From: an uncultured bacterium
GTDB taxonomy: Bacteria; Fermentibacterota; Fermentibacteria; Fermentibacterales; Fermentibacteraceae
Length of the DNA: 64,000 nt
NCBI GenBank assembly: GCA_964569245.1
Contig: CAZMTK010000003.1
Location: 58,485 to 122,484 of the forward strand
Direction: 5' to 3'
The notes beneath the pieces were generated by a model, which was not told the origin of the DNA, searched no databases, and was given only the letters and a program-made list of their open reading frames with translations. Position 1 is the stretch's first letter. The number at the start of each line of letters is the position of its first letter. This document shows positions 1-64,000 of this stretch, in pieces. The position numbers were made by a program, and so were the translations under genes.

Positions 1-1062
1 GAAGGTGACCCTCGAATCCCCGGGAGTGTAGGAGACCCGGGCGGAGAACAGCCTGTCGTCAGACACGTCGTAGACCTCGAAGACCTCGGGCACGCCCGGC
101 GAGGTCCTCTTCCTGTCGTTCCTGTCGAACGAGCGAGCAAGGGTGAACTCCAGGTCCAGGTCGTCCATCATGCTCCACAGGAGCCTGCCGGAGATCCCGC
201 GAGCCCTCTCCAGCCTGTCCCTGGGGTCGCCGGCGACCGTCGTGTCGGCCGGATTGTCCCAGTAGCGGTTGTTCCAGGACCAGTCTGTCGAGACCTGGAG
301 ACTGAGGTTCTCCATCAGCGCAGGGGTCGTGATCGTGAGGCTGTGGCTCCAGTCCTGCTCGCGATGGCTGTACTGGGAGTCGGCGTAGGACGTGAAAACC
401 CGCGTCGCTCCGGCTGTAGCCTCGAGGGAGCCCCCTTCGAACCCCTCGGGGAACAGGTAGGTCATCCGAAGCACCAGGTCGTCGCTTCCGGTGTCGAACT
501 GGCGCCCGAGCGTGCGGTGCTCTCCGAGCGAGAGGCTCGTGCTCAGCCTGCTGAACACGCTCCTGCTCAGGCTGACAGAGGCGTTCCTCACCCCGCCCTC
601 GTCGTGGCCGGAGACGGTCGAGTCCCCCGATACGTTCTCGTAGTCCAGGAAGTGCGAGCCCAGCCCGATCTCGGTGCTGATCCACTGCGCCGGGCGGAAC
701 CGGACCTCCCCGGTGGCGGTGTTGTCCACCTGGTCGAGTATCGTCTCGCCGAAACGCTCCTCAGTCTGGATCGTGCGTGCGAGACTGGTGGCGATCTCGA
801 CGGATCTCGAAGGGGTCCAGCTTATCCAGGCTCTTCCGCTGCGGTTGTCGAGGAACCTGTCGAGGTCGTCGCTCCTGTCGGCGGAGAAGGTGGTGTTCAC
901 GTTCATTGCGATCTCGCCGGAGAGCTGCTGGGTGAGGAAGAGCGTGTTCGTGAGCCTCCTGGTGTTCTTGTACTGGTCAAGCGCCAGCGAGTAGGTGAGG
1001 TCGTAGGCCGGGACCGGCGCAGCCAGGGCGGCGAGAGCCGCAGCGATCAGAAGCCGCTTCAC
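1..1062 (-). CDS. Hypothetical secreted/outer-membrane protein, partial (3' end runs off the window)
   Basis: Manual minus-strand translation from a GTG at 1062..1060 gives VKRLLIAAALAALAAPVPA..., a signal-peptide-like N-terminus, then a long Ser/Thr/Asp/aromatic-rich region suggestive of a beta-barrel. The GTG overlaps the ksgA stop (GTGA). The gene is absent from the ORF track because it is truncated at the window edge. Track ORFs 59..685 and 343..1329 in this region are Arg-rich and spurious. Confidence 0.45.
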   Translation of the reverse strand, partial: MKRLLIAAALAALAAPVPAYDLTYSLALDQYKNTRRLTNTLFLTQQLSGEIAMNVNTTFSADRSDDLDRFLDNRSGRAWISWTPSRSVEIATSLARTIQTEERFGETILDQVDNTATGEVRFRPAQWISTEIGLGSHFLDYENVSGDSTVSGHDEGGVRNASVSLSRSVFSRLSTSLSLGEHRTLGRQFDTGSDDLVLRMTYLFPEGFEGGSLEATAGATRVFTSYADSQYSHREQDWSHSLTITTPALMENLSLQVSTDWSWNNRYWDNPADTTVAGDPRDRLERARGISGRLLWSMMDDLDLEFTLARSFDRNDRKRTSPGVPEVFEVYDVSDDRLFSARVSYTPGDSRVTF

Positions 1063-1874
1063 GAGGTTTCCAGGGAGGCCAGGCGCGCGAATCCCTCGGG
1101 GGGCACCTGCTCCGCTCTCAGGCCGGGCTCTATGCCGGCCCGCCCCAGCAGACTCACCGCCTCCTCCCGCCCCGTCAGCGAGGCGAGGTTGTTCAGGATG
1201 GTCTTCCTCCTCGAGGCGAAGCACACCCGCACCAGCCTCCTGAATGCCTGGACCCTTCCCGGTGGCACCATCGGCTCGGGCCTCCTGTCCAGGACAATGA
1301 CCCTCGAACTCACCGCAGGCTGTGGATAGAAATCTCCGGGGCCGGCGTCAAGGAGCCTGGAGACGGTGAACTCCGGCCAGAGGAGCAGAGAGAGGCGCCC
1401 GTAATCCCGTCCGCCGGATATGCAGGAAGCCCTCGCGGCGACTTCGGTCTGGAGCATGAGAACCGCCCGCTCGACTCCGGAGAACTGCGGCCCCGAGATG
1501 GCTGACAGGACAGCGGAAGAGATGCCGTACGGCAGGTTTCCGGCCACGGTGTCGAAGGGGTATCCCGGCAGGGCCGAGGGGTTCGCCGCCAGAAAGTCGG
1601 CGTTTACTACGCTGATGCCGGGCCGGAGTATGCCCGACCCGAGGTAGGCGGCGAGCTGAGCGCTGATCTCGACTGCTGTCACGGACTCGCAGTGGCCCGC
1701 CAGGCGCCTCGTCAGGATGCCGAGGCCCGGTCCGATCTCGAGCGTGCTCCTCCCGCGCGATGCAGAGGCTATCCGCTCCGCCGCATCCTCGTTCAGCAGG
1801 AAGTGCTGCCCCAGGGATTTCGAGGGTGCCACGCCGATCCGGGAAAGGGTGTCGCGCACCTCGGCAGCGGTCAC
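1059..1874 (-). CDS. rsmA: 16S rRNA (adenine1518/1519-N6)-dimethyltransferase
   Basis: Motifs SLGQHFL (SAM-binding), GPGLGILT and GNLPY. The start is taken as GTG (residue V218 of track ORF 1059..2525), which overlaps the stop of the upstream TatD-rSAM gene (GTGA). The N-terminal part of the track ORF is an over-extension. Confidence 0.85.
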   Translation of the reverse strand: MTAAEVRDTLSRIGVAPSKSLGQHFLLNEDAAERIASASRGRSTLEIGPGLGILTRRLAGHCESVTAVEISAQLAAYLGSGILRPGISVVNADFLAANPSALPGYPFDTVAGNLPYGISSAVLSAISGPQFSGVERAVLMLQTEVAARASCISGGRDYGRLSLLLWPEFTVSRLLDAGPGDFYPQPAVSSRVIVLDRRPEPMVPPGRVQAFRRLVRVCFASRRKTILNNLASLTGREEAVSLLGRAGIEPGLRAEQVPPEGFARLASLETS

Positions 1875-3244
1875 ACCGCCCCCCTCTCCACAAGCAGGAG
1901 ACCCAGGGAGGATGCGAAGCGCCTGACGGCATCCATGTCGACCCCCGGCCAGCGGACGGCCGTCAGCCTCGCCTGGGCTCCGCTCGCAGCGATCCCGCGC
2001 ACGAACTCGATCAGGCTCTCCCACGAGCCGGGGATGGAGGGCCTGCAGACGCGTCCGTAGGAATCCTCGTCGTGGGCGTTGAGGCTGACGCTGACGGAGT
2101 CGAAGAGGCGGGCGAGCCTCAGGGCCCCGTCCATTCCCATCACGGCCCCGGCAAGGCCGTTCGTGTCGAGCCTCGTTCTCCAGCCGGCAGCTCGCGCCTG
2201 CAGCGCCGCTCGCTCCAGCAGGCCGGGGCGCATGGTCGGTTCGCCGTATCCGCAGAATACCAGTTCGTCGAAACCTGCGGGATCCAGGGCTCCGATCGAG
2301 CCAAGCACCAGCCTCTCGGGGGGATCCCCTCCATCGTGCCTGAGATGGTAGCCGCCGATGCCGGCCTTGAACCTCCTGACGCAGAAGGCGCAGTCGTTGG
2401 TGCACATCCCGGTAGGATTCACGTAGGCACGCCTTCCAAGGATGTAGACTGCAGCGGCCCGCCTCCACCTTCCGCGGAGGAACGCCCTGTCCGCATTCTC
2501 CCTCAGGGTCTCGGCGGTCTTCCATGAGGGCTCCTCGCGCGACTTGGCAAGGATCTCGGCAGTGAGAGGGACCATGGCCGGCTCGGATCTGCCGCCCCTG
2601 TGTATCCCGGGAGCCATGAACGGCGCGTCCGTCTCGGAGAGAAGCCGGTCCAGCGGCAGGGAGGCGGCCGTGCGCCTCAGCTCGTGGTTCGCTCTGTAGG
2701 TCACGGCCCCGGAAAACCCGAGGAAGTACCCCCTGTCAGCGGCCTCTCGGGCCTCCCTGGAGCCCCCGGTGTAGCAGTGGAGGACTACGGCGCCGGCATG
2801 GCCGTCGAGCATGGACAGCACCCGGGACTCGGCCATCCTGCTGTGGACCACCAGCGGCAGGCCGGTCGCCTCCGCCAGAGCCATGTGGCTCCGGAACAGC
2901 CGCTCCTGCTCCGCCAGAGGTCTTTCCTCCCGTTTCAGATCCAGTCCCGTCTCGCCTATCGCGCAAACTCCGGGCTCGAAGGCGAGGCGTCCGATCTCCT
3001 TCATGTCGTCCCCGCAGTGCTCCTCGCAGGGATGCAGCCCGACTGCAGCGGCGACAGCATCGCGGCTGCCTGCCAGCGAGACTGCCCTCCTGCTCGTCGC
3101 GAGGTCCGTGCCGGGCACGATGCAGAGGTCCACCCCCGAGCGGGACGCCCGCGCCAGCACAGCCTCCAGGTCGTCCGCGAACGAGTCGAAGCACAGGTGG
3201 CAGTGCGTGTCGGCGAAGCGGACTGAGGCGCCGGCCCCGGTCAT
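1871..3244 (-). CDS. tatD: TatD-family metal-dependent hydrolase fused to a small C-terminal radical SAM domain
   Basis: The N-terminal roughly 255 aa are TatD-like (FADTHCHL, HCY, ETDAPF). The C-terminal roughly 200 aa carry a radical SAM cluster motif, C-TND-C-AF-C (CxxxCxxC), and GYGEPT. It is a single uninterrupted ORF. Confidence 0.8.
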   Translation of the reverse strand: MTGAGASVRFADTHCHLCFDSFADDLEAVLARASRSGVDLCIVPGTDLATSRRAVSLAGSRDAVAAAVGLHPCEEHCGDDMKEIGRLAFEPGVCAIGETGLDLKREERPLAEQERLFRSHMALAEATGLPLVVHSRMAESRVLSMLDGHAGAVVLHCYTGGSREAREAADRGYFLGFSGAVTYRANHELRRTAASLPLDRLLSETDAPFMAPGIHRGGRSEPAMVPLTAEILAKSREEPSWKTAETLRENADRAFLRGRWRRAAAVYILGRRAYVNPTGMCTNDCAFCVRRFKAGIGGYHLRHDGGDPPERLVLGSIGALDPAGFDELVFCGYGEPTMRPGLLERAALQARAAGWRTRLDTNGLAGAVMGMDGALRLARLFDSVSVSLNAHDEDSYGRVCRPSIPGSWESLIEFVRGIAASGAQARLTAVRWPGVDMDAVRRFASSLGLLLVERGAV

Positions 3245-4491
3245 CTCCTGTGGATGATGTCGTCGCGCTCGGGGCCAGTCGAGATCATCCCGATCCTCGT
3301 CCCGGTGCGCTTCTCGAGGAACTCCACGTAGTCACGCGCCCTGGCGGGCAGGGACTCCCACCGCCTCTCGCCGGAGATGTCGGTCTTCCACCCCGGGAGG
3401 ACCTCGTAGACAGGCACGCATCTACCGAGGGTCCTCCCCACAGGGACCGCGTCCCTCGGCACCAGAGCGTACGAGGTGCACACGGGGATCTCGTCCAGCT
3501 CGTCAAGCACGTCGAGAAGTGTGAGCGCGACCATGTCGCACCCGTTTACGCCCGCCGCGTAGCGAGAGAGGACGGCGTCGAACCAGCCGCACCTGCGGGG
3601 GCGACCGGTCGCCCTTCCGTACTCCCGGCCCCTCTCGCGTATGCGGTCGCCTGTCTCGCCCGCGATCTCGGTGGGGAACGGGCCGGCCCCGACTCGCGTG
3701 GCATAGGCCTTCATCACGCCGACGACCTCCCCCACCAGGGACGGGCCGAAGCCCAGACTGACGCAGGCGGACCCCGCAACGCAGGATCCGCAGGTCACGA
3801 ACGGGTATGTCCCGTGGTCGGGATCGATGAGGGTTCCCTGGGCGCCCTCGGCGAGCACCGTTTCGCCCCTGGCAGCCAGCTCCGCTATGACGGGTCCGGT
3901 GTCGCGGGCTTGCTGCGCGAGCCTGAGGGCCGACTCGACGAACACGGCGGCCTCGGCCTCGAGGTCGAAGGCGGAATCCATGCCCGCGACCTCCTCGACC
4001 GCGGTCTTCGAGAGTCCCTCGAGGAGGGAGCGGTCGAGCGCATCCTCGAGCCTGATCCCCCTCCTCGCGTACTTCCTTGCGTATGCGGGCCCGATGCCGA
4101 AGCCTGTCGTGCCTATCGCCCCGGGCCCGCGCGACTTCTCGTCGTATCTCTCCAGCACCCTGTAGGCGGGGTGGACGAGATGCGCCCGCGGGGACAGCAG
4201 GAGCCTCGACAGCATGTCGGAGCCCCGTTCTCCCAGGGCTTCGGCCTCGGCACAGAGCGCGGCCGGGTCGATCACGCATCCGGCTCCGACAAGGCCGAGG
4301 ACTCCATCGCGGAGGAGCCCTGTCGGGAGCTGATGGAGCACCAGGGTCTCCCCCCCGATGACGACCGTGTGCCCGGCGTTGGCGCCGCCGGAGAAGCGCG
4401 CCACTGCTGCGGCGCCCTCTCCCAGGAGATCGACCACACGGCCCTTCCCCTCGTCCCCCCAGCCGAGCCCGACTACTATGCGAACCGCCAC
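3241..4491 (-). CDS. purA: Adenylosuccinate synthetase
   Basis: GDEGKGR P-loop, GANAGHTV, TTGRGIGP-like motifs, full length (416 aa). Confidence 0.9.
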   Translation of the reverse strand: MAVRIVVGLGWGDEGKGRVVDLLGEGAAAVARFSGGANAGHTVVIGGETLVLHQLPTGLLRDGVLGLVGAGCVIDPAALCAEAEALGERGSDMLSRLLLSPRAHLVHPAYRVLERYDEKSRGPGAIGTTGFGIGPAYARKYARRGIRLEDALDRSLLEGLSKTAVEEVAGMDSAFDLEAEAAVFVESALRLAQQARDTGPVIAELAARGETVLAEGAQGTLIDPDHGTYPFVTCGSCVAGSACVSLGFGPSLVGEVVGVMKAYATRVGAGPFPTEIAGETGDRIRERGREYGRATGRPRRCGWFDAVLSRYAAGVNGCDMVALTLLDVLDELDEIPVCTSYALVPRDAVPVGRTLGRCVPVYEVLPGWKTDISGERRWESLPARARDYVEFLEKRTGTRIGMISTGPERDDIIHRR

Positions 4492-4503
4492 CTGGCCACT
4501 CTC

Positions 4504-5088
4504 CTATCGCGGGCTTTCGCCCTTGCCGAGCGCCGTCTTCAAGATCCACCTTCTGAGAGGGTCCATGCCCTCGCCTGTCCTGCAGGACACGGCCATCACG
4601 GGACCCAGCGACCCGGCCGAGGCCATGGAGCACGCCAGCTTGGCTCGGCCTGTCTTGTCCGACTTGTTGAGCACCACCAGGAACTCCCTGCCGGACTCGC
4701 GCAGCGCCTGTGCCGCCCCGGCGTCGCTCTCGAGCGAGGGATGTCTCGCATCCACCACGAGCACCACGCCCGTCAGCACCCTGCGCGTAGAGAGATACTC
4801 GCCGATCCACAGGGGCCAGCGCCTCCTGTCCTCCGCCGGAGCCTCTGCATATCCGTATCCCGGGAGATCCACGAGGACGAATCCCTCCTCTGCCCGGTAG
4901 AGGTTGAACATCCTCGTGCATCCCGGGCGCTGGCTCGTGCGCGCGGGGCTGCCTGCGGAGAGCCCGTTGATGATGGAGGACTTGCCCACGTTGGACCTCC
5001 CGGCAAGGCATATCTCCGGCAGGCCGCAGGGCGGCAGGCCCGAGGGGCCGGGGACCGACGCGACGAAGGAGAGCGAGAGGGGCCTCAT
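4504..5088 (-). CDS. engB: Ribosome biogenesis GTP-binding protein EngB/YsxC
   Basis: G1 motif GRSNVGKSS, DLPGYGY (G3), NKSDK (G4). About 194 aa, typical size. Confidence 0.8.
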   Translation of the reverse strand: MRPLSLSFVASVPGPSGLPPCGLPEICLAGRSNVGKSSIINGLSAGSPARTSQRPGCTRMFNLYRAEEGFVLVDLPGYGYAEAPAEDRRRWPLWIGEYLSTRRVLTGVVLVVDARHPSLESDAGAAQALRESGREFLVVLNKSDKTGRAKLACSMASAGSLGPVMAVSCRTGEGMDPLRRWILKTALGKGESPR

Positions 5089-6353
5089 CAGACGGCTTCT
5101 GCGGTGCGTCTTCTCCTGCGGCTCCTGCGGACTCTCATGGGCTCCTCGGCCCCCGTCACGCAGCCGGGAGTGACCACAACCTTCTCCACCCCGGCCTTGT
5201 CCGAGGGAAGGCTGTACATGGTCTCGAGAAGGATGCGCTCCATGATGGCCCTGAGCCCCCTGGCTCCGCTCTTTGTCTTGCGCGCCTCCCTTGCTATCTC
5301 GAGGAGCGCGTCACGTCCGACCTCCAGAGCCGTTCCCTCCAGCCTGAAGAAGTACTCGAACTGCTTCAGAAGGGCGTTTCGCGGCTCCGTGAGGACTCTG
5401 ACGAGGTCGTCTTCGGACAGGTCGTCCAGGGTGACCAGGACGGGCAGCCGGCCGACCAGCTCGGGGATGATCCCGTAGCGCACGAGGTCGTGCGGCTCCA
5501 CCCTGCGGATGAGCTCGGACTTCGAAGGCCTCTCGCCCGAGGGCGAGGCGGAGGACCCCGTGAAGCCGATGGAGCCGGTCGAGATCCGCCGGGCGATTAT
5601 CTCCTCCAGACCGTGGAAGGCCCCGCCGCAGATGAACAGGATGTTGCGCGTATCCACCGGGATGTTCTCCTGATAGGGGTGCTTCCTGCCCCCCTGGGGA
5701 GGTACGCTGGCCACGGTGCCCTCGAGGATCTTGAGCAGAGCCTGCTGCACTCCCTCGCCGGAGACGTCGCGCGTGATGGAGGGGTTCTCGGACTTGCGGG
5801 AGATCTTGTCGATCTCGTCTATGTAGATGATCCCCTGCTGGGCCCTCTCCACGTCCATTCCGGTCACGTGCAGGAGGCGGAGGAGTATGTTCTCCACGTC
5901 CTCTCCCACGTAGCCGGCCTCGGTGAGCGTCGTGGCGTCGGCTATGGCGAACGGGACATCAAGTATGCGCGCGAGGGTCCGTGCCAGGAGAGTCTTGCCG
6001 ACTCCGGTGGGGCCGACCAGGAGGATGTTGCTCTTGTCTATCTCGACGCCGGCGGTTTCGTCCGAGCCGGCCCTGAGACGCTTGTAGTGATTGTACACGG
6101 CTACGGATAGCACCCTCTTCGCCCTGTCCTGCCCTATCACGTACTCGTCGAGCTTCCTCTTGATCTCGTCGGGACGGGGAAGGGGCCCAGCCGATGGAAG
6201 GGGCCTGTCGGGCGCGGAGGGAGGCCTCTCGGAGATGAGCTCGTGGCAGTATCGGACGCACTCGTCGCAGATGCTCACTCCCGGGCCCTGTATGATGCGG
6301 CCGACCTCGGAGGAGGACCTGTTGCAGAAGGAGCACCTGCCCGTCCTCGACAT
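5088..6353 (-). CDS. clpX: ATP-dependent Clp protease ATP-binding subunit ClpX
   Basis: N-terminal zinc-binding CSFC...CDEC, Walker A GPTGVGKT, Walker [10 protein letters not shown], sensor motifs. Adjacent to clpP. Confidence 0.95.
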
Positions 6354-6355
6354 CG

Positions 6356-6940
6356 CTATCTCCTGGCCGAGAGGATGCTGTCCACCAGGCCGTAGGACAC
6401 CGCTTCGCGGGCGTCCATCCAGTAGTTCCGGTCCGTGTCCTCTTCGATCTTCTCTACGGTCTGCCCGGTGTTCAGCGCCAGGAGCTCGTTGAGCTCCCTG
6501 CGCAGCTTCAGAATCTCCCTGGCCTCTATCTCGATGTCGCTTGCGGGCCCCTGGACGCCGCCCATCGGCTGGTGGATCATGACCCTCGCGTGCGGCAGGA
6601 TGTTCCTCTTGCCCCTCGCACCCGCCGAGAGCAGCAGGGCAGCCATGCTGGCCGCGGAGCCCAGGCAGAAGGTCGCCACATCCGGCTGGATGAACCTCAT
6701 GGTGTCGTAGATGGCCAGACCTGCCGAGACTATTCCGCCGGGGCTGTTGATGTACATGCTGATGTCGCGCTCGGGGTCCTCCCCGGCGAGGAAGAGGAGC
6801 TGGGCAACGATGACGCTCGCGCTGGAGTTGTTGATCACGTCTCCGACGAAGACGATCCTCTCCTTCAGCAGCCTGGAGTAGATGTCGTAGGAGCGCTCGG
6901 TGTTTCCGACCCGCTCAACGACGAACGGGATTATCGACAT
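6356..6940 (-). CDS. clpP: ATP-dependent Clp protease proteolytic subunit ClpP
   Basis: Catalytic Ser context GSAASMAA, His in MIHQP, 194 aa. Conserved tig-clpP-clpX synteny. Confidence 0.95.
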
Positions 6941-6943
6941 CGC

Positions 6944-8218
6944 TCAGCCCTGCCTTTCGACAGCCCCGCCTTCCGGAGACGGGATCCTCCTCCATGTCCA
7001 CGCCGGCCTCCCTTCGGGAGGCTGGGAGCCCTCTGCAGGGACGGGCTCGGTCTCGGTGACCGCAGCCCTGTCGAGCAGGAACTTCAGAGCCTTGCGGTTC
7101 CTGAGCCGGTCGAGAGCCGACGACCTCGAGCCGGTCTTCCCCGCCTCCTCGGATAGATCAGCCTCTTCGGGCTCGAGCCCCTCCTTGAGCGCTACCGCCC
7201 TCAGGATCAGGAACTCCCTGACCTTCCTTCTGGCGACCTCTCCGGCGAAGGCCCTGCTCTCCTCGTCGGGCTCGCGCTCGAGATCCCTTATCAGATCCCC
7301 CTTCAGGTTCTCTATCATGTACGCCGGGGGCTCGAAAGGGTTCCTGTCCAGCACAAGGGTCATGACCTGCGACTCGATCAGTTCGGCCCTCTCTGCTTCG
7401 TACCTCAGCCTTATCCTCTCCCGCAGGTTCTCCCTCAGCTCGGCGACCGTAGAGAATCTGCTCACCTTCGAGGCAAGCTCGTCCGTCAGCTCCGGCAGCA
7501 CGGGCTCCCTCACCTGGACCAGAGTGAAGACGGTCGGCCTGCCCGTCTCGGGGGCTTCCCCGGAGGCCGGCGGGTCGGCAGGCTCGGTCCTGGCCGTGAA
7601 GGAGTCGCCCTTCGACAGGCCGACGAAAAGGTCGTCCAGGCCTGCCCCGAGACCGTCGTCGCCGAGGCGCAGCGCCATGTGCTCCGGCTCCCTCGTGCCG
7701 GCGTCCTCGGCCCTGACCGCGTCGATGAGGACCATGTCTCCCTGTCGCGCGGGGCGGTCGACCGCCTCGAAGCCCGTCAAGCGCTCCCTTATCGAATGGA
7801 GCGCCGCCTCCAGTGACTTCTCCTCGTCGAGCCGCGGGATCCTGACCTCGAAGGATTCGTAGCCGGTCGGCTCCGGGGTCTCGAAGAGGTCGAAGGTGAT
7901 CTCGAAGCTGTACCCGGAACCCTCGGCGGGCAGGGCGTCGTCGGGCACCGGGATGCCTGCCAGGATCCAGTCGCGCTCCTCCAGCAGGCTGTTCTGCATC
8001 CGCTCCCTCATCTCCTCGGCCACCTCGGTCCTTATGAGGTTGCCGAACCTGCTGTCGAGCATCGATCTCGGGACGTGCCCCGGGCGGAAGCCGGGGATCC
8101 TGAGCTCGCTGTTGATGCGCTTCCTTATCTTCCGGAACAGCTCGTCCACGTCCCCGGCATCCGCCGTGAAGCGGATCGTCCTCCGGGTCCCCTCTTCCTT
8201 CACAAGCTCGTATGCCAT
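6944..8218 (-). CDS. tig: Trigger factor
   Basis: [10 protein letters not shown]...FRPGHVP (ribosome-binding GFRxGxxP motif). The start is taken at M23 of track ORF 6944..8284; the upstream extension would run into the tRNA. Confidence 0.9.
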
Positions 8219-8242
8219 TCTGTCGGACTCCCCAGGCTGCAT

Positions 8243-8327
8243 TGGTGCGAGAGGGGGGATTCGAACCCCCACAGGTTTCCCCACCAGGTCCTAAGCCTGG
8301 CGCGTCTGCCAGTTCCGCCACTCTCGC
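8243..8327 (-). tRNA. tRNA-Leu (anticodon TAG), 85 nt with a long variable arm
   Basis: Reverse complement reads GCGAGAG-TGGCGGAACTGGCAGACGC-GCCAGG-CTTAGGA-CCTGG-TGGGGAAACCTGTGGGG-GTTCGAATCCCCC-CTCTCGC-ACCA. Features are a 7-bp acceptor stem, a T-loop GTTCGAATC, anticodon loop CT-TAG-GA, and CCA encoded. Confidence 0.85.
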
Positions 8328-8440
8328 TCTCGTGGGACTGATTCGATCAGCCCGGGATTATGCCTCCGCCGGGCCGGCCGGTAAAGAAGGCGCGGCGGGC
8401 GGAAGGAGGCCCTTCCGCCTTGCAGCATGCGGCGGGGAAC

Positions 8441-9130
8441 TCAGCGCACCCCCAGCGAAACCCTGGCCAGACCGGCCTCCTCGGAGCCCGGATAGTCTTC
8501 TATGAGCTCCTGCAGGATGCGGTCCCTGTCGGCCCCGGCGCCGTGAGCTGCGTAGATGGCCGCCGCCCTCGAAAGGGCGGCCGGAGCCCTCTCTGATTCC
8601 GGGAACATCAGTCTTAGGGCCACCAGCTCCTCGATCGCCTTGTGGGCCTGGCCCAGAGCCTCATGGCAGAGTGCCGCGAAGTAGAGCGCATCGTCCGCGA
8701 GCGAACCCGAGCCCGGGTCTTCGAAGACCTCCAGGAACCCCATGGAGGCCGTTCCGTAGTCTCTCTGCTGGTACTGCTGATAGGCCTCGTCGTAGATCAC
8801 CCTCGCACCTGCGCTCACGGCGGTGTCGGCCGCAGAGGGTCTGGCCTGCGTTCCGCCGCCCATTCGGCGCAGCAGCTGCTCCATCTCGTCGGTGAGCGCC
8901 GACAGCTGCTCGACGAGCTCCGCCGTTCTGGAGCCCGACTGCGCCTGCAGGCTGCGCAGGAGGGTCTCTGCAGTGGCGGCCTTTGCACGCAGGGAGTCCA
9001 CGCCTGCCTGCAGATCCGCCTGACCCGCCTCCATGCGCTCGACCCTCCCGGGCATGTCCACGAACTTCCCGCCCCAGCATGCGCAGAACAGGGCGAGGGC
9101 CAGGGGCGCGAGGAGCCTCGACCGGTCCAT
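8441..9130 (-). CDS. cpoB: Tol-Pal system protein CpoB/YbgF (coiled-coil plus TPR)
   Basis: Signal/TM N-terminus (LLAPLALALFCACW), a coiled-coil region, C-terminal TPR-like repeats, and position immediately after pal. The start is taken at M41 of the track ORF (ATG 9130), 1 nt after the pal stop. Confidence 0.6.
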   Translation of the reverse strand: MDRSRLLAPLALALFCACWGGKFVDMPGRVERMEAGQADLQAGVDSLRAKAATAETLLRSLQAQSGSRTAELVEQLSALTDEMEQLLRRMGGGTQARPSAADTAVSAGARVIYDEAYQQYQQRDYGTASMGFLEVFEDPGSGSLADDALYFAALCHEALGQAHKAIEELVALRLMFPESERAPAALSRAAAIYAAHGAGADRDRILQELIEDYPGSEEAGLARVSLGVR

Positions 9131-9131
9131 G

Positions 9132-9665
9132 CTACTGCGGGAGCACCCGGAAGTGCGCGCGTCTGTTCTGGGACCAGGCGTACTCGTCGGAGCCGATGAC
9201 GAAGGGCCTTTCCTTTCCGTAGCTGACGTACTGGAGACGGGAAGGCGCAATGCCGTAGTTCACGAGGTAGTTGTATGCGGCGAGGGCCCGTCTCTCTCCG
9301 AGTGCGAGGTTGTAGTCGATGGTGCCGCGCTCGTCGCAGTGGCCCTCCACCAGGACTTTGAAGCCGGTGTGGGCCATGATGTAGGCGGCGTCGTACATCA
9401 GGTTGTCCAGAGCCTCCTGGTCGAGGTCGCTGGAGTCGTAGTCGAAGAAGACGTCCCTCAGAGCCTGCTGGTGGATCTCGAGCCCGGTGAGCGACGAGCC
9501 CAGGGTGTCTGTCTCCCACATGCCGACCGTGCTGTCAGGGTTGAACACGAGCGTGCTGTCGGAGCCGTCTGCACCTGTATCCCTTCTGCATCCGGCCGTC
9601 CCGGCGACAACCGCCAGGCACAGGGCGACAACGAGCGTCAGCGTGAGCCTCTTCATCGTGTTCAT
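9132..9665 (-). CDS. pal: Peptidoglycan-associated lipoprotein Pal (OmpA-like domain)
   Basis: Lipobox VAGTAGC, OmpA-like C-terminal domain motifs ([19 protein letters not shown]). Confidence 0.85.
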
Positions 9666-9681
9666 CCTCCTCTCCTCCTCA

Positions 9682-10887
9682 TCACCTGGTGGAAACGGCC
9701 GGCGACCAGGTCGGGCAGTAGCACTCGCCGGAATCTGTGATCCTCTTCAGCCTCAGGCTGTTCAGCTCGAGTGCATAGATGGACCTGACGCCATCCCTGT
9801 CGCTCGAGAATGCCAGGTGCCTTCCGGTAGGGCCCCATGCGGGATCCTCGTTGAGGGTGCCGTCGAACGTCACCTGGCGCACCTCCGTCCCGTCGGACTT
9901 CATGACGAATATGTGGATGCCGCCGGAGGCGCGCGCCGCATAGGCTATCATGTCGCCCCGGGGCGACCATGCCGGGCTGTCGCAATAGGGATGCGCGTAG
10001 CTCAGCCTCTCCGCCGCCGCTCCCGTGATGTCCATCACGTAGATCTGGGGAGTGCCTATCCTGTCGGAGGTGAACACCACCTGCTGCCCCGTCGGCGAGA
10101 TGCTGGGCGAGGTTTCTATGGAGTTCCTCGTCGTGAGTCTCGTTAGTGCGTCTCCGGCGGGATCGAAGAGGTAGATGTCCGCATTGCCGCCCTCGGTGAG
10201 CATCACGGCAAGAGCCCTTCCGTCAGGGGTCCAGGCTGGCGTCGAGTTGAGGCCAGGCCGCGCGAGCGCTCTCCTCGCCCTTCCGTCATGCACTCCGTAG
10301 AGCCACAGGTCTCCGTTGTCGGATCGGAAGGCGGTGAAGGCGATCGTAGAGCCGTCGGGGCTCCACGCCGGGGTGGTGATAACCGAGGTGTCGCGCAGGA
10401 GGTAGGTGGGGCCCCTCGGATCGAAGCCGCGCGTCGCGAGGGCGTACCTCCCGCCCGAGCGGGATATGAAGCCGATCAGCGTGCTGGCTATTCCGGTTTC
10501 GCCTGTCAGGGCGTACACCGCGTCGTCGGCGATGGCGTGGACCATGGGATAGAGTTCGCCTTCGACGGCGGTGTACTCCTTGGTGAGCACGGTCTCGCCC
10601 GCTGCGCTGATGACCGCGGTCATCCTGACGCGAGAACCGGAGAGGCCCTCTATCTCCACTTCGATCCTCGCATCGGCATCGCCGGAGCAGGTCAGCAGGC
10701 CGGAGAAGTCGATGTCGTCGCGGAGCTGCGCTTCCGCAGGGCGGACGAGGCTGCGCTCGCCCTCTACCGAGACCTCCACAGGGATCAGATCGGCCCCTAT
10801 GGGCGTCATGGGGATGAAGCCGCCGGCGGAGGAGAGTGCGGCCGAAGCGGTCAGCAGGGCGAAGACGGTCCTCGAGGTCGCTCTCAT
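9682..10887 (-). CDS. tolB: Tol-Pal system beta-propeller protein TolB
   Basis: Signal peptide [19 protein letters not shown], repeated PAWSPDG/PTWSP beta-propeller motifs. The start is taken at M104 of track ORF 9682..11196 and overlaps the tolA stop (ATGA). Confidence 0.9.
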
Positions 10888-11579
10888 TCCTGCTCCGTTC
10901 CCAGGAACTCGATCCTGAGCACGGCGGGGGCGGACCTCCCCGCCGGGAAGGGCGGTATCTGGGCGACCGCCAGGGCGTGCTCCACCGCTCTGTCGAATGC
11001 GGCGTCTCCGCTGGTCCTTATCGTCTCGACCTCGACCGACCCGTCGGGATTCACGGTGTACTCTATCCTGTAGGAGCGCGGGGGCTGGACCGACGTGCGG
11101 AAGTTCCGCCTTATGGCTGTGAACACCCTGCCCTCGTACGTCACCGGCCCTGGTGCGCCTGAGCCGGCTCCGCCGCTCGCGTCCACGCTCGCCCACTGCA
11201 GGTCCGGCGGGCGCTGTTCCGCCGACGGCTCGCTGTCTGCGGGGTTCTCCACTGCTTCGGGGTTGTCCTGGACATCCTCGATCTCCTGGGTCTCCGGGGG
11301 CTCCTGCACCTCCGGCTCCTGCGTGTCGGGAGCCTCTTCCGGGACCTCCTCCGCCATGTCCTCGGGAGGCCTCTCCTGAACGTCCTCGACATCTTCCCCA
11401 ATGGTCGCGGGAGTGTCGGGAGCGCCATCGCGAGGCTGCGCCAGCGTGACCACATCGACCCAGATCGCGTCGCCGCCTCCGGTAGGCACTTCGCTCCTGC
11501 CCGCGGCCGACAGCAGCATCGTCAGCAGGATCAGACCCGCATGGACTGCGGCGGACAGCAGGAGAGTCCGCCTGTTCAC
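10884..11579 (-). CDS. tolA: TolA/TonB-family energy transducer (TonB-like C-terminal domain)
   Basis: N-terminal TM anchor, Pro/Glu-rich linker (PEEVPEEAPDTQEPEVQEPPETQE), C-terminal TonB-fold domain; located between tolR and tolB. Confidence 0.6.
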   Translation of the reverse strand: MNRRTLLLSAAVHAGLILLTMLLSAAGRSEVPTGGGDAIWVDVVTLAQPRDGAPDTPATIGEDVEDVQERPPEDMAEEVPEEAPDTQEPEVQEPPETQEIEDVQDNPEAVENPADSEPSAEQRPPDLQWASVDASGGAGSGAPGPVTYEGRVFTAIRRNFRTSVQPPRSYRIEYTVNPDGSVEVETIRTSGDAAFDRAVEHALAVAQIPPFPAGRSAPAVLRIEFLGTEQE

Positions 11580-11992
11580 GGCTGCTCGGTCCTCCTCGCC
11601 TCCTGCACGAGGCCCACGGACTCGTAGCCGCCCCTCCGCAGCTCCGTGAGCGCCGACGCCACGGCCTCGTAGCGCACGTTCCTGTCGGCTCTCAGATAGG
11701 CCTCCGTCCTCCCCGCGGCCCTGGCTGCCGTGGCGAGGTCGGCCAGCTCGCCCATGGGAACAGGCTCGCCTCCCGCACGAAGGTTGCCGAGGGAGTCCAC
11801 CTCGATCACCAGCGCGACCCCCGGGTCCAGCCTCTCTATGATCCGCCCCTGGTCGCTCGACGGAGGCCTTATGTCGGTGCTGCGGTGCATCACCGGGCCG
11901 GTCAGCATGAAGACGACGAGAAGCGTCATCGTGACGTCGACCAGATTGGTCACGTTGATGGTGGAGAACCGCTGGTGACGGGACCTGATCAA
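11576..11992 (-). CDS. tolR: Biopolymer transport protein TolR/ExbD
   Basis: Reads (M)IRSRHQRFSTINVTNLVDVTMTLLVVFML, the typical ExbD/TolR TM segment. The proposed start is a TTG overlapping the tolQ stop (TTGA); the longer track ORF is an over-extension. Confidence 0.75.
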   Translation of the reverse strand: MIRSRHQRFSTINVTNLVDVTMTLLVVFMLTGPVMHRSTDIRPPSSDQGRIIERLDPGVALVIEVDSLGNLRAGGEPVPMGELADLATAARAAGRTEAYLRADRNVRYEAVASALTELRRGGYESVGLVQEARRTEQP

Positions 11993-12654
11993 ATCGCGCC
12001 CCTCCTGCAGACGTCGACCAGCTCGGAGAGGAATCTGTCTATGTCGCCGGCCAGCGCGTCGATCCTTCCCACGACGAAATTGTGGAAGATGTTGGCGGGG
12101 ATGGCGGCCAGCAGTCCCGCAACGGTTGTGGTGAGGGCCACGGAGACTCCTGCTCCCACCACGCTCAGGTCCGCCGTTCCGGTCTCCTTCATGCCTATGA
12201 AGCTGGTGAGGATGCCCCAGACGGTGCCCAGAAGGCCGAGGAGAGGCGAGACGGAAGTGACGGTGGCGAGAAAGCCTATGTTGCGCTCGCGCTCGGAGAG
12301 ATCCTCCCCGGCCTCGCGCTCGAGGGCGCTCCTGAGAAGGGAAGCCTCGTCGGAGGAGAGCGGCCCGCTCTGTCCCCGATCGGCCCGCCTCTGCAGGAAC
12401 CTGCCTGCCTCGGCGTACATGCGGGCGAGCGGCCCCTTGTCGCGGGCGTCCCGCCAGAAGTCGCCTCCCGGCGGCTTGCCGGTGGTTCGCAGGGCATCCA
12501 TGAAAAGGCGCGAGGAGCTGAGGACCTTCCTGAACTCGCGCAGCTTCGCGAGGGCGACGGCCCACGAGCCGATCGAGAGGAAGAGGATCGCCAGCAGGAT
12601 GAGAGTAGTTACGAAATCGGACTGGCCGACGACCTCGATCACCTTCGATATCAC
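11989..12654 (-). CDS. tolQ: MotA/TolQ/ExbB-family proton channel TolQ
   Basis: Three TM helices and the conserved TolQ/ExbB C-terminal region (LGLLGTVWGI...GLLAAIPA), upstream of tolR. Confidence 0.8.
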   Translation of the reverse strand: MISKVIEVVGQSDFVTTLILLAILFLSIGSWAVALAKLREFRKVLSSSRLFMDALRTTGKPPGGDFWRDARDKGPLARMYAEAGRFLQRRADRGQSGPLSSDEASLLRSALEREAGEDLSERERNIGFLATVTSVSPLLGLLGTVWGILTSFIGMKETGTADLSVVGAGVSVALTTTVAGLLAAIPANIFHNFVVGRIDALAGDIDRFLSELVDVCRRGAI

Positions 12655-13043
12655 CCGCCACCTCCTCCGCAGAATGCCGTCGCCTGTATCTCCACCCTGG
12701 CCCCGAGGGGAAGCGCCGCCACCTGGAAGGCGGCCCTGGCCGGGAAGGGATCGGTGAAGAACTCGGAATATACCTTGTTCACTGCCGCGAAGTCGCCCAT
12801 GTCGGCCAGGAGCACGGTAGTGGTCACGATATCCGACAGGGAGCAGCCGGCCGACGCCAGCACGGCCCTGATGTTGCGCAGCGCCTGGACTGCCTGGGCC
12901 TCCGCGCCTTCCTCGAGCCTGCCCGTGAGAGGATCGATTCCGATCTGGCCCGACAGGAATACCACGTCGCCGGCCCTTACGGCCTGGCTGTAGGGGCCTA
13001 TCGGACGCGGAGCTTCATCCGAGAGAACTGGTTCCGGCTTCAT
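12651..13043 (-). CDS. ridA: RidA/YjgF/L-PSP-family reactive-intermediate deaminase
   Basis: PIGPYSQAV...GQIGIDP...FPARAAFQVAALP, hallmark RidA motifs, 130 aa. Confidence 0.7.
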   Translation of the reverse strand: MKPEPVLSDEAPRPIGPYSQAVRAGDVVFLSGQIGIDPLTGRLEEGAEAQAVQALRNIRAVLASAGCSLSDIVTTTVLLADMGDFAAVNKVYSEFFTDPFPARAAFQVAALPLGARVEIQATAFCGGGGG

Positions 13044-13560
13044 CAGGCCCCTCCGTGCGTTTCTGCTTCAGGCGTTATACATAACCAAGGAGCGAGTTGT
13101 TCCACAAACGGCGCAGGCCTGTCGCCATGGGAATCCGTTATTCCGCTTCCTATTCTGAATGCGACGGCACGAGCGGCCGCTTCCCGGGAGATTCCCGCGC
13201 CGTGCTGATGCGCCTGCATCCGGAGAGTCGTCGAGTTCTTCTCCGCACGGTACCCGGGCGAACCGGGCCGGTCGGCCATGTCCTCACGGCCTCGGCGGAT
13301 GCGTCGAGACGGAGCCGGCGCACCGATGTCCCAGTCGTCCTGCCCGGGGTCCGAGGCTCCGACGGGGCAGGCGGACGAATGCCCGAGGAACCGCGGCCAG
13401 CCATGCCGCGAGGCGAGGCCGTCCAGAAGCGTCAGCCCTCCGATCCGGGTTTGCCGGGAGGCTCGAATGAACAGAGATTAGGACATGCGGTGCACGGGAC
13501 CCGCTCGCGCGCCTCGTTTCTCCGGACGCCACCAGCGGCAGCTCGCCCAGGGAGGAGAGG

Positions 13561-14634
13561 ATGTCTCGACTGACAGCACCACCGAACAGCGTTCCGCTCC
13601 CAGCAGCAGTCCTCATGGCGGTTCTCGCTGCATGCGGCGGCGACCGCAGCACCGCCGGCCAGGTCCAGGGTCTCGTCTCTCCGGGGGGAGAATGGATCGC
13701 ATCGGTGCCGATCGAGGGCGAGCCCGGAGTCTGGGTCGTCACGATCGAGGACTCGACGGGCGGGACCGTGTTCAGGGACTCGGAGTCCGAGCTCTGCGGC
13801 AATCTGAACGTCTACTGGCTCTGGGATTCGCACGACAGGCTCTGGCTGTGGAACAGCGACGACGGGAGAACCTGGATCTGCTACCGCTTCGGCGGCGAGT
13901 GGCGCATCGGACCCTGGAGGGAGGGATGCCTGGCCGAACTGGCTTTCGGCGATCTGGAGCCTCCTGACGGGCTGGTCCCCGAAAGCCTGCGCCCGGCTGT
14001 GGTTCAGTCTCCCGAGGCCGCGAGCGACGAACTGGTCCTCGCCGATTCGGGGTCTTGGTTCGCCTACAGGGTGACGCTGCCCCCGGTCTGCCTCGAGATC
14101 CCGGCTCTGGGCGAGTCGCTGCGCAGCAGCGCCAGAGAGGATCTCCGCAGGTTCCTCGATCAGGCAGCCGAGTCGCGACAGGCGAGCGGTGTCGGCAGGC
14201 CCTCTCCGCCGGGCTTCCTTCACATCGCCGAATACTCCGAAGAGCCCTCGCCGGCAGGGCTGGTCTGCATCTCGATGGAGGGGTACGAGTTCCTAGGGGG
14301 CGCGCACGGCAGCACCTGGCACAGAGCCTTCATCTACGACCTGGAGGCGGGGGCATTCGTCCTCCCGCTCTCGCTGCTGGGAGATTCAGCGTCCCGCGAC
14401 CAGTTCAGGACCGCCGTGACGGACACGCTCGAGCGCAGGCTTGGCGCCGAAACGAGCTGGATAGAGGAGGGCACCGCCCTGGTTCCCGAGAACTACGGCA
14501 CCCTGCTTCCCCTGCCCGGCCCGGACGGCGGCATCGAAGGCTTCAGAGTGGTCTTCGATCCCTACCAGGTCGCGCCCTACGCCTGCGGCGCGCAGGAAGT
14601 GGTCGTAAGAGACCTCGGCCCGCAGTCCCGCTGA
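13561..14634 (+). CDS. Lipoprotein with DUF4163/DUF3298-like domain (RsiV/PdaC C-terminal type)
   Basis: Signal peptide plus lipobox LAACGG. C-terminal GGAHGSTWHRAFIYDLEAG...FDPYQVAPYACGAQEVVV matches my recollection of the DUF3298 signature. Confidence 0.5.
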   Translation: MSRLTAPPNSVPLPAAVLMAVLAACGGDRSTAGQVQGLVSPGGEWIASVPIEGEPGVWVVTIEDSTGGTVFRDSESELCGNLNVYWLWDSHDRLWLWNSDDGRTWICYRFGGEWRIGPWREGCLAELAFGDLEPPDGLVPESLRPAVVQSPEAASDELVLADSGSWFAYRVTLPPVCLEIPALGESLRSSAREDLRRFLDQAAESRQASGVGRPSPPGFLHIAEYSEEPSPAGLVCISMEGYEFLGGAHGSTWHRAFIYDLEAGAFVLPLSLLGDSASRDQFRTAVTDTLERRLGAETSWIEEGTALVPENYGTLLPLPGPDGGIEGFRVVFDPYQVAPYACGAQEVVVRDLGPQSR

Positions 14635-15564
14635 TCAGGCCAGCGCCGCCAGAGAGGCCTCCAGCGCCTCAGCCGAGCCGGTCCCGAGAACCCTGACTCC
14701 GCCGTAGCCCTTCAGGAGCCCCTGGAGAACCGTCCCGGGGCCCACCTCGACGAAGGTATCGAACCCGTCACGCGTCATCCTGTGCATGGTGTCGGCCCAT
14801 AGGACCGGGGAGGTGATCTGGAGGACGAGCAGCTCCCGCACCCGGCGGCCGCTCTCCGCAGGTTCTGCCGTCACGTTTGCGTAGACGGGGATCGCGGGGT
14901 CCGAGAAGGACGTCGCCTCGAACTCCGCGACCAGCCCGGCGGCGGCGTCTCGCATGAGGGGTGAATGCCAGGCGCCGGAGACCTTGAGGGGGACAATGCG
15001 CCTGATTCCCGATGCCCTGGCTATCTCCGCAGCCCTCGCGACGGCGTCCGCGGGACCGGAGAGCACTACCTGGCCCTCGGAGTTGATGTTCGCGATCCCG
15101 GCCAGGCCGTCGGGCGAGGCCTCGGCCGCTATGCGGGCGGCCGTCTCTCTGTCAGTGCCGATCATTGCGATCATTCCGCCGGGGCTGCGGTCGGCGCAGG
15201 CCTGCATCAGCTCGCCCCTGCGGCGAACAAGCCTGAGGGCGTCGGCCTCCGAGACGACTCCGGCAGAGACCAGGGCCGAATACTCTCCGAGGCTGTGCCC
15301 CGCGGCTCCGTCCGGCCTGATGCCCGCCGCGAGCAGCACCCTGAGTGTTGCGAGGCTCACCGCGGTTATCGCCGGCTGGACGTTGTCCGTCCTGGTGAGG
15401 AGATCCTCGGGCCCCGAGTCCATCAGGGCGGTGAGACCGGGCGCTCCGGCCATCCCGTCGACTCGTGAGAGGAGGTCCGAAGCCTCCCGCCTGCTCCACA
15501 GGTGCCCGGCCATTCCCACGCTCTGGGATCCCTGGCCGGGGAAGAGGAACGCCGTCCTTCCCAT
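14635..15564 (-). CDS. fabD: Malonyl CoA-ACP transacylase
   Basis: FLFPGQGSQ, GHSLGEYSAL (active-site Ser), 309 aa. Confidence 0.9.
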   Translation of the reverse strand: MGRTAFLFPGQGSQSVGMAGHLWSRREASDLLSRVDGMAGAPGLTALMDSGPEDLLTRTDNVQPAITAVSLATLRVLLAAGIRPDGAAGHSLGEYSALVSAGVVSEADALRLVRRRGELMQACADRSPGGMIAMIGTDRETAARIAAEASPDGLAGIANINSEGQVVLSGPADAVARAAEIARASGIRRIVPLKVSGAWHSPLMRDAAAGLVAEFEATSFSDPAIPVYANVTAEPAESGRRVRELLVLQITSPVLWADTMHRMTRDGFDTFVEVGPGTVLQGLLKGYGGVRVLGTGSAEALEASLAALA

Positions 15565-15610
15565 GCCACCTCCGATCGTCAGGCGCCCGGACGCCCGGGC
15601 GCGTCGCCTC

Positions 15611-18076
15611 CTATTTTCGGCCCAGCGTCCTCAGCAGCCTGGCCGGCCTTTCCCAGGACCCGTCGGCAGAGAGGGCTCTGCCTGCCAGAAGGGCAGCCTC
15701 GTCATCCATGCCTGCGGTCATCGCCTGCTCGGCAGCCGTACAAAGATAGAGCGAGAGCCACCTGCGGGAGAGTGGCGTGGCGGGCGCAGCAGCGATCTCC
15801 TCGACCGCTCCGGCGGGATCGCCCGACCAGTAGATAAGCTGTGATCGCCTGAGGGCATCCGAGCCGCCGGACATGGCGAGGAGCGTGGCTGCCCCGGGGG
15901 CGATGGTCGCCTGGGGATCGGCGGGAACGCGCCTCCTCATGAACTGGCACGGAGCCCTGTCGTCGGTGTTCAGCTCCTGCTGCGGGCGGCCGAATCTCCC
16001 GTCCCAGTCGGTCGCGAGGGGTTCGAGATAGGAGATGTCGGCCGGGGTGAACGCGCACATGGCAAGCATCCGCCGGGCCTCTGGCGTGTCGAACATCATG
16101 GCCGCGTCGAGCACCAGCGGCCCAGCCGAACCCACCAGCACGGCGTGCCTGCCGCCGGCGAGGTGGAGGGCCCTGTGCGGGAAGACGGCCGCCCACGTGG
16201 CGAGGATCCTCTCGAGGTCCTCGACGGGAAGCTGGTGGAGAGGAAGCCACTGGGCGGCTATCCCTCCGTCCGAGAGGTGCCCCAGCAGGTCCTCGTAGAA
16301 CTCCCTGGTGTAGAGCACCCAGCTGTCGGAGGAGCCCGGGTGGGTGGCGTCGCAGATGACCATGTCCCATCTGCTGCCGCTTCCTGCCACGCAGTTCCGC
16401 CCGTCGTCCTCCACCAGGGTGAACCTGGGGTCGAGATCGGGCCTGCCGTTCTCCTCCTCGAAGATCGGCGAGGCCAGCACCACGGCCGGACAGATCTCCG
16501 CGCAGACCAGCGTGTCCACGGGATGGGTCAGCACGGCACCGGCGGTGATCCCTCCTCCGAGCGCCACTACGAGCACGTCCCTGGCGTCGGGGTTGTAGGC
16601 CCAAGGAAGGTGCCCCAGGAGATTGAAGGCCTCCAGCGACGGCTGGTCGACGGGGACCTCCTCGACGCCGTTGATGCGGAGGCTCCTGTAGCCGTCCCAT
16701 TCCCTGCCGAAGACGGCTACCGTAGCCGTCCTGTCCTCCCTGAAGAACAGGAGGTCGAGTCCTCCTAACGGGGGGGAAGAGCCCGGAGGGTCCGCGAAGA
16801 CCGCCAGCAGAACCGCCGATGCCGGGAGCAGGACTGCTGGGAGCGCCGCGGACCTCCTTCGTGAGGCGGCCGCGGCTGCCAGCGCGACCGCGCCGCCCAG
16901 GGCGGCAAGAAGCGCCGCACCGTCGGTCACTCCCGCCAGGGGGAAGACCAGGCGGGTCGCCAGGAAGGGGCCCAGTCCGGCGCCCAGGGCGTTGGCCATC
17001 GACAGGACGCCCACGTCCGGACCCAGGCTCCCCGGCCTCGTGCCGGCCGCGACCATCAGGGGGAACGTCGCGCCCATGCAGGCGGCGGCGGGCATGATCG
17101 AGAAGAGAGCGAGCAAGTGGTAAGCGGCTGCCGCAGCAGCCCCGCCCAGCCCGATGGCGGAAGGGAGGCCGGGCAGGAAGAGGACGGCCGCCAGCGGCAG
17201 CATCCCTGTCAGAGCAAGGAGCGACTCGGCGGCGGCGAACATTCCCAGCGGCGCTGCCCTGCCGGCGAGCCTCCTCCCGGCGAAGCCGCCGACGCTCATT
17301 CCCGCGAGGACTGCGCTGCCCATGAGGGCGAATGCGTAGGTGCTGTTGCCGAGCAGGAAGGTGAGCTGCCTCGCCCAGACGGCCTCCCATGCGAGGGCGA
17401 TCGCCCCGCCGGAGGCGTACAGAACGCACAGCAGAACTCCGGGCGGCCCGCCAGCCGCCTTTCCGGAGGGCATGGCGTCCTCCCGCCCGCGCACGAACAC
17501 GGAGGACGCGGCCATGAGCAGCGCCGAGGCCGCGAGCGTGAGGCGGGCTCCCAGCGCCTCCAGGAGGACCAGCCCGGCCGCCAGCCCACCGAACGACGCT
17601 CCGGCCGAGTTCCAGGCATAGAGCCTGGAAATCTCCCTGCCGCCCCCCGAAGGAGCGATGACGGCCGCCAGCACCGGTATCAGGCCTCCCGCCAGGGCCG
17701 ACGGGGGAATCAGGAGCGCCGCGGACAGCAGGGCGCGCACGAGCCACTGCGGTAAGGAGCCTGCGATGAGCGAGGGGTAAAGGCCGGACAGCGGGCCGGC
17801 GAGCAGCACTGGGAGCAGGGATGCGGCACCGGAGGCTGCGGCGAGAACTCTCAGGAGAACCGTCGGCCTGGAGGATCTCCCTGCGATCCTGCCGAAGAAG
17901 CCGGAGCCCAGCGCCAGTCCGAGCATCACAGACGAGAGGACCGAGGCGGAGGCGTCCACGCTCCCGCCCACCAGCACGAGCAGAGTGCGCGACCAGGTGA
18001 CCTCCGCGGACAGCAGAGCGGCACCTGCGGCGAACGAGAAGGCCGTCAGTCCTGCATGCCTCCCGCCGCGGCTCAC
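15611..18076 (-). CDS. Spermidine-synthase-like (polyamine aminopropyltransferase fold) protein fused to an N-terminal polytopic membrane domain
   Basis: The C-terminal roughly 300 aa have VLVVALGGGITAG and ICDATHPGSSDSWVLYTREFYEDL, the SpeE-like SAM-fold. The N-terminal roughly 500 aa are multi-TM. The start is taken at a GTG overlapping the upstream permease stop (GTGA); the 1097-aa track ORF is an over-extension. Confidence 0.7.
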   Translation of the reverse strand: MSRGGRHAGLTAFSFAAGAALLSAEVTWSRTLLVLVGGSVDASASVLSSVMLGLALGSGFFGRIAGRSSRPTVLLRVLAAASGAASLLPVLLAGPLSGLYPSLIAGSLPQWLVRALLSAALLIPPSALAGGLIPVLAAVIAPSGGGREISRLYAWNSAGASFGGLAAGLVLLEALGARLTLAASALLMAASSVFVRGREDAMPSGKAAGGPPGVLLCVLYASGGAIALAWEAVWARQLTFLLGNSTYAFALMGSAVLAGMSVGGFAGRRLAGRAAPLGMFAAAESLLALTGMLPLAAVLFLPGLPSAIGLGGAAAAAAYHLLALFSIMPAAACMGATFPLMVAAGTRPGSLGPDVGVLSMANALGAGLGPFLATRLVFPLAGVTDGAALLAALGGAVALAAAAASRRRSAALPAVLLPASAVLLAVFADPPGSSPPLGGLDLLFFREDRTATVAVFGREWDGYRSLRINGVEEVPVDQPSLEAFNLLGHLPWAYNPDARDVLVVALGGGITAGAVLTHPVDTLVCAEICPAVVLASPIFEEENGRPDLDPRFTLVEDDGRNCVAGSGSRWDMVICDATHPGSSDSWVLYTREFYEDLLGHLSDGGIAAQWLPLHQLPVEDLERILATWAAVFPHRALHLAGGRHAVLVGSAGPLVLDAAMMFDTPEARRMLAMCAFTPADISYLEPLATDWDGRFGRPQQELNTDDRAPCQFMRRRVPADPQATIAPGAATLLAMSGGSDALRRSQLIYWSGDPAGAVEEIAAAPATPLSRRWLSLYLCTAAEQAMTAGMDDEAALLAGRALSADGSWERPARLLRTLGRK

Positions 18077-19320
18077 TGGTCGTGCCCCAGGGCTCTCACG
18101 GGTTCGAGCCTCGCCGCCCGGGCTGCGGGGAAGGCCCCGGCGCACACTCCCACCAGAAGGGACATCAGCAGCGCGAGGCCGACACTCCAGGTCTGGAGGC
18201 CGGCCGGGACCGGGGTCACGGTGGAGACCAGCCACGCGAGCAGAGCGCCCAGACCGATCCCGATCGCTCCTCCGGAGAGGGCCAGGATCACCGATTCCGT
18301 GAGGAACTGCACAAGTATCTGGGAGTTCCTCGCGCCCACGGCCTTCCTCAGGCCTATCTCCCTGGTCCTTTCCGTGACGCTGACCAGCATGATGTTCGCG
18401 ATCCCCACCGAGCCCACCACCAGGGCGATCCCCGAGATGGCGAGCATGGCGGCGTAGATCCCGGAGGAGATCCTGGAGTAGGTCTCCATGAGCTGGTCCG
18501 CGGTGACCAGTTCGAAGTCGTTCTCCTCGTCGATCGCCAGTCCGCGCAGCCTGCGCATCGCGTTCTCCACCTCGGCGACGAACCTCGCCATGTCCGTGCC
18601 GGGCCTCGCCTCGACTGCTATCGAGAGGCTGCGCGAGAGGCTCCTCCAGTCGCTGAAGATGGTATATGGCACCACGACGAACCCGTCCTGGGACTGGCCC
18701 ATGATCTCCCCGAGGCTGTCGGTGACTCCTATCACCGTCAGTTCCCTGCCCTCGAAGGTGGCCGTGCGCCCCACCGGATCCAGGCTGCCGAACAGCCTCC
18801 CGGCCACTCCGGGGCCGAGGACGCATACCCTCCTGCGCGAGGCGACCTCGAACGGCGTGAAGAACCTGCCGCTTTCGATGTCCCGATGGCTCACCAGCGG
18901 CCAATCCGAGCTGGACCCGACGAGATTCACGGCGAAGGCTCTCCCGTCCGGAGCCTCGGCCTGGACGAACCAGTCGGCCATCGGCACCGCGGCGAGCACG
19001 TCGGACAGGCCCGCGAGCCTTTCGGCATCGGACACCCTGAAGTCCTCCCTGCGCCAGTAGCGGCGCATCTCCCCGCCGCCGCCCGCCATTATCACGGGCC
19101 TCTTCTGAATGTACACGGTTCCGGCGCCGAACCCCCCGAGAGCGTCGGTCACCTGGTCGTTCAGGCCCTGCACCAGGCTTGCGACGCCGGTGACGGTCAT
19201 GACCCCGATGACGATGCCGATGGTCGTGAGGAGGCTTCTCATCCTGTTCGCCCAGAGAGCCCGGAGGGCTGCTGCGAGATTCTCCGATGCCAGCCTGAGC
19301 GTGCCTCCGAGCCTACTCAT
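18073..19320 (-). CDS. ABC transporter permease, FtsX/MacB family
   Basis: N-terminal TM, large periplasmic domain, C-terminal four-TM FtsX domain with ANIMLVSVTERTREIG signature. Confidence 0.8.
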   Translation of the reverse strand: MSRLGGTLRLASENLAAALRALWANRMRSLLTTIGIVIGVMTVTGVASLVQGLNDQVTDALGGFGAGTVYIQKRPVIMAGGGGEMRRYWRREDFRVSDAERLAGLSDVLAAVPMADWFVQAEAPDGRAFAVNLVGSSSDWPLVSHRDIESGRFFTPFEVASRRRVCVLGPGVAGRLFGSLDPVGRTATFEGRELTVIGVTDSLGEIMGQSQDGFVVVPYTIFSDWRSLSRSLSIAVEARPGTDMARFVAEVENAMRRLRGLAIDEENDFELVTADQLMETYSRISSGIYAAMLAISGIALVVGSVGIANIMLVSVTERTREIGLRKAVGARNSQILVQFLTESVILALSGGAIGIGLGALLAWLVSTVTPVPAGLQTWSVGLALLMSLLVGVCAGAFPAARAARLEPVRALGHDQ

Positions 19321-20539
19321 ACCGCAGGGCCTCCACGGGATCCATCCTCGCGGCCTTCCAGGCGGGGATCACTCCGAAGACGAGCCCGGTGCCAGCGGAG
19401 AACGACACGGCAAGCAGGGCCGCGAGCGGGCTTACAGCGGCAGGGACCGGGGTGAGGCTGTCGGCTGCTATCGTGAGCGCATAGCCGAGCAGAAGCCCCA
19501 GCAGGCCTCCCGCGAGACTGATGATCAGAGCCTCGGCGAGAAACTGCCGGACGATGTCGCGCCTCATCGCGCCCATCGCCCTCCTGGTGCCTATCTCGCG
19601 GGTCCTCTCCGTCACGCTCACGAGCATGATGTTCATGATCCCGATCCCGCCGACCAGGAGGGATATCGCCGCTATGCCGATCGTTATCGCCGCAGCGCCC
19701 GCCATGATCTGCTGCATCGAATCCAGGATGCCCTGCTGGGTCGTGATGTAGAAGTTGTCCGGCGCCTGGAAGGGCACGCCCCTTATCCTCCTCAGCACGA
19801 GCCGGGCCTCCTCCCGGCATTCCTCGAGGCTTACCCCCCGGCGCGGAATGACGGCGATCTCCACCTCGCTCCTGCCGTCGGAAAGCAGCTCGGACCAGGT
19901 CGTCCAGGGAACGGCCACGAAGTCGTCCAGCCCGTGCCCGAAGATGCTCCCCAGGGGCCTGGCGATGCCTATGACAGTGAAGCGGACGCCGCTCACGGTG
20001 ACATCGCCCCCGATCAGCCCGGCAGCGGTGCCCAGGTTGTCCGCCAGGTCGCTCCCCAGGACGCAGACCCTGGCCCTGGCCTCGTACTCCGCATGGGTGA
20101 AGAACCGCCCTGTGCCGACGGCGAAGCCTGCTACCTCGGTCTCCGAGGGGGCCAGGGCCCTTATCCTCGCGGACTCCACGGTGCGGTCTGCGAAGGTGAC
20201 TCTCCCGCCGGAACCGGACCTCCAGGCGACGCCGCCGGCCGTCGTCATGAGCCCTTCGAGCTCCATCGCCTGGTCAACTGTCAGCTCGGGCCATCTGCGC
20301 GATTCGAGCCATGCATCCAGGTCCTCGAATCCGCTCGAGAACCTCGAGATCTCGAACACGCGAGCCCCCAGGACCGTGTCGAACTGGTCGCTTATGTAGT
20401 TCCGTATGCCCGTCACGAGCCCCACCAGGGAGACGACTGCGGAAACGCCGATGAGCACCCCCAGCGAGGCGAGCGACGTGCGCATCCGGTTCGACCTCAT
20501 GGCCCACAGCGCCGAAACGACCACCTCGGGCGGCCTCAT
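19313..20539 (-). CDS. ABC transporter permease, FtsX/MacB family (paralog)
   Basis: Same architecture and the same MNIMLVSVTERTREIG signature; overlaps neighbours by 8 and 4 nt. Confidence 0.8.
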   Translation of the reverse strand: MRPPEVVVSALWAMRSNRMRTSLASLGVLIGVSAVVSLVGLVTGIRNYISDQFDTVLGARVFEISRFSSGFEDLDAWLESRRWPELTVDQAMELEGLMTTAGGVAWRSGSGGRVTFADRTVESARIRALAPSETEVAGFAVGTGRFFTHAEYEARARVCVLGSDLADNLGTAAGLIGGDVTVSGVRFTVIGIARPLGSIFGHGLDDFVAVPWTTWSELLSDGRSEVEIAVIPRRGVSLEECREEARLVLRRIRGVPFQAPDNFYITTQQGILDSMQQIMAGAAAITIGIAAISLLVGGIGIMNIMLVSVTERTREIGTRRAMGAMRRDIVRQFLAEALIISLAGGLLGLLLGYALTIAADSLTPVPAAVSPLAALLAVSFSAGTGLVFGVIPAWKAARMDPVEALRYE

Positions 20540-21228
20540 CCTTCGGAGTCGCTCTCTATCCTGCCGTCGCGGATGCGGACGACGCGCCTCGCCGAAGCCG
20601 CCACTCCGGCGTCGTGGGTTACGAGGAGAATGGTGTTGCCGTCGGCGTGTATCCTGCGGAAGAGGTCGAGGATCATCACGCCGGTCCTGCTGTCGAGGTT
20701 CCCGGTCGGCTCGTCGGCGAGCAGCAGCGCCGGGCGGGTGACGAGGGCCCTGGCTATGGCGACCCGCTGACGCTCCCCGCCGGAGAGCTGGTTCGGTCTG
20801 TGGCCGGCCCTGTCCGCGAGGCCGACCTGCTCCAGCATCTCCATCGCCCTCTCGCGCCTGTCGCGTCCCGATACCCGTGCATAGACGAGCGGGAGTTCGA
20901 CGTTCTCCACTGCCGATGCCCTCGGGAGCAGGTTGAAGGTCTGGAAGACGAATCCGATGAACCTGTTCCGGATCAGCGCCAGCTCGGAGTCGTCCATGCT
21001 GTCGACCCTGCGGCCCAGGAGCTCGTAGGAGCCGGCCGTCGGGCGGTCGAGGCAGCCGATTATGCTGAGGAGAGTGCTCTTCCCGGATCCGGACGCGCCC
21101 ATCATGCAGGTGAACTCGCCCTGTCCCATCCTGAAGTCGATCCCTGCAATGGCCTCCACGTCCACCTCGCCCATGCGGTAGACCTTGCGGAGCCCCTTCG
21201 CATCAACGACGGGACCTGAAGCCGTCAC
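20536..21228 (-). CDS. ABC transporter ATP-binding protein (LolD/MacB-ATPase-like)
   Basis: Walker A GASGSGKST, Q-loop, signature LSGGERQRVAIARAL, Walker B LLLADEPT, H-motif VTHD. Confidence 0.85.
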   Translation of the reverse strand: MTASGPVVDAKGLRKVYRMGEVDVEAIAGIDFRMGQGEFTCMMGASGSGKSTLLSIIGCLDRPTAGSYELLGRRVDSMDDSELALIRNRFIGFVFQTFNLLPRASAVENVELPLVYARVSGRDRRERAMEMLEQVGLADRAGHRPNQLSGGERQRVAIARALVTRPALLLADEPTGNLDSRTGVMILDLFRRIHADGNTILLVTHDAGVAASARRVVRIRDGRIESDSEG

Positions 21229-22372
21229 CGCGCCTCCCGTTTCCGGTCCTCACCGGATCTCCGTCGCGGAGGTCCCTCAGAGCCTCCAGCGGCCCCGAGA
21301 CCACGCTGTCGCCGCGCTCGACACCCGTGACCTCTATGTCCATCATGCCTGCTATGCCGGTCCTGACGGGCACGGACTCCACCCTTCCGCCGGAAATCCT
21401 GAGGACGACATCGATCTCGCGCGTGCTGTCCCCGGGGTCCTCCCGCGGAACCACGCACTGCACCGGCACGAAAAGGCATGAGTCGCGGGCTGCGGTGACG
21501 ATCTCCACCTGCGCCGACATGCCCGACCTCAGCCTGGGGTCGGCGCACGGCAGGAGGACCGTCACCTCGTACTCGGCGACCTCGTCCGCAGAGAGGCCCG
21601 CCGAAGTCGATGAGAGGCCGACGGCCGTCACCTCGCCGTCGAAGGTCGTGTCGGGAAGGGCGTCCAGCGTCACCTCAGCCGGCATGCCGGCTTCCACCTC
21701 CACGACCTCGCTCTCCACCATCCTTACCCTGACCGCCAGGGTGGACATGTCCTCTATCGTCATGAGGACGGTTCCCGGGTTGTTCATCGTGCCGACCACG
21801 GCCATCTCGCCCTGCTCGACGTTGAGCGCGGTCACGATCCCGTCCATCGGGGATGTGTATGTCCTCCTGGAGAGCTCGTTCTCCGCCATCTCCACTCCCG
21901 CCCTCGCACGCAGGACAGAGGCCCAGGCCGTCTGGGCGGCCTCCCTGGCGGCCATGAGCTGCTCCTCGCTGGCAAGGCCGGCCTCGAAGAGGGCTTCGGC
22001 CCTGTCCCTGGCGCGGTCGGCCTGCGTCCAGGCGACGGAGGCCGAGTAGGCCGAAGCCTCGGCCTCGTCCAGCGAGGCTGCGGCCTCGGCTGTCTCCAGC
22101 GCGAGCAGCAGGTCGCCTCTGTGCACCGTGTCGCCCTCGGCCACCGCGATGGTGTCGATGATCCCCATCGTGGACGCGCTTATCTCCACCCTCGAGAGCC
22201 CCTCGACCCGGCCGCTCCCGGTCGCCCGCTGCTCGAGCCTGCCGCTCTCCACGATCGCGATCTGCACCTGGCCTGCTCGGCTCCGCGGTCTGCAGAGGGC
22301 TATGCCGCCGATCATCGCGGCAGCGAGGACGAGCAATGTCCAGACGAGCCTCTTCTTCCTCTTGCGGGCCAC
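21203..22372 (-). CDS. Efflux periplasmic adaptor (membrane fusion protein, HlyD/MacA family)
   Basis: N-terminal TM anchor, coiled-coil hairpin, lipoyl/beta-barrel domains typical of membrane fusion proteins; sits between the OMF and the ABC genes. Confidence 0.75.
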   Translation of the reverse strand: MARKRKKRLVWTLLVLAAAMIGGIALCRPRSRAGQVQIAIVESGRLEQRATGSGRVEGLSRVEISASTMGIIDTIAVAEGDTVHRGDLLLALETAEAAASLDEAEASAYSASVAWTQADRARDRAEALFEAGLASEEQLMAAREAAQTAWASVLRARAGVEMAENELSRRTYTSPMDGIVTALNVEQGEMAVVGTMNNPGTVLMTIEDMSTLAVRVRMVESEVVEVEAGMPAEVTLDALPDTTFDGEVTAVGLSSTSAGLSADEVAEYEVTVLLPCADPRLRSGMSAQVEIVTAARDSCLFVPVQCVVPREDPGDSTREIDVVLRISGGRVESVPVRTGIAGMMDIEVTGVERGDSVVSGPLEALRDLRDGDPVRTGNGRRGDGFRSRR

Positions 22373-22376
22373 CTTG

Positions 22377-23657
22377 CTACTCCCCCAGACGGGGGCTCCG
22401 CCCCGTCAGAACCCAGAGCTCCGCCTCGGCCACGAGACAGCCGGCTCTGGCGCTGATCGCCGCCGCCTCGGCTTCCGTCAGGGCGGCCTGGGCGTCGAGC
22501 AGATCGATCAGACCCAGGCTGCCGAGATCGTAGCTCATCTGCGACAGCTCCAGCTGCTTGCGTGCATAGTCGAGAGACATCAGCGCGAGCTCGTAGCTCG
22601 CGATGGAGTTGAGCAGGGTCTCGCGGGCGTTGCTGGCGGAACCCGTCAGCGAGTTCTCGGCGGACCTCGCCTGGGCCTGTGCGGAGAGCTCAGCTGCGCG
22701 CGCAGCCTGGATCCGGCTCTCCCTGAGCCAGCCGTCGAAGATCTGCCATGTCAGGTTGAGCCTGACGTTCCAGGAGTCCTCGTCCGGTATGTCGCCGGGC
22801 TCGAAGCGCGTGTCGCTCCAGCTCCAGGAAGCGCTCGCGGAGAGAGACGGCAGATAGGCTCTCCGCCTGGCGGAGTGCGCCGTGGCTGCGCCCTCGGCCG
22901 AGAGTCTGGCCGCGGCGAGCGAGGGATTTCCGTCCACGGCGACCGGTATGGCCTCGGCCTCTGCCGCGCGCAGCGGCCTGAGCACCGCGGACGTGTCCAC
23001 CAGGAGCTCGCCTCGGGGGACGTCCGACACTCCGGCGACCCGGTAGAGCTCCGTGTATGCGGCGTTCAGCGCCTGCTCCCTCTGAGCCACGGCCAGCCTG
23101 TCCCTGCTCTCGCTCACCTGGGACTGGACGAGCTCTAGCCTGGTGGCTGCACCGAGGTCGTAGAGTGCACGGACCCTGTCGAGCTGGCTCCCGCTTCTCG
23201 CGAGGGAAGCGCGCGCCGACTCCACGAGCCCCATGGCCTCGACCACGCCGTAGAAAGCCCTCGCGACGGACAGCTGGAGGTCGAGCAGCGCCGCCTCGCG
23301 GTCCATGCGGGCCGCATCGAGATCGAGCCTCGAAGCCGAGAGCTCCATCCAGCTGGCGCCCCCGGAGGCGAGTATCTCCTGGGAGAGAGTCACGCTGCCG
23401 CCGTATGTCTCCTCGTCCACATCGCCGGCGAAGGGCGAGCTGTACCAGGAATGGCCGGCGCTGGCCGAGAGAGTGAGGCTTGGCAGCAGGGACGACCTGG
23501 AGGCCGAAACCCCCGAGGACGCGCTCATCACCGAAGCGTCCGCCCGCGCGAGTTCGGGCGAGTTGCCGACAGCGAGCGAGACCCAGCCCGAGAGGTCCAG
23601 CTCGTCGGCGCCTACGGCGAACGCCAGCATCGCGAGGATGACCGGTGCGAATCGCAT
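22377..23657 (-). CDS. TolC-like outer-membrane efflux factor
   Basis: Signal peptide MRFAPVILAMLAFAVGA, two tandem OEP repeats with coiled-coil regions. The start is at M279 of the 704-aa track ORF, with a GGAGGAG RBS 5-7 nt upstream. Confidence 0.8.
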   Translation of the reverse strand: MRFAPVILAMLAFAVGADELDLSGWVSLAVGNSPELARADASVMSASSGVSASRSSLLPSLTLSASAGHSWYSSPFAGDVDEETYGGSVTLSQEILASGGASWMELSASRLDLDAARMDREAALLDLQLSVARAFYGVVEAMGLVESARASLARSGSQLDRVRALYDLGAATRLELVQSQVSESRDRLAVAQREQALNAAYTELYRVAGVSDVPRGELLVDTSAVLRPLRAAEAEAIPVAVDGNPSLAAARLSAEGAATAHSARRRAYLPSLSASASWSWSDTRFEPGDIPDEDSWNVRLNLTWQIFDGWLRESRIQAARAAELSAQAQARSAENSLTGSASNARETLLNSIASYELALMSLDYARKQLELSQMSYDLGSLGLIDLLDAQAALTEAEAAAISARAGCLVAEAELWVLTGRSPRLGE

Positions 23658-23746
23658 CTGCACTCCTCCTAGAGCCGCGCATGCCGCCCCGGCAGCCCCG
23701 GGGCGGAGAAAGCGCACACTTCGGGTTCGGGCATGTCTCTCACCTT

Positions 23747-24469
23747 CTATCTCCTCCCGGCGAATGCCAGGGAGGACACCAGAACGATTCCAGCGGCATA
23801 GACTGCCGCCGCGGTGCGTATGCCCTCGAGGGGCTTCCTCGACGAGATGGCAGAGATGCCGAGCCCCCAGACTGAGACAGTGACGATGGAAGGAAGATCG
23901 ATGTTGCCGGCGGCGATCCAGAGGGCGGTTTCGAGCTGTCCGGGAGAGGCGGGGGCTCCTCCCGCCAGAGAGAGCAGGCCGGGTATCGAGGGCGAGCCCG
24001 TCAGCGTCATCATGAGAAGGGCGGATGCCGTCGCGGAGATCAGGTAGGCTCCCTGCGCGAGCGCGGCGGCGGCGATGTGAAGGCCGGGGCCCGGCCCTCC
24101 TCTCGAAGACCTGCCCAGACCCCAGGCTGCGGCGCCGGCGGCCGCCGCGACAACGCAGCGCTCCAGGAGTCTCGCGAACGGCTCGATCCTCCTGGAAAGC
24201 CTGATCGCTTCCACCTCGGCGGCGGCCGCCGAGTCGGCTTCGGCCTGAGAGGCACCGCCTTCGACCAGCTCGAGCGACCTCGCCTCCTCGTACCTCCCGA
24301 CGGCCCCCTCGAAGTCGCCGATGCCTGCCGCAGCGATCAGCATCGCGAGACAGACTGCCGCCGCAGATGCCAGCGCCAGAGCGGCGGAACCCGGGTCGGA
24401 CAGCATTCCGAAGGCCCTGCGAGGGCTCCAGAACTGGATAATGACCGCAGCGGGAGCGGAGGCTCTCAT
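23747..24469 (-). CDS. Hypothetical polytopic membrane protein
   Basis: It is the C-terminal 240 aa of track ORF 23747..25717, with several hydrophobic helices. The ATG overlaps the glgA stop (ATGA), and no family is recognised. Confidence 0.4.
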   Translation of the reverse strand: MRASAPAAVIIQFWSPRRAFGMLSDPGSAALALASAAAVCLAMLIAAAGIGDFEGAVGRYEEARSLELVEGGASQAEADSAAAAEVEAIRLSRRIEPFARLLERCVVAAAAGAAAWGLGRSSRGGPGPGLHIAAAALAQGAYLISATASALLMMTLTGSPSIPGLLSLAGGAPASPGQLETALWIAAGNIDLPSIVTVSVWGLGISAISSRKPLEGIRTAAAVYAAGIVLVSSLAFAGRR

Positions 24470-25875
24470 CTTGCGCCGGCTGCCATCGCATAGACCTCTT
24501 CGTATGCGGGAATCCTGGAAGCCCACGAGTCGTCCCGCGCCATTCCGCGCCTCATCGCGGACCTCCACGCCCTCCTGTCGATGAAGGCGTCCCCCGCACG
24601 GGAGAGGGCCGCCTCCAGATCGTCGGGGGAATCGCCGTCGAACAGGAATCCCGTGCCCCTCGTGCGCATGTCGATGACCGTGTCGGCCAGCCCGCCGGTC
24701 CTTCTGGCCACTGGAAGGCTGCCGTACCTCATGGCTATCATCTGGGTGAGCCCGCAGGGCTCGAATCTGCTCGGCATCAGGAACATGTCCGACCCCGCGA
24801 AGAGCCTGTGGGAGAAGTCCTCGTCCCATCCTGCCCTGAAGAAGACCCTGTCCGGGTAGTCGGCGGCGAGGGCTGAGATCGAGTCCTCTATCCATCTGTC
24901 GCCCGAACCCAGCACGGCGAGGGCCATCTCCCCCCTGCCGACCGGCCCTGCGGCGCCTGCCGCGAGGAGGTCCATGCCCTTCTGCGGAGTCAGCCTGGAC
25001 ACTACGGCGGCGAGGGGAATCCTGCGAGGCGCGTCCAGACCGGTCTCTGCGACGAGAGCGTCGCGGCAGAGCAGCTTCCTGCCGAGGCTGGGAGCCGCAT
25101 ACGGGGCTGCGATGAGCGGGTCGTCCTCTGGACCCCATAGTTCCGTGTCTATGCCGTTCAGTATTCCGAACAGGACATGCGCCCTGGAGCGGAGCACTCC
25201 GTCCAGGCCTTCTCCTCCGGAAGGGAGCTGTATCTCCCTCGCATAGCCGGGGCTCACCGTAGTGACCGCCCGCGAGTACACGATCCCGCCCTTCATGAAG
25301 CTGAAGTCTCCGAAGAACTCGAGACCCTCGACCGAGAACATCGCGGGGGGAAGCCCGGTCTCGGGATAGAGGGCTGCATCGAACCGGCCCTGGAACGCCA
25401 GGTTGTGGATCGTGAACACGGTCGGCGGGCCGCCGAGGTGTTCCAGCATCGGAGGAACGAGCCCGGAGTGCCAGTCGTGGCAGTGCACGACGTCCCACGG
25501 ACCGGTCGAGCCGAGCACAGCCGCCGCGGCTCGGCAGAAGAAGGAGAACCTGAGCGCGTTGTCCGGGTAGGCCTCGAATTCGCTGGGACCGTAGTAGCCC
25601 TCCCTTCCGAAGAGGCCCTCCTCTGCGACGAAGTACACGGGCACCCCTCCGGGAAGCCTCGCGGTCGCCACCCCGAAGCTCTCCCCCCTCCAGGTCCTCC
25701 ATTCGCCGGAAAGCCACTCGACATCCTGGCGGATCCTCCTCGAATAGTAGGGGGCCACCACAGCAGTCTCGTGACCGGCTTCCGCCAGAGCCTGCGGCAG
25801 CGAGCCCGCCACGCTCCCCAGCCCGCCTGTCATGGCGAACGGGTGTACCTCAGCCGAAACATGGAGTAGCCTCAT
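24466..25875 (-). CDS. glgA: Glycogen synthase (ADP-glucose type, GT5)
   Basis: MRLLHVSAEVHPFAMTGGLGSV (KTGGL-like), HCHDWHS, and the C-terminal sugar-nucleotide-binding motifs. The start is at M195 of the track ORF and overlaps the dedA stop (ATGA). Confidence 0.85.
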   Translation of the reverse strand: MRLLHVSAEVHPFAMTGGLGSVAGSLPQALAEAGHETAVVAPYYSRRIRQDVEWLSGEWRTWRGESFGVATARLPGGVPVYFVAEEGLFGREGYYGPSEFEAYPDNALRFSFFCRAAAAVLGSTGPWDVVHCHDWHSGLVPPMLEHLGGPPTVFTIHNLAFQGRFDAALYPETGLPPAMFSVEGLEFFGDFSFMKGGIVYSRAVTTVSPGYAREIQLPSGGEGLDGVLRSRAHVLFGILNGIDTELWGPEDDPLIAAPYAAPSLGRKLLCRDALVAETGLDAPRRIPLAAVVSRLTPQKGMDLLAAGAAGPVGRGEMALAVLGSGDRWIEDSISALAADYPDRVFFRAGWDEDFSHRLFAGSDMFLMPSRFEPCGLTQMIAMRYGSLPVARRTGGLADTVIDMRTRGTGFLFDGDSPDDLEAALSRAGDAFIDRRAWRSAMRRGMARDDSWASRIPAYEEVYAMAAGAR

Positions 25876-26477
25876 CTCCGCCTCCCCGCCGCCCTGACCG
25901 ACGCCAGCACGGCAAGCACGGCGAACAGGGCGGTCCAGAACCAGATCTCGTAGCTCCTCATCAGCGACTCCACGGCCCTCAGGCTGCCACCGAGCATCGA
26001 GCCGGCCACCGCGAGCAGGGCATACCAGAGAAGGGCGCTGCCGCCAGCCCAGCAGAAGGCCCTCAAGGGATTCAGGCCGGAGTAGCCCGCGACAACCACG
26101 ATGGCGGACCGGATCCCCGGGATGAACCTGCTTCCGAGCAGAACCAGGCCGCCCCTGCGCTCGAAGAGCGCTTCGGCCCTCGCGACCCTGCCCTCCCCGA
26201 GGCATCTGAGAAGGAAGGGCCTCATCCTGCTCCTCCCCAGCCTCCTGCCGAGTGCGAGGAGGGCGGCGGTACCGGCCAGACACCCGGCAGCGCCGGCGGC
26301 GCCCGATGCCGCAGCAGCCAGCGCCCCGCCGCCGCACCAGCCCGCCAGCACCACGAAGAGCACGTCCCCGGGAAAGGGCGGGAAGAGAGTCTCCACCAGA
26401 GCGGTCGCGCCGAGCACGAGGTGTATCCAGGCTCCGGGGGGATGCCGGATCAGCCATGCGAGCAGCTCGTGGATCAT
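25872..26477 (-). CDS. DedA/SNARE-associated (VTT-domain) membrane protein
   Basis: ETLFPPFPGDVLFVVLAGW and GSRFIPGIRS motifs. The start is taken at M22 of the track ORF and overlaps the ispDF stop (ATGA). Confidence 0.7.
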   Translation of the reverse strand: MIHELLAWLIRHPPGAWIHLVLGATALVETLFPPFPGDVLFVVLAGWCGGGALAAAASGAAGAAGCLAGTAALLALGRRLGRSRMRPFLLRCLGEGRVARAEALFERRGGLVLLGSRFIPGIRSAIVVVAGYSGLNPLRAFCWAGGSALLWYALLAVAGSMLGGSLRAVESLMRSYEIWFWTALFAVLAVLASVRAAGRRR

Positions 26478-27625
26478 CCGGGGCGGTTCTCCATTTCCAC
26501 GAGAGCGATGCAGGCCAGGCCCTCCCCCCTGCCGAGGCATCCCAGCGAGTTGGTCGTAGTCCCCTTGATCCAGACGGCGTCAGGCCCGACGCCCAGTATG
26601 CCCGCCAGCCTTGCGAGCATGGCCTCCCTGTGCCGGGAGACCCTCGGAAACTCCCCGATCAGGGTGATGTCGGCGGATACCACCCGCCAGCCCCTCTCGC
26701 CGGCGACGGTGAGCGCGCGCGACAGCAGAACCGAGCTGTCCGCCCCCCGAAGAGACTCGTCGGAGGGCGGGAAGAGGACGCCAATGTCTCCCGCCCTTGC
26801 GCACGACAGCACTGCATCGGCTACGGCGTGAAGCACGGCATCGCCGTCGGAGTGTCCCTCAAGCCCCCCCGACGAGGACAGCCGGCAGCCGCATACGACG
26901 AGAGGCCTCCCTTCAGATGCCGGGTGAGCGTCGAAGCCCACGGCCATGCGCCTCGCTGGCGCAGGAGCGATCTTCTCGAGGAGCCTCAGGTCCGCCTGCG
27001 ACGTCAGCTTGACCCCGAGCGGGTCTCCCTCGACTGCGGACACCTCGAATCCCGCGATTTCGAGGGCGGCGCACTCGTCCGTGAAGTCGGCCTGGGAATC
27101 CATCGCGGCTTCCAGGATGTCCCTCCTGAACCCCTGCGGAGTCTGGCTGGCCCACAGCCCGGTCCTGTCCAGAGTGCAGGCGACCCTGCCGCCCTCGAGC
27201 CTCTTCAGCGTGTCGCTCACGGGTATCACCGGCACGGCCGCTCCAGTCCGCTCCGCCGCCTCGATCACCCTCGACATCGCGTCGCCCCCAGCGAAGGGCC
27301 TGGCAGCATCGTGGACAAGGACATGGTCTATGCGGGGGTCGAGGGCGGCGAGGCCGTTCCTGACGGAGTCCTGTCTGCGGGGGCCGCCCTCCGCGAGCAC
27401 GCATGCGACGCCCTCGGGCGGCGACCATCCGCCCGCACGTCCCTGCGGGAGGACGACGACTATGCTCCTCAAGAGGCCGAGGCCGGCCAGGGCGTCGAGC
27501 GCCCAGGACAGGACATGCCTGCCGGCGACCTCCACGAACTGCTTCGGAACGTCGCCGCCGAAGCGCTCGCCCCTTCCTGCCGCAAGCAGGACGGCGCCCC
27601 AGACGGGAGAGCGTCCGTCAGTCAC
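26474..27625 (-). CDS. ispDF: Bifunctional 2-C-methyl-D-erythritol 4-phosphate cytidylyltransferase / 2-C-methyl-D-erythritol 2,4-cyclodiphosphate synthase
   Basis: IspD motifs AVLLAAGRGERFG and VLVHDAARP. IspF motifs GFDAHP, SDGDAVLHA and GDIG. The start is taken at GTG (V46 of the track ORF), with a GGAGG 5 nt upstream. Confidence 0.85.
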   Translation of the reverse strand: MTDGRSPVWGAVLLAAGRGERFGGDVPKQFVEVAGRHVLSWALDALAGLGLLRSIVVVLPQGRAGGWSPPEGVACVLAEGGPRRQDSVRNGLAALDPRIDHVLVHDAARPFAGGDAMSRVIEAAERTGAAVPVIPVSDTLKRLEGGRVACTLDRTGLWASQTPQGFRRDILEAAMDSQADFTDECAALEIAGFEVSAVEGDPLGVKLTSQADLRLLEKIAPAPARRMAVGFDAHPASEGRPLVVCGCRLSSSGGLEGHSDGDAVLHAVADAVLSCARAGDIGVLFPPSDESLRGADSSVLLSRALTVAGERGWRVVSADITLIGEFPRVSRHREAMLARLAGILGVGPDAVWIKGTTTNSLGCLGRGEGLACIALVEMENRPG

Positions 27626-28670
27626 CTTCCTCCTCTTCGAACTCGACTGCTGCTGCACTGCCCGGATCGCGCTGATCCCTCTGCTCCGCCTCCTCGTCGG
27701 AGGCCGCGGGCGTTGCGAAGACCATGGTCCCCCCGGATGCGCGGAAAGTCGTGTGCGCAACCGCCTCCAGGGTCTTCCCGATCATGTCCTCGGCCTCCTC
27801 GACGACCACCATGGTCCCGTCGGAGAGGAAGCCCACGGCCTGGCCCTTGTTCCTGCCGCGCCTTATCGGCTTTATCCTGATCCTCTCGCCGGGCAGCACC
27901 ACCGCCTTGGTGGCCGCCCCCACTTCGTTCAGCCTGATGACGCGCACTCCCTCCCGGGCGGCGGTGTCGAGGAAATCGGGGTCCGAGCTCAGCAGCGTGG
28001 CTCCCTCTCTGCGCAGCCATTCGAGCATCCTGTTCCTCTGGCGGGCGGGCTCGCCGAAGTCCCTCTCCTCCAGACCTCCGGTCCTGCCGGCCGCCTCGGT
28101 CAGCCTCTCCAGTGTTTCCGCGCTCCTCCTGGCCCGCCCCCTCAGCACCAGGTCCTTCGATTTCAGCATCGAGTCTATCGAGGCTCTCGTGCCCGCCGGC
28201 ACTACGAACGGCCCGGTGAGCAGGCCGGTGAGCGCCATGTCGGCAACCCTGCCGTCGACCAGCGCAGTGGAATCGAGAAGCATCATCCTCGATCCGGAAG
28301 GAGCCGACGACCCGCCGGGCGCGATTCCCGGCGCGCCCCTCTTCCTCCCCTTGACCAGCGCCACATGGGCGAAGGCGTAGCCGAGGGCCGCCGGCACCAT
28401 CACCATGACCGGCGCCACCTTCACCCCCGCAAGGCTCAGCGTGAGCATGATCAGCAGCCCGGCCACCACCCCGGCTGCGGCACCGGCGACTATGAGGAAC
28501 GCATCCTCAATGGGCAGCCTGACGAACAGGAGCTCGATCGCCACGGTGAGCAGGCCTGTTCCGAGGCCCACCAGGCAGCCCACCCACCAGTTCCACTGCG
28601 GGGCGAAGCTGCCCAGCACCGTGAGCAGAAGCACGAGGAGGACGCGGGCCTCCCATCCGTTCGACTTCAT
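27618..28670 (-). CDS. yacL: PIN- and TRAM-domain membrane-anchored protein (YacL-like)
   Basis: N-terminal TM helices, a PIN-like region, a C-terminal TRAM-like beta-barrel and an acidic tail. Conserved position between radA and ispD, as in Firmicutes. Confidence 0.65.
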   Translation of the reverse strand: MKSNGWEARVLLVLLLTVLGSFAPQWNWWVGCLVGLGTGLLTVAIELLFVRLPIEDAFLIVAGAAAGVVAGLLIMLTLSLAGVKVAPVMVMVPAALGYAFAHVALVKGRKRGAPGIAPGGSSAPSGSRMMLLDSTALVDGRVADMALTGLLTGPFVVPAGTRASIDSMLKSKDLVLRGRARRSAETLERLTEAAGRTGGLEERDFGEPARQRNRMLEWLRREGATLLSSDPDFLDTAAREGVRVIRLNEVGAATKAVVLPGERIRIKPIRRGRNKGQAVGFLSDGTMVVVEEAEDMIGKTLEAVAHTTFRASGGTMVFATPAASDEEAEQRDQRDPGSAAAVEFEEEEGD

Positions 28671-30046
28671 GGAAATCCTCCTACTTCACGCGGCTGCGCC
28701 CCGAGCAGTGCGCTCATGCAGTCGCGCAGGGTATCGAAGCCGGAGCAGCCGCCTTCATCGGCGCGGCTGCAATCCTCCGCGCTTCCCGCGAGTGCGGTGA
28801 AGCCGAGAAACCGGGCCTCCCTGGCCCGTCTGTCGAACGATCCCGCCGGTCGCAGCTCCCCTCCCAGACCGACCTCCGCGCAGAGCGCGGTTCCAGGGGC
28901 TAGAGGCCTGTCGAGCCTGCTCGAGGCGACCGCCATGCAGACCGCGAGGTCGGCCCCCGGATCCGAGAGCACCGCTCCGCCCGCCACGTTGACGAACACG
29001 TCCTGCGAGCCGAGATCGAGCCCGCACCGCTTCTCGATCACCGCCAGCAGGAGCGGAAGCCTCCTGGCGTCGAGCCCGCTGGAGCTCCTCTGGGGGTACC
29101 CGTACCTGGTGGGGCAGGTCAGCGCCTGGACCTCCACGAGAAAGGTCCTCGTGCCCTCGACGGCTGCACAGACGGCGCTTCCGCTCACGCCGGGGGACAT
29201 CCTGGAGATGAACCAGGCCGACGCCTCTGCGACCCCGACCAGGCCCGAGGCCGTCATCTCGAAGATGCCGAGCTCGTTCGTCGAGCCGAACCTGTTCTTC
29301 ACCGCCCTCAGCATCCTGTGGCCCCGGCCCGGATCGCCCTCGAACGTCACCACCGAGTCCACCAGGTGCTCGAGGACCTTCGGTCCCGCCAGCATGCCGT
29401 CCTTCGTCACGTGCCCGACGAGGAGCGCAGTGACGCCCGACGGCTTGCACATCCCGACGATCTCGGACGCGCAGTGCCTCACCTGTGCCACCGAGCCGGG
29501 AGCGCCCGTCAGATCTTCGGAGAAGATCGTCTGTATCGAGTCCACCACGAGTATCGAGGCGCCGGTTCCTGGAAGCGCCTCCGCGATCTCGGACAGCGCA
29601 GCAGCCGGCATTACCAGGAGGCGCTCGGCCAGGGAGCCGGTTCTCCTTGCGCGCTCGGCGACCTGCTCCGCGGATTCTTCGCCGGTGGCGTACAGCACGG
29701 TCTCGCCTGCTCCGGCCAGCGCGGAGGCGAGCTGGAGCATCAGCGTGCTCTTGCCTATTCCGGGTTCGCCTCCGAGCAGGTTCACCGAGCCCCTGAAGAT
29801 GCCCCCCCCGAATACTCGGTCCAGCTCTGCGATCCCGCTCGCGAGCCTGGAGCCGGGTGCGGCGGGGATGGCCCCTACGGGAACCGGGGGCGGCGCGGGT
29901 CTCCTCGACGCCTGGCTCCGGACCGGCTTCTCGAGACTCTCCTCGACGAGGGTGTTCCATGCTCCGCAGGAAGGGCATCTGCCGCTCCAGGAGGGATGGT
30001 CGGCACCGCACTCGGTGCAGAGGAAGGCGGTCCTCCTCCGCGGCAT
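28667..30046 (-). CDS. radA: DNA repair protein RadA/Sms
   Basis: N-terminal C4 zinc finger (CTECGADHPSWSGRCPSCGAWN), Walker A GEPGIGKST, KNRFG motif, C-terminal Lon-like domain. Confidence 0.9.
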   Translation of the reverse strand: MPRRRTAFLCTECGADHPSWSGRCPSCGAWNTLVEESLEKPVRSQASRRPAPPPVPVGAIPAAPGSRLASGIAELDRVFGGGIFRGSVNLLGGEPGIGKSTLMLQLASALAGAGETVLYATGEESAEQVAERARRTGSLAERLLVMPAAALSEIAEALPGTGASILVVDSIQTIFSEDLTGAPGSVAQVRHCASEIVGMCKPSGVTALLVGHVTKDGMLAGPKVLEHLVDSVVTFEGDPGRGHRMLRAVKNRFGSTNELGIFEMTASGLVGVAEASAWFISRMSPGVSGSAVCAAVEGTRTFLVEVQALTCPTRYGYPQRSSSGLDARRLPLLLAVIEKRCGLDLGSQDVFVNVAGGAVLSDPGADLAVCMAVASSRLDRPLAPGTALCAEVGLGGELRPAGSFDRRAREARFLGFTALAGSAEDCSRADEGGCSGFDTLRDCMSALLGAQPREVGGFP

Positions 30047-31383
30047 CAGCGGTCGGACACCTCCATGAACCTGCCCCTGTAGGCCTCGAAGACCAGGTTG
30101 ATGACCCCCCTGGGGCCGTTCCTCTGCTTGCCTATCACCAGCTTCACCTCCCTCGCGGGCCTGCTTCCCTCGTCGGGGGTGCCCTCCTCGCCCTGGGCTT
30201 CGTGGATGAACATGACCACGTCTGCATCCTGCTCTATGGCTCCGCTCTCCCGGAGGTCGCTCAGCCTGGGAGGCCCGTCGTGCGTCACGGCTCTCCTGCT
30301 GAGCTGGGAGAGGGCTACGATGGGAACGTCGAGGTCCTTCGCGAGTGATTTCATGTCTCCCGATATGCGGGCGATCTCCTGCTGGCGGTTCTCCTCGCCT
30401 CCCATGCCCCTCATCAGCTGGAGGTAGTCCACGAAGAGGGCGCTCAGCCCGTGGCTCTTCTTCAGATGCCTGGCCTTGGCCCTCAGCTCGACGGCCGAGA
30501 GCGGCGAGCTGTCGTCGATGTACATCGGAAGGCGGTGGAGCCTGTCGGATGCGTGGGCCATCTCCTGGTACTGCTTCTGAGTCAGGGTTCCCAGGGCTAT
30601 GGAGTTCATGTTCACCCCGGCGTTCGAGCAGATCATCCTCTGTGCGAGCTGGCGCCCCGACATCTCGAGGCTGAAGAATCCCACTGCACCGGGATACTTC
30701 GACGCGATGTGCTCGGCCATGTTCAGGGCGAGGGTCGTCTTGCCCACGGACGGTCTGGCGGCTATCACCACCAGCTCACCGCCGTGGAGTCCCGTCGTCA
30801 GCTTGTCCAGGCTCTCGAAGCCGGTCGAGAGTCCCGTGACGAAGGTGCCGGCGCTCGCGAGCTTCTCCAGGTCGGCCATCCCGGTGGACACCAGGTCGGC
30901 GAGCGGCACGAAATCCCTGGAGACGAGGTTCTCGCCTATCTCGAAGATCCTCTTCTCGGCCCTGTCTATTATGTCGCGGGCTGGAAGCCTGCCCTCGACG
31001 ACGTCGCCCATGTTCATCTGGCTGGCCGACAGGAGCCTCCTGAGCATCGACTTCTCCCGGACGATCTCCGCGTACTGCAGGACATTCGACAGGATCGGGA
31101 TGTCCTCGGTGATGGAGGAGACGTACTCCACCCCCCCAGCCTGGTCGAGCCACTTCATCCTCTGCAGCTCGTCGCAGACCGTGACGAGGTCTATCACGCT
31201 GTTGCGCGAGTCGAGCTGCTGGCAGGCCCGCCAGACGAGCGCATGACGCTCGTCCGCGAAGTCGTCGGCGGAGAGCTTCGTGAAGAGCTCGACCGCTATC
31301 TCCGGGTCCATGAGCAGTCCGCTCAGCACGCTCCTCTCCGCCTCGACGTTGCGCGGCGGGACGAATCCGTGGATTTCAGCCAT
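30046..31383 (-). CDS. dnaB: Replicative DNA helicase
   Basis: DnaB N-terminal domain, Walker A GARPSVGKT, the H4 motif and the arginine finger. 445 aa, with no intein. Confidence 0.9.
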   Translation of the reverse strand: MAEIHGFVPPRNVEAERSVLSGLLMDPEIAVELFTKLSADDFADERHALVWRACQQLDSRNSVIDLVTVCDELQRMKWLDQAGGVEYVSSITEDIPILSNVLQYAEIVREKSMLRRLLSASQMNMGDVVEGRLPARDIIDRAEKRIFEIGENLVSRDFVPLADLVSTGMADLEKLASAGTFVTGLSTGFESLDKLTTGLHGGELVVIAARPSVGKTTLALNMAEHIASKYPGAVGFFSLEMSGRQLAQRMICSNAGVNMNSIALGTLTQKQYQEMAHASDRLHRLPMYIDDSSPLSAVELRAKARHLKKSHGLSALFVDYLQLMRGMGGEENRQQEIARISGDMKSLAKDLDVPIVALSQLSRRAVTHDGPPRLSDLRESGAIEQDADVVMFIHEAQGEEGTPDEGSRPAREVKLVIGKQRNGPRGVINLVFEAYRGRFMEVSDR

Positions 31384-31945
31384 TCCCGCCCCTCCTGGGC
31401 AGGCCCGTCTCGGCCAGCCGCGACCTGAGCTTCTTCATGTCCTCCCATACCGGCCTTCTGAGCGCCGGTGTTCTCAGGACCGCCGACGGATGGTAGGTAA
31501 CCATCAGCGATGCGGCGCCCCTGGAGTGCCAGCCCACCCTTAGCTGGGCGATGCTGGCCCTGCTCCCGAGGAGAGCCGAGGCGGCGCTCGCACCAAGCGC
31601 GACTATCACGCCTGGTGAAATGATCTCCAGCTGCCGCTCCAGGATCCAGCGGCATGCCTCCATCTCATCGGGCAGGGGCACCCTGTTTCCGGGAGGTCTG
31701 CACTTCACCGCATTTGCGATGTAGCAGCAGGTTCTGTCGAGTTCGATGGAGGCCAGGATCCTGTCGAGAAGCTGGCCCGCCCTGCCCACGAACGGCCTGC
31801 CTGTCTCGTCCTCGGTCTGGCCGGGACCCTCGCCGACGAAGACCAGCCCCGAGTCGGGATTTCCCTCCCCGAAGACCGTCTGGTTCCTCGTCTCGGCAAG
31901 GCGGCAGGCCCTGCATTGCGCCGCCTCCGCGGCCAGCTCGGACAT
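31376..31945 (-). CDS. udg: Uracil-DNA glycosylase, family 4 (4Fe-4S type)
   Basis: CRACRL, VFGEGNPDSGLVFVGEGPG (family 4 GEGPG motif), HPSAVLR. The start is taken at M50 of the track ORF. The alternative ATG at 32092 would add an atypical 49-aa extension. Confidence 0.75.
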   Translation of the reverse strand: MSELAAEAAQCRACRLAETRNQTVFGEGNPDSGLVFVGEGPGQTEDETGRPFVGRAGQLLDRILASIELDRTCCYIANAVKCRPPGNRVPLPDEMEACRWILERQLEIISPGVIVALGASAASALLGSRASIAQLRVGWHSRGAASLMVTYHPSAVLRTPALRRPVWEDMKKLRSRLAETGLPRRGGNG

Positions 31946-32072
31946 CGCCCGGCGCAGAGAGCATGTCGCAGGCTCCGTCTCCGGAGCACTGGACGCCGTG
32001 CGGGGCGCGGCCGCCCCGGGAGGAAGATGGACGACGTCCAGGCCGAAGGTGTGGACCGCGTGCCAGAGAGGA

Positions 32073-33362
32073 TCAGACGGACGCCCGGACAAGGCGCCTC
32101 CCCATCTCGAAGGCTATCCTGAGAGCGACGAACCTCTTCGATCCGCGGGGGATCTCCACCTGCCCGCCGGATCGCAGAAGCAGCACGCCTGCGTTTCCCT
32201 CCGACTCCATGCCGGTTCCCGGCACGTCTCCCCTGTTGCAGAACACCGCCTCGCAGTTCTTCGCCTCCATCTTGCCCCTCGCGTTTTCGAGAGCGGCGTC
32301 GCCGTACTCCAGCGCGAAGGCCAGCCTGGGGCACCGGCAGTCCAGCCCGGCCAGCAGGTCGGGGACCGGCTCCATCCGGATGTCGAACGGCCCGCAGGAC
32401 CTGTGGATCTTGCCGGGAACGCGTGCTGCCGGGCGGAAGTCGGCCACCGCGGCGGCCATCGCCAGGAGGTCGCAGCCCTCACGGGTCGTCTCTTCGAGCG
32501 CCGTGCCGAGGTCCGAGGCGGAAGTGAATCCCCTCACCACGACCCCCCGGGGGGGCGGCGTCGCGCAGGGGCCCAGAAGCAGGGTCACACGGGCCCCGAG
32601 GTCCCGGAACGCGGCGGCCAGCTCGCACCCCATCAGGCCGCTGGAACGGTTCGAGACGAAGCGGACGTCGTCGATAGCCTCCCTGGTGGGACCGGATGCG
32701 ACCACGACCCGTCTCCCCTCCCAGAGCCCGGAGCAGCCCGGGAAGAGAGCCTCGTAGTCGGAGGACACGAGGCTGCCCAGAGCCGAATCCGTGCGGGCCA
32801 GCTCCGCGTCGAAGACCGACTCCAGGAGCCTCCGGGCTTCGGGGAGCCCATCGTTGACAAGGAGATAGTCGAATGCGCCGGCCCATCGGATCTCCTCGGC
32901 CGAGGCCGTGAGCCTGTTCCTGACGTCCTCCGGGCTGTCGGTCCCCCTACCTGCCAGTCTCGACTCCAGAGCGCGCATGCCGGGCGGCAGAACGAAGATC
33001 AGCACCGCGCCGGGCACCCTTTTCCTGACCGCGAGGGCTCCCTGCACATCTATGTCGAGCACGACGCTGCAGCCCGACTCCAGCGCCGACGCCACCCATT
33101 CCCCGGAGGTGCCGTATCTCTCGCCGTGGACGCGGGCCCACTCCAGGAAGTATCCCGCCTCCACCCGCCTGTCGAACTCGCACGGGGTGACGAAGAAGTA
33201 GTCGCGCCCCTCCATTTCCCCCTCTCTCGGCCGGCGGGTTGTCGTGGATACGGAGAAGCGAGTGCTGCGCCTCGCCTCCACGAGATGGCGGGCGAGAGTG
33301 GTCTTCCCCGCCCCCGAGGGACCGGCGAGCACCACGAGGATGCCCCTGCCGCTACTCGACAT
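32073..33362 (-). CDS. gmk: Guanylate kinase fused to phosphopantothenate--cysteine ligase (CoaB/DFP domain)
   Basis: The N-terminal roughly 190 aa are Gmk (GPSGAGKTT, STTTRRPREGE). The C-terminal roughly 230 aa are a CoaB-like DFP domain (VSNRSSGLMG, AAVADFRPA). It is one continuous ORF. Confidence 0.75.
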   Translation of the reverse strand: MSSSGRGILVVLAGPSGAGKTTLARHLVEARRSTRFSVSTTTRRPREGEMEGRDYFFVTPCEFDRRVEAGYFLEWARVHGERYGTSGEWVASALESGCSVVLDIDVQGALAVRKRVPGAVLIFVLPPGMRALESRLAGRGTDSPEDVRNRLTASAEEIRWAGAFDYLLVNDGLPEARRLLESVFDAELARTDSALGSLVSSDYEALFPGCSGLWEGRRVVVASGPTREAIDDVRFVSNRSSGLMGCELAAAFRDLGARVTLLLGPCATPPPRGVVVRGFTSASDLGTALEETTREGCDLLAMAAAVADFRPAARVPGKIHRSCGPFDIRMEPVPDLLAGLDCRCPRLAFALEYGDAALENARGKMEAKNCEAVFCNRGDVPGTGMESEGNAGVLLLRSGGQVEIPRGSKRFVALRIAFEMGRRLVRASV

Positions 33363-34215
33363 TGGCGACCTGCTCCTTGATGGAGGCCATCTCGTTCTTC
33401 ATCTCCACCACGGTCATGACGTCAGAGGGGTCCTCGAGCTTGGATGCCAGCGTCGAGAGCTCCCTCTGCATCTCCAGCACCAGGAAGGAGAGCTTCCTCC
33501 CTGCGTCGTCGGAGCCCTCCTGCAGCAGGGCGGCCGAGGTGGCGAGATGCGAGCGAAGGCGCTCGATCTCCTCGCTCACATCCATCCTCTCCGCGAGGAG
33601 AGCGACCTCCATCGCCAGCCTCGCCTCGTCGAGCGCAAGGTCTCCCGCCAGGCGCTCTACTCTCTCACGGGTCCTCGAGAATCTCTCATGAAGCCTTTCG
33701 CGGCAGCCCTCAGAAAGGGGCGCCAGCAGCGACTCGATCTTCGCGATCCTCTCGAGCAGGATTCCGGTGATGACTTCTCCCTCCGCCGCTCTGGAGCGGC
33801 ACAGGTCGTCCAGGCAGGCGTCCAGGCAGGCCAGAAGGCACCCTTCGTCGGGGGCTGCGGAACCCTGGCCCTCCCGCCTCACCACGCCCGGGAAGGACAG
33901 GATGTCCGACAGCGAGAGCCCGCCCGGGAGACCCAGCTCCTCGGCGACGGCCCGTGAGGCGTCCAGCGCCTGTCTGGCTCGATCGAGGTCGACGATCTGC
34001 CCTGCCGGCCCCTCGGGCACGTCTATCGCGACCGACAGGTCTATCCTTCCCCTGGATATGCGGTTCCTGACCGCCGCCCTCACCGCCTCCTCCATCGGAG
34101 CGAGCGAGGCCGGCATGCTGAGCGCTATCGAGAGCCCCCTGTGATTGACCGAGCGCGCAGTGACCACCATCCTGAGCCCTCCGGACTCGCAGGAAGCCCT
34201 TCCGAATCCCGTCAT
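33352..34215 (-). CDS. yicC: YicC-family protein (stress-induced)
   Basis: MTGFGRA N-terminus and the conserved C-terminal EMKNE...EQV region; upstream of gmk as in many bacteria. Confidence 0.7.
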   Translation of the reverse strand: MTGFGRASCESGGLRMVVTARSVNHRGLSIALSMPASLAPMEEAVRAAVRNRISRGRIDLSVAIDVPEGPAGQIVDLDRARQALDASRAVAEELGLPGGLSLSDILSFPGVVRREGQGSAAPDEGCLLACLDACLDDLCRSRAAEGEVITGILLERIAKIESLLAPLSEGCRERLHERFSRTRERVERLAGDLALDEARLAMEVALLAERMDVSEEIERLRSHLATSAALLQEGSDDAGRKLSFLVLEMQRELSTLASKLEDPSDVMTVVEMKNEMASIKEQVANVE

Positions 34216-34385
34216 CGATTCCAGGGCAGACCTCCTTCCTCCAGTCTGCGGCTTCGGCCCGGGGCCGGCCGCCGGACAGCCAGACCGTCCCGAATCGGGG
34301 CCCCGCCGCGCGGAGGGGTTCTCCGGGCTCCGCCCGGAGCGTATCCGTATATACTAAGGGTTTCAACCCCCGGGGGTGTCATTCC

Positions 34386-35972
34386 TTGGACGGCGTCTAC
34401 ATCTCCGTCGTTGCCGGCAGGCTCGCGGAGGAGCTCGCGGGAAGCGCTTGCTCGCGCGTCACCCGCCCCTTCCCTGGAGGTCTGGCTCTCGCCTTCGGAG
34501 AGCGTACGCTCCTCCTGGACGCCAGACCGCCCTCCCCGGCGGTCTGGCTGGGAGACCGCGGGGCGGACGCAGGTGACTCTACGGCGCAGCCGTGGTCGGA
34601 CCATCTGGACGGGGCGAGGCTTTGCATGGTGAGTCAGGAAGGGCTCGACCGCATCCTCGTGTTCGAGTTCTCCCAGACGAGGCGGTACGGGAATCCCAAG
34701 GCGAGGCTGATCTTCGAGATGACGGGGAGGAACTGCAACCTGGTCCTCGCCGGTGCGGGGGACAGGATACTGGCATGCACGCGGGTCGTCTCGCGCTCCA
34801 TGTCGAGAGTGAGGATCGTCTGCCCGGGCGCCGTGTACTCGGGACCGCCATCCTCGGGGGCGGGGCCGGGGTCCTGGAGGGAGGAGTCCGTGATCGAGGC
34901 GCTCGGCAGGGCGACGTCCGCGGAGGACATCCATCCCCTGCTCGAAGGAGTGGGACCGGCGACGGCGGGCGCGATTCTCGAGGAGTGCCGCGCTTCCGGC
35001 AGGAAGGTCGCCGATGTGGTCGCCGAGCTCGGGGCGGCTCTGGAGTCGCGCGAGTTCGTCCCCTGGGCCTCCGCGTACGGACCGATGCCGATCAGGCTCG
35101 GAGCGGGGGCGCCGATAGAGGATGTCCTGTCGCCGCCCTCGGGTGTCGGGGCAGATGGCGCATCCCGGGAGGCTCTGGAGGATGCCATCGCCACCAGGCG
35201 GGCCTTTCTGGCGAGAAGGCTGGAGAAGCTGGAGTCAGCCCTCGACGGAGCCCCTTCCGCGGACCTCCTGAGGCTCCGGGGCTCCATCCTCCTAGCCAGC
35301 ATCCCTTCGGTGCCCCGGGGTGCGGAGGAGGTCGTCCTGCCCGACTGGAACGGAGTGGAGCACAGGATCCCGCTCAAGCCCGGGAGGAGCGCCGTCGAGA
35401 ACGCCCAGAGATACTTCAGGAAGGCGCGGAATGCAGGAGTCGAGAGGGGAAGGCTCGAAGCCTCCATCCGCGAGACTCGGAGAGCGATCGAGGAGCTGGA
35501 TGCGGCTCTGTCCGGCGGGGACGCGCCTGGCAGGAGCACCCGCCTCGCCGGGACGGTCGGGGGGGCACGGGGAGCGGAGTCTCGCAGCCCCTTCAGCAGG
35601 GTCATGGGCGGCGGCTGGACCTGCCTGGTTGGGCGCAGCGCTCGGGAGAACGACGAGATCACCTTCAGGATCGCCGGCAGGGACGACATCTGGCTCCATG
35701 CCAGGGGGGCGGCGGGGGCGCACGTGGTTCTCCGGCACGAATCCAGGGGGCAGGCACCTCCGAGGGCGGTCCTCGAGGCCGCAGCGGCCCTGGCGGCCGC
35801 CAGCGTGAGGAATCGTCCCGACGTCGTGCCGGTGGATTATACGAAGGTCAGGTACGTGAGGAAGTTCAGGGGAGCCGAGCCAGGCGAGGTGGTCTACACG
35901 GGGGAGAAGACGCTCTTCATCAGGCTGTGCGGCGTGCGCCGCGAGGGCGTCCGTTCTGAGGAGGCCAGGTGA
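34386..35972 (+). CDS. rqcH: RqcH/NFACT-family ribosome quality-control protein (fibronectin-binding protein A-like, DUF814)
   Basis: NFACT-N (MDGVYISVVAGRLAEEL), coiled-coil middle and DUF814/NFACT-R (GGWTCLVGRSARENDEITF...AGAHVVL). Confidence 0.7.
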   Translation: MDGVYISVVAGRLAEELAGSACSRVTRPFPGGLALAFGERTLLLDARPPSPAVWLGDRGADAGDSTAQPWSDHLDGARLCMVSQEGLDRILVFEFSQTRRYGNPKARLIFEMTGRNCNLVLAGAGDRILACTRVVSRSMSRVRIVCPGAVYSGPPSSGAGPGSWREESVIEALGRATSAEDIHPLLEGVGPATAGAILEECRASGRKVADVVAELGAALESREFVPWASAYGPMPIRLGAGAPIEDVLSPPSGVGADGASREALEDAIATRRAFLARRLEKLESALDGAPSADLLRLRGSILLASIPSVPRGAEEVVLPDWNGVEHRIPLKPGRSAVENAQRYFRKARNAGVERGRLEASIRETRRAIEELDAALSGGDAPGRSTRLAGTVGGARGAESRSPFSRVMGGGWTCLVGRSARENDEITFRIAGRDDIWLHARGAAGAHVVLRHESRGQAPPRAVLEAAAALAAASVRNRPDVVPVDYTKVRYVRKFRGAEPGEVVYTGEKTLFIRLCGVRREGVRSEEAR

Positions 35973-36445
35973 GGGAGGAAGGCGGATTCGTACGCCTCAT
36001 CAGGAGGGCATACCTGTTCAGGAGTCTCAGCGACGCCGAGCTCGAGCAGTTCTCCAGGATGGCCCGGTTCGAGTCCTACGGAACCGACAGGACCATCCTG
36101 TCCGAGGGGGAGGAGGGCAGGACTCTGTACCTCGTCCTCTCGGGCAGCGTGAGGGTGACGAGGAGCATAGGCGGGGAGCACGAACAGGTGATAGGCTTCG
36201 TCAAGGCTGGAGACTTCTTCGGCGAGATGGCCCTGCTCGACAGGCGCCCGAGGAGCGCCTCGGTCCACGCGAACGAGCCGGTCGAGCTGGCGCTCTTCGA
36301 CCACGACGAGATCACGAGAGTCTTCGAGTCGAATCCCTCCATCGGATACAGGGTAGTAAGGGCCTTTGCGGAGGTCGTCTCCTTGAGGCTCAGGGACACG
36401 AACGACAGGCTGAGGGCCCTGCTGGTACTGGAGAGGAGCTTCTAG
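35969..36445 (+). CDS. Cyclic-nucleotide-binding-domain protein (stand-alone CNB)
   Basis: FGEMALLDRRPRSASV phosphate-binding cassette, 158 aa, with no effector domain. The ATG overlaps the rqcH stop (ATGA). Confidence 0.75.
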   Translation: MREEGGFVRLIRRAYLFRSLSDAELEQFSRMARFESYGTDRTILSEGEEGRTLYLVLSGSVRVTRSIGGEHEQVIGFVKAGDFFGEMALLDRRPRSASVHANEPVELALFDHDEITRVFESNPSIGYRVVRAFAEVVSLRLRDTNDRLRALLVLERSF

Positions 36446-36447
36446 CG

Positions 36448-37614
36448 GTGCCGAACAGGGCGGTCCTCCTGGTGCTGGACGGAGTGGGAGCAGGGGCTCT
36501 TCCGGATGCCGGTGCCTACGGCGACGAGGGTGCCGACACTCTCGGCAACCTCTCCAGGGCCGTCGGCGGGCTCGATCTTCCCCTCCTCGGTTCGATGGGT
36601 CTCGGGAATCTCCATCCGGTCGAGGGCGTCCCGCCCGCAGCGAGGCCGACCGCCTCATGGGGCAGGATGACGGAGAGGTCCGCCGGCAAGGATTCCACTA
36701 CTGGGCACTGGGAGCTGATGGGGCTGACGAGCCTGATTCCGTTCCCGGTCTATCCGCGCGGCTTCCCCGAGAGGATCGTGGAGGCCTTCGAGAAGGCCTC
36801 CGGACGGAGGGTCATCGGCAACGTGGCGGCCTCGGGCACCGAGATCATCGAGGAGCTGGGCCCCGAACACCTGGAAACCGGTGCGCTGATTGTCTACACG
36901 TCAGCCGACAGCGTCTTCCAGGTCGCGGCCCATACCGGCGTCGTTCCTCTCGCGGAGCTTTACGACGCCTGCAGGAAGGCGAGGGAGATCCTCCAGCCGC
37001 CGGACGGCGTGGGGCGGGTCATAGCTCGGCCCTTCACGGGCTCTCCCGGCGCCTTCCGGAGGACCCCCGAAAGGAGGGACTTCTCGCTCGCGCCCCCCGG
37101 GACGACCCTCCTCGACCTGCTCGCCGCCGAGGGGATTCCTGCAGGGGGCGTCGGGAAGGTGGACGACCTCTTCGCCCACAGGGCGATATCCACAGTGCAC
37201 GTCTCCTCGAACGCCGAGGGCCTGGACCGCCTGGAGCAGCAGGCATGCGGGCCCGGAGGAGGGCTTGTGTTCGCGAATCTGTGCGACTTCGACACGCTCT
37301 GGGGCCACAGGAACGACGCGGTCGGCTTCGCCCGCGGCCTCCGGGAGGTGGATTCCCGGCTGGGCGCGATCCTTGGCAGGCTGCGGAGAGGGGACCTCTT
37401 CATCCTGACCGCGGATCACGGGAACGACCCCACGACTCCGGGAACGGACCACACGAGGGAGTACGTCCCGCTGCTGGTCGTGTGCCCCGGCTCGACGGGA
37501 TCTCCCCTGGGCACTCGCGCGACCTTCGCGGACGTGGCCGCAACACTGGCGGAGTATTTCGGTCTGGAGGAGAGGTTCGGGGCTTCGTCATTCCTGCGGG
37601 AGGTGACGGGATGA
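36448..37614 (+). CDS. deoB: Phosphopentomutase
   Basis: VLDGVGAG, GNLSRAVGGL and TADHGNDPT motifs. GTG start with a GAGAGGAG RBS. Confidence 0.85.
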   Translation: MPNRAVLLVLDGVGAGALPDAGAYGDEGADTLGNLSRAVGGLDLPLLGSMGLGNLHPVEGVPPAARPTASWGRMTERSAGKDSTTGHWELMGLTSLIPFPVYPRGFPERIVEAFEKASGRRVIGNVAASGTEIIEELGPEHLETGALIVYTSADSVFQVAAHTGVVPLAELYDACRKAREILQPPDGVGRVIARPFTGSPGAFRRTPERRDFSLAPPGTTLLDLLAAEGIPAGGVGKVDDLFAHRAISTVHVSSNAEGLDRLEQQACGPGGGLVFANLCDFDTLWGHRNDAVGFARGLREVDSRLGAILGRLRRGDLFILTADHGNDPTTPGTDHTREYVPLLVVCPGSTGSPLGTRATFADVAATLAEYFGLEERFGASSFLREVTG

Positions 37615-37997
37615 GCGATCCCGCCGCGATGCTCTCTCTGGCGGTCGAGTCGGCCGGCCTCGCGTACGCCCCCTATTCGAAGATCAGGGTTGCCGCAGTG
37701 ATCGAAGATGCGCAAGGCCGCCTGCATGCCGGGGTGAACGTGGAGAACGCATCCTTCGGTCTCTCCATCTGCGCGGAGAGAGCCGCGGCTGCCGCCGCGG
37801 TCGCATCCGGATGCAGGGAGTTCGTGCGGCTGCTGGTGCACTCGCCCGACGTGGTGCCGGTCCCCTGCGGGGCCTGCCTGCAGGTTCTCGCCGAATTCTG
37901 CCCGCCGGAGGCGGAGATGCTGATCTCCGGACCTTCGGGAGCTGTCGAGTCGACCACGCTCGGCGCGCTCCTGCCGAGAGCGTTCAGGGTGCGGTGA
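37611..37997 (+). CDS. cdd: Cytidine deaminase
   Basis: YAPYSKIRVAAV and zinc ligands CAERAA...PCGACLQVL. The ATG overlaps the deoB stop (ATGA). Confidence 0.85.
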   Translation: MSDPAAMLSLAVESAGLAYAPYSKIRVAAVIEDAQGRLHAGVNVENASFGLSICAERAAAAAAVASGCREFVRLLVHSPDVVPVPCGACLQVLAEFCPPEAEMLISGPSGAVESTTLGALLPRAFRVR

Positions 37998-38146
37998 TTC
38001 GGCCGGGCGCACGCCCGGAAGGGATTCCGGCAGTCGGGGATGGCCCGGAAAGGCCGGCGGCCCCGGCCTGCGGGATTCCGCGGGACTTGACGACCCGGGG
38101 CGGGTTCAGTTAGCTACCCGGCCGTCTCTCCAAGGAAGGTGCGCCT

Positions 38147-38374
38147 GTGGACAAGACGATACTGGAGCTCGAGAAGGGCGAGGATCTGCTGAGGGTGGTC
38201 CTCAAGGAGTTCAGGGGCCGCCAGTACATAGACGCCAGGATGTTCTACATGTCCGAGAACGGGGAGTGGCTGCCCACGAAAAAGGGTCTTAGCATGACCC
38301 CCGAGATGGCGGCGCAGGTTTCCGAGGCGATAGGCAGGGCTCTGGCCGAGCTCGAGTCGGGAAAGAAGCCTTAG
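38147..38374 (+). CDS. PC4/p15-like ssDNA-binding protein (YdbC-like)
   Basis: RVVLKEFRGRQYIDARMFYMSENGEWLPTKKGLSMT matches the PC4 fold pattern. 75 aa, GTG start. Confidence 0.55.
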   Translation: MDKTILELEKGEDLLRVVLKEFRGRQYIDARMFYMSENGEWLPTKKGLSMTPEMAAQVSEAIGRALAELESGKKP

Positions 38375-40725
38375 CCGCACTCCGAATAGCCGCAGTTCAG
38401 CGCGCAGGAGACGCAGCCCGACTCGTACTTGAGGGGTCCGCCACAGCTCGGGCAGGCCCCCGCGTGGTTCTGGAGGTCGTCGTCCCTGAACACCTCTGGA
38501 GCCCTCGCCTGAACGGGCTCCTCGACAGTGCCCGGCAGTCCCTCGAGGCGGTTCCCGGTGTGCCACTCCAGCGTCTTTCCTATTGCATCGGCGCAGGACA
38601 GTACTCTGTCGCTCCCCTGCCAGACGACCCTGTGGCAGCTTATCCCCTTGAGCTCGCGGACCACTGCGTCGGGCGGGATGTGCGATCTCAGCGCCAGCGA
38701 CACCAGCCTGCTGAGGGCTTCCGACTGGCTGGCGGCGCAGCCGCCGGCCTTGCCCATCTGGGTGAATATCTCGACCGGGCCGAACTCGTCCTCGTTGATC
38801 GTTATGTAGAGGTTCCCGCAGCCGGTGCGGACGCGCCGCGTGATCCCCGTGGTGACCTCCGGACGGGGCCTCGGGCCGGCGGCGGGCTTCTTCTCCGCCG
38901 GACACTCAGCGGCGCTCTCCTGCTGCCTCCCGATGTTGAGGACCTGCCTGTCCCTGCTCCTGTCCCTGTAGACCGTGACCCCCTTGCACCTGAGCCTGAA
39001 CGCGAGCTTGTAGACTTCGGCCACGTCTTCGCGGGAGGCGCTCTCGGGGAGGTTCACGGTCTTCGACACGGCGTTGTCGGTGTACTTCTGGAAGGCGGCC
39101 TGCATCCTCACGTGGAACGAGGGGGGGACGTCGTGCGAGGTGGCGAATATCCTCTGGACCTCGCTCGGCACGGCATCCAGGCCCCTGCAGGAGCCCCGTT
39201 CGACGATCTTCTCGATCACTTCCGGGGTGGCGAAGCCCCTCTCCCTCGCGACCCGTGCGAAGGAGGGCACCATCTCGTGGAGCTCGTCGCCCTCGTCGAG
39301 GATGTTCCTCCGCTCGTACGCCAGGGCGAACACGGGCTCGATGCCGCTCGCGCATCCCGCGAGGATGCTTATCGAGCCGGTGGGCGCAATTGTTGTCACC
39401 GTGGCGTTCCTCATCGGAGGGAGACCCTGGCTGTCGTAGATGCTTCCCCTGAAGTTGGGGAACGGGCCGCGCTCCCTGGCCAGTTCCTCGCTGGCCTGTC
39501 TGGCCCTGTCCTCGATGAAGCTCATGAGCTGCTCGGCGAACCTGAGAGCCTCCTCGGAGTCGTAGGGGAGACCCAGATGGAACAGCATGTCGGCGAAGCC
39601 CATCACCCCGAGGCCGATCTTCCTGTTCCCCTCGACCATGCGGGCTATCTGCGGGAGGGGGTATCTGTTGACCTCGATGACGTCGTCCAGGAATCTGACG
39701 GCGTTCTTCACGGTGCGGTCGAGCAGGGCCCAGTCGACTGCGGACGATCCGTCGGGCTTCGCCGTCAGCATGGCCGCCAGGTTTATCGAGCCCAGGTTGC
39801 ACGCCTCGTATGGAAGGAGAGGCTGCTCGCCGCAGGGATTCGTGGCCTCTATCCTGCCGAGGGCGGGCGTGGGGTTGGCCTCGTTCACTCGGTCGATGAA
39901 GATGATCCCCGGCTCTCCGGACGCCCATGCGCTCTCCACGATGTGCTCGAACAGCTCGGCGGCCGGGATGCTCGATACGGGCTCACCGCTCCTTGGGTTG
40001 ACCAGATCGAAGTCCCCGCCCCTCTCCAGGGCGTCCATGAATCTGTCGGAGACAGCGACCGAGAGATTGAAGTTGTTCAGCTTCTGCATGTCGCGTTTGG
40101 CGAGGATGAAGTCGAGCACGTCGGGATGGTCGATGCTCAGCACGGCCATGTTGGCCCCTCTGCGGACACCGCCCTGCTTTATCGTCTCGGTCGCCCTGTC
40201 GAAGACCGTCATGAAGGAGATCGGGCCGCTGGATATCCCCCTTGTGGACAGGACCACGTCGTCCTTCGGTCGGATCCTGGAGAAGGAGAATCCCGTCCCG
40301 CCGCCGCTCTTGTGGATGAGCGCGGTGTTCTTGACCGCCTCGAAGATGCTCTCCATGTCGTCCTCCACCGGGAGGACGAAGCAGGCGGATAGCTGTCCCA
40401 GCTCGCGCCCGGCGTTCATCAGCGTGGGGGAGTTCGGCAGGAATTCGAGCCTCGCCATCATGTTGTTGAAGCATACGGCCCACTTCCCGGAGTCCCCCCT
40501 GAAGCGGTCCTCGGCGGAGGCCACCGAAACGGCCACGCGCCAGAGCATCTCCGAGGGGGTCTCGAGAATCTCCCCGTCGGTGGAGCGCTTCAGATAGCGC
40601 TTGTTCAGGACCACTTCGGCATTCGAAGAGAACCGGGGGGAGATCCTCTCCTCCCGGTCCTCCAGCGCCGCCTGCCTCTCGAACTGCCCGAACAGGTCCT
40701 GACCGGGAGAAGCAGCCCCTCTCAA
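38371..40725 (-). CDS. nrdJ: Ribonucleoside-diphosphate/triphosphate reductase, class II (adenosylcobalamin-dependent)
   Basis: LNKRYLKRSTDGEILETPSEMLWRVA, NPCGEQPL active site, TIAPTGSIS, and a C-terminal CPSCGG...C zinc site. The 5' end is uncertain: the track start (GTG 40803) lies inside a promoter-like element. Candidate starts are TTG 40725 (with a GAGGGGG SD) or GTG 40614. Confidence 0.8.
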   Translation of the reverse strand: MRGAASPGQDLFGQFERQAALEDREERISPRFSSNAEVVLNKRYLKRSTDGEILETPSEMLWRVAVSVASAEDRFRGDSGKWAVCFNNMMARLEFLPNSPTLMNAGRELGQLSACFVLPVEDDMESIFEAVKNTALIHKSGGGTGFSFSRIRPKDDVVLSTRGISSGPISFMTVFDRATETIKQGGVRRGANMAVLSIDHPDVLDFILAKRDMQKLNNFNLSVAVSDRFMDALERGGDFDLVNPRSGEPVSSIPAAELFEHIVESAWASGEPGIIFIDRVNEANPTPALGRIEATNPCGEQPLLPYEACNLGSINLAAMLTAKPDGSSAVDWALLDRTVKNAVRFLDDVIEVNRYPLPQIARMVEGNRKIGLGVMGFADMLFHLGLPYDSEEALRFAEQLMSFIEDRARQASEELARERGPFPNFRGSIYDSQGLPPMRNATVTTIAPTGSISILAGCASGIEPVFALAYERRNILDEGDELHEMVPSFARVARERGFATPEVIEKIVERGSCRGLDAVPSEVQRIFATSHDVPPSFHVRMQAAFQKYTDNAVSKTVNLPESASREDVAEVYKLAFRLRCKGVTVYRDRSRDRQVLNIGRQQESAAECPAEKKPAAGPRPRPEVTTGITRRVRTGCGNLYITINEDEFGPVEIFTQMGKAGGCAASQSEALSRLVSLALRSHIPPDAVVRELKGISCHRVVWQGSDRVLSCADAIGKTLEWHTGNRLEGLPGTVEEPVQARAPEVFRDDDLQNHAGACPSCGGPLKYESGCVSCALNCGYSECG

Positions 40726-40781
40726 AACAGCCCCCTCGAAGCCAGAAGACCGGCAAAAGGATGTGACCCCGCAATGCTCGC

Positions 40782-40810
40782 AGTGTATGCAGAGCAATCG
40801 CACGTGTCAA
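40782..40810 (-). promoter_or_regulatory. Sigma-70-like promoter, TTGACA-17nt-TACACT, reading toward nrdJ
   Basis: On the minus strand, TTGACA lies at 40810..40805 and TACACT at 40787..40782, with a 17-nt spacer. It sits in the divergent intergenic region between nrdJ and the ECF sigma gene. Confidence 0.45.
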
Positions 40811-40915
40811 TATGCTGGGGGTGCCCGACCCCGACCACACAACCCGTAGTTGGACCGTTCCGCACCAGGACTGCCGTTGCGCCCCGGGGCTCTGCCCCAA
40901 TAGAATACGAGCGAG

Positions 40916-41500
40916 GTGATGCGGATGCCTGGTGACCCGGCCCCTGTGAAAGACGAATTCGAGAGCGAGATCCTCCAGTTCCTCGACGGGCTCTACGGAT
41001 ACGCGTTGCACTTGTCCCGCAACAGGGACGACGCCTGCGACCTCGTGCAGGAGACCTACGCGAGGGCCTTCAGGGCTCGGAGCCAGTACCGGCTGGGAAC
41101 AAACGCGCGCGCCTGGCTGTTTGCAATACTCAGGAACACCTTCCTCAACGATCGCAGAGCCCAGGGGCGGGCTCCGAAGACCGTCCCGTGCGAATGGATC
41201 GACGAGCTGGGCGAGGGAGGCGACGGAGAGGAGCTCCCTGCGAGGAGGACCCAGGATCCCCAGAGGTGTGTCCTGAACGACATCCTCAGGGAGGACATCG
41301 ACCGGGCCCTGGAGGAGCTCCCGGAGGAGTTCAGGAGCGCCGTGGTCCTCTGCGACGTGGAGGAGATGTCGTACGCCGAGATAGCGGAGATACTCCAGAT
41401 ACCGATAGGTACCGTCAGGTCCAGGATACACAGGGGTCGGGCGATACTCAAGAGGAAGCTGAGCGACTGGCGGTCAGGCACCGGGAGGGGTGGGAGTTGA
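40916..41500 (+). CDS. ECF (group 4) RNA polymerase sigma factor
   Basis: Region 2 (LVQETYARAFRA...ARAWLFAILRN) and region 4 (SYAEIAEILQIPIGTVRSRIHRGR), 194 aa. Confidence 0.85.
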   Translation: MMRMPGDPAPVKDEFESEILQFLDGLYGYALHLSRNRDDACDLVQETYARAFRARSQYRLGTNARAWLFAILRNTFLNDRRAQGRAPKTVPCEWIDELGEGGDGEELPARRTQDPQRCVLNDILREDIDRALEELPEEFRSAVVLCDVEEMSYAEIAEILQIPIGTVRSRIHRGRAILKRKLSDWRSGTGRGGS

Positions 41501-41721
41501 GATGTTCTGATGCTGCCCGCAGGATCCACGATTACGTCTCCGGCGAGCTGGAGGGAGATGATCGGGAGAGGCTCGAGAAGCATCTCGAGACCTGCGAGGA
41601 CTGCAGGTCCTGCGTGGACGAGAACATGGCGCTCCGGAGCAGGGTGAGGGACCTCATGAGGGTTTCCGCGCCAGCTTCGCTCCGTGCCGAGGTCGTGCGC
41701 CTCTCGCAGGCGCAGGTCTGA
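41497..41721 (+). CDS. Zinc-finger (ZAS-type) anti-sigma factor, small and soluble
   Basis: 74 aa with C...H...HLETCEDC (Hx3Cx2C). TTG start overlaps the sigma stop (TTGA). No TM segment. Confidence 0.6.
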   Translation: MRCSDAARRIHDYVSGELEGDDRERLEKHLETCEDCRSCVDENMALRSRVRDLMRVSAPASLRAEVVRLSQAQV

Positions 41722-41725
41722 GGCG

Positions 41726-42199
41726 TTGCCGGGACGCGACCGGCTGCTGCCGGCAGCCCTGGCAGCCGCGTGTGCGGCGGCGCCTCCGCTTGCCGCGCTC
41801 ATTCTGTTCGGGCGTCCAGCCAGCACCATCTCCGATGCGGGCTCCCTTGCAAGGCTGGGCTGCGTGCTCGCTGCAAGCGCCGAGGCTCCCCCTGGAAGGC
41901 CGGCGCTGGACAGCCTGGCCGCGTGGGCGGGCTTCCGTCTGCCCGCCGGGGCTCTCCTGGAGCCCGGAACTTCAGGAGCGGCCTGCAGTCTCTTCCCGTT
42001 CAGGATCGCAGCCTTCTCCTTCCCTTCCGACTCCTCCGTCATGGTTCTGGTCTGCTGCCCGGTTCCCCTGGCACTTCGCGATCCGGGTCCCGGAGGGCCG
42101 AGGGTTCTGTACGGAGGCGGGAGAACTGCGGTCATCGTGCTCCCGGGCTCCGGGGATTCCGGAGCCGCCAGGGCGGCCGGATCGCTGGAGCCGGTATGA
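41726..42199 (+). CDS. Hypothetical secreted protein
   Basis: TTG start 5 nt after the anti-sigma stop, and a signal-peptide-like LLPAALAAACAAAPPLAALILF. The stop overlaps the next ATG (ATGA), which supports translation. Confidence 0.4.
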   Translation: MPGRDRLLPAALAAACAAAPPLAALILFGRPASTISDAGSLARLGCVLAASAEAPPGRPALDSLAAWAGFRLPAGALLEPGTSGAACSLFPFRIAAFSFPSDSSVMVLVCCPVPLALRDPGPGGPRVLYGGGRTAVIVLPGSGDSGAARAAGSLEPV

Positions 42200-42678
42200 C
42201 TCCGGCGCTCAGGTGGGGAGCGGCATGCCTCGCGGCCCTGCTCGCGTGCTGCTGCTCGAAGGGGGGAGGAGATGCCGCCCTGGAGCAGGCGCCGCCTGCG
42301 CCCCCGTCGCTTCCGGGAAGGTTGTTCGCCCCCGACGGAACTCCGGCGGAGGTGTCGGCTGATTCCGCGATAGTGCTGTACCTCTGGCTGCCGCTGCCGG
42401 GACATCCCGGGCCGGAGTCCGACCTCGAAGCCATAGCCGAAACAGGGACGGCCGGCAACGTGGCGGCCTTCGCAGTTCAGACCAGCCCGGCCGCGAGGAA
42501 CTCCGCACAGGAGCAGGTCAACTCCCTCGGAATAGTGCTCCCCGTCTTCCTCGCCGATTCGGCGGCAGCCAGATGCATCCCTCCAGGAGATCTCCCGGTG
42601 GCCGTGCTCTTCGGACCAGGCGGCTCTACGGAAGTGGAGACGGGATTCGGCGCTGTGGAGCGCCTGCTCTCGAAGTGA
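42196..42678 (+). CDS. Thioredoxin-fold (TlpA/ResA-like) lipoprotein lacking the CxxC active site
   Basis: Lipobox LLACC. The redoxin-like layout places VLYLW-LPLPGHP where WCxPC would be, followed by VAAFAVQTS...LGIVLPVFLAD...LPVAVLFGPGGS. Confidence 0.5.
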   Translation: MTPALRWGAACLAALLACCCSKGGGDAALEQAPPAPPSLPGRLFAPDGTPAEVSADSAIVLYLWLPLPGHPGPESDLEAIAETGTAGNVAAFAVQTSPAARNSAQEQVNSLGIVLPVFLADSAAARCIPPGDLPVAVLFGPGGSTEVETGFGAVERLLSK

Positions 42679-43475
42679 GCCTGGAGCTGGCTCCCGGCTG
42701 CAGGCCGTTCATCGCGGTGTCAGACATCCACCTCTTCCCGGAGGAGAAGCCCCATCCGGGCAGAGAGGGCTTTCTGTCCTTCCTCGGGGAGATCGCCCGG
42801 GCCAGTCCCGGCGAACTCTGGATCGTGGGAGACCTGTTCGATTTCTGGCACGAGAGGCGTGGAGCGCCCCCCGGCTTCTCCAGGGTCCTCGCAGCGCTGG
42901 CGACGGCATCCGGTGCCGGCTGGAGCGTGACGTTCCTGCCGGGGAACCACGACATGTGGGTGGGCGAAGCCTTCTCCGCGGCGACAGGCGCCAGGGTCCT
43001 GGATCGGGGGCCGGTCGAGGTCCTCGTCGAGGGCAGGAGGGTCCTGCTGGCGCACGGCGACGGACTCGGAAGGGGGGACTGGGGCTACAAGCTCCTCCTG
43101 GGGCCGTTCCTGAAGTCCGGTGTCGCGAGAGCGCTGTTCCGGGCCCTGCCGACGGGCGCCGGCGGGTTCCTCGCGGAGCTCGCGTCGGGCACCAGCCGAC
43201 GCATCCTCAGGAGGCAGTCCGACGTCGTCCCCCGGCACCTGCGCGCGTGGGCAGACGGGATGATCCGCTCAGGGATGGACATTGTGATAACAGGGCACTC
43301 TCACGTGGCAGGGGCCAGGTCCGCCGGAGGAGGGCTCCACATCTCCCTGGGAGACTGGCTCGGCGACTTCCACTACGCATCCTCCGATCCCTCCCTCGGC
43401 CTGCGCCTGGTCCGCTACGAAGCCCCCGGCATCCGGCCAGCAGGACCGCTCGTTGACCCGGGCACGGCAGGGTGA
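42675..43475 (+). CDS. LpxH-like metallophosphoesterase (UDP-2,3-diacylglucosamine pyrophosphatase family)
   Basis: IAVSDIHL, GDLFDFWH, GNHD, GHSH. The GTG start overlaps the upstream stop (GTGA). Confidence 0.6.
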   Translation: MSLELAPGCRPFIAVSDIHLFPEEKPHPGREGFLSFLGEIARASPGELWIVGDLFDFWHERRGAPPGFSRVLAALATASGAGWSVTFLPGNHDMWVGEAFSAATGARVLDRGPVEVLVEGRRVLLAHGDGLGRGDWGYKLLLGPFLKSGVARALFRALPTGAGGFLAELASGTSRRILRRQSDVVPRHLRAWADGMIRSGMDIVITGHSHVAGARSAGGGLHISLGDWLGDFHYASSDPSLGLRLVRYEAPGIRPAGPLVDPGTAG

Positions 43476-44448
43476 GATTTTCGCCTCCATGGAAGCAGGC
43501 GGAGGAATGCTGCTGAGCGTGGTCGTTCCGGCCTTCAACGAGGCCGAGAGCATTCCCGAGCTGGTAGCAGAGACTGCCGGCGCGCTCTCGGGTCGCGAGT
43601 GGGAGATGGTGATCGTAGATGACGGGAGCACCGACTCCACATGGGAAGAGATCCGCAGGGCGGCCTCCGCCTACCCCGTCACGGGCCTCAGGTTCGGGAG
43701 GAACCACGGAAAGGCCGCAGCGCTCTCGGCCGGCTTCGCCGCCGCCGGAGGGGCGATCATCGCGACGATGGACGCCGATCTCCAGGACGATCCGGCGGAG
43801 ATCCCCGCGATGGCCGATATGCTCGCAGAGTCGGGCCTTGGCGTAGTGAGCGGATGGAAGAAGGAGCGCAGGGACCCTCCGTCGAAGAGGCTCCCCTCCA
43901 AGTTCTTCAACGCCGTTGTGCGCCGCGCCACCGGGATACCCCTGCACGACTTCAATTGCGGACTCAAGGTGTACCGTGCCGAGGCGGCCAGACGCATGGA
44001 CCTGTATGGAGAGATGCACAGGTACACCCCCGTGCTGGTGTCCCAGCTTGGCTGGACAGCCGGGGAGAAGCCCGTCAACCACAGGCCGAGAATGCACGGA
44101 CGCAGCAAGTACGGCCCGGCGAGGTTCTTCCGAGGATACGCCGACCTTCTCACGGTGCTCTTCCTGCACCGCTACTCGTTCAGGCCTCTGCACTTCTTCG
44201 GAGGGATCGGCACGACGCTCTTCGCCGGAGGGCTGGGCATCTCCATCTACCTCACCATCCTCAAGATCGCAACCGGGGCCTCGATCGGCAGGAGGCCCCT
44301 CCTCCTCCTGGGCGTGTTCCTCATGATGATAGGATTCCAGTTCGTCTCGCTCGGCCTTCTCGGCGAGATGCAGCTCCGCCTGCTGCCCGGGAAGAGGCTC
44401 TACACGGTGGTGGAGACCGCGGGGCGCCCGACCGGCTCGGGGACATGA
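43453..44448 (+). CDS. GT2 polyprenyl-phosphate glycosyltransferase (DPM1/GtrB/ArnC-like)
   Basis: VVVPAFNE, DDGSTD, DAD motifs and two C-terminal TM helices. The true start may be M13 or M19, at 43489 or 43507. Confidence 0.8.
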   Translation: MTRARQGEIFASMEAGGGMLLSVVVPAFNEAESIPELVAETAGALSGREWEMVIVDDGSTDSTWEEIRRAASAYPVTGLRFGRNHGKAAALSAGFAAAGGAIIATMDADLQDDPAEIPAMADMLAESGLGVVSGWKKERRDPPSKRLPSKFFNAVVRRATGIPLHDFNCGLKVYRAEAARRMDLYGEMHRYTPVLVSQLGWTAGEKPVNHRPRMHGRSKYGPARFFRGYADLLTVLFLHRYSFRPLHFFGGIGTTLFAGGLGISIYLTILKIATGASIGRRPLLLLGVFLMMIGFQFVSLGLLGEMQLRLLPGKRLYTVVETAGRPTGSGT

Positions 44449-45551
44449 GGCTCATCGCCGCCGGCCCGTTCCCTCCTCACAGGGGCGGGATCTCCCAGTT
44501 CGGCATGAGGCTCGCCGACGCCCTGGAGGCCCGCGTTCAGGTGCTCAGGGCCGGGTTCTCGCGGCTCTATCCCCGCGCGCTCTTCCCCGGTGTCTCCCAG
44601 TTCGATCCGGCTGGCGGGGCCAGGGTGGCCACAGTCGCGACGATGGATTCCTGCAGCCCGCCGTCATGGCGTCGAACGAGGCGGGAGCTGTCCCGCCTCG
44701 GCGCCGATGCGGCAGTGGTCCAGTGGTGGCACCCGTTCTTCGCCCCCGCCCTGCACTGGAGCCTGCCCTCCGCGGGCGCGGTGCGCAGGGCGGCGGTCTG
44801 CCACAACATCCATCCCCACGAGGGCTTCCCGATGGGCAGGGCTCTGGCGAAGTGGTTCCTCGGAAAGGCGGAGGTCCTTGTCGTGCACAGCGCAGCCGAC
44901 GAGGAGAGGGCGCGGGCGCTGCTGCCCCGCGCCAGGCTCCTGAGGCTGTTCCACCCGGTCTACGACCAGTACCTGGCCTTCGACCGCGGCAGGGGCTCCG
45001 CGAGGAGCGCACTCGGCTACGGCGAGAGCGAGAGAGTCATCCTCTTCTTCGGGCTCGTGCGCCCCTACAAGGGGGTGGAGGATCTTGTCGAAGCCTTCCG
45101 GGAGATGCCTGGAGACTGCAAGCTGCTTCTCGCAGGAGAGTGCTACTCCGGCGCGGAGCCGATCAGGAAGGCGCTCGAGGGGACAGGCATCGCCCCCAGG
45201 GCTCGATGGGACGAGCGCTTCATTCCCGATGCCGAGGTCTGGGCCTACTTCAGGGCGGCCGACCTCGTAGTCCTGCCGTACAGGAGCGCCACCCAGAGCG
45301 GCGTTGCCCAGATAGCCGTCTCATTCGGCAGGCCCATGGTCCTCACGAGGACCGGCGGGCTGCCGGAGCTGATAGACGAGGGGCGAACAGGCTTCCTGGC
45401 CGAGCCCTGCTCGCCTGGAAGCCTCGCGGCAGCAATGAGGAGAGCGCTGGAGCTTCCGCAGGGAGCGGAGATGGAGGGCCGCGTGGCGCAGGTGGCGGCG
45501 AGGTTCTGCTGGGATCGCTATGCAGATTCCCTGCTGGAGGCGATCCTTTGA
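44445..45551 (+). CDS. GT4 (GT-B fold, family-1-like) glycosyltransferase
   Basis: C-terminal FGRPMVLTRTGGLPELI...GFL (EX7E region). The ATG overlaps the GT2 stop (ATGA). Confidence 0.75.
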   Translation: MRLIAAGPFPPHRGGISQFGMRLADALEARVQVLRAGFSRLYPRALFPGVSQFDPAGGARVATVATMDSCSPPSWRRTRRELSRLGADAAVVQWWHPFFAPALHWSLPSAGAVRRAAVCHNIHPHEGFPMGRALAKWFLGKAEVLVVHSAADEERARALLPRARLLRLFHPVYDQYLAFDRGRGSARSALGYGESERVILFFGLVRPYKGVEDLVEAFREMPGDCKLLLAGECYSGAEPIRKALEGTGIAPRARWDERFIPDAEVWAYFRAADLVVLPYRSATQSGVAQIAVSFGRPMVLTRTGGLPELIDEGRTGFLAEPCSPGSLAAAMRRALELPQGAEMEGRVAQVAARFCWDRYADSLLEAIL

Positions 45552-46441
45552 AGGTGTTCGTCGCCGGTGCGGGAGGCTTCGTCGGAGGCGCAGTCGCGGC
45601 TCTTCTCGAGAGCGCGGGTCACGAGGTCGCCGCTCACGTCCGCTCCCGCGACGGCGACGTCCGTCCCGGGTCGGTTCCATCGGATACCGGCCTGGTGGTC
45701 AATTCCGCCGGACGGCTTGGCGGGGCCGGAGTGGACGAGGCTGCGCTGGATGCCGGCAACGTCTCTCCTGCAAGAGTGCTGGCTCACGAGGCGGCTCGGC
45801 TCGGGATCCCTGTCGTGCATCTCGGCACGCCGGGCGTCGCAGGCCTCGTGGCAGGCGCCTCCGAGGACCTGCCGCCGGCCCCCTGGGGCGCCTACGAGCG
45901 ATCGAAGGCGCGTGCCGAGGAGATCCTCCGCTCGATCGTGCCCGAGGGAAGGCTCACGATACTGAGACCCGATTTCGTCTACGGCCCGGGCGACGTCCAC
46001 AAGGCCGCACTGTTCAGGCAGGCGGCGAAGGGCTGGTTCCCCCTGGTAGGAACTGGAGGGGCCAGGATAAGGCCCACCTATGTCCTCGATGTAGCGAGGG
46101 CCTGCATGGAGTCCATGCCGGGGGGGAGGCTCGAGGGCGGCGTCTTCCACATAGGCGGGCCGGAGGTCGTCACGGTGTCGGAGCTGATAGCGGCCGTAGG
46201 CAGGGCACTGGGAAGGCGCGTACTGCGCATTCCCGTGCCAAGGGCGGCGTTCCGCGCGGCGATCGCACTGGGGCTCTTCAGGGGAGTGCTGTCCGAGAGC
46301 CGGTATCTGCTGTTCGGGAGGGACCACTTCGTCTCCATCGAAAAGGCGTCCTCGGCCGGCTTCGTTCCCGGCACGGATCTGGCGCGGGGGCTGGAGGCCG
46401 CGGTGTCCTGGCTCAGAGCCGAAGGCATGGTGACGCGTTGA
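45548..46441 (+). CDS. NAD-dependent epimerase/dehydratase (SDR family)
   Basis: (M)KVFVAGAGGFVGG Rossmann motif and YERSKARAE (YxxxK). The TTG start overlaps the GT4 stop (TTGA). Confidence 0.8.
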   Translation: MKVFVAGAGGFVGGAVAALLESAGHEVAAHVRSRDGDVRPGSVPSDTGLVVNSAGRLGGAGVDEAALDAGNVSPARVLAHEAARLGIPVVHLGTPGVAGLVAGASEDLPPAPWGAYERSKARAEEILRSIVPEGRLTILRPDFVYGPGDVHKAALFRQAAKGWFPLVGTGGARIRPTYVLDVARACMESMPGGRLEGGVFHIGGPEVVTVSELIAAVGRALGRRVLRIPVPRAAFRAAIALGLFRGVLSESRYLLFGRDHFVSIEKASSAGFVPGTDLARGLEAAVSWLRAEGMVTR

Positions 46442-47394
46442 GCGCCTGGAGCAGGAACTTGATCGTGCGCTGGGCATCCAGGGCTGTTCTCGCAGTGCTG
46501 GTGCTCTTCGCTCTAGCTTCGGTGGCTGCGAGGTGGAGTGAGATCTCCGGTTCGTTCGAGAGGGTGAGCTGGTCTCCGGATCCGCTTGCACTCGCCGCTT
46601 CGGCGGTGATCCTGGCTGCATCGCTTGCATTCAATCCATTCGGCTGGATGATGCTCGCGAGAGAGCTGGGATCGGACACGTCCGCCGCCGGGCTGAGGGC
46701 TGCGTGGTTCGCCAGCCAGCTCGGAAGATACATGCCCGGCAAGATCTGGCTCTTCGCGGGCAGGATCGGGTTCCTGAGGAGCGAAGGGCTCTCCACTGCG
46801 CGCGCAGTCGCTGCCTCGGTCTGGGAGCTGGTCGCGGGCGCTGCGGCGGCAGGCGCCGTGGCCCTGCCCTGCATGCTGCTCTCCGGCGCCACGGACATCG
46901 CCCCTGCTGTGAGGACCGCAGCCACGGCGGCAGCCGCGGCGATGTTCCTGCTGCCCCTGCTGGGCCCCGTCCAGAAGGCTGCGTTCGCTCTGAAGGGCAG
47001 GTCCGCCTTCACGGGGATCCGGACTTCGGCAGGGCTGAGGGTGGCGGGCCTCTTCTGCACCCTCTGGGTGGCTCGCGGGCTCTCCCTCTACCTGTGGCTC
47101 ACCGGGCTGGGGCTGGAGACCCGCGGGTTCTGGCCCGTCATGGCTGCCGCGCCGCTGTCGTGGCTCGCGGGGTATATTGTCTTCGTAGTTCCCGGAGGCA
47201 TCGGCGTGAGGGAGACCGTGACGGCTGTGCTGGCGGCCCCTCCCGGCACGGCCGGCCCCGTTGTGGCCGCCTGCCTTTGCCAGACGGCGCTCATGGCCGT
47301 TCTCGAGATCCTTCTGGCGCTTCCCGCCTTCAGGGCGGCTCCTGGAGTCCGCGACACAGCGAAAGGCGGAGCAGATGGTGCGGATTCAGGCTGA
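46438..47394 (+). CDS. UPF0104 / lysylphosphatidylglycerol-synthase-TM (flippase-like) family membrane protein
   Basis: Multi-TM, with GRYMPGKIWLFAGRIGF and VVPGGIGVRET, which match my recollection of PF03706. The TTG start overlaps the epimerase stop (TTGA). Confidence 0.55.
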   Translation: MSAWSRNLIVRWASRAVLAVLVLFALASVAARWSEISGSFERVSWSPDPLALAASAVILAASLAFNPFGWMMLARELGSDTSAAGLRAAWFASQLGRYMPGKIWLFAGRIGFLRSEGLSTARAVAASVWELVAGAAAAGAVALPCMLLSGATDIAPAVRTAATAAAAAMFLLPLLGPVQKAAFALKGRSAFTGIRTSAGLRVAGLFCTLWVARGLSLYLWLTGLGLETRGFWPVMAAAPLSWLAGYIVFVVPGGIGVRETVTAVLAAPPGTAGPVVAACLCQTALMAVLEILLALPAFRAAPGVRDTAKGGADGADSG

Positions 47395-49651
47395 TCGAGG
47401 GAGCTGGCTGGCAGCGCTGGGTCTCATGGCTGCCCTGTCGGCTGCTGTGTACTGGAGCGTCCTGTCGTCCCCGCGCCTTCCGGGGGGCGATCTCAGCGAC
47501 ACCGTCCACCAGGGCTACCCCTTTCTCCAGTTCACAAGGCAGGCTCTCCTCGAATGGCGCCTGCCCCACTGGAATCCCTTCATCTATTGCGGAATCCCCT
47601 TCTACTCCTCGTTCTCCGCCCCTGTCACGTATCCGATCCGGGGCGCACTCCTGCTCGCAGGAGCCGAGGCTGCGGTCCGATTCCTCTTTCCCGTGCACCT
47701 CGTCATCGGAGGCATGTCGGCCTGGCTTCTCCTGGGGGCTGTGGGCGTGTCCCGCCAGGGGAGGCTGGCGGGTGCCCTCGCCTTCGCAGCCGGCGCCTGG
47801 GCGAACACCCTGTTCTATGCGGGGCATGGCAGCAAGATCATCTGCTGGAGCTACCTCCCCCTCCTGCTGTTCGCCTGCGAGCGATGGCTCGCCACCAGGC
47901 GGCTCTGGTTCGCAGCCCTGGGAGGCCTGTGCTTCGGCATGCAGGCGCTCTCGAGCCATCCCCAGATGCTGCTCTACAGCGGCATGGCCGCCCTCCTGTG
48001 GTCAGCGGCGAGGTCCCTGCAGTCGCGCTGCCTGCGGACGGCGGCGGCCGCCGCCGGCGGCCTGGCGCTCATGACCGTCCTCGGGCTCTCGGTCGGAGCT
48101 GTGCAGCTTCTTCCGGGGTATGATTTCTCCAGGTACTCCAGCCGGGGTGAGAACCTGTCGCTGGACCAGTCGCAGAGCTACTCCCTGCCGCCCGAGGAGA
48201 CGCTCGTCATGGTCTTCCCCCGCCTGTTCGGCTACAGGCACGGCTTCGCCGACAGCTCCGCCGGGGGCATCCCGCTCTACTGGGGGAGGCTCGGTCTGAG
48301 GCTCTCCAGCGAGTTCACCGGGGTCTCGGTAGCGCTTCTCGCGCTGATCGGCCTGCTCGCCGGGAGGTCGGCCTGCCGATGGCCCCTGCTCGCGATCCTG
48401 GTCACGGGGCTAGTCGTCTCGTGGGGCGGCTATACCCCCGTCTATTCTCTCCTCTACCGGCTGGTGCCGCTCTTCAGGAAGCTCAGGGCCCCCCACATGG
48501 CGGCGTTCCTCAGCACGTCGGCTCTCTCGCTGATGGCCGGCCCGGGCTTCGACGCGCTCCTCGCGAAAGGGGGCCGATCGTGGAAGGCGGCCCTCGTCTT
48601 CTCTGCATCGTGCCTGGTCGCCTTCATTGCGGCAGGCCCTATCGTGGAGAGCCTCCAGGCGGGATGGTGGGATAGGGCGGGGGTCGCCCCCTCCGACTGG
48701 ATCGTACAGCGGCGCATAGACATGGCTGCTGGTGACTTCCTGCGTGCCTGCGTCTCGGCCGCCTTGGTCGGGCTCGCCGGGCTGCTGGCCTCGAGGGGCA
48801 GGCTGACCCCGGGCGGCGCGCTGGTGCCTGCGCTCTTGCTCATGTCGCTGGAGCTCGTCCCGGTAGACAGGGATTTCCAGGTTTTCCTGCCGGACACCAG
48901 AATCGAGTCTGTGTGTCCGGACTATTCCCGGCTGGCCGCCGCCGCCGGCGGTGGGAGGGTTCTCCCTGGCGGAAACGAGATGATCCCGTCAGGAGTGCTG
49001 TCGGTCGCCGGGTATCACGCGGCGAGAACGCAGGCCAACGACGACATGCTGGAGCTTGTCTCCGGCGGCGGGCTGGCCGGGGCGAGGCTCACAGCCTTCA
49101 CGGTGCTCTTCGAGTCCGGCGTCGTAGTACCCTACGACTCGCTGATAGCGGCTGTCTCCGGAGGCCCGGGCGGCGTGCCGGAGGGGCTCGAGAGACCGCA
49201 GCCGAGAGTCTTCCTGGCGTCGGACTGGGCGGTGGATCCTGCATCGGCCGGGGGCTCCTTCGATCCCGGCGGCCCCCCGCCGGAGAGGCTCACGGTGCTG
49301 GACAGGGATCCCGGCATCCCGCACGGCGGCGACTCCTCCGGAACGGCCCGGATGGTTGCGGACCTGCCCGAGCTGGTCGTCGTGGAGACCTGCGCGGGCT
49401 CTCCCTCCATACTGGTCCTCGCCGACACCTGGTATCCCCGGTGGCGCGCCGAGGTCGACGGCGTCGAGACACCCCTTCTCAGGGCCAACTGCTGGCAGAG
49501 GGGCGTGGCCGTGCCTGCAGGGGAGCACACAGTGAGCTTCAGGTTCGACCATTCGGACGTGGGAATCGGCGCCCTCGCCAGCGTGACCGGGATCGCCCTG
49601 ACTGCGGGGATCGGCCTCCTCGAGCTGCTCTCGCGCCGCAGGAGGGCCTGA
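47375..49651 (+). CDS. YfhO-like large polytopic membrane protein (putative GT-C glycosyltransferase) with a C-terminal extracytoplasmic domain
   Basis: About 758 aa. The N-terminal roughly 550 aa hold many TM helices, and the C-terminal roughly 200 aa are soluble. Size, topology and the operon partners (GT2 plus flippase-like) fit YfhO/GT-C. Confidence 0.45.
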   Translation: MVRIQADRGSWLAALGLMAALSAAVYWSVLSSPRLPGGDLSDTVHQGYPFLQFTRQALLEWRLPHWNPFIYCGIPFYSSFSAPVTYPIRGALLLAGAEAAVRFLFPVHLVIGGMSAWLLLGAVGVSRQGRLAGALAFAAGAWANTLFYAGHGSKIICWSYLPLLLFACERWLATRRLWFAALGGLCFGMQALSSHPQMLLYSGMAALLWSAARSLQSRCLRTAAAAAGGLALMTVLGLSVGAVQLLPGYDFSRYSSRGENLSLDQSQSYSLPPEETLVMVFPRLFGYRHGFADSSAGGIPLYWGRLGLRLSSEFTGVSVALLALIGLLAGRSACRWPLLAILVTGLVVSWGGYTPVYSLLYRLVPLFRKLRAPHMAAFLSTSALSLMAGPGFDALLAKGGRSWKAALVFSASCLVAFIAAGPIVESLQAGWWDRAGVAPSDWIVQRRIDMAAGDFLRACVSAALVGLAGLLASRGRLTPGGALVPALLLMSLELVPVDRDFQVFLPDTRIESVCPDYSRLAAAAGGGRVLPGGNEMIPSGVLSVAGYHAARTQANDDMLELVSGGGLAGARLTAFTVLFESGVVVPYDSLIAAVSGGPGGVPEGLERPQPRVFLASDWAVDPASAGGSFDPGGPPPERLTVLDRDPGIPHGGDSSGTARMVADLPELVVVETCAGSPSILVLADTWYPRWRAEVDGVETPLLRANCWQRGVAVPAGEHTVSFRFDHSDVGIGALASVTGIALTAGIGLLELLSRRRRA

Positions 49652-49654
49652 AGA

Positions 49655-51790
49655 GTGGCGAGAAGAAAGGCTGCGGAGGCCGCCGCCGCCTGGCTGGGCG
49701 TGCTGCTGACCGCGGCTGCCGCGGCCGTCTTCGCGTTCGTCCTGTGGCCTTCGTGGAAGCCCCGGGTCGAGGCGTTCTTCTCGGGATTCGACCCCCTCGC
49801 GCGCTGGCCCCTGATAGCGCTCTCCGTGCTGTCCGCCCTGCTGAGCCAGGCGTTCGCGCCCTGCGCGTGGCAGAGGGTGCTCCGGGCGCTGTCCCTGCCC
49901 GGCTCGCACGGTTCCGACTCGAAGCGCAACTGGTACGTGACGCAGATGGGCAGCTACATCCCGGGGAAGTTCTGGATGTACATCGGGAGGGCGGCCTTCC
50001 TCGGCGCGCGCGGCGCCGGCGGCGCGAAGAGCAGCGCGGCCATCGCCCTGGAGAACATCTACCTCATGGTGTCGGTATGCCTCATGGCGCTGGTCGCTAT
50101 ACCCTTCACCGGCGGCACCCGCATGCCCGGGGGAGTCAGGGCAGCGCTCGCAGTCTCAATGGGAGCCACGCTCCTGGCGCTTCTTGCGCCCGGCATCAGG
50201 AGGGGGCTGGCGGCGCTGATCACGAGGAGGCCCGGCGGGGACCCCGGCGTACTGCCGGAGCTCTCCCTGGGCAGCCAGGCTGTCATGATAGGGTTCGACA
50301 TGCTCTCCTGGACCTTCAGGGGCGCTTCGCTCTTCTTCTGGTTCCTCGCGGCGGGTGCGGGCGCTGGCAGAGAGGTCCAGATGCTCTCCGTCTGCCTGCT
50401 GGCCATGCCCGTCTCCTGGCTCGCGGCACTGCTCCTCGTGATCGTGCCCGGGGGCATCGGTCTGCGCGAGTCCATCCAGGGGGTTCTTCTGCAGGAGTTC
50501 GCAGGAGCGTCTCTGGCCGTCGCCACTACCATCGCCCTCTCTCACAGGATCGTGCTCATCGTCTCCGAGGGAGTCTTCGCGGCCGGCGCGCTCGTCCTCG
50601 ACGGCCTCTGGAAGAGGCGCCCCTCGATGATGAGACATCTCCGCCAGTCGGCGAGGCTCGCGGCGTGCCTCCTGCGCGCCAGGCTGTTCATGATGGGCGT
50701 CGGGACCCCGCCGCCCCCTGTGAATCTCACCTTCTCGGTCACGAGGAGGTGCCAGTCGCGCTGCCGGACCTGCTACATCTGGAAGGCCCCTCCCCTCGAG
50801 GAGCTGTCGCTGGCGGAGATAGAGGCGCTCTTCCGGGAGATCGGCTGGACCTACTTCTTCAACGTCTCGGGCGGCGAGCCCTTCCTGCGGGACGACCTGC
50901 CGGAGATCGTGGGCCTCGCCTGCAGACACCTCGATCCCGCCGTCATCCACATCCCCACGAACGCCCTCCTGCCCGCTAGGATCGAGTCCATGACCGCCGA
51001 GATGCTGGAGATCGTCGCCCGCGAGGCGCCTGGAGCCGCGCTCACGATAAAGCCCTCCTTCGACGGGGTCGGGGACCTGCATGACGAGGTGCGGGGGGTC
51101 CCCGGCAACTTCGCCAGGCTCCTCGACACCCTCGAGAGGCTCCTGGCCCTGCGGGAGCGCCACCCCGAGCTGCATGTCGGAGTGGGCACGGTGATCTCCC
51201 GCGAGAACGCCGGAAGGCTCGGCGAGATCATGGAGTTCGCCGGCAGCCTCGGCGTGGACACCTACATCAACGAGATCGCCGAGGAGCGGGAGGAGTTCTT
51301 CAACCGCGGCTCAGGAATAACGCCCGACCCGGACACCTACCGCAGGATCATGCTCGGCTTCAAGGCAGCCGCCGTTGACAGGATGCGGAGCATGAAGCTC
51401 CTCGGGCGGATCACCACCGCGCTAAGGATCGTCTATTACGACCTTGTAGTGAGGATCATGCAGGAGAAGCGCCAGGTGATACCGTGCTACGCGGGAATAC
51501 TGAACGCCCACATCAACGCCGACGGAGCCCTCTGGCCCTGCGCGATAAGAGCCTACGGCTCCGAGATGGGGAGGGCGGGGCGAGAGGGCGGCTTCGCCGG
51601 AGCGTGGAAGTCCGAAAGGGCCCGCGCGATCAGGCGCTCGATCAGGAGGGGGGAGTGCGGCTGCCCGCTCGCCAACCAGGCCTATTCCAACATCCTCATG
51701 CATGCGCCAAGCCTTCTCCGCGCAGCCCGCACTGCGCTGTTCCCGGGCAGGGCCTCCGCGCGGTCTCCCCGGCAGGAAGGAGCAGGATGA
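49655..51790 (+). CDS. Fusion of a UPF0104/LPG-synthase-TM flippase-like membrane domain and a radical SAM/SPASM enzyme
   Basis: Residues 1-340 are paralogous to the gene at 46438 (SYIPGKFWMYIGRAAF, IVPGGIGLRESI). Residues 350-711 carry radical SAM motifs CQSRCRTC (CxxxCxxC), SGGEPFL and IPTNALL. A Cys-rich SPASM-like tail follows (PCYAG...WPC...ECGCP). Confidence 0.7.
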   Translation: MARRKAAEAAAAWLGVLLTAAAAAVFAFVLWPSWKPRVEAFFSGFDPLARWPLIALSVLSALLSQAFAPCAWQRVLRALSLPGSHGSDSKRNWYVTQMGSYIPGKFWMYIGRAAFLGARGAGGAKSSAAIALENIYLMVSVCLMALVAIPFTGGTRMPGGVRAALAVSMGATLLALLAPGIRRGLAALITRRPGGDPGVLPELSLGSQAVMIGFDMLSWTFRGASLFFWFLAAGAGAGREVQMLSVCLLAMPVSWLAALLLVIVPGGIGLRESIQGVLLQEFAGASLAVATTIALSHRIVLIVSEGVFAAGALVLDGLWKRRPSMMRHLRQSARLAACLLRARLFMMGVGTPPPPVNLTFSVTRRCQSRCRTCYIWKAPPLEELSLAEIEALFREIGWTYFFNVSGGEPFLRDDLPEIVGLACRHLDPAVIHIPTNALLPARIESMTAEMLEIVAREAPGAALTIKPSFDGVGDLHDEVRGVPGNFARLLDTLERLLALRERHPELHVGVGTVISRENAGRLGEIMEFAGSLGVDTYINEIAEEREEFFNRGSGITPDPDTYRRIMLGFKAAAVDRMRSMKLLGRITTALRIVYYDLVVRIMQEKRQVIPCYAGILNAHINADGALWPCAIRAYGSEMGRAGREGGFAGAWKSERARAIRRSIRRGECGCPLANQAYSNILMHAPSLLRAARTALFPGRASARSPRQEGAG

Positions 51791-52503
51791 AGCTTCTCGA
51801 GATGACGACCCACGACTTCGCGAGGCTGGAACCCTCGCTCGCCTTCCTCCCCCTCGGTACGGTGGAGGCGCACGACCTCGGCCCGCTGGGAACCGACGCA
51901 GTCGCACCCGAGCGCATAGCCTGCGACCTGGCGGGCAGGTTCGGGGCGGTCGTGCTCCCCACCATGCCATACGGGCTCGTACGCTCTCTGGCCGGCCACC
52001 CCGGCGGCATGTGGCTCACGGAGGATACCTACAGGGCCGTGGTGCTGGAGCTGATAGGCTCGATATCCCTCTCGGGCGTCTCCAGGCTGGTCGTCTTCAA
52101 CGGGCACGGCGGCAACACCGGCGTCCTCAGGGAGGTCCTGCCGGAGGCAGTGGAGAGATACGGGACGATGACGGCTCTGGTTGACTGGTGGGTCGCGGGG
52201 GGCGACATCGCACGGAGGCTCTTCGGCGGCGCCGCCGGGCACGGGGGCTCTGACGAGCTCTCGGTCGTCTTCTCGGACAGGCTGGACATGCTGCCGGAGT
52301 GGGACGGAAGCAGGTCGTGGAGGGCGGTCGAAGGGGCGTGGGCGTGGCCCGCCCCAAGGTCATCGATCAGGTACGACGACGAACCTGCAAGACCCCTCGA
52401 GCGGGGCGCGGCGGCCGAATACTACAGACTCCTGCTGGAGAGGCTGGAAGTGACGGTCGAGGGCATCCTGTCCGGCTGGGACTCGATCCCGCGCATCACC
52501 TGA
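51787..52503 (+). CDS. Creatininase-family (creatinine amidohydrolase/MftE/ArfB-fold) hydrolase
   Basis: LAFLPLGTVEAHDLGPLGTDAV and VFNGHGGN signatures. The ATG overlaps the radical SAM stop (ATGA). Confidence 0.8.
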   Translation: MKLLEMTTHDFARLEPSLAFLPLGTVEAHDLGPLGTDAVAPERIACDLAGRFGAVVLPTMPYGLVRSLAGHPGGMWLTEDTYRAVVLELIGSISLSGVSRLVVFNGHGGNTGVLREVLPEAVERYGTMTALVDWWVAGGDIARRLFGGAAGHGGSDELSVVFSDRLDMLPEWDGSRSWRAVEGAWAWPAPRSSIRYDDEPARPLERGAAAEYYRLLLERLEVTVEGILSGWDSIPRIT

Positions 52504-53161
52504 TCCTCTCCACCCCCCCGGGCACCGGGCGCAGGATGGCGGACGGGAGGGAGGGGGGCAGTCTCCCGCCGTCCAGCACGAGATCCACTCCTGCGATCAC
52601 CCCTTCGTCCACCTCGTCCACCGACAGAGCGGGTGCGCCGGCGGAGGTGTTCGCGCTAGAGGACACGAGCGGCCTTCGGGCGAGCCTCAGCAGCATCCTG
52701 CTGAGCGGATCGGCGGGAACCCTGAGGGCGACGGTCCCGTCGGGAGCCTGGACCCAGGAGGGGCAGGCGGGGCTGGATGGGAGCACCACGCTGACAGGGC
52801 CGGGCCACCATCGTGCCAGGCTGTCCATGACTTCGTCCCCCGGAGGCATGGCCAGCTCCAGGGCTGCATCCGCATCCATCCCCACCACCACGAACGGTCG
52901 CGGCAGAGAGCACCCCTTGAGCGCCGCCAGCCTCTCGGCAGCCTTCCTGTCCCGGACCGAGCAGCAGATCCCGTAGACTGTGTCCGACGGATACAAGACG
53001 ATGCCCCCCGAACGGATCGCTGCAGCCGCACGCGATACGGGCGCCTCTTCGGGCGCCTCCCGGGAAACCGGCAGCGTCCTGCCCGTCAGATGCCCCTTGC
53101 AGCCCGGACGCGGCCGGCTAGAGCAGGATCGGAGAGCGCCAGGATCTCCGCGGCGAGCCAT
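52496..53161 (-). CDS. tsaC: L-threonylcarbamoyladenylate synthase TsaC/YrdC/Sua5 family
   Basis: GGIVLYPSDTVYGIC and VSSSANTSAGAP motifs. The start is uncertain: the track ATG at 53161 overlaps the purE 3' end by 76 nt, and a start after the purE stop would have to be non-ATG. Confidence 0.65.
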   Translation of the reverse strand: MARRGDPGALRSCSSRPRPGCKGHLTGRTLPVSREAPEEAPVSRAAAAIRSGGIVLYPSDTVYGICCSVRDRKAAERLAALKGCSLPRPFVVVGMDADAALELAMPPGDEVMDSLARWWPGPVSVVLPSSPACPSWVQAPDGTVALRVPADPLSRMLLRLARRPLVSSSANTSAGAPALSVDEVDEGVIAGVDLVLDGGRLPPSLPSAILRPVPGGVERIR

Positions 53162-53541
53162 GCAGCGTTCCTGGCCCCGTGGGAGCCTATGGCGACCGCA
53201 GCCACCGGGATGCCCTTCGGCATCTGAACAGTGGAGAGGAGCGCGTCGAGACCGCCGAGAGTGCCCCCCGCGAGGGGGACTCCGACGACGGGCAGAATGG
53301 TCCTTGATGCGACAGCCCCGGCGAGGTGCGCAGCAAGCCCCGCGCCTGCGATGAGAACCCTGATGCCCCTGCCCTCCGCCTCCCCTGCGTAGCGGGCGAC
53401 CAGGTCGGGGTTCCTGTGGGCTGACATGACCGAGACCTCGCAGGGGACCCCCAGCTCCTCGAGGACGGTTCTGGCCTGGTCCATCGTCTCCCTGTCGCTC
53501 TCGCTGCCCATGAGTATTCCGACCAGCGGATGATCACTCAT
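53086..53541 (-). CDS. purE: N5-carboxyaminoimidazole ribonucleotide mutase
   Basis: VGILMGSESD, the SAHR motif and GAGLAAHLAG. 151 aa; the ATG overlaps the purD stop (ATGA). Confidence 0.9.
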   Translation of the reverse strand: MSDHPLVGILMGSESDRETMDQARTVLEELGVPCEVSVMSAHRNPDLVARYAGEAEGRGIRVLIAGAGLAAHLAGAVASRTILPVVGVPLAGGTLGGLDALLSTVQMPKGIPVAAVAIGSHGARNAAWLAAEILALSDPALAGRVRAARGI

Positions 53542-54782
53542 GTCGTCCTCCCTATGTCCTTCCTGTAGCGCGCCCCTTCGAAGCGCACCAGGGATGCGCC
53601 GCGATATGCCCTTTCGAGCGCCTCTTCCAGGTTGACGCCGGTGCCGGTGATGGAGACCACCCGCCCTCCGTCCGTCACGATGCGGCCGTCTCTCTCCGCG
53701 GTCCCGGCATGGAAGACCAGCGCCTCCCTCCCGGCCTCTTCGAGACCTTCGATCCAATGGCCCTTGGAGTACGGTCCGGGATAGCCGCCCGATGCGACCA
53801 CAACGCATGCTGCGGCGCCCTCCGCCCTGCCGACCTTCTCCGGCACGCCCGAACCGGAGGCGGCCAGGTGCAGGTCGCCGGCCAGATCGCCTTCGAGGAG
53901 CGGCAGCACTGACTGAGTCTCGGGATCCCCGAACCTGCAGTTGAACTCCAGCACCGAGACGCCCTCCTCCGAGACCATGAGCCCGGCGTACAGGATTCCG
54001 CGGTAGTCTATCCCCCTCGACGCGAGCTCTTGGAGGACGGGCAGGAACACCTCGCGCAGAACGCGCGCATCGAAGTCTGGTGCCAGGTCCGGGGGTGGGC
54101 ACACGGCTCCCATCCCTCCGGTGTTCGGTCCGGCATCGCCGTCGAAGGCCCTCTTGTGATCCCTCGAGGGAGGCAGGACGACTGCGGACGTCCCGCAGCA
54201 GATCGCCATGACGCTCGCCTCCCTCCCCTTCAGGCGCCTCTCGACAAGGAGACCGCGCACTCCCGCCGGCGAGGAGAGGATGGAATCGAGGGCGGAGGAG
54301 GCCTCCTCGAGAGTCTCCGGCAGGAAGACCCCTTTGCCGGCCGCCAGACCGTCGGCCTTGATCACCCAGTCCGACACGCGGTCGCCCATCCAGGAGAGGG
54401 CCGAGGACGCCGTCTCGAAGCGTCTGGCGTCGGCGGTGGGGACTCCGGCAGTCTTCATGACATCCTTCGCGAACCACTTGCTCGACTCGATCCTGGCCCC
54501 TGATGCACCCGGGCCGAAGCAGGCGATGCCATCCTCGCGCAGCGCCGTCGCCACATCCGCCTCGAGCGGCGCCTCGGGGCCGATGACCACGAGCCCGATG
54601 CCCGCGTCACGGCAAAGGCCCGCAAGCGCCTTTCCGTCCATGGGGGAGACCGGATGGCAGGGACCGAGCCTGGCCATGCCCGGGTTTCCCGGAGCGGAGT
54701 GCACCTCGTGCAGCCCGCAGCGGGAGAGAGCCCAGGCGATGGCGTGCTCCCTCCCCCCGGACCCTGCGACCAGCACCTTCAT
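53538..54782 (-). CDS. purD: Phosphoribosylamine--glycine ligase
   Basis: MKVLVAGSGGREHA, ATP-grasp motifs, 414 aa. Confidence 0.9.
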   Translation of the reverse strand: MKVLVAGSGGREHAIAWALSRCGLHEVHSAPGNPGMARLGPCHPVSPMDGKALAGLCRDAGIGLVVIGPEAPLEADVATALREDGIACFGPGASGARIESSKWFAKDVMKTAGVPTADARRFETASSALSWMGDRVSDWVIKADGLAAGKGVFLPETLEEASSALDSILSSPAGVRGLLVERRLKGREASVMAICCGTSAVVLPPSRDHKRAFDGDAGPNTGGMGAVCPPPDLAPDFDARVLREVFLPVLQELASRGIDYRGILYAGLMVSEEGVSVLEFNCRFGDPETQSVLPLLEGDLAGDLHLAASGSGVPEKVGRAEGAAACVVVASGGYPGPYSKGHWIEGLEEAGREALVFHAGTAERDGRIVTDGGRVVSITGTGVNLEEALERAYRGASLVRFEGARYRKDIGRTT

Positions 54783-55612
54783 CAGGAGTCGTCCTCCACG
54801 GGGGAATAGACCTGTCCGCGGGAGGGGAACCCCCCCGACCTCACCTCGGAGGCGTATGACCTCACGGCTCCGACCATTGCGTCGTAGAGCTGCGCGAATC
54901 TCCTGAGGAACCTCGGCTCGAAGCCCGGTGTGAGGCCGAGCATGTCGCTCGCGACCAGTATCTGGCCGTCCGTGAACCTCCCGGCTCCTATCCCTATCGT
55001 CGGGACGGATACCGAGGCGGTGACGTCCCTTCCGACAGACTCCTCGACGCTCTCGACGACCAGCGCGAACACCCCCGCCGCCTCCAGGGCCCGTGCCTCG
55101 CCCACGAGCCGGTCGGTGGCCTGGGCGGACGTCACACGGTACCCTCCCGTGAGCCTGACCGACTGCGGCAGCAGGCCGATGTGGCCCATCACGGGTATTC
55201 CGGACTCGACGAGAGCCGCGACTCTCTCGAGGGTTCTGGGTCCCGCCCCCTCCAGCTTGACGGCGTCGGCCCCCCCCTCGGAGAGGAAGCGAGATGCGTT
55301 CCTCACGGCGTCCTCGACGGACGCCTGGTAGGAGCCGAACGGCATGTCTCCCACCACCAGCGTTCCCGGCGCGCCCCGCCTGACAGCCCTCGCATGGGCC
55401 ACCAGCAGGTCCATGGTTGCCCCCAGAGTGGTTTCCTCGCCCATCACCGCCATGACCATGGAGTCCCCGACCAGGATGAAATCCACGCCGGCCTCCTCCT
55501 CGGCCCTTGCCGTAGGGCAGTCGTAGGCGGTCAGGGCCACGATCCTCTCCCCCCGCCTCTTCAGGTCGAGCAGGCGCTGGATGGTGCCCCTTCCTCGGTC
55601 CTCACTCCTCAT
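54782..55612 (-). CDS. panB: 3-methyl-2-oxobutanoate hydroxymethyltransferase
   Basis: TAYD, LVGDS, GHIGL(L)PQ motifs, 276 aa. Confidence 0.9.
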   Translation of the reverse strand: MRSEDRGRGTIQRLLDLKRRGERIVALTAYDCPTARAEEEAGVDFILVGDSMVMAVMGEETTLGATMDLLVAHARAVRRGAPGTLVVGDMPFGSYQASVEDAVRNASRFLSEGGADAVKLEGAGPRTLERVAALVESGIPVMGHIGLLPQSVRLTGGYRVTSAQATDRLVGEARALEAAGVFALVVESVEESVGRDVTASVSVPTIGIGAGRFTDGQILVASDMLGLTPGFEPRFLRRFAQLYDAMVGAVRSYASEVRSGGFPSRGQVYSPVEDDS

Positions 55613-56516
55613 CGCCTTCCCCTCCCTGGCGCATCGCCCCGTCGGGCAGGAGCACCCTGTAGACGAGCACGTATGCAGCGAAGCCGTAGATCAGCCCGGC
55701 CAGTATGTCTATGACGTAGTGCTCCGCTCCGTAGACCACCTCGAAGCAGATGGCGGCCACGGGCAGGGCCACCCAGGCGGCCCGCCGCCCGAACTCGTGC
55801 AGGGCGACGAGCAGGGTCATGAACGGAAGCCCCGCGTGGAGAGAGGGCATCGCGCCTCTCGGGCTGGGCTGGAAGGCGCCCTGAAGCCAGTTCGACGTGA
55901 ACCTTCCCATGGCGTCGAAGACAATCCTCTGCACTTCGGGGAAGGCTCCCTCGAGCTTCGCCATCCAGGGCGGGGTGAGAGGGAACAGCACATAGGTCAG
56001 ATAGCCCGCCATGGATATCAGCGTCACGGCCGCCGCGCCCCTCTTCATGGAATCGGGCCCCCTGCGCCAGAGGAGCACTCCCGGCAGCAGCAGGGGGAAG
56101 GCGAAGAGGGATGCGTGCAGCACTGCGAAGGCGTAGTCGTACCATCTGAAGCCGGGGGTGGGATGCAGCACGGACTGCAGCCATACTGTCGGCAGGACTC
56201 CGAATATCCGCTGCTCGAGCTCCGTCACGCCTGGGCCGTGGAACGGGTCGAACCTGGTCGAGACCACGATCCGCAGGGCCTGGTAGCTTCCCGTCAGCAC
56301 GAGGTAGTAGACCCAGCGCTTGGCAGCGTCAGGGAGGGGCTTCCACAGGTAGAGCGCGTATAGCGCGCCGAATATCAGGAGCTGGAGCGGAAACCTCGGG
56401 ACGAGCCTCGCGAAAGGCACGAGCGAGACCGCGATGGAGTACGCGCCGCAGACGGCGAGGATGAGGCTGTAGCTCCTGTCCTTGATTCCCGGCATGCTCA
56501 AGAGGCTGCGAGACAT
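55602..56516 (-). CDS. PAP2-superfamily membrane protein (PAP2_3 / inositol-phosphorylceramide-synthase-like)
   Basis: Six-TM topology with the PAP2 catalytic triad arrangement (K...RW, PSLHAG, YGAEHYVID). Overlaps the panB start by 11 nt. Confidence 0.55.
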   Translation of the reverse strand: MSRSLLSMPGIKDRSYSLILAVCGAYSIAVSLVPFARLVPRFPLQLLIFGALYALYLWKPLPDAAKRWVYYLVLTGSYQALRIVVSTRFDPFHGPGVTELEQRIFGVLPTVWLQSVLHPTPGFRWYDYAFAVLHASLFAFPLLLPGVLLWRRGPDSMKRGAAAVTLISMAGYLTYVLFPLTPPWMAKLEGAFPEVQRIVFDAMGRFTSNWLQGAFQPSPRGAMPSLHAGLPFMTLLVALHEFGRRAAWVALPVAAICFEVVYGAEHYVIDILAGLIYGFAAYVLVYRVLLPDGAMRQGGEGDEE

Positions 56517-56739
56517 TCCGCTCAGCAGCTCCTGAAGCGACGGAGGGGCGGAGCGGCTGTGGGGGGCCAGGGTCCTGAAGAATGAACGTTCGGCAGAGTT
56601 AGAGGACTTGTACGGCCTCGGCGCATCTCGCTTGGGCGGCGCGCCCCGGAGGGCGGCTGCTTCGGCTCAGCGCAAGGGCGATGCCTCCATCGGTAACCAA
56701 AGCACTCCCAGGCTGTGGCCCCCCGTGACCGAAGGTAGG

Positions 56740-57261
56740 TCATTCCGTTCCCGGTGTCAAACCCCGGGGCGGCCCCGTCCCGGAGTCGGGGCCGGGGAGC
56801 CCTCCCGACAGCGCCGGTATGACTCTCCTGGCGCACGCGTAGCGTCTGGCGTAGCCCGGCTGGTCGAGGCTGGTGATCACCACGCCCCTGTCCTGGTAGG
56901 ACGACGAGTGGATGAACTGGCCGTTTCCCAGATAGATCCCCACGTGCCCGGGATCGTCGAAGAAGACCAGGTCGCCCGGAAGGAGGTCGTCCTCACCGAT
57001 GCCGGCGCCCGCATCTCTCATGTCCCCGGCGGTCCTGGGCAGCGTCAGGCCGTTGTCGGCGAAGACGCGGAACACTAGACCGCTGCAGTCGAACCCGCCG
57101 GGCCCTGTGCCGCCGTAGACGTAAGGCGCCCCCAGAAAGGAGACGGCGTCCTCGACTATGCGGCAGGCGAGGACGGAATCCGGCAGGACCGGAATCGAGT
57201 CCGGACCCGCATCTGCCGCGGTTAGCAGGGCTGAGAGCACGACAGCGCACATCGCTAGCAT
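56740..57261 (-). CDS. NlpC/P60-family (C40) peptidoglycan endopeptidase
   Basis: Signal peptide, YVYGG...GFDCSGLV (catalytic Cys), GDLVFFD...GHVGIY (His). Confidence 0.8.
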   Translation of the reverse strand: MLAMCAVVLSALLTAADAGPDSIPVLPDSVLACRIVEDAVSFLGAPYVYGGTGPGGFDCSGLVFRVFADNGLTLPRTAGDMRDAGAGIGEDDLLPGDLVFFDDPGHVGIYLGNGQFIHSSSYQDRGVVITSLDQPGYARRYACARRVIPALSGGLPGPDSGTGPPRGLTPGTE

Positions 57262-57343
57262 CTGGCGCCCCCTCCCTTCCCCGGGGTTGCCGCGCCGGAA
57301 GCGGTAACATAAGGAATGGGAGGCGTCGGGGGCACCGACCAGC

Positions 57344-58933
57344 CTATCTGGTCGGAACCAGTATCACCGCCGCCGCGGGTCTTGGCTCGTCGGTCCAGAC
57401 AGGGTCGGCATCGGGCGGCATGCGATCCAGGCAGATCAGGCACTCGATCCCCAGCTCGCGGATGACGCTGTCTGCCTCCGGTGAGGGCCAGGAGTTCAGC
57501 ATCTCGGCAGTGCGCCGGTATCCCTCGGGAAGAGTGGTGGCATAGCCGTTTGCCATCGGGGTGAAATGGAGCATGGAGCCGTAGAGGTTCGTACATTCAT
57601 GCTCCGGAACGTCGAGCGAGGTTCCCACGGGAAGTATCGCGATGGCCTCGAAATCCTTCGATGCGAGCCACGAGTGGTACCTCCTCGGCTCAACCGGCTG
57701 GAGCCTCATCGGTCCCGGCCATACCTCCGCCAGCGACATCGCGGCTCCCAGCACTGCGATCATAGGCCTTCCTCTCATCGTGCGCCCCGCAGCCAGCATG
57801 ACGGGGAAGAGGAAGAAGACCCCCGCCCTCGCAGGCAGCCTTATCGAAGAGAAGCCCGGCAGGCCGGCGATCAGTCTCCAGGGCGCGGGCGAGACGGGCC
57901 TGCCGAAGACCGACAGCGTGGGGCCGAGGCAGAAGACTGCGAAAACAGCTGCCGAGAGAGCGAAGTACCAGCCCCATGCGATGCCGGCGGCTTCCCTCTT
58001 CCTGCGGAGGAGGAACAGGAGGGTCCCCAGAGCTGCCGCCATGCCGGGCCAAAGGGCCGCCTCTCCATGGGTCGTGGAAGGCCTCGCCCATCCGAGCAGC
58101 CTGCTGCTCTCCCAGGGCGAGAGGAAGGCCGACACGTCTGTAGAGGCCATGGAGTCGGGGCTCCAGCCTGAGGAGTGAGAGAAGTGTCCCGCAGCCAGCA
58201 GCAGGGCTGCAGAGGCGGCGAACCCCGCTCCGGCCCAGAGCGAGGTCCGCGCCAGCCCCTTCGAGCCGCCGGATGCCGCCGCCCAGGGCAGCGCGAGCAG
58301 CAGTGCGACCCCCAGGAACAGCCAGTAGTAGAGCGAGGCGCAGCACTGCAGGACCACTAGCAGCGCCAGGGGCCACCCGGCGCCGGTTCCTGAGGAGACC
58401 CTCATGGTCTGCCTCACGGCAAGGAAGGCGAATCCCGGGGACATGAGCTGGATGTGCCACAGGTGGCTCTGGAAGAACGGGGCGCAGACCATCGCCGATG
58501 CTGCGAACATGGCTCCCCAGCGGTCGAGGCCCGCCTCCCTGGCCAGCATGAAGAGGCCGAAGCCCGCGAACGCCATGGAGACTGCGAAGACGATGTTGTG
58601 GGCGGCGAGGGGCGATGCCCCCGCCAGCCTCGCAGGGACGGCGGCGGCCGACTGGGCCAGCAACAGGTCGCTCCGCCCCTGAGCGTCGGGCTGTCCCAGG
58701 AACACGGGGGGATGGAAGGGGTTCGCCAGGGTCGAGACGGCGTGGATGTTCCACTCCATGAGCCAGGTGTTGAACAGCGTGTCCGCCCTGTCGTGCGCGC
58801 CGGAGCCGGGTCTCGCGAGCATCGGCCAGGTGACGGCCGCGGCCATCGCCAGGCATATCGCCGCCGCGGCTGCGAGCTCCCGTGCGGAGACGCCCGGAGG
58901 GGCAGCCCTGCTGCGTCTAGTACGCCCTGGCAA
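57344..58933 (-). CDS. Hypothetical large polytopic membrane protein (possible GT-C-type glycosyltransferase)
   Basis: 529 aa with about 10 or more predicted TM helices and a roughly 130-aa soluble C-terminal domain; no firm family call. Confidence 0.4.
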   Translation of the reverse strand: MPGRTRRSRAAPPGVSARELAAAAAICLAMAAAVTWPMLARPGSGAHDRADTLFNTWLMEWNIHAVSTLANPFHPPVFLGQPDAQGRSDLLLAQSAAAVPARLAGASPLAAHNIVFAVSMAFAGFGLFMLAREAGLDRWGAMFAASAMVCAPFFQSHLWHIQLMSPGFAFLAVRQTMRVSSGTGAGWPLALLVVLQCCASLYYWLFLGVALLLALPWAAASGGSKGLARTSLWAGAGFAASAALLLAAGHFSHSSGWSPDSMASTDVSAFLSPWESSRLLGWARPSTTHGEAALWPGMAAALGTLLFLLRRKREAAGIAWGWYFALSAAVFAVFCLGPTLSVFGRPVSPAPWRLIAGLPGFSSIRLPARAGVFFLFPVMLAAGRTMRGRPMIAVLGAAMSLAEVWPGPMRLQPVEPRRYHSWLASKDFEAIAILPVGTSLDVPEHECTNLYGSMLHFTPMANGYATTLPEGYRRTAEMLNSWPSPEADSVIRELGIECLICLDRMPPDADPVWTDEPRPAAAVILVPTR

Positions 58934-60359
58934 CGATCGCCCTGCTGCCGGCGGGCCTGCCGGTCATGAAGCAGGGGCCCCCGGTACCGGCCTGGTCGAG
59001 AGGGATGTTGCGCACCGTGGCCTTGGTATCCTCCTGAAGACGCTCCTCGTCCTCCCTTCCGCCGGCCCACCACACGCGATAGAACCCGGGTCTCTCCTCG
59101 AACACCGCCTTGAACTCCTCGTAGGTGCGGACCTCGTAGGTCATCGCGTCGCGCCTGCGCTCGGCATCGGCGAGCATCTCCGACTGGATAGAGGCCAGCC
59201 TGGACCTGGTCTCGGCAGCCAGACCTTCGAAGGGAAGCGCGAACTTGCCCTCCCTGCCTGGGCGGATCCGCGAACTCGCTGTGACATGTCCGCCTGCGAG
59301 GTCCCTGGGACCGAGCTCGAAGCGCAGGGGCACGCCCTTTATCTCCCAGTGATTGAACTTGAATCCGGGGCTCACGGTGTCACGGTCGTCCAGCTTCGCC
59401 CTGACGCCTGCCGCGTCGAGATCAGCGGCTATCCGCTCCGCCGCCTGGAGCAGCTCGGCCTTCTCGCTCTCGCTCTTCCAGATCGGCACCACCACCACCT
59501 GCCGCGGGGCGATCTCGGGGGGCAGCCTCAGGCCGTGGTCGTCGCCGTGAGCCGTGATGACGGCGCCGACCAGCCTGGTCGAAACTCCCCAGCTGCTCTG
59601 GTGCACATACTGCTGCTCGTTGTTCTCGTCGAGGAACCGCGTGTTGAAGGCCTTCGCGAAGTTCGTGCCGAGATAGTGGCTGGTGCCCGACTGGAGGGCC
59701 CACCCGTTGCCCGACATCGACTCTATCGAGTAGCTTTCCACGGCTCCCGCGAACTTCTCCCGGTCGGTCTTCCGGCCGGCGATCACCGGCACGGCAAGGA
59801 CCTCCCTCGCGAACGCCTCGTACACCCTCAGCATCCTCACGGCCTCCTCGCGGGCCTCGGCTTCGGTGGCGTGGGCCGTATGGCCCTCCTGCCACAGGAA
59901 CTCGGTGGTCCTGATGAAGGCTCTGGGCCGCAGCTCCCAGCGCACCACGTTGGCCCACTGGTTGAGGAGCATCGGGAGGTCCCGGTAGCTGCCTATCCAC
60001 TTCGAGAAGAAGTGATTGATGATGGTCTCGGAGGTGGGCCTCACCACGAGAGGCTCCTCCAGCTTCCTCCCGCCGCCGTGCGTCACGACGGCCAGCTCGG
60101 GCGAGAAGCCCTCGACGTGCTCGGCCTCCTTCTGGAGGAAGCTCTGGGGGATGAAGAGAGGGAAATAGACGTTCTCGTGCCCCGTCTCCCTGAAGCGGGC
60201 GTCGAGCCCCTTCTGGATGTTCTCCCAGATCGCGTAGCCCCAGGGCCTGATGACCATGCACCCGCGGACGGGGGCAGAGTCGGCCAGCTCGGCCTCGCGA
60301 ATGACGTCCTGGTACCACTGGGCGTAGTCGCTCTTCTGCGGCGTGATGCTCTCAGCCAT
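58917..60359 (-). CDS. proS: Proline--tRNA ligase, archaeal/eukaryotic-type (class II, no INS domain)
   Basis: MAESITPQKSDYAQWYQDVI...VIRPWGYAIWE...FPLFIP N-terminus and the class II motifs. About 480 aa with a C-terminal zinc-binding-like tail typical of the archaeal-type enzyme. The start is taken at M22 of the track ORF. Confidence 0.9.
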   Translation of the reverse strand: MAESITPQKSDYAQWYQDVIREAELADSAPVRGCMVIRPWGYAIWENIQKGLDARFRETGHENVYFPLFIPQSFLQKEAEHVEGFSPELAVVTHGGGRKLEEPLVVRPTSETIINHFFSKWIGSYRDLPMLLNQWANVVRWELRPRAFIRTTEFLWQEGHTAHATEAEAREEAVRMLRVYEAFAREVLAVPVIAGRKTDREKFAGAVESYSIESMSGNGWALQSGTSHYLGTNFAKAFNTRFLDENNEQQYVHQSSWGVSTRLVGAVITAHGDDHGLRLPPEIAPRQVVVVPIWKSESEKAELLQAAERIAADLDAAGVRAKLDDRDTVSPGFKFNHWEIKGVPLRFELGPRDLAGGHVTASSRIRPGREGKFALPFEGLAAETRSRLASIQSEMLADAERRRDAMTYEVRTYEEFKAVFEERPGFYRVWWAGGREDEERLQEDTKATVRNIPLDQAGTGGPCFMTGRPAGSRAIVARAY

Positions 60360-60604
60360 CTCGGGATGCCTTCCGCCCGGCCCCCTCGGCCGGGTCTCTA
60401 GCGGCAGACCGCCTGCCGGCAAGGCCGGAAACTAAGCCGGCGGGGCGGGGAATGGCAACATCGGCCGCGCAGCGACAGGTCGAAGGGCGGGAGCGAGGGC
60501 TCCGAAGCCGCATCTGCCCGCGCGCTCCGAACTGGCGAAGCACTGGCCTTTCCCCGATAATCTGCACGAAGAATTCCGCGGACACTCTCTCCCGGGAGGT
60601 CGCT

Positions 60605-63094
60605 GTGTCGCTCTTCATGCTGCTGCTCTCCGCCGCTGCCGGAACCGCGCAGGCTCCGGAAGGGCCGGCATGCCTGCCCTTCGCGCTCACTCCCAGATGT
60701 CCTCTCGAGGCGAATCCCGCATCCTTCAGCGTCATCAGGGAAGCGCGCGACGACAGGGCCGACTCGGAGATCCTCGTAGTAGTGAACGCCGCCCTCCAGT
60801 CTCCGCTGGCTGCGGAGCTGACCCGCTTCCAGCAGGACCTGGAGGCGGAAGGCTACGACGTCACGATGACAGCCATGAGCGGCGGCACGGCGGCCAGCCT
60901 CCGCTCCATGCTGCAGGGGCATGCGGGGCTGGGAGGCGCAATCTTCGTGGGCTGGCTCCCCGCGGCCTGGTACGAGATGGACGAGTGGGGCGGACCGCAC
61001 GAGGAATTCCCGCTGGACCTGTACTTCATGGACCTCAACGGAACCTGGACCGACTCCGACGGCGACGGGATGTTCGACGCCCATGCCGGCAACCGGCAGG
61101 CCGAGATATGGGTCGGCAGGATCGATGCACACGCCATCGAGTTCGGCAACGAGGTCGACCTGCTCCGCGACTTCTTCGACAAGAACCACCTCTATCGCAC
61201 CGGGGGGCTGGCCGTCCCGGCGCGCGCGCTCGCATACGACGACGACGACTGGAGCGGCTACGGTGCCAGCGGGCTCGACCTCATCTACTCCTCGGTCACC
61301 GTCGTGAACGATCCCGCACAGACCACAGCGGCATACTACCGCGACAGGATGGCCTACGGCTACGAGTTCATCCACCTCATGGCGCACTCCTCTCCGTGGG
61401 GGCATACTTTCAAGAGCCCATCGGGCTATTCAGGCACCGTCATGTCTCCGGAGATAGCCGAGATCAACCCGCACACTGCCTTCGTCCAGCTTTTCGCCTG
61501 CTCCAACTGCAGGTGGACCGAGCCGAACTGCCTCGGGAACTGGTATCTTTTCGGCACCGACTACGTCCAGCTCGCCATCGGCTCGACGAAGACGGGCTCG
61601 ATGCTCGAATTCGAATCCTTCTACGGGCCCATCGGCAGCGGATCCGCCCCCGGCGTCGCCTTCAGGGCCTGGATGAACAGCGTCGGTCTCGGCGATCCTG
61701 CATGGCACTACGGGTGCGTCCTGCTCGGAGACCCCACCATCGAGCCGCAGGGAGGCGGCGCCATGGCCGGAGTCGGGTCGCACCAGGGCGGATCGGACGC
61801 CTATGTGAAGGTCTCCACCAGCACCACGTCCGACTGCTTCCCCTCCGTCGCCGTGAGCGGCGAGAACGTCTGGATCGCCTGGATGACAGGCTCCACCTCC
61901 AGGCTGGACATCGCTGCCAGGAACTTCGACGGAGACAGCTGGAGCGGCGTGATGCTCGTCGACTCCGACGAGTACTGGGATGTTTCTCCATCGCTGGCGA
62001 TCGACGGGGCGGGACAGCCCTGGCTCGCCTGGTCCAGCTTCGACGAGAACACCTACGGCTACGACATCATGCTCGCGCACGGCGCCGGCTTCGGCACCGT
62101 CCAGACCGTCACGACGGGATCCGGCTACGATGTGGACCCCTGCCTCGCATGGGCCTCGGGGAAGCTCTGGCTCGTCTGGCAGACCTGGAGGAGGGGCGAG
62201 GGCGACATCATGGTCCGCTCCACCGACGGCAGCTACGCCCCTTCCTTCCTGTCGGCCCAGGGATCGGAGGACTTCTCACCGACGGCTGCCGCCGGTCCCG
62301 ACGGCAAGGTCCACGCCGCATGGGTGCGGAGCGGCTTCCAGGGCGACCAGATCCTCTGGTCGTACGGCAGCGCGTCGGGATTCTCGAGCCCCGTCGCCAT
62401 AAGCTCCGGAGGCTTCTGCCGGGCGCCGGTGCTGGGGGTGGCGGCCGGCCAGCTCTTCGCGGCCTGGCAGCAGGACGACTCGGGCAGCAGCATCAGGGTC
62501 CGCAGGTGGGGAGGAGGCTCCTGGGAGGCCGAGCAGACAATCTTCTCCTCGCCGTCCCTCACGGCCGTCACTCCCTCGATCGGAGAGTCGCCCACAGGGG
62601 CGCCGGTGCTCGCCTGGCAGCAGGGGAAGGGGGCCGGAGCCCAGATCTGGGCAAGCACCCTGACGGGCTCGGGCTGGTCGGCGCCGGCCCAGCTCGTGAA
62701 CCCGGCGGGACCTGCATGGTCGCCGGCGCTGGCCGACGGCGTCATCGCCTGGGCAGGCACAGCGGGAACGGCCGACTGGGACATATACGTATCCCTCGAA
62801 GGCGGCCTGGGCGCAGAAGGGCCTTCGGGCGCCGGGAACTGCCTTTTCGCTCCGGTGTCCAATCCCGCGAGAGGCGACGTCCGGCTGAGGAGCGTCGGCG
62901 CATGGACCGGCCCGGCCGAAATGGGAATGGACGTGTACGACCTCGCCGGGAGGCTGGTCGTCTCGACTTCAGGCATCGTCTCGGCCGAGGGAGTCCTCAC
63001 GGTTCCGACGGGCGGCGCTCCCAGCGGCATCTACTTCGTCAGGCTCCGCTCCGGTGATTTCAACCAGGATCTTCTCGTCACGATCCTCAGGTAG
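60605..63094 (+). CDS. Secreted multidomain protein with an N-terminal clan-CD (gingipain/C25-like) cysteine peptidase domain, Trp-rich beta-propeller-like repeats, and a C-terminal T9SS-type sorting domain
   Basis: The GTG start gives the signal peptide MSLFMLLLSAAAGTAQA. His and Cys contexts (HLMAHSSPWGH; LFACSNC) are spaced as in caspase-fold proteases. More than 10 repeats follow with W-x-x-W/SGxW. The C-terminal roughly 80 aa (VYDLAGRLV...GIYFVRL...LLVTILR) resemble a Por_Secre_tail. Confidence 0.45.
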   Translation: MSLFMLLLSAAAGTAQAPEGPACLPFALTPRCPLEANPASFSVIREARDDRADSEILVVVNAALQSPLAAELTRFQQDLEAEGYDVTMTAMSGGTAASLRSMLQGHAGLGGAIFVGWLPAAWYEMDEWGGPHEEFPLDLYFMDLNGTWTDSDGDGMFDAHAGNRQAEIWVGRIDAHAIEFGNEVDLLRDFFDKNHLYRTGGLAVPARALAYDDDDWSGYGASGLDLIYSSVTVVNDPAQTTAAYYRDRMAYGYEFIHLMAHSSPWGHTFKSPSGYSGTVMSPEIAEINPHTAFVQLFACSNCRWTEPNCLGNWYLFGTDYVQLAIGSTKTGSMLEFESFYGPIGSGSAPGVAFRAWMNSVGLGDPAWHYGCVLLGDPTIEPQGGGAMAGVGSHQGGSDAYVKVSTSTTSDCFPSVAVSGENVWIAWMTGSTSRLDIAARNFDGDSWSGVMLVDSDEYWDVSPSLAIDGAGQPWLAWSSFDENTYGYDIMLAHGAGFGTVQTVTTGSGYDVDPCLAWASGKLWLVWQTWRRGEGDIMVRSTDGSYAPSFLSAQGSEDFSPTAAAGPDGKVHAAWVRSGFQGDQILWSYGSASGFSSPVAISSGGFCRAPVLGVAAGQLFAAWQQDDSGSSIRVRRWGGGSWEAEQTIFSSPSLTAVTPSIGESPTGAPVLAWQQGKGAGAQIWASTLTGSGWSAPAQLVNPAGPAWSPALADGVIAWAGTAGTADWDIYVSLEGGLGAEGPSGAGNCLFAPVSNPARGDVRLRSVGAWTGPAEMGMDVYDLAGRLVVSTSGIVSAEGVLTVPTGGAPSGIYFVRLRSGDFNQDLLVTILR

Positions 63095-63104
63095 GGAGTA
63101 TCCG

Positions 63105-63593
63105 ATGACTGGCAGGATGTTCGACGATCTTGGCAGGCTGGACATTCCCCAGCCCATCAGAGAGCGGAAGTCGCCCGCCGCGGAGAGCGTGGTCGTGAAC
63201 GCCGTCTACTGCCCCGCCGGGCACGACCTCGTATCCCTCGAGCACGAGATAGGCGGATATCCGGCGATCCTCCTGGGCTTCCGCTGCTCCGCCGGCGAGG
63301 GCCGCGTCGCCCTCTCCGCCGTTCTGGGCGACCCCTCCAGGCAGCTGGTCGAGGGGACGATCCCCGAGGGAGAGGGCGTGACTCTCTTCTGTCCCGTCTG
63401 CGGAACCCCCCTGGACGTGCTGGGGGAGTGCGACTGCTCCCCCGGAGCCGTATCCGTGCTGGCCTACCTCTACCCCAGGAGGGATCCCTACCAGGCCATA
63501 GCCTTCTGCAGCTCCCTCCAATGCGACAACTCGGCTGTGATCCGCTCGGGGGAGGCCATAAGGGCCCACACGGTGCGCCACTGGCAGGGCTGA
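63105..63593 (+). CDS. Hypothetical Cys-rich protein (possible zinc-ribbon)
   Basis: AGGGAG RBS 6 nt upstream of the ATG. Motifs CPAGH, CPVCG, CDC and LQC. No family recognised. Confidence 0.4.
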   Translation: MTGRMFDDLGRLDIPQPIRERKSPAAESVVVNAVYCPAGHDLVSLEHEIGGYPAILLGFRCSAGEGRVALSAVLGDPSRQLVEGTIPEGEGVTLFCPVCGTPLDVLGECDCSPGAVSVLAYLYPRRDPYQAIAFCSSLQCDNSAVIRSGEAIRAHTVRHWQG

Positions 63594-63620
63594 TCCCCGG
63601 CACGGCTCGAAGGAGGACTG

Positions 63621-64000
63621 GTGAACCTGCTGATCCTTGCCGCGGTCGTCTCCGGTGCCGGGCTCGCGGGCACGGCGGAGGACGGCCTCGTATGCTCGAC
63701 TTTCTCGATCGCCGCGGTGGACACCTCTACGGGCGAGTGCGGGGTGGCCGTCGCCTCGCGAGTCCTGGCGGTCGGCTGCATCGTGCCCTGGGTTGACCCG
63801 TCCGCTGGCGCGGTCGCCACCCAGGCCCTCGTCAACGTCGCACTGGGGCCGGCCGGCCTCGAGCTTCTGGCCGGGGGCATGACGGCCGGAGAGGCTCTGG
63901 ACTCGCTGATCGCCTCCGACGAGGACATCCAGCAGCGCCAGCTCGGCATGGTGGACATGGAGGGAGGATCGGCCACCTTCACCGGAGGAGGCGCCATGTC
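63621..64000 (+). CDS. DUF1028-family (Ntn-hydrolase-fold) protein, partial (5' part only)
   Basis: GTG start after an AGGAGG RBS; a signal peptide; then CSTFSIAAVDTSTGECGVAVASR, typical of the DUF1028 N-terminus. Runs off the window end. Confidence 0.5.
   Translation, partial: MNLLILAAVVSGAGLAGTAEDGLVCSTFSIAAVDTSTGECGVAVASRVLAVGCIVPWVDPSAGAVATQALVNVALGPAGLELLAGGMTAGEALDSLIASDEDIQQRQLGMVDMEGGSATFTGGGAM

What the first reader, a model, noticed from the sequence alone, without database searches (positions are those of the whole stretch)
43453..49651. Three-component extracytoplasmic glycosylation module (GT2, flippase-like, YfhO-like GT-C) with LpxH-like, GT4 and epimerase partners
A GT2 with DPM1/GtrB-like motifs and C-terminal TM helices, a UPF0104 flippase-like protein, and a 758-aa YfhO-like polytopic protein together match the logic of known systems. 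In those, a GT2 makes a polyprenyl-phosphate sugar that is flipped and then transferred by a GT-C enzyme on the outer leaflet, as in teichoic-acid or LPS glycosylation. The additional LpxH-family pyrophosphatase (normally a lipid A step), GT4 and NAD-epimerase suggest a dedicated nucleotide-sugar or glycolipid branch rather than a simple O-antigen glucosylation.
Basis: inference. Interest (0 to 1): 0.6.

Follow-up and report, generated by a model that had tools for sequence, protein, structure and literature searches.

The report
Periplasmic sugar-transfer operon with radical-SAM partner
This is a phylum-wide envelope operon of Candidatus Fermentibacteria that most likely loads a sugar onto a lipid carrier, tailors it, flips it and attaches it outside the cytoplasm; that is a known kind of system, here with an undescribed partner, a radical-SAM enzyme fused to a flippase-like domain.

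Summary

- **GT2 (43507-44448):** a full-length relative of ArnC with two C-terminal membrane helices.
- **46438-47394:** a weak but full-length UPF0104 (MprF-type flippase-like) match.
- **47375-49651 (758 aa):** no Pfam hit of its own. Its model has a GT-C fold. A profile of its family matches bona fide YfhO (PF09586) proteins over their full length.
- **"LpxH-like" gene (42675-43475):** it carries GNHD, not the GNRD that defines LpxH. It is LpxH2-type, with no proven substrate.
the next gene (49655-51790) fuses a second UPF0104 domain to a radical-SAM/SPASM enzyme whose nearest fold is BlsE, a sugar decarboxylase. An ECF sigma/anti-sigma pair sits upstream.

The eight-gene core keeps its order in all 63 Fermentibacteria-phylum species genomes found, wherever the contig is long enough. 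In another lineage the same GT2-GT4-SDR-…-rSAM order recurs, with a Wzx-type flippase and PMT_2 GT-Cs in the flippase and GT-C positions.

Verdict: the three-component logic is supported by homology and context only. Sugar and acceptor are unknown, and LPS is only a lead. This is a new variant of a known kind, of moderate interest.

The parts
40925..41500 (+). ECF sigma factor at the head of the gene run.
   Evidence: Pfam Sigma70_r2 and Sigma70_r4_2. Present upstream of the cluster in 32 of 63 related loci and absent in one subclade.
41497..41721 (+). Anti-sigma factor (zf-HC2), overlapping the sigma gene by 4 bases.
   Evidence: Precomputed PF13490 on the identical contig. Travels with the sigma gene in 32 loci.
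42196..42678 (+). 160-aa protein of unknown family whose N-terminus looks like a lipoprotein signal. First conserved gene of the core.
   Evidence: No Pfam hit at E<1. Found directly upstream of the LpxH2-like gene in 43 loci. Sequence shown.
42675..43475 (+). LpxH2-type metallophosphoesterase, 266 aa. It is a pyrophosphatase-like enzyme with the canonical GNHD motif, not the GNRD of LpxH.
   Evidence: Only LpxH structures are hit in the PDB (E 2e-17). NCBIfam LpxH models score 82 and 76 bits against cut-offs of 134 and 190. GNHD occurs in this protein and in all 120 listed homologues. The Arg is LpxH-specific (PMC5016852), and the LpxH2 class is defined in PMC3087551.
43507..44448 (+). ArnC/GtrB/DPM1-type GT2, a predicted polyprenyl-phosphate sugar synthase with two C-terminal membrane helices. 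An alternative start lies at 43453.
   Evidence: PF00535 E 5e-30. NCBIfam ArnC model 167 bits. PDB ArnC 9bhc/8vxh/9hwj E 1e-48 over residues 3-292, against 78 bits for GtrB and 76 for DPMS. DADLQDD motif and hydrophobic segments at 252-306.
44445..45551 (+). Cytoplasmic GT4 (GT-B) glycosyltransferase.
   Evidence: Glyco_trans_1_4 and Glycos_transf_1. Nearest solved relatives are MshA and BshA. It is 35-36% identical over the full length to the GT4 next to radical-SAM homologues in L074 and L077.
45548..46441 (+). Extended SDR (NAD-dependent epimerase/reductase type), 297 aa.
   Evidence: PF01370 E 4e-16. GAGGFVG and Y116xxxK120. Nearest solved relatives are NDUFA9-type SDRs. It is 31-34% identical to the SDRs next to radical-SAM homologues in L008 and L077.
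46438..47394 (+). Free-standing UPF0104 (MprF-flippase-type) membrane protein, 318 aa.
   Evidence: PF03706 25.5 bits, E 1e-5, full-length alignment but below the gathering score. Orthologues carry PF03706. It is a paralogue of the N-terminal domain of the next-but-one gene: 31% identity and hhalign E 2.6e-65.
47375..49651 (+). Divergent YfhO-superfamily GT-C glycosyltransferase, 758 aa. It has about 13 membrane helices, a periplasmic domain at about 495-725 and a final membrane helix at 727-757.
   Evidence: AF2 model with pLDDT 86.5 and pTM 0.89. The top 19 Foldseek PDB hits are all GT-C enzymes, including AftD, AftA, ArnT, STT3/PglB/AglB and PMT. The family profile hits about 800-aa proteins over the full length, and 10 of 10 sampled are PF09586 above cut-off. 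The motif LPGG-D/E-LS-D42-T..QGYPF in the first periplasmic loop is invariant.
49655..51790 (+). Fusion protein of 711 aa: an N-terminal UPF0104 flippase-like domain (about 1-345) and a C-terminal radical-SAM/SPASM enzyme (about 350-700).
51787..52503 (+). Creatininase-family amidohydrolase. It is a lineage-specific add-on, not part of the conserved core.
   Evidence: PF02633 E 4e-32. Found after the cluster in only 6 of 63 loci.

Best explanation
The run from 42196 to 51790 is one envelope operon, conserved across the phylum Fermentibacterota. In this lineage it is preceded by an ECF sigma/anti-sigma pair and followed by a creatininase-family gene. It works like the Gtr, Arn and CsbB-GtcA-YfhO 'three-component' systems, with extra tailoring enzymes.

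**Proposed steps**
1. The ArnC-like GT2 transfers a sugar from a nucleotide sugar to polyprenyl phosphate on the cytoplasmic face.
2. The GT4, the SDR and the radical-SAM/SPASM enzyme extend or chemically tailor that sugar or its precursor. The radical-SAM domain is tethered to an MprF-type membrane domain, so it probably acts on a lipid-linked substrate at the membrane surface.
3. One or both UPF0104 domains carry the lipid-linked product to the outer leaflet.
4. The YfhO-family GT-C, using the conserved acidic D/E39-x-x-D42 motif in its first periplasmic loop, transfers the sugar to an extracytoplasmic acceptor.

**What is shown:** gene order and its conservation, folds, family relationships, motifs, and replacement of the flippase and GT-C positions by other families in another lineage.

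**What is inferred:** every activity, the order of steps, the sugar and the acceptor. The acceptor is most plausibly LPS (lipid A or core), but that is a weak lead. The LpxH2-type enzyme is a conserved member whose step is unknown. It probably cleaves a pyrophosphate in a nucleotide-linked or polyprenyl-linked lipid intermediate.
For: **Operon structure**
- Successive genes overlap by 4 bases or are 3 bases apart.
- The order hyp160, LpxH2-like, GT2, GT4, SDR, UPF0104, GT-C, UPF0104::rSAM is kept in all 63 species-level genomes found where the contig allows. All 63 are Fermentibacteria, Aegiribacteria, Sabulitectum or Hyd24-12.

**Component identities**
- GT2: ArnC structures E 1e-48, full length including the membrane hairpin.
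- GT-C: a high-confidence model with only GT-C neighbours at the top of the fold search, YfhO superfamily by profile, YfhO architecture as described in PMC5836110, and an invariant acidic motif in the first periplasmic loop.

**Cross-lineage evidence**
- L077 has GT2 (49% identity), GT4 (36%), SDR (31%), GT2b, Wzx, PMT_2, rSAM (51%), PMT_2. That is the same order, with other families in the flippase and GT-C positions.
- L078 and L104 are of the same type.
- L076 has a UPF0104::rSAM fusion directly followed by a YfhO-like gene.
- Of 34 metagenomic radical-SAM loci, 27 carry a GT4, SDR, methyltransferase or GT-C.

**Precedents**
- Archaeal GT2 + UPF0104 + GT-C neighbourhoods (PMC5898192).
- An SDR epimerase acting inside a three-component system (PMC11127046).
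- GT + UPF0104 glycolipid operons gpgSDF and hexSDF (PMC12713373, PMC10128005).

**LPS lead**
- Hyd24-12 genomes are predicted diderm with LPS (PMC5030696).
- In three Aegiribacteria loci the GT4 position holds a GT9 heptosyltransferase-family gene and another GT4.
Against: - No experiment exists for any component, and the organism is uncultured.
- Wider synteny (RNR … Sua5-purE-purD-panB-PAP2) is also conserved in the phylum. Order conservation inside the phylum alone therefore does not prove functional coupling.
- There is no GtrA/GtcA-type small flippase. UPF0104 flippase activity has been shown only for the MprF domain with Lys-PG, and GpgF and HexF are unverified (PMC12713373).
- The window GT-C gets no direct Pfam hit. 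Direct YfhO matches in its close relatives cover only the C-terminal 50-70 residues.
- Outside Fermentibacteria only 7 of 34 radical-SAM loci showed a GT-C, and 2 of 34 an ArnC-like GT2, with my limited query set. The radical SAM/GT4/SDR trio may therefore serve cytoplasmic glycan synthesis in general rather than the periplasmic step.
- Radical-SAM fold neighbours also include peptide maturases at similar scores.
- The LPS link rests on context only.
Confidence: 0.55

Rival explanations
1. Two independent lipid pathways share one operon. The GT4 and a UPF0104 protein make and flip a glycosylated membrane lipid, as in gpgSDF or hexSDF. The GT2 and GT-C form a separate two-gene glycosylation pair that may itself decorate that glycolipid.
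For: GT + UPF0104 operons are experimentally linked to glycolipid synthesis (PMC12713373, PMC10128005). The NCBIfam GlcNAc-PG synthase model hits the GT4 weakly, at 43 bits. Two UPF0104 domains could serve two different lipid cargoes.
Against: The GT4 score is far below the 480-bit cut-off. No deacetylase lies in the conserved core. In other lineages the orthologous GT4 stays with the radical SAM and SDR without any UPF0104 (0 of 34 loci). The GT4-UPF0104 pair is therefore not the conserved unit.
Confidence: 0.15
2. This is an LPS/lipid A operon. The LpxH2-type gene is the phylum's lipid A pyrophosphatase, the GT4 is a core glycosyltransferase, and GT2 + UPF0104 + GT-C decorate lipid A or core in the periplasm, as the Arn, Lgm and Flm systems do. 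This refines the acceptor in the main explanation rather than contradicting it.
For: PGAP and JGI name the orthologues UDP-2,3-diacylglucosamine diphosphatase. The GT2 is closest to ArnC. A GT9 heptosyltransferase-family gene is inserted in the cluster in Aegiribacteria. The phylum is predicted diderm with LPS (PMC5030696). Some bacteria carry only LpxH2 (PMC3087551).
Against: The defining LpxH Arg is missing. P. aeruginosa LpxH2 did not complement E. coli lpxH, and a different substrate has been proposed for it (PMC3087551, PMC5016852). No other lipid A gene lies in the 64-kb window. Known lipid A glycosylation uses ArnT-family GT-Cs, not YfhO-family ones.
Confidence: 0.2
3. This is a conserved neighbourhood without a shared pathway. 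The genes are ordinary envelope and housekeeping genes kept adjacent by slow genome rearrangement in a small-genome phylum.
For: Flanking housekeeping genes (RNR, Sua5, purE, purD, panB) keep their order too. No promoter or terminator signal above background delimits the cluster.
Against: Start and stop codons overlap all along the run. The same core recurs, in the same order, in lineages with different flanks and 49% GC. A UPF0104::rSAM fusion lies next to a YfhO-like gene in L076.
Confidence: 0.05
4. The UPF0104::radical-SAM protein modifies bulk membrane lipids, for example by C-C or ether chemistry as in the tetraether synthase, and is unrelated to glycosylation.
Against: BlsE, SkfB and anSME score higher than GDGT-MAS. 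Stand-alone homologues at 45-56% identity sit among GT4, SDR, methyltransferase, Wzx and GT-C genes, not lipid synthesis genes.
Confidence: 0.05

Closest known systems
CsbB-GtcA-YfhO lipoteichoic acid glycosylation system of Bacillus subtilis (PMC5836110, PMC7389260, PMC11898649)
   Same: A GT2 with two C-terminal membrane helices is paired with a YfhO-superfamily GT-C built of about 13 membrane helices plus a large outside domain before the last helix. Both systems are linked to an ECF sigma factor: SigM in Bacillus, and an adjacent ECF pair here.
   Different: The host is a diderm candidate phylum with no teichoic acids expected. There is no GtcA/GtrA-type flippase, and two UPF0104 domains appear instead. 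A GT4, an SDR, an LpxH2-type enzyme and a radical-SAM enzyme are added. The GT-C is so divergent that Pfam YfhO does not detect it directly.
Arn (ArnC/ArnD/ArnEF/ArnT) and related Lgm/Flm lipid A glycosylation pathways
   Same: The GT2 is closest to ArnC: 167 bits in NCBIfam and E 1e-48 against ArnC structures. The logic is the same: a carrier-linked sugar is tailored in the cytoplasm, flipped, then transferred by a GT-C.
   Different: The GT-C is YfhO-type, not ArnT (GT83). There is no ArnA, ArnB or ArnD homologue, and no SMR-type ArnE/F flippase. The GT2 score is far below the ArnC equivalog cut-off of 529 bits. Lipid A as the acceptor is unproven.
Three-component pentofuranose systems with an auxiliary SDR epimerase (Citrobacter O antigens; PMC11127046)
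   Same: A lipid-linked donor synthase, a flippase and a GT-C work with a cytoplasmic SDR that is thought to remodel the sugar on the carrier before export.
   Different: The donor synthase there is a phosphoribosyltransferase using PRPP, the flippase is MATE-type, and the GT-C is GT136. No radical-SAM enzyme is involved.
Archaeal AglD-like GT2 + UPF0104 + PMT/STT3-like GT-C neighbourhood (predicted; PMC5898192)
   Same: The same three families of parts are adjacent, with UPF0104 proposed as the flippase.
   Different: That case is archaeal, linked to S-layer glycosylation, and itself only a prediction. It has no radical SAM, GT4 or LpxH2-type genes.
gpgSDF (Pseudomonas aeruginosa) and hexSDF (Clostridioides difficile) glycolipid operons (PMC12713373, PMC10128005)
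   Same: A glycosyltransferase and a UPF0104 'flippase' sit in one operon that acts on membrane lipids.
   Different: Those systems have a deacetylase and no GT2, GT-C or radical SAM. The GT4 here scores only 43 bits against the 480-bit cut-off of the GlcNAc-PG synthase model.
BlsE, DesII, BtrN and anSME: SPASM/twitch radical-SAM enzymes acting on sugars or alcohols
   Different: Sequence identity is only 13-20%. None of those enzymes is fused to a membrane domain or encoded with a GT-C. Peptide maturases (SkfB, SuiB) score nearly as well, so the substrate class is not settled.

Membership tests
YfhO family (Pfam PF09586) GT-C glycosyltransferases | Direct significant match of the protein to PF09586. 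| tested here: not met
   The window protein has no hit even at E<10. Of 42 close relatives, 32 match at E<=1, but only over profile positions 745-835 (the C-terminal end). Scores are 24-34 bits against a cut-off of 28.5.
YfhO family (Pfam PF09586) GT-C glycosyltransferases | Full-length homology to accepted family members. | tested here: met
   The family profile matches about 800-aa proteins over profile positions 5-767 at 260-350 bits. There are 9,859 representatives at E<=1e-30. All 10 sampled are PF09586 above the cut-off, and three of them match the membrane core.
YfhO family (Pfam PF09586) GT-C glycosyltransferases | About 13 membrane helices with a large extracytoplasmic domain between the last two (PMC5836110). 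| tested here: met
   In the AF2 model, helices span residues 2-494, a mixed alpha/beta domain spans 495-725, and the last helix spans 727-757.
GT-C fold glycosyltransferases | GT-C fold. | tested here: met
   The top 19 Foldseek PDB hits are all GT-C enzymes, including AftD (E 8e-7), AftA, ArnT, PglB/STT3/AglB, PMT and DPY19; PimE follows at rank 22. TM-scores are modest, 0.3-0.47.
GT-C fold glycosyltransferases | Conserved acidic residue(s) in the first extracytoplasmic loop, needed for catalysis. | tested here: inconclusive
   D/E39-L-S-D42 lies just after the first membrane helix and D42 is invariant in 42 sequences. Position and conservation fit, but the catalytic role cannot be tested here.
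Polyprenyl-phosphate glycosyltransferases (ArnC/GtrB/DPM1-type GT2) | GT-A catalytic domain with a DxD motif plus a C-terminal membrane hairpin, with full-length similarity to characterised members. | tested here: met
   PF00535 E 5e-30. DADLQDD motif and two hydrophobic helices at 252-306. ArnC structures align over residues 3-292 of 313 at E 1e-48, and GtrB and DPMS also match.
ArnC (undecaprenyl-phosphate Ara4FN transferase) equivalog | Score at or above the NCBIfam NF007986 cut-off of 529 bits. | tested here: not met
   The score is 167 bits. The protein is ArnC-like, not an ArnC orthologue, and the donor sugar is unknown.
LpxH (UDP-2,3-diacylglucosamine pyrophosphatase) | Arg replacing His in the third metallophosphoesterase motif (GNRD), which binds the lipid X phosphate (PMC5016852). 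| tested here: not met
   The window protein has GNHD. The alignment to solved LpxH shows 'gnhd' against 'gnrd'. All 120 listed homologues have GNHD. This is the LpxH2 signature (PMC3087551).
LpxH (UDP-2,3-diacylglucosamine pyrophosphatase) | Score above the NCBIfam equivalog cut-offs. | tested here: not met
   NF003743 scores 81.8 against 134, and TIGR01854 scores 75.6 against 190.
   Only a 64-kb window and 20-kb loci could be read. No other lipid A gene lies in the window. The homologue list shows no second Fermentibacteria-labelled tier, but that is not decisive.
UPF0104 / MprF flippase domain (PF03706) | Match to PF03706 above the gathering score. | tested here: inconclusive
   The free-standing window protein scores 25.5 bits against 33.4, but over profile positions 6-295 of 302. 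Orthologues and the fused paralogues carry PF03706 at E<=1e-5.
UPF0104 / MprF flippase domain (PF03706) | Fold of the MprF membrane domain. | tested here: met
UPF0104 / MprF flippase domain (PF03706) | Lipid translocation activity. | not testable with these tools
   This is inference from MprF. Even GpgF has not been verified experimentally (PMC12713373).
Radical SAM / SPASM enzymes | CxxxCxxC cluster motif and C-terminal auxiliary-cluster cysteines. | tested here: met
   C366, C370 and C373 are invariant, as are C611, C629, C668 and C670. PF04055 E 5.5e-13. SPASM scores 21.2 bits against 21.5 for the window protein and passes in orthologues.
Three-component extracytoplasmic glycosylation systems (Gtr, CsbB/GtcA/YfhO type) | A GtrA/GtcA-family or SMR/MATE-type small flippase encoded with the GT2 and GT-C. 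| tested here: not met
   No such gene lies in the run. UPF0104 occupies that position here, and a Wzx-type protein occupies it in L077, L078 and L104.
Mycofactocin system (MftC radical SAM + MftE creatininase-family peptidase) | MftC and MftE equivalog scores, and a conserved pairing with a precursor peptide. | tested here: not met
   MftC scores 39.9 against 265 and MftE 45.6 against 172. The creatininase gene follows the cluster in only 6 of 63 loci.

The most novel reading that the evidence does not exclude
The UPF0104::radical-SAM/SPASM protein, together with the SDR, performs oxygen-independent redox chemistry directly on the polyprenyl-phosphate-linked sugar made by the ArnC-like GT2. 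This could be a BlsE-like decarboxylation, or an oxidation followed by SDR reduction, which would make it an anaerobic counterpart of ArnA or DprE1/DprE2. The product passes straight to the fused flippase-like domain for export to the YfhO-type GT-C. If so, this would be the first radical-SAM enzyme working on a carrier-lipid sugar, and the first enzyme-flippase fusion of the MprF kind in glycan rather than phospholipid biosynthesis. It would also define a widespread GT2-GT4-SDR-flippase-GT-C-rSAM pathway found in several uncultured lineages.
Probability: 0.2. Interest if true: 0.8.

Novelty: new variant of a known kind. Interest (0 to 1): 0.5.

Why it matters
Periplasmic glycosylation by a carrier-lipid sugar synthase, a flippase and a GT-C enzyme is well known. 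It underlies O-antigen seroconversion, polymyxin resistance and teichoic acid decoration.

This locus adds three things. First, the scheme is a fixed, phylum-wide part of the envelope in an uncultured diderm phylum common in anaerobic digesters. Second, it uses a YfhO-type transferase outside its Gram-positive context. Third, it is tied to a radical-SAM enzyme fused to an MprF-type flippase domain, an arrangement I found in none of the papers searched.

If the fusion acts on the carrier-linked sugar, it would show how strict anaerobes do sugar redox tailoring at the membrane. It would also give the large UPF0104 family a second tested cargo class. The cross-lineage cluster gives experimentalists a defined set of genes to express.

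The LpxH2 finding also matters for annotation. Pipelines name these genes as the lipid A enzyme although the defining residue is absent.

Tried and rejected
**Searches that gave nothing**
- Direct Pfam and NCBIfam assignment of the 758-aa protein: no hit.
- PDB sequence search with the GT-C family profile: no hit. The free-standing UPF0104 protein also gave none.
- The afdb50 fold library was unavailable.
- The promoter and terminator scan found nothing above shuffled background, so operon limits rest on gene spacing only.
- Literature searches for YfhO together with UPF0104, and for radical SAM with GT-C and flippase terms, found no description of such a cluster.

**Readings rejected**
- Hopanoid Hpn cluster (HpnA, HpnB, HpnL-like hits): scores are far below the cut-offs, 48 against 368 and 24 against 379, and there are no hopanoid genes.
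- Mycofactocin (radical SAM + creatininase): scores are low and the creatininase gene is not conserved.
- Tetraether/GDGT-type lipid synthase for the radical SAM: it ranks lower than sugar and peptide radical-SAM enzymes by fold, and the gene context is glycan-type.
- My interim view that the LpxH-like gene is simply the housekeeping lpxH. It rested on PGAP names and solitary homologues next to lptE or a PBP. I dropped it after the GNHD/GNRD check and the LpxH2 literature.

**Could not be tested**
- Whether a canonical LpxH, LpxI or LpxG exists elsewhere in the genome.

Full report
**1. What is in the sequence**

The window has about 68% G+C, so raw ORF lists are full of spurious frames. Third-position GC analysis and the gene calls on identical public contigs agree on one uninterrupted run of + strand genes:

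| Coordinates | Gene |
|---|---|
| 40925-41500 | ECF sigma factor |
| 41497-41721 | anti-sigma factor (zf-HC2) |
| 41726-42199 | small protein of unknown family |
| 42196-42678 | small protein of unknown family ("hyp160") |
| 42675-43475 | metallophosphoesterase |
| 43453/43507-44448 | GT2 |
| 44445-45551 | GT4 |
| 45548-46441 | SDR |
| 46438-47394 | UPF0104 membrane protein |
| 47375-49651 | 758-aa polytopic protein |
| 49655-51790 | 711-aa protein |
| 51787-52503 | creatininase-family protein |

Most junctions are 4-base overlaps. A consensus scan finds no promoter or terminator signal above shuffled background inside the run.

**2. The GT2**

- Pfam Glycos_transf_2 matches at E 5e-30.
- The best NCBIfam model is ArnC at 167 bits, far below its 529-bit cut-off.
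- Against solved structures, ArnC matches at E 1e-48 over residues 3-292 of 313, which includes the membrane hairpin. GtrB of Synechocystis scores 78 bits and archaeal DPMS 76 bits.
- The sequence carries DADLQDD and two C-terminal hydrophobic helices.

It is a polyprenyl-phosphate glycosyltransferase of the ArnC/GtrB/DPM1 type. The donor sugar cannot be read from the sequence.

**3. The 758-aa protein**

- It has no Pfam or NCBIfam hit even at E<10. Its family profile finds no PDB sequence.
- A word-indexed search found 231 relatives. Nearly all named ones come from Candidatus Fermentibacteria, Aegiribacteria or Sabulitectum.
- An AlphaFold2 model built on 42 of them is confident: pLDDT 86.5 and pTM 0.89.
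- Its top 19 Foldseek neighbours in the PDB are all GT-C glycosyltransferases: AftD, AftA, ArnT, PglB/STT3/AglB, PMT and DPY19, with PimE at rank 22.
- Direct Pfam YfhO matches exist in 32 of 42 relatives. They cover only the last 50-90 profile positions and mostly fall below the cut-off.
- The decisive link came from an exhaustive profile search. It gave 64,813 representatives at E<=1e-3. The next tier consists of about 800-aa proteins matched over the whole profile at 260-350 bits. All 10 sampled are PF09586 members above threshold, and three of them match the membrane core.
- The architecture equals that described for B. subtilis YfhO (PMC5836110): about 13 helices, a periplasmic domain at 495-725 and a last helix at 727-757.
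- The motif LPGG-(D/E)-LS-D42-T..QGYPF follows the first helix and is invariant. It resembles the DxxD motif in the first outside loop that is essential in GtlB (PMC5836110).

The protein is a divergent YfhO-superfamily GT-C.

**4. The UPF0104 proteins**

- The free-standing protein matches PF03706 over the full profile, but at 25.5 bits against a cut-off of 33.4. Its orthologues pass.
- The next-but-one gene starts with a second UPF0104 domain. The two are paralogues, with 31% identity and hhalign E 2.6e-65.
- A flippase function has been demonstrated only for MprF. For AglD, GpgF and HexF it remains a prediction (PMC5898192, PMC12713373, 10.1101/2022.03.11.483950).

**5.

Residues about 350-700 of the 711-aa protein form a radical-SAM/SPASM enzyme.

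- The CxxxCxxC motif and four further cysteines are invariant.
- The substrate class is therefore not settled. A sugar or alcohol substrate is as compatible as a peptide.
- The fusion is present in 62 of 63 related loci.

**6. The "LpxH-like" gene**

- Only LpxH structures are hit in the PDB, and PGAP and JGI name the orthologues as the lipid A enzyme.
- The scores are below both NCBIfam cut-offs.
- The alignment to solved LpxH shows GNHD where LpxH has GNRD. All 120 listed homologues have GNHD.
- The Arg is reported as LpxH-specific in all known sequences and binds the lipid X phosphate (PMC5016852).
- His at this position defines the LpxH2 class. The P. aeruginosa member did not complement E. 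coli lpxH, and a different substrate has been proposed for it (PMC3087551, PMC5016852).
- Homologues in other phyla are solitary genes, for example next to lptE or a PBP.

I therefore do not file it as LpxH. Whether it serves lipid A here cannot be decided with these tools. A metallophosphoesterase that frees the carrier lipid under ECF control (UpsH, PMC11898649) is a further possible analogy.

**7. Conservation**

- A scan of one genome per species returned 63 loci. All named ones are Fermentibacteria, Aegiribacteria, Sabulitectum or Hyd24-12.
- tblastn with the window proteins shows the order hyp160, LpxH2-like, GT2, GT4, SDR, UPF0104, GT-C, UPF0104::rSAM in every locus long enough.
- The creatininase gene follows in only 6 loci. 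The ECF pair is present in 32.
- The flanking housekeeping genes are syntenic too, so conservation within the phylum is not sufficient evidence on its own.
- In three Aegiribacteria loci the GT4 position holds 5.7 kb. It carries a T9SS-tailed protein, a methyltransferase, another GT4 and a GT9 heptosyltransferase-family gene.

**8. Evidence from outside the phylum**

- Stand-alone homologues of the radical-SAM domain (45-56% identity) lie next to SDR, methyltransferase, GT4, GT2, Wzx-type flippase, UPF0104 and PMT_2 GT-C genes.
- Locus L077 (49% G+C) reads GT2, GT4, SDR, GT2b, Wzx, PMT_2, rSAM, PMT_2. Its GT2 is 49% identical to the window's over the full length with two C-terminal helices. 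The GT4 is 36% identical, the SDR 31% and the radical SAM 51%.
- That is the window's order, with a different flippase family and a different GT-C family in the same positions. This is what one expects if those positions carry the flippase and transferase functions.
- L078 and L104 are of the same type, and L104 has a YfhO-like gene after the radical SAM.
- L076 has a 40%-identical UPF0104::rSAM fusion directly followed by a YfhO-like gene with the same loop motif.
- Among 34 non-Fermentibacteria metagenomic loci of at least 8 kb, counts were: GT4 in 19, SDR in 15, the methyltransferase in 13, a GT-C in 7, a Wzx-type gene in 5 and UPF0104 in none.
- The radical SAM/GT4/SDR trio is thus the widest unit. 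The full ArnC-like GT2 + flippase + GT-C arrangement is a subset.

**9. How it most likely works**

The GT2 charges polyprenyl phosphate with a sugar. The GT4, SDR and radical SAM extend or tailor it, with the radical SAM held at the membrane by its UPF0104 domain. One or both UPF0104 domains export the lipid-linked product. The YfhO-type GT-C then transfers it to an acceptor outside the cytoplasm.

Only the identities, folds, motifs and gene contexts are shown. All activities, the sugar and the acceptor are inferred. LPS is the favoured acceptor for three reasons: the organism is predicted diderm with LPS (PMC5030696), the GT2 is ArnC-like, and LPS-core-type genes are inserted in the cluster in one subclade. 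This is a lead, not a result.

**10. Comparison and novelty**

The logic matches the Gtr, Arn and CsbB-GtcA-YfhO systems, and the pentofuranose systems with an auxiliary SDR (PMC11127046). A GT2 + UPF0104 + GT-C neighbourhood was predicted for archaea (PMC5898192).

Four things differ here:
- a YfhO-type GT-C in a diderm candidate phylum;
- UPF0104 in place of GtrA/GtcA;
- the constant LpxH2-type partner;
- above all, the radical-SAM/SPASM enzyme fused to a flippase-like domain.

No paper in the searchable library describes that last combination. I rate the locus a new variant of a known kind, of moderate interest. Interest would rise if the radical SAM proves to act on the carrier-linked sugar.

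Noticed in passing
L026:2400-8100 (also L017 and L063): In three Aegiribacteria genomes the GT4 position between the GT2 and the SDR is replaced by about 5.7 kb. It holds a T9SS-tail protein, a MetW-like methyltransferase, a minus-strand GT4 and a GT9 heptosyltransferase-family gene. This is a variable region inside an otherwise rigid cluster.
   Followed up: partly
window:60452-63094 (+): An 880-aa protein has weak Peptidase_C25 (gingipain-type) and Por_Secre_tail matches. It is probably a type IX secretion cargo protease, which fits an FCB-group organism.
   Followed up: no
window:57344-58933 (-), with 55602-56516 (-) and 56740-57261 (-): A 529-aa membrane protein is listed as DUF6311 in the precomputed annotation, but it gave no hit in my own Pfam scan. 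It lies next to a PAP2_3 phosphatase and an NlpC/P60 hydrolase. It could be another envelope glycan or carrier-lipid gene group.
   Followed up: no
window:32073-33362 (-): A single 429-aa ORF combines a guanylate kinase domain (residues 9-186) with a DFP/CoaB-type C-terminal domain (214-394). This is an unusual fusion of two housekeeping enzymes.
   Followed up: no
window:51787-52503 (+): A creatininase-family amidohydrolase is translationally coupled to the radical-SAM gene here, but it is present in only 6 of 63 related loci. It could be a lineage-specific deacylase for the sugar, or unrelated.
   Followed up: partly
L076:2944-8605: In a distant lineage the UPF0104::radical-SAM fusion and its YfhO-like neighbour sit beside an AMP-binding acyl ligase and a FabA/MaoC-type dehydratase with ApeI/ApeP-like hits. 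This hints at a lipid-tailoring context different from the glycan context seen elsewhere.
   Followed up: no
window:8441-12965 (-) and 18073-23663 (-): By eye from the translations, these are a Tol-Pal cluster (YbgF-like, Pal, TolB, TolA/TonB-like, TolR, TolQ) and a MacAB-type ABC exporter with an HlyD-type adaptor and a TolC-like channel. They fit a diderm envelope but were not scanned with HMMs.
   Followed up: no
L055, L056, L059, L062, L065, L066, L069, L070 (region between RNR and hyp160): One Fermentibacteraceae subclade lacks the ECF sigma/anti-sigma pair upstream of the cluster, while all core genes remain. ECF control is therefore not universal in the phylum.
   Followed up: no
P0242, P0265 and many JGI entries: Public pipelines name these GNHD-type (LpxH2-class) proteins 'UDP-2,3-diacylglucosamine diphosphatase', although the LpxH-defining Arg is absent. 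This is probably a systematic over-annotation across several phyla.
   Followed up: partly
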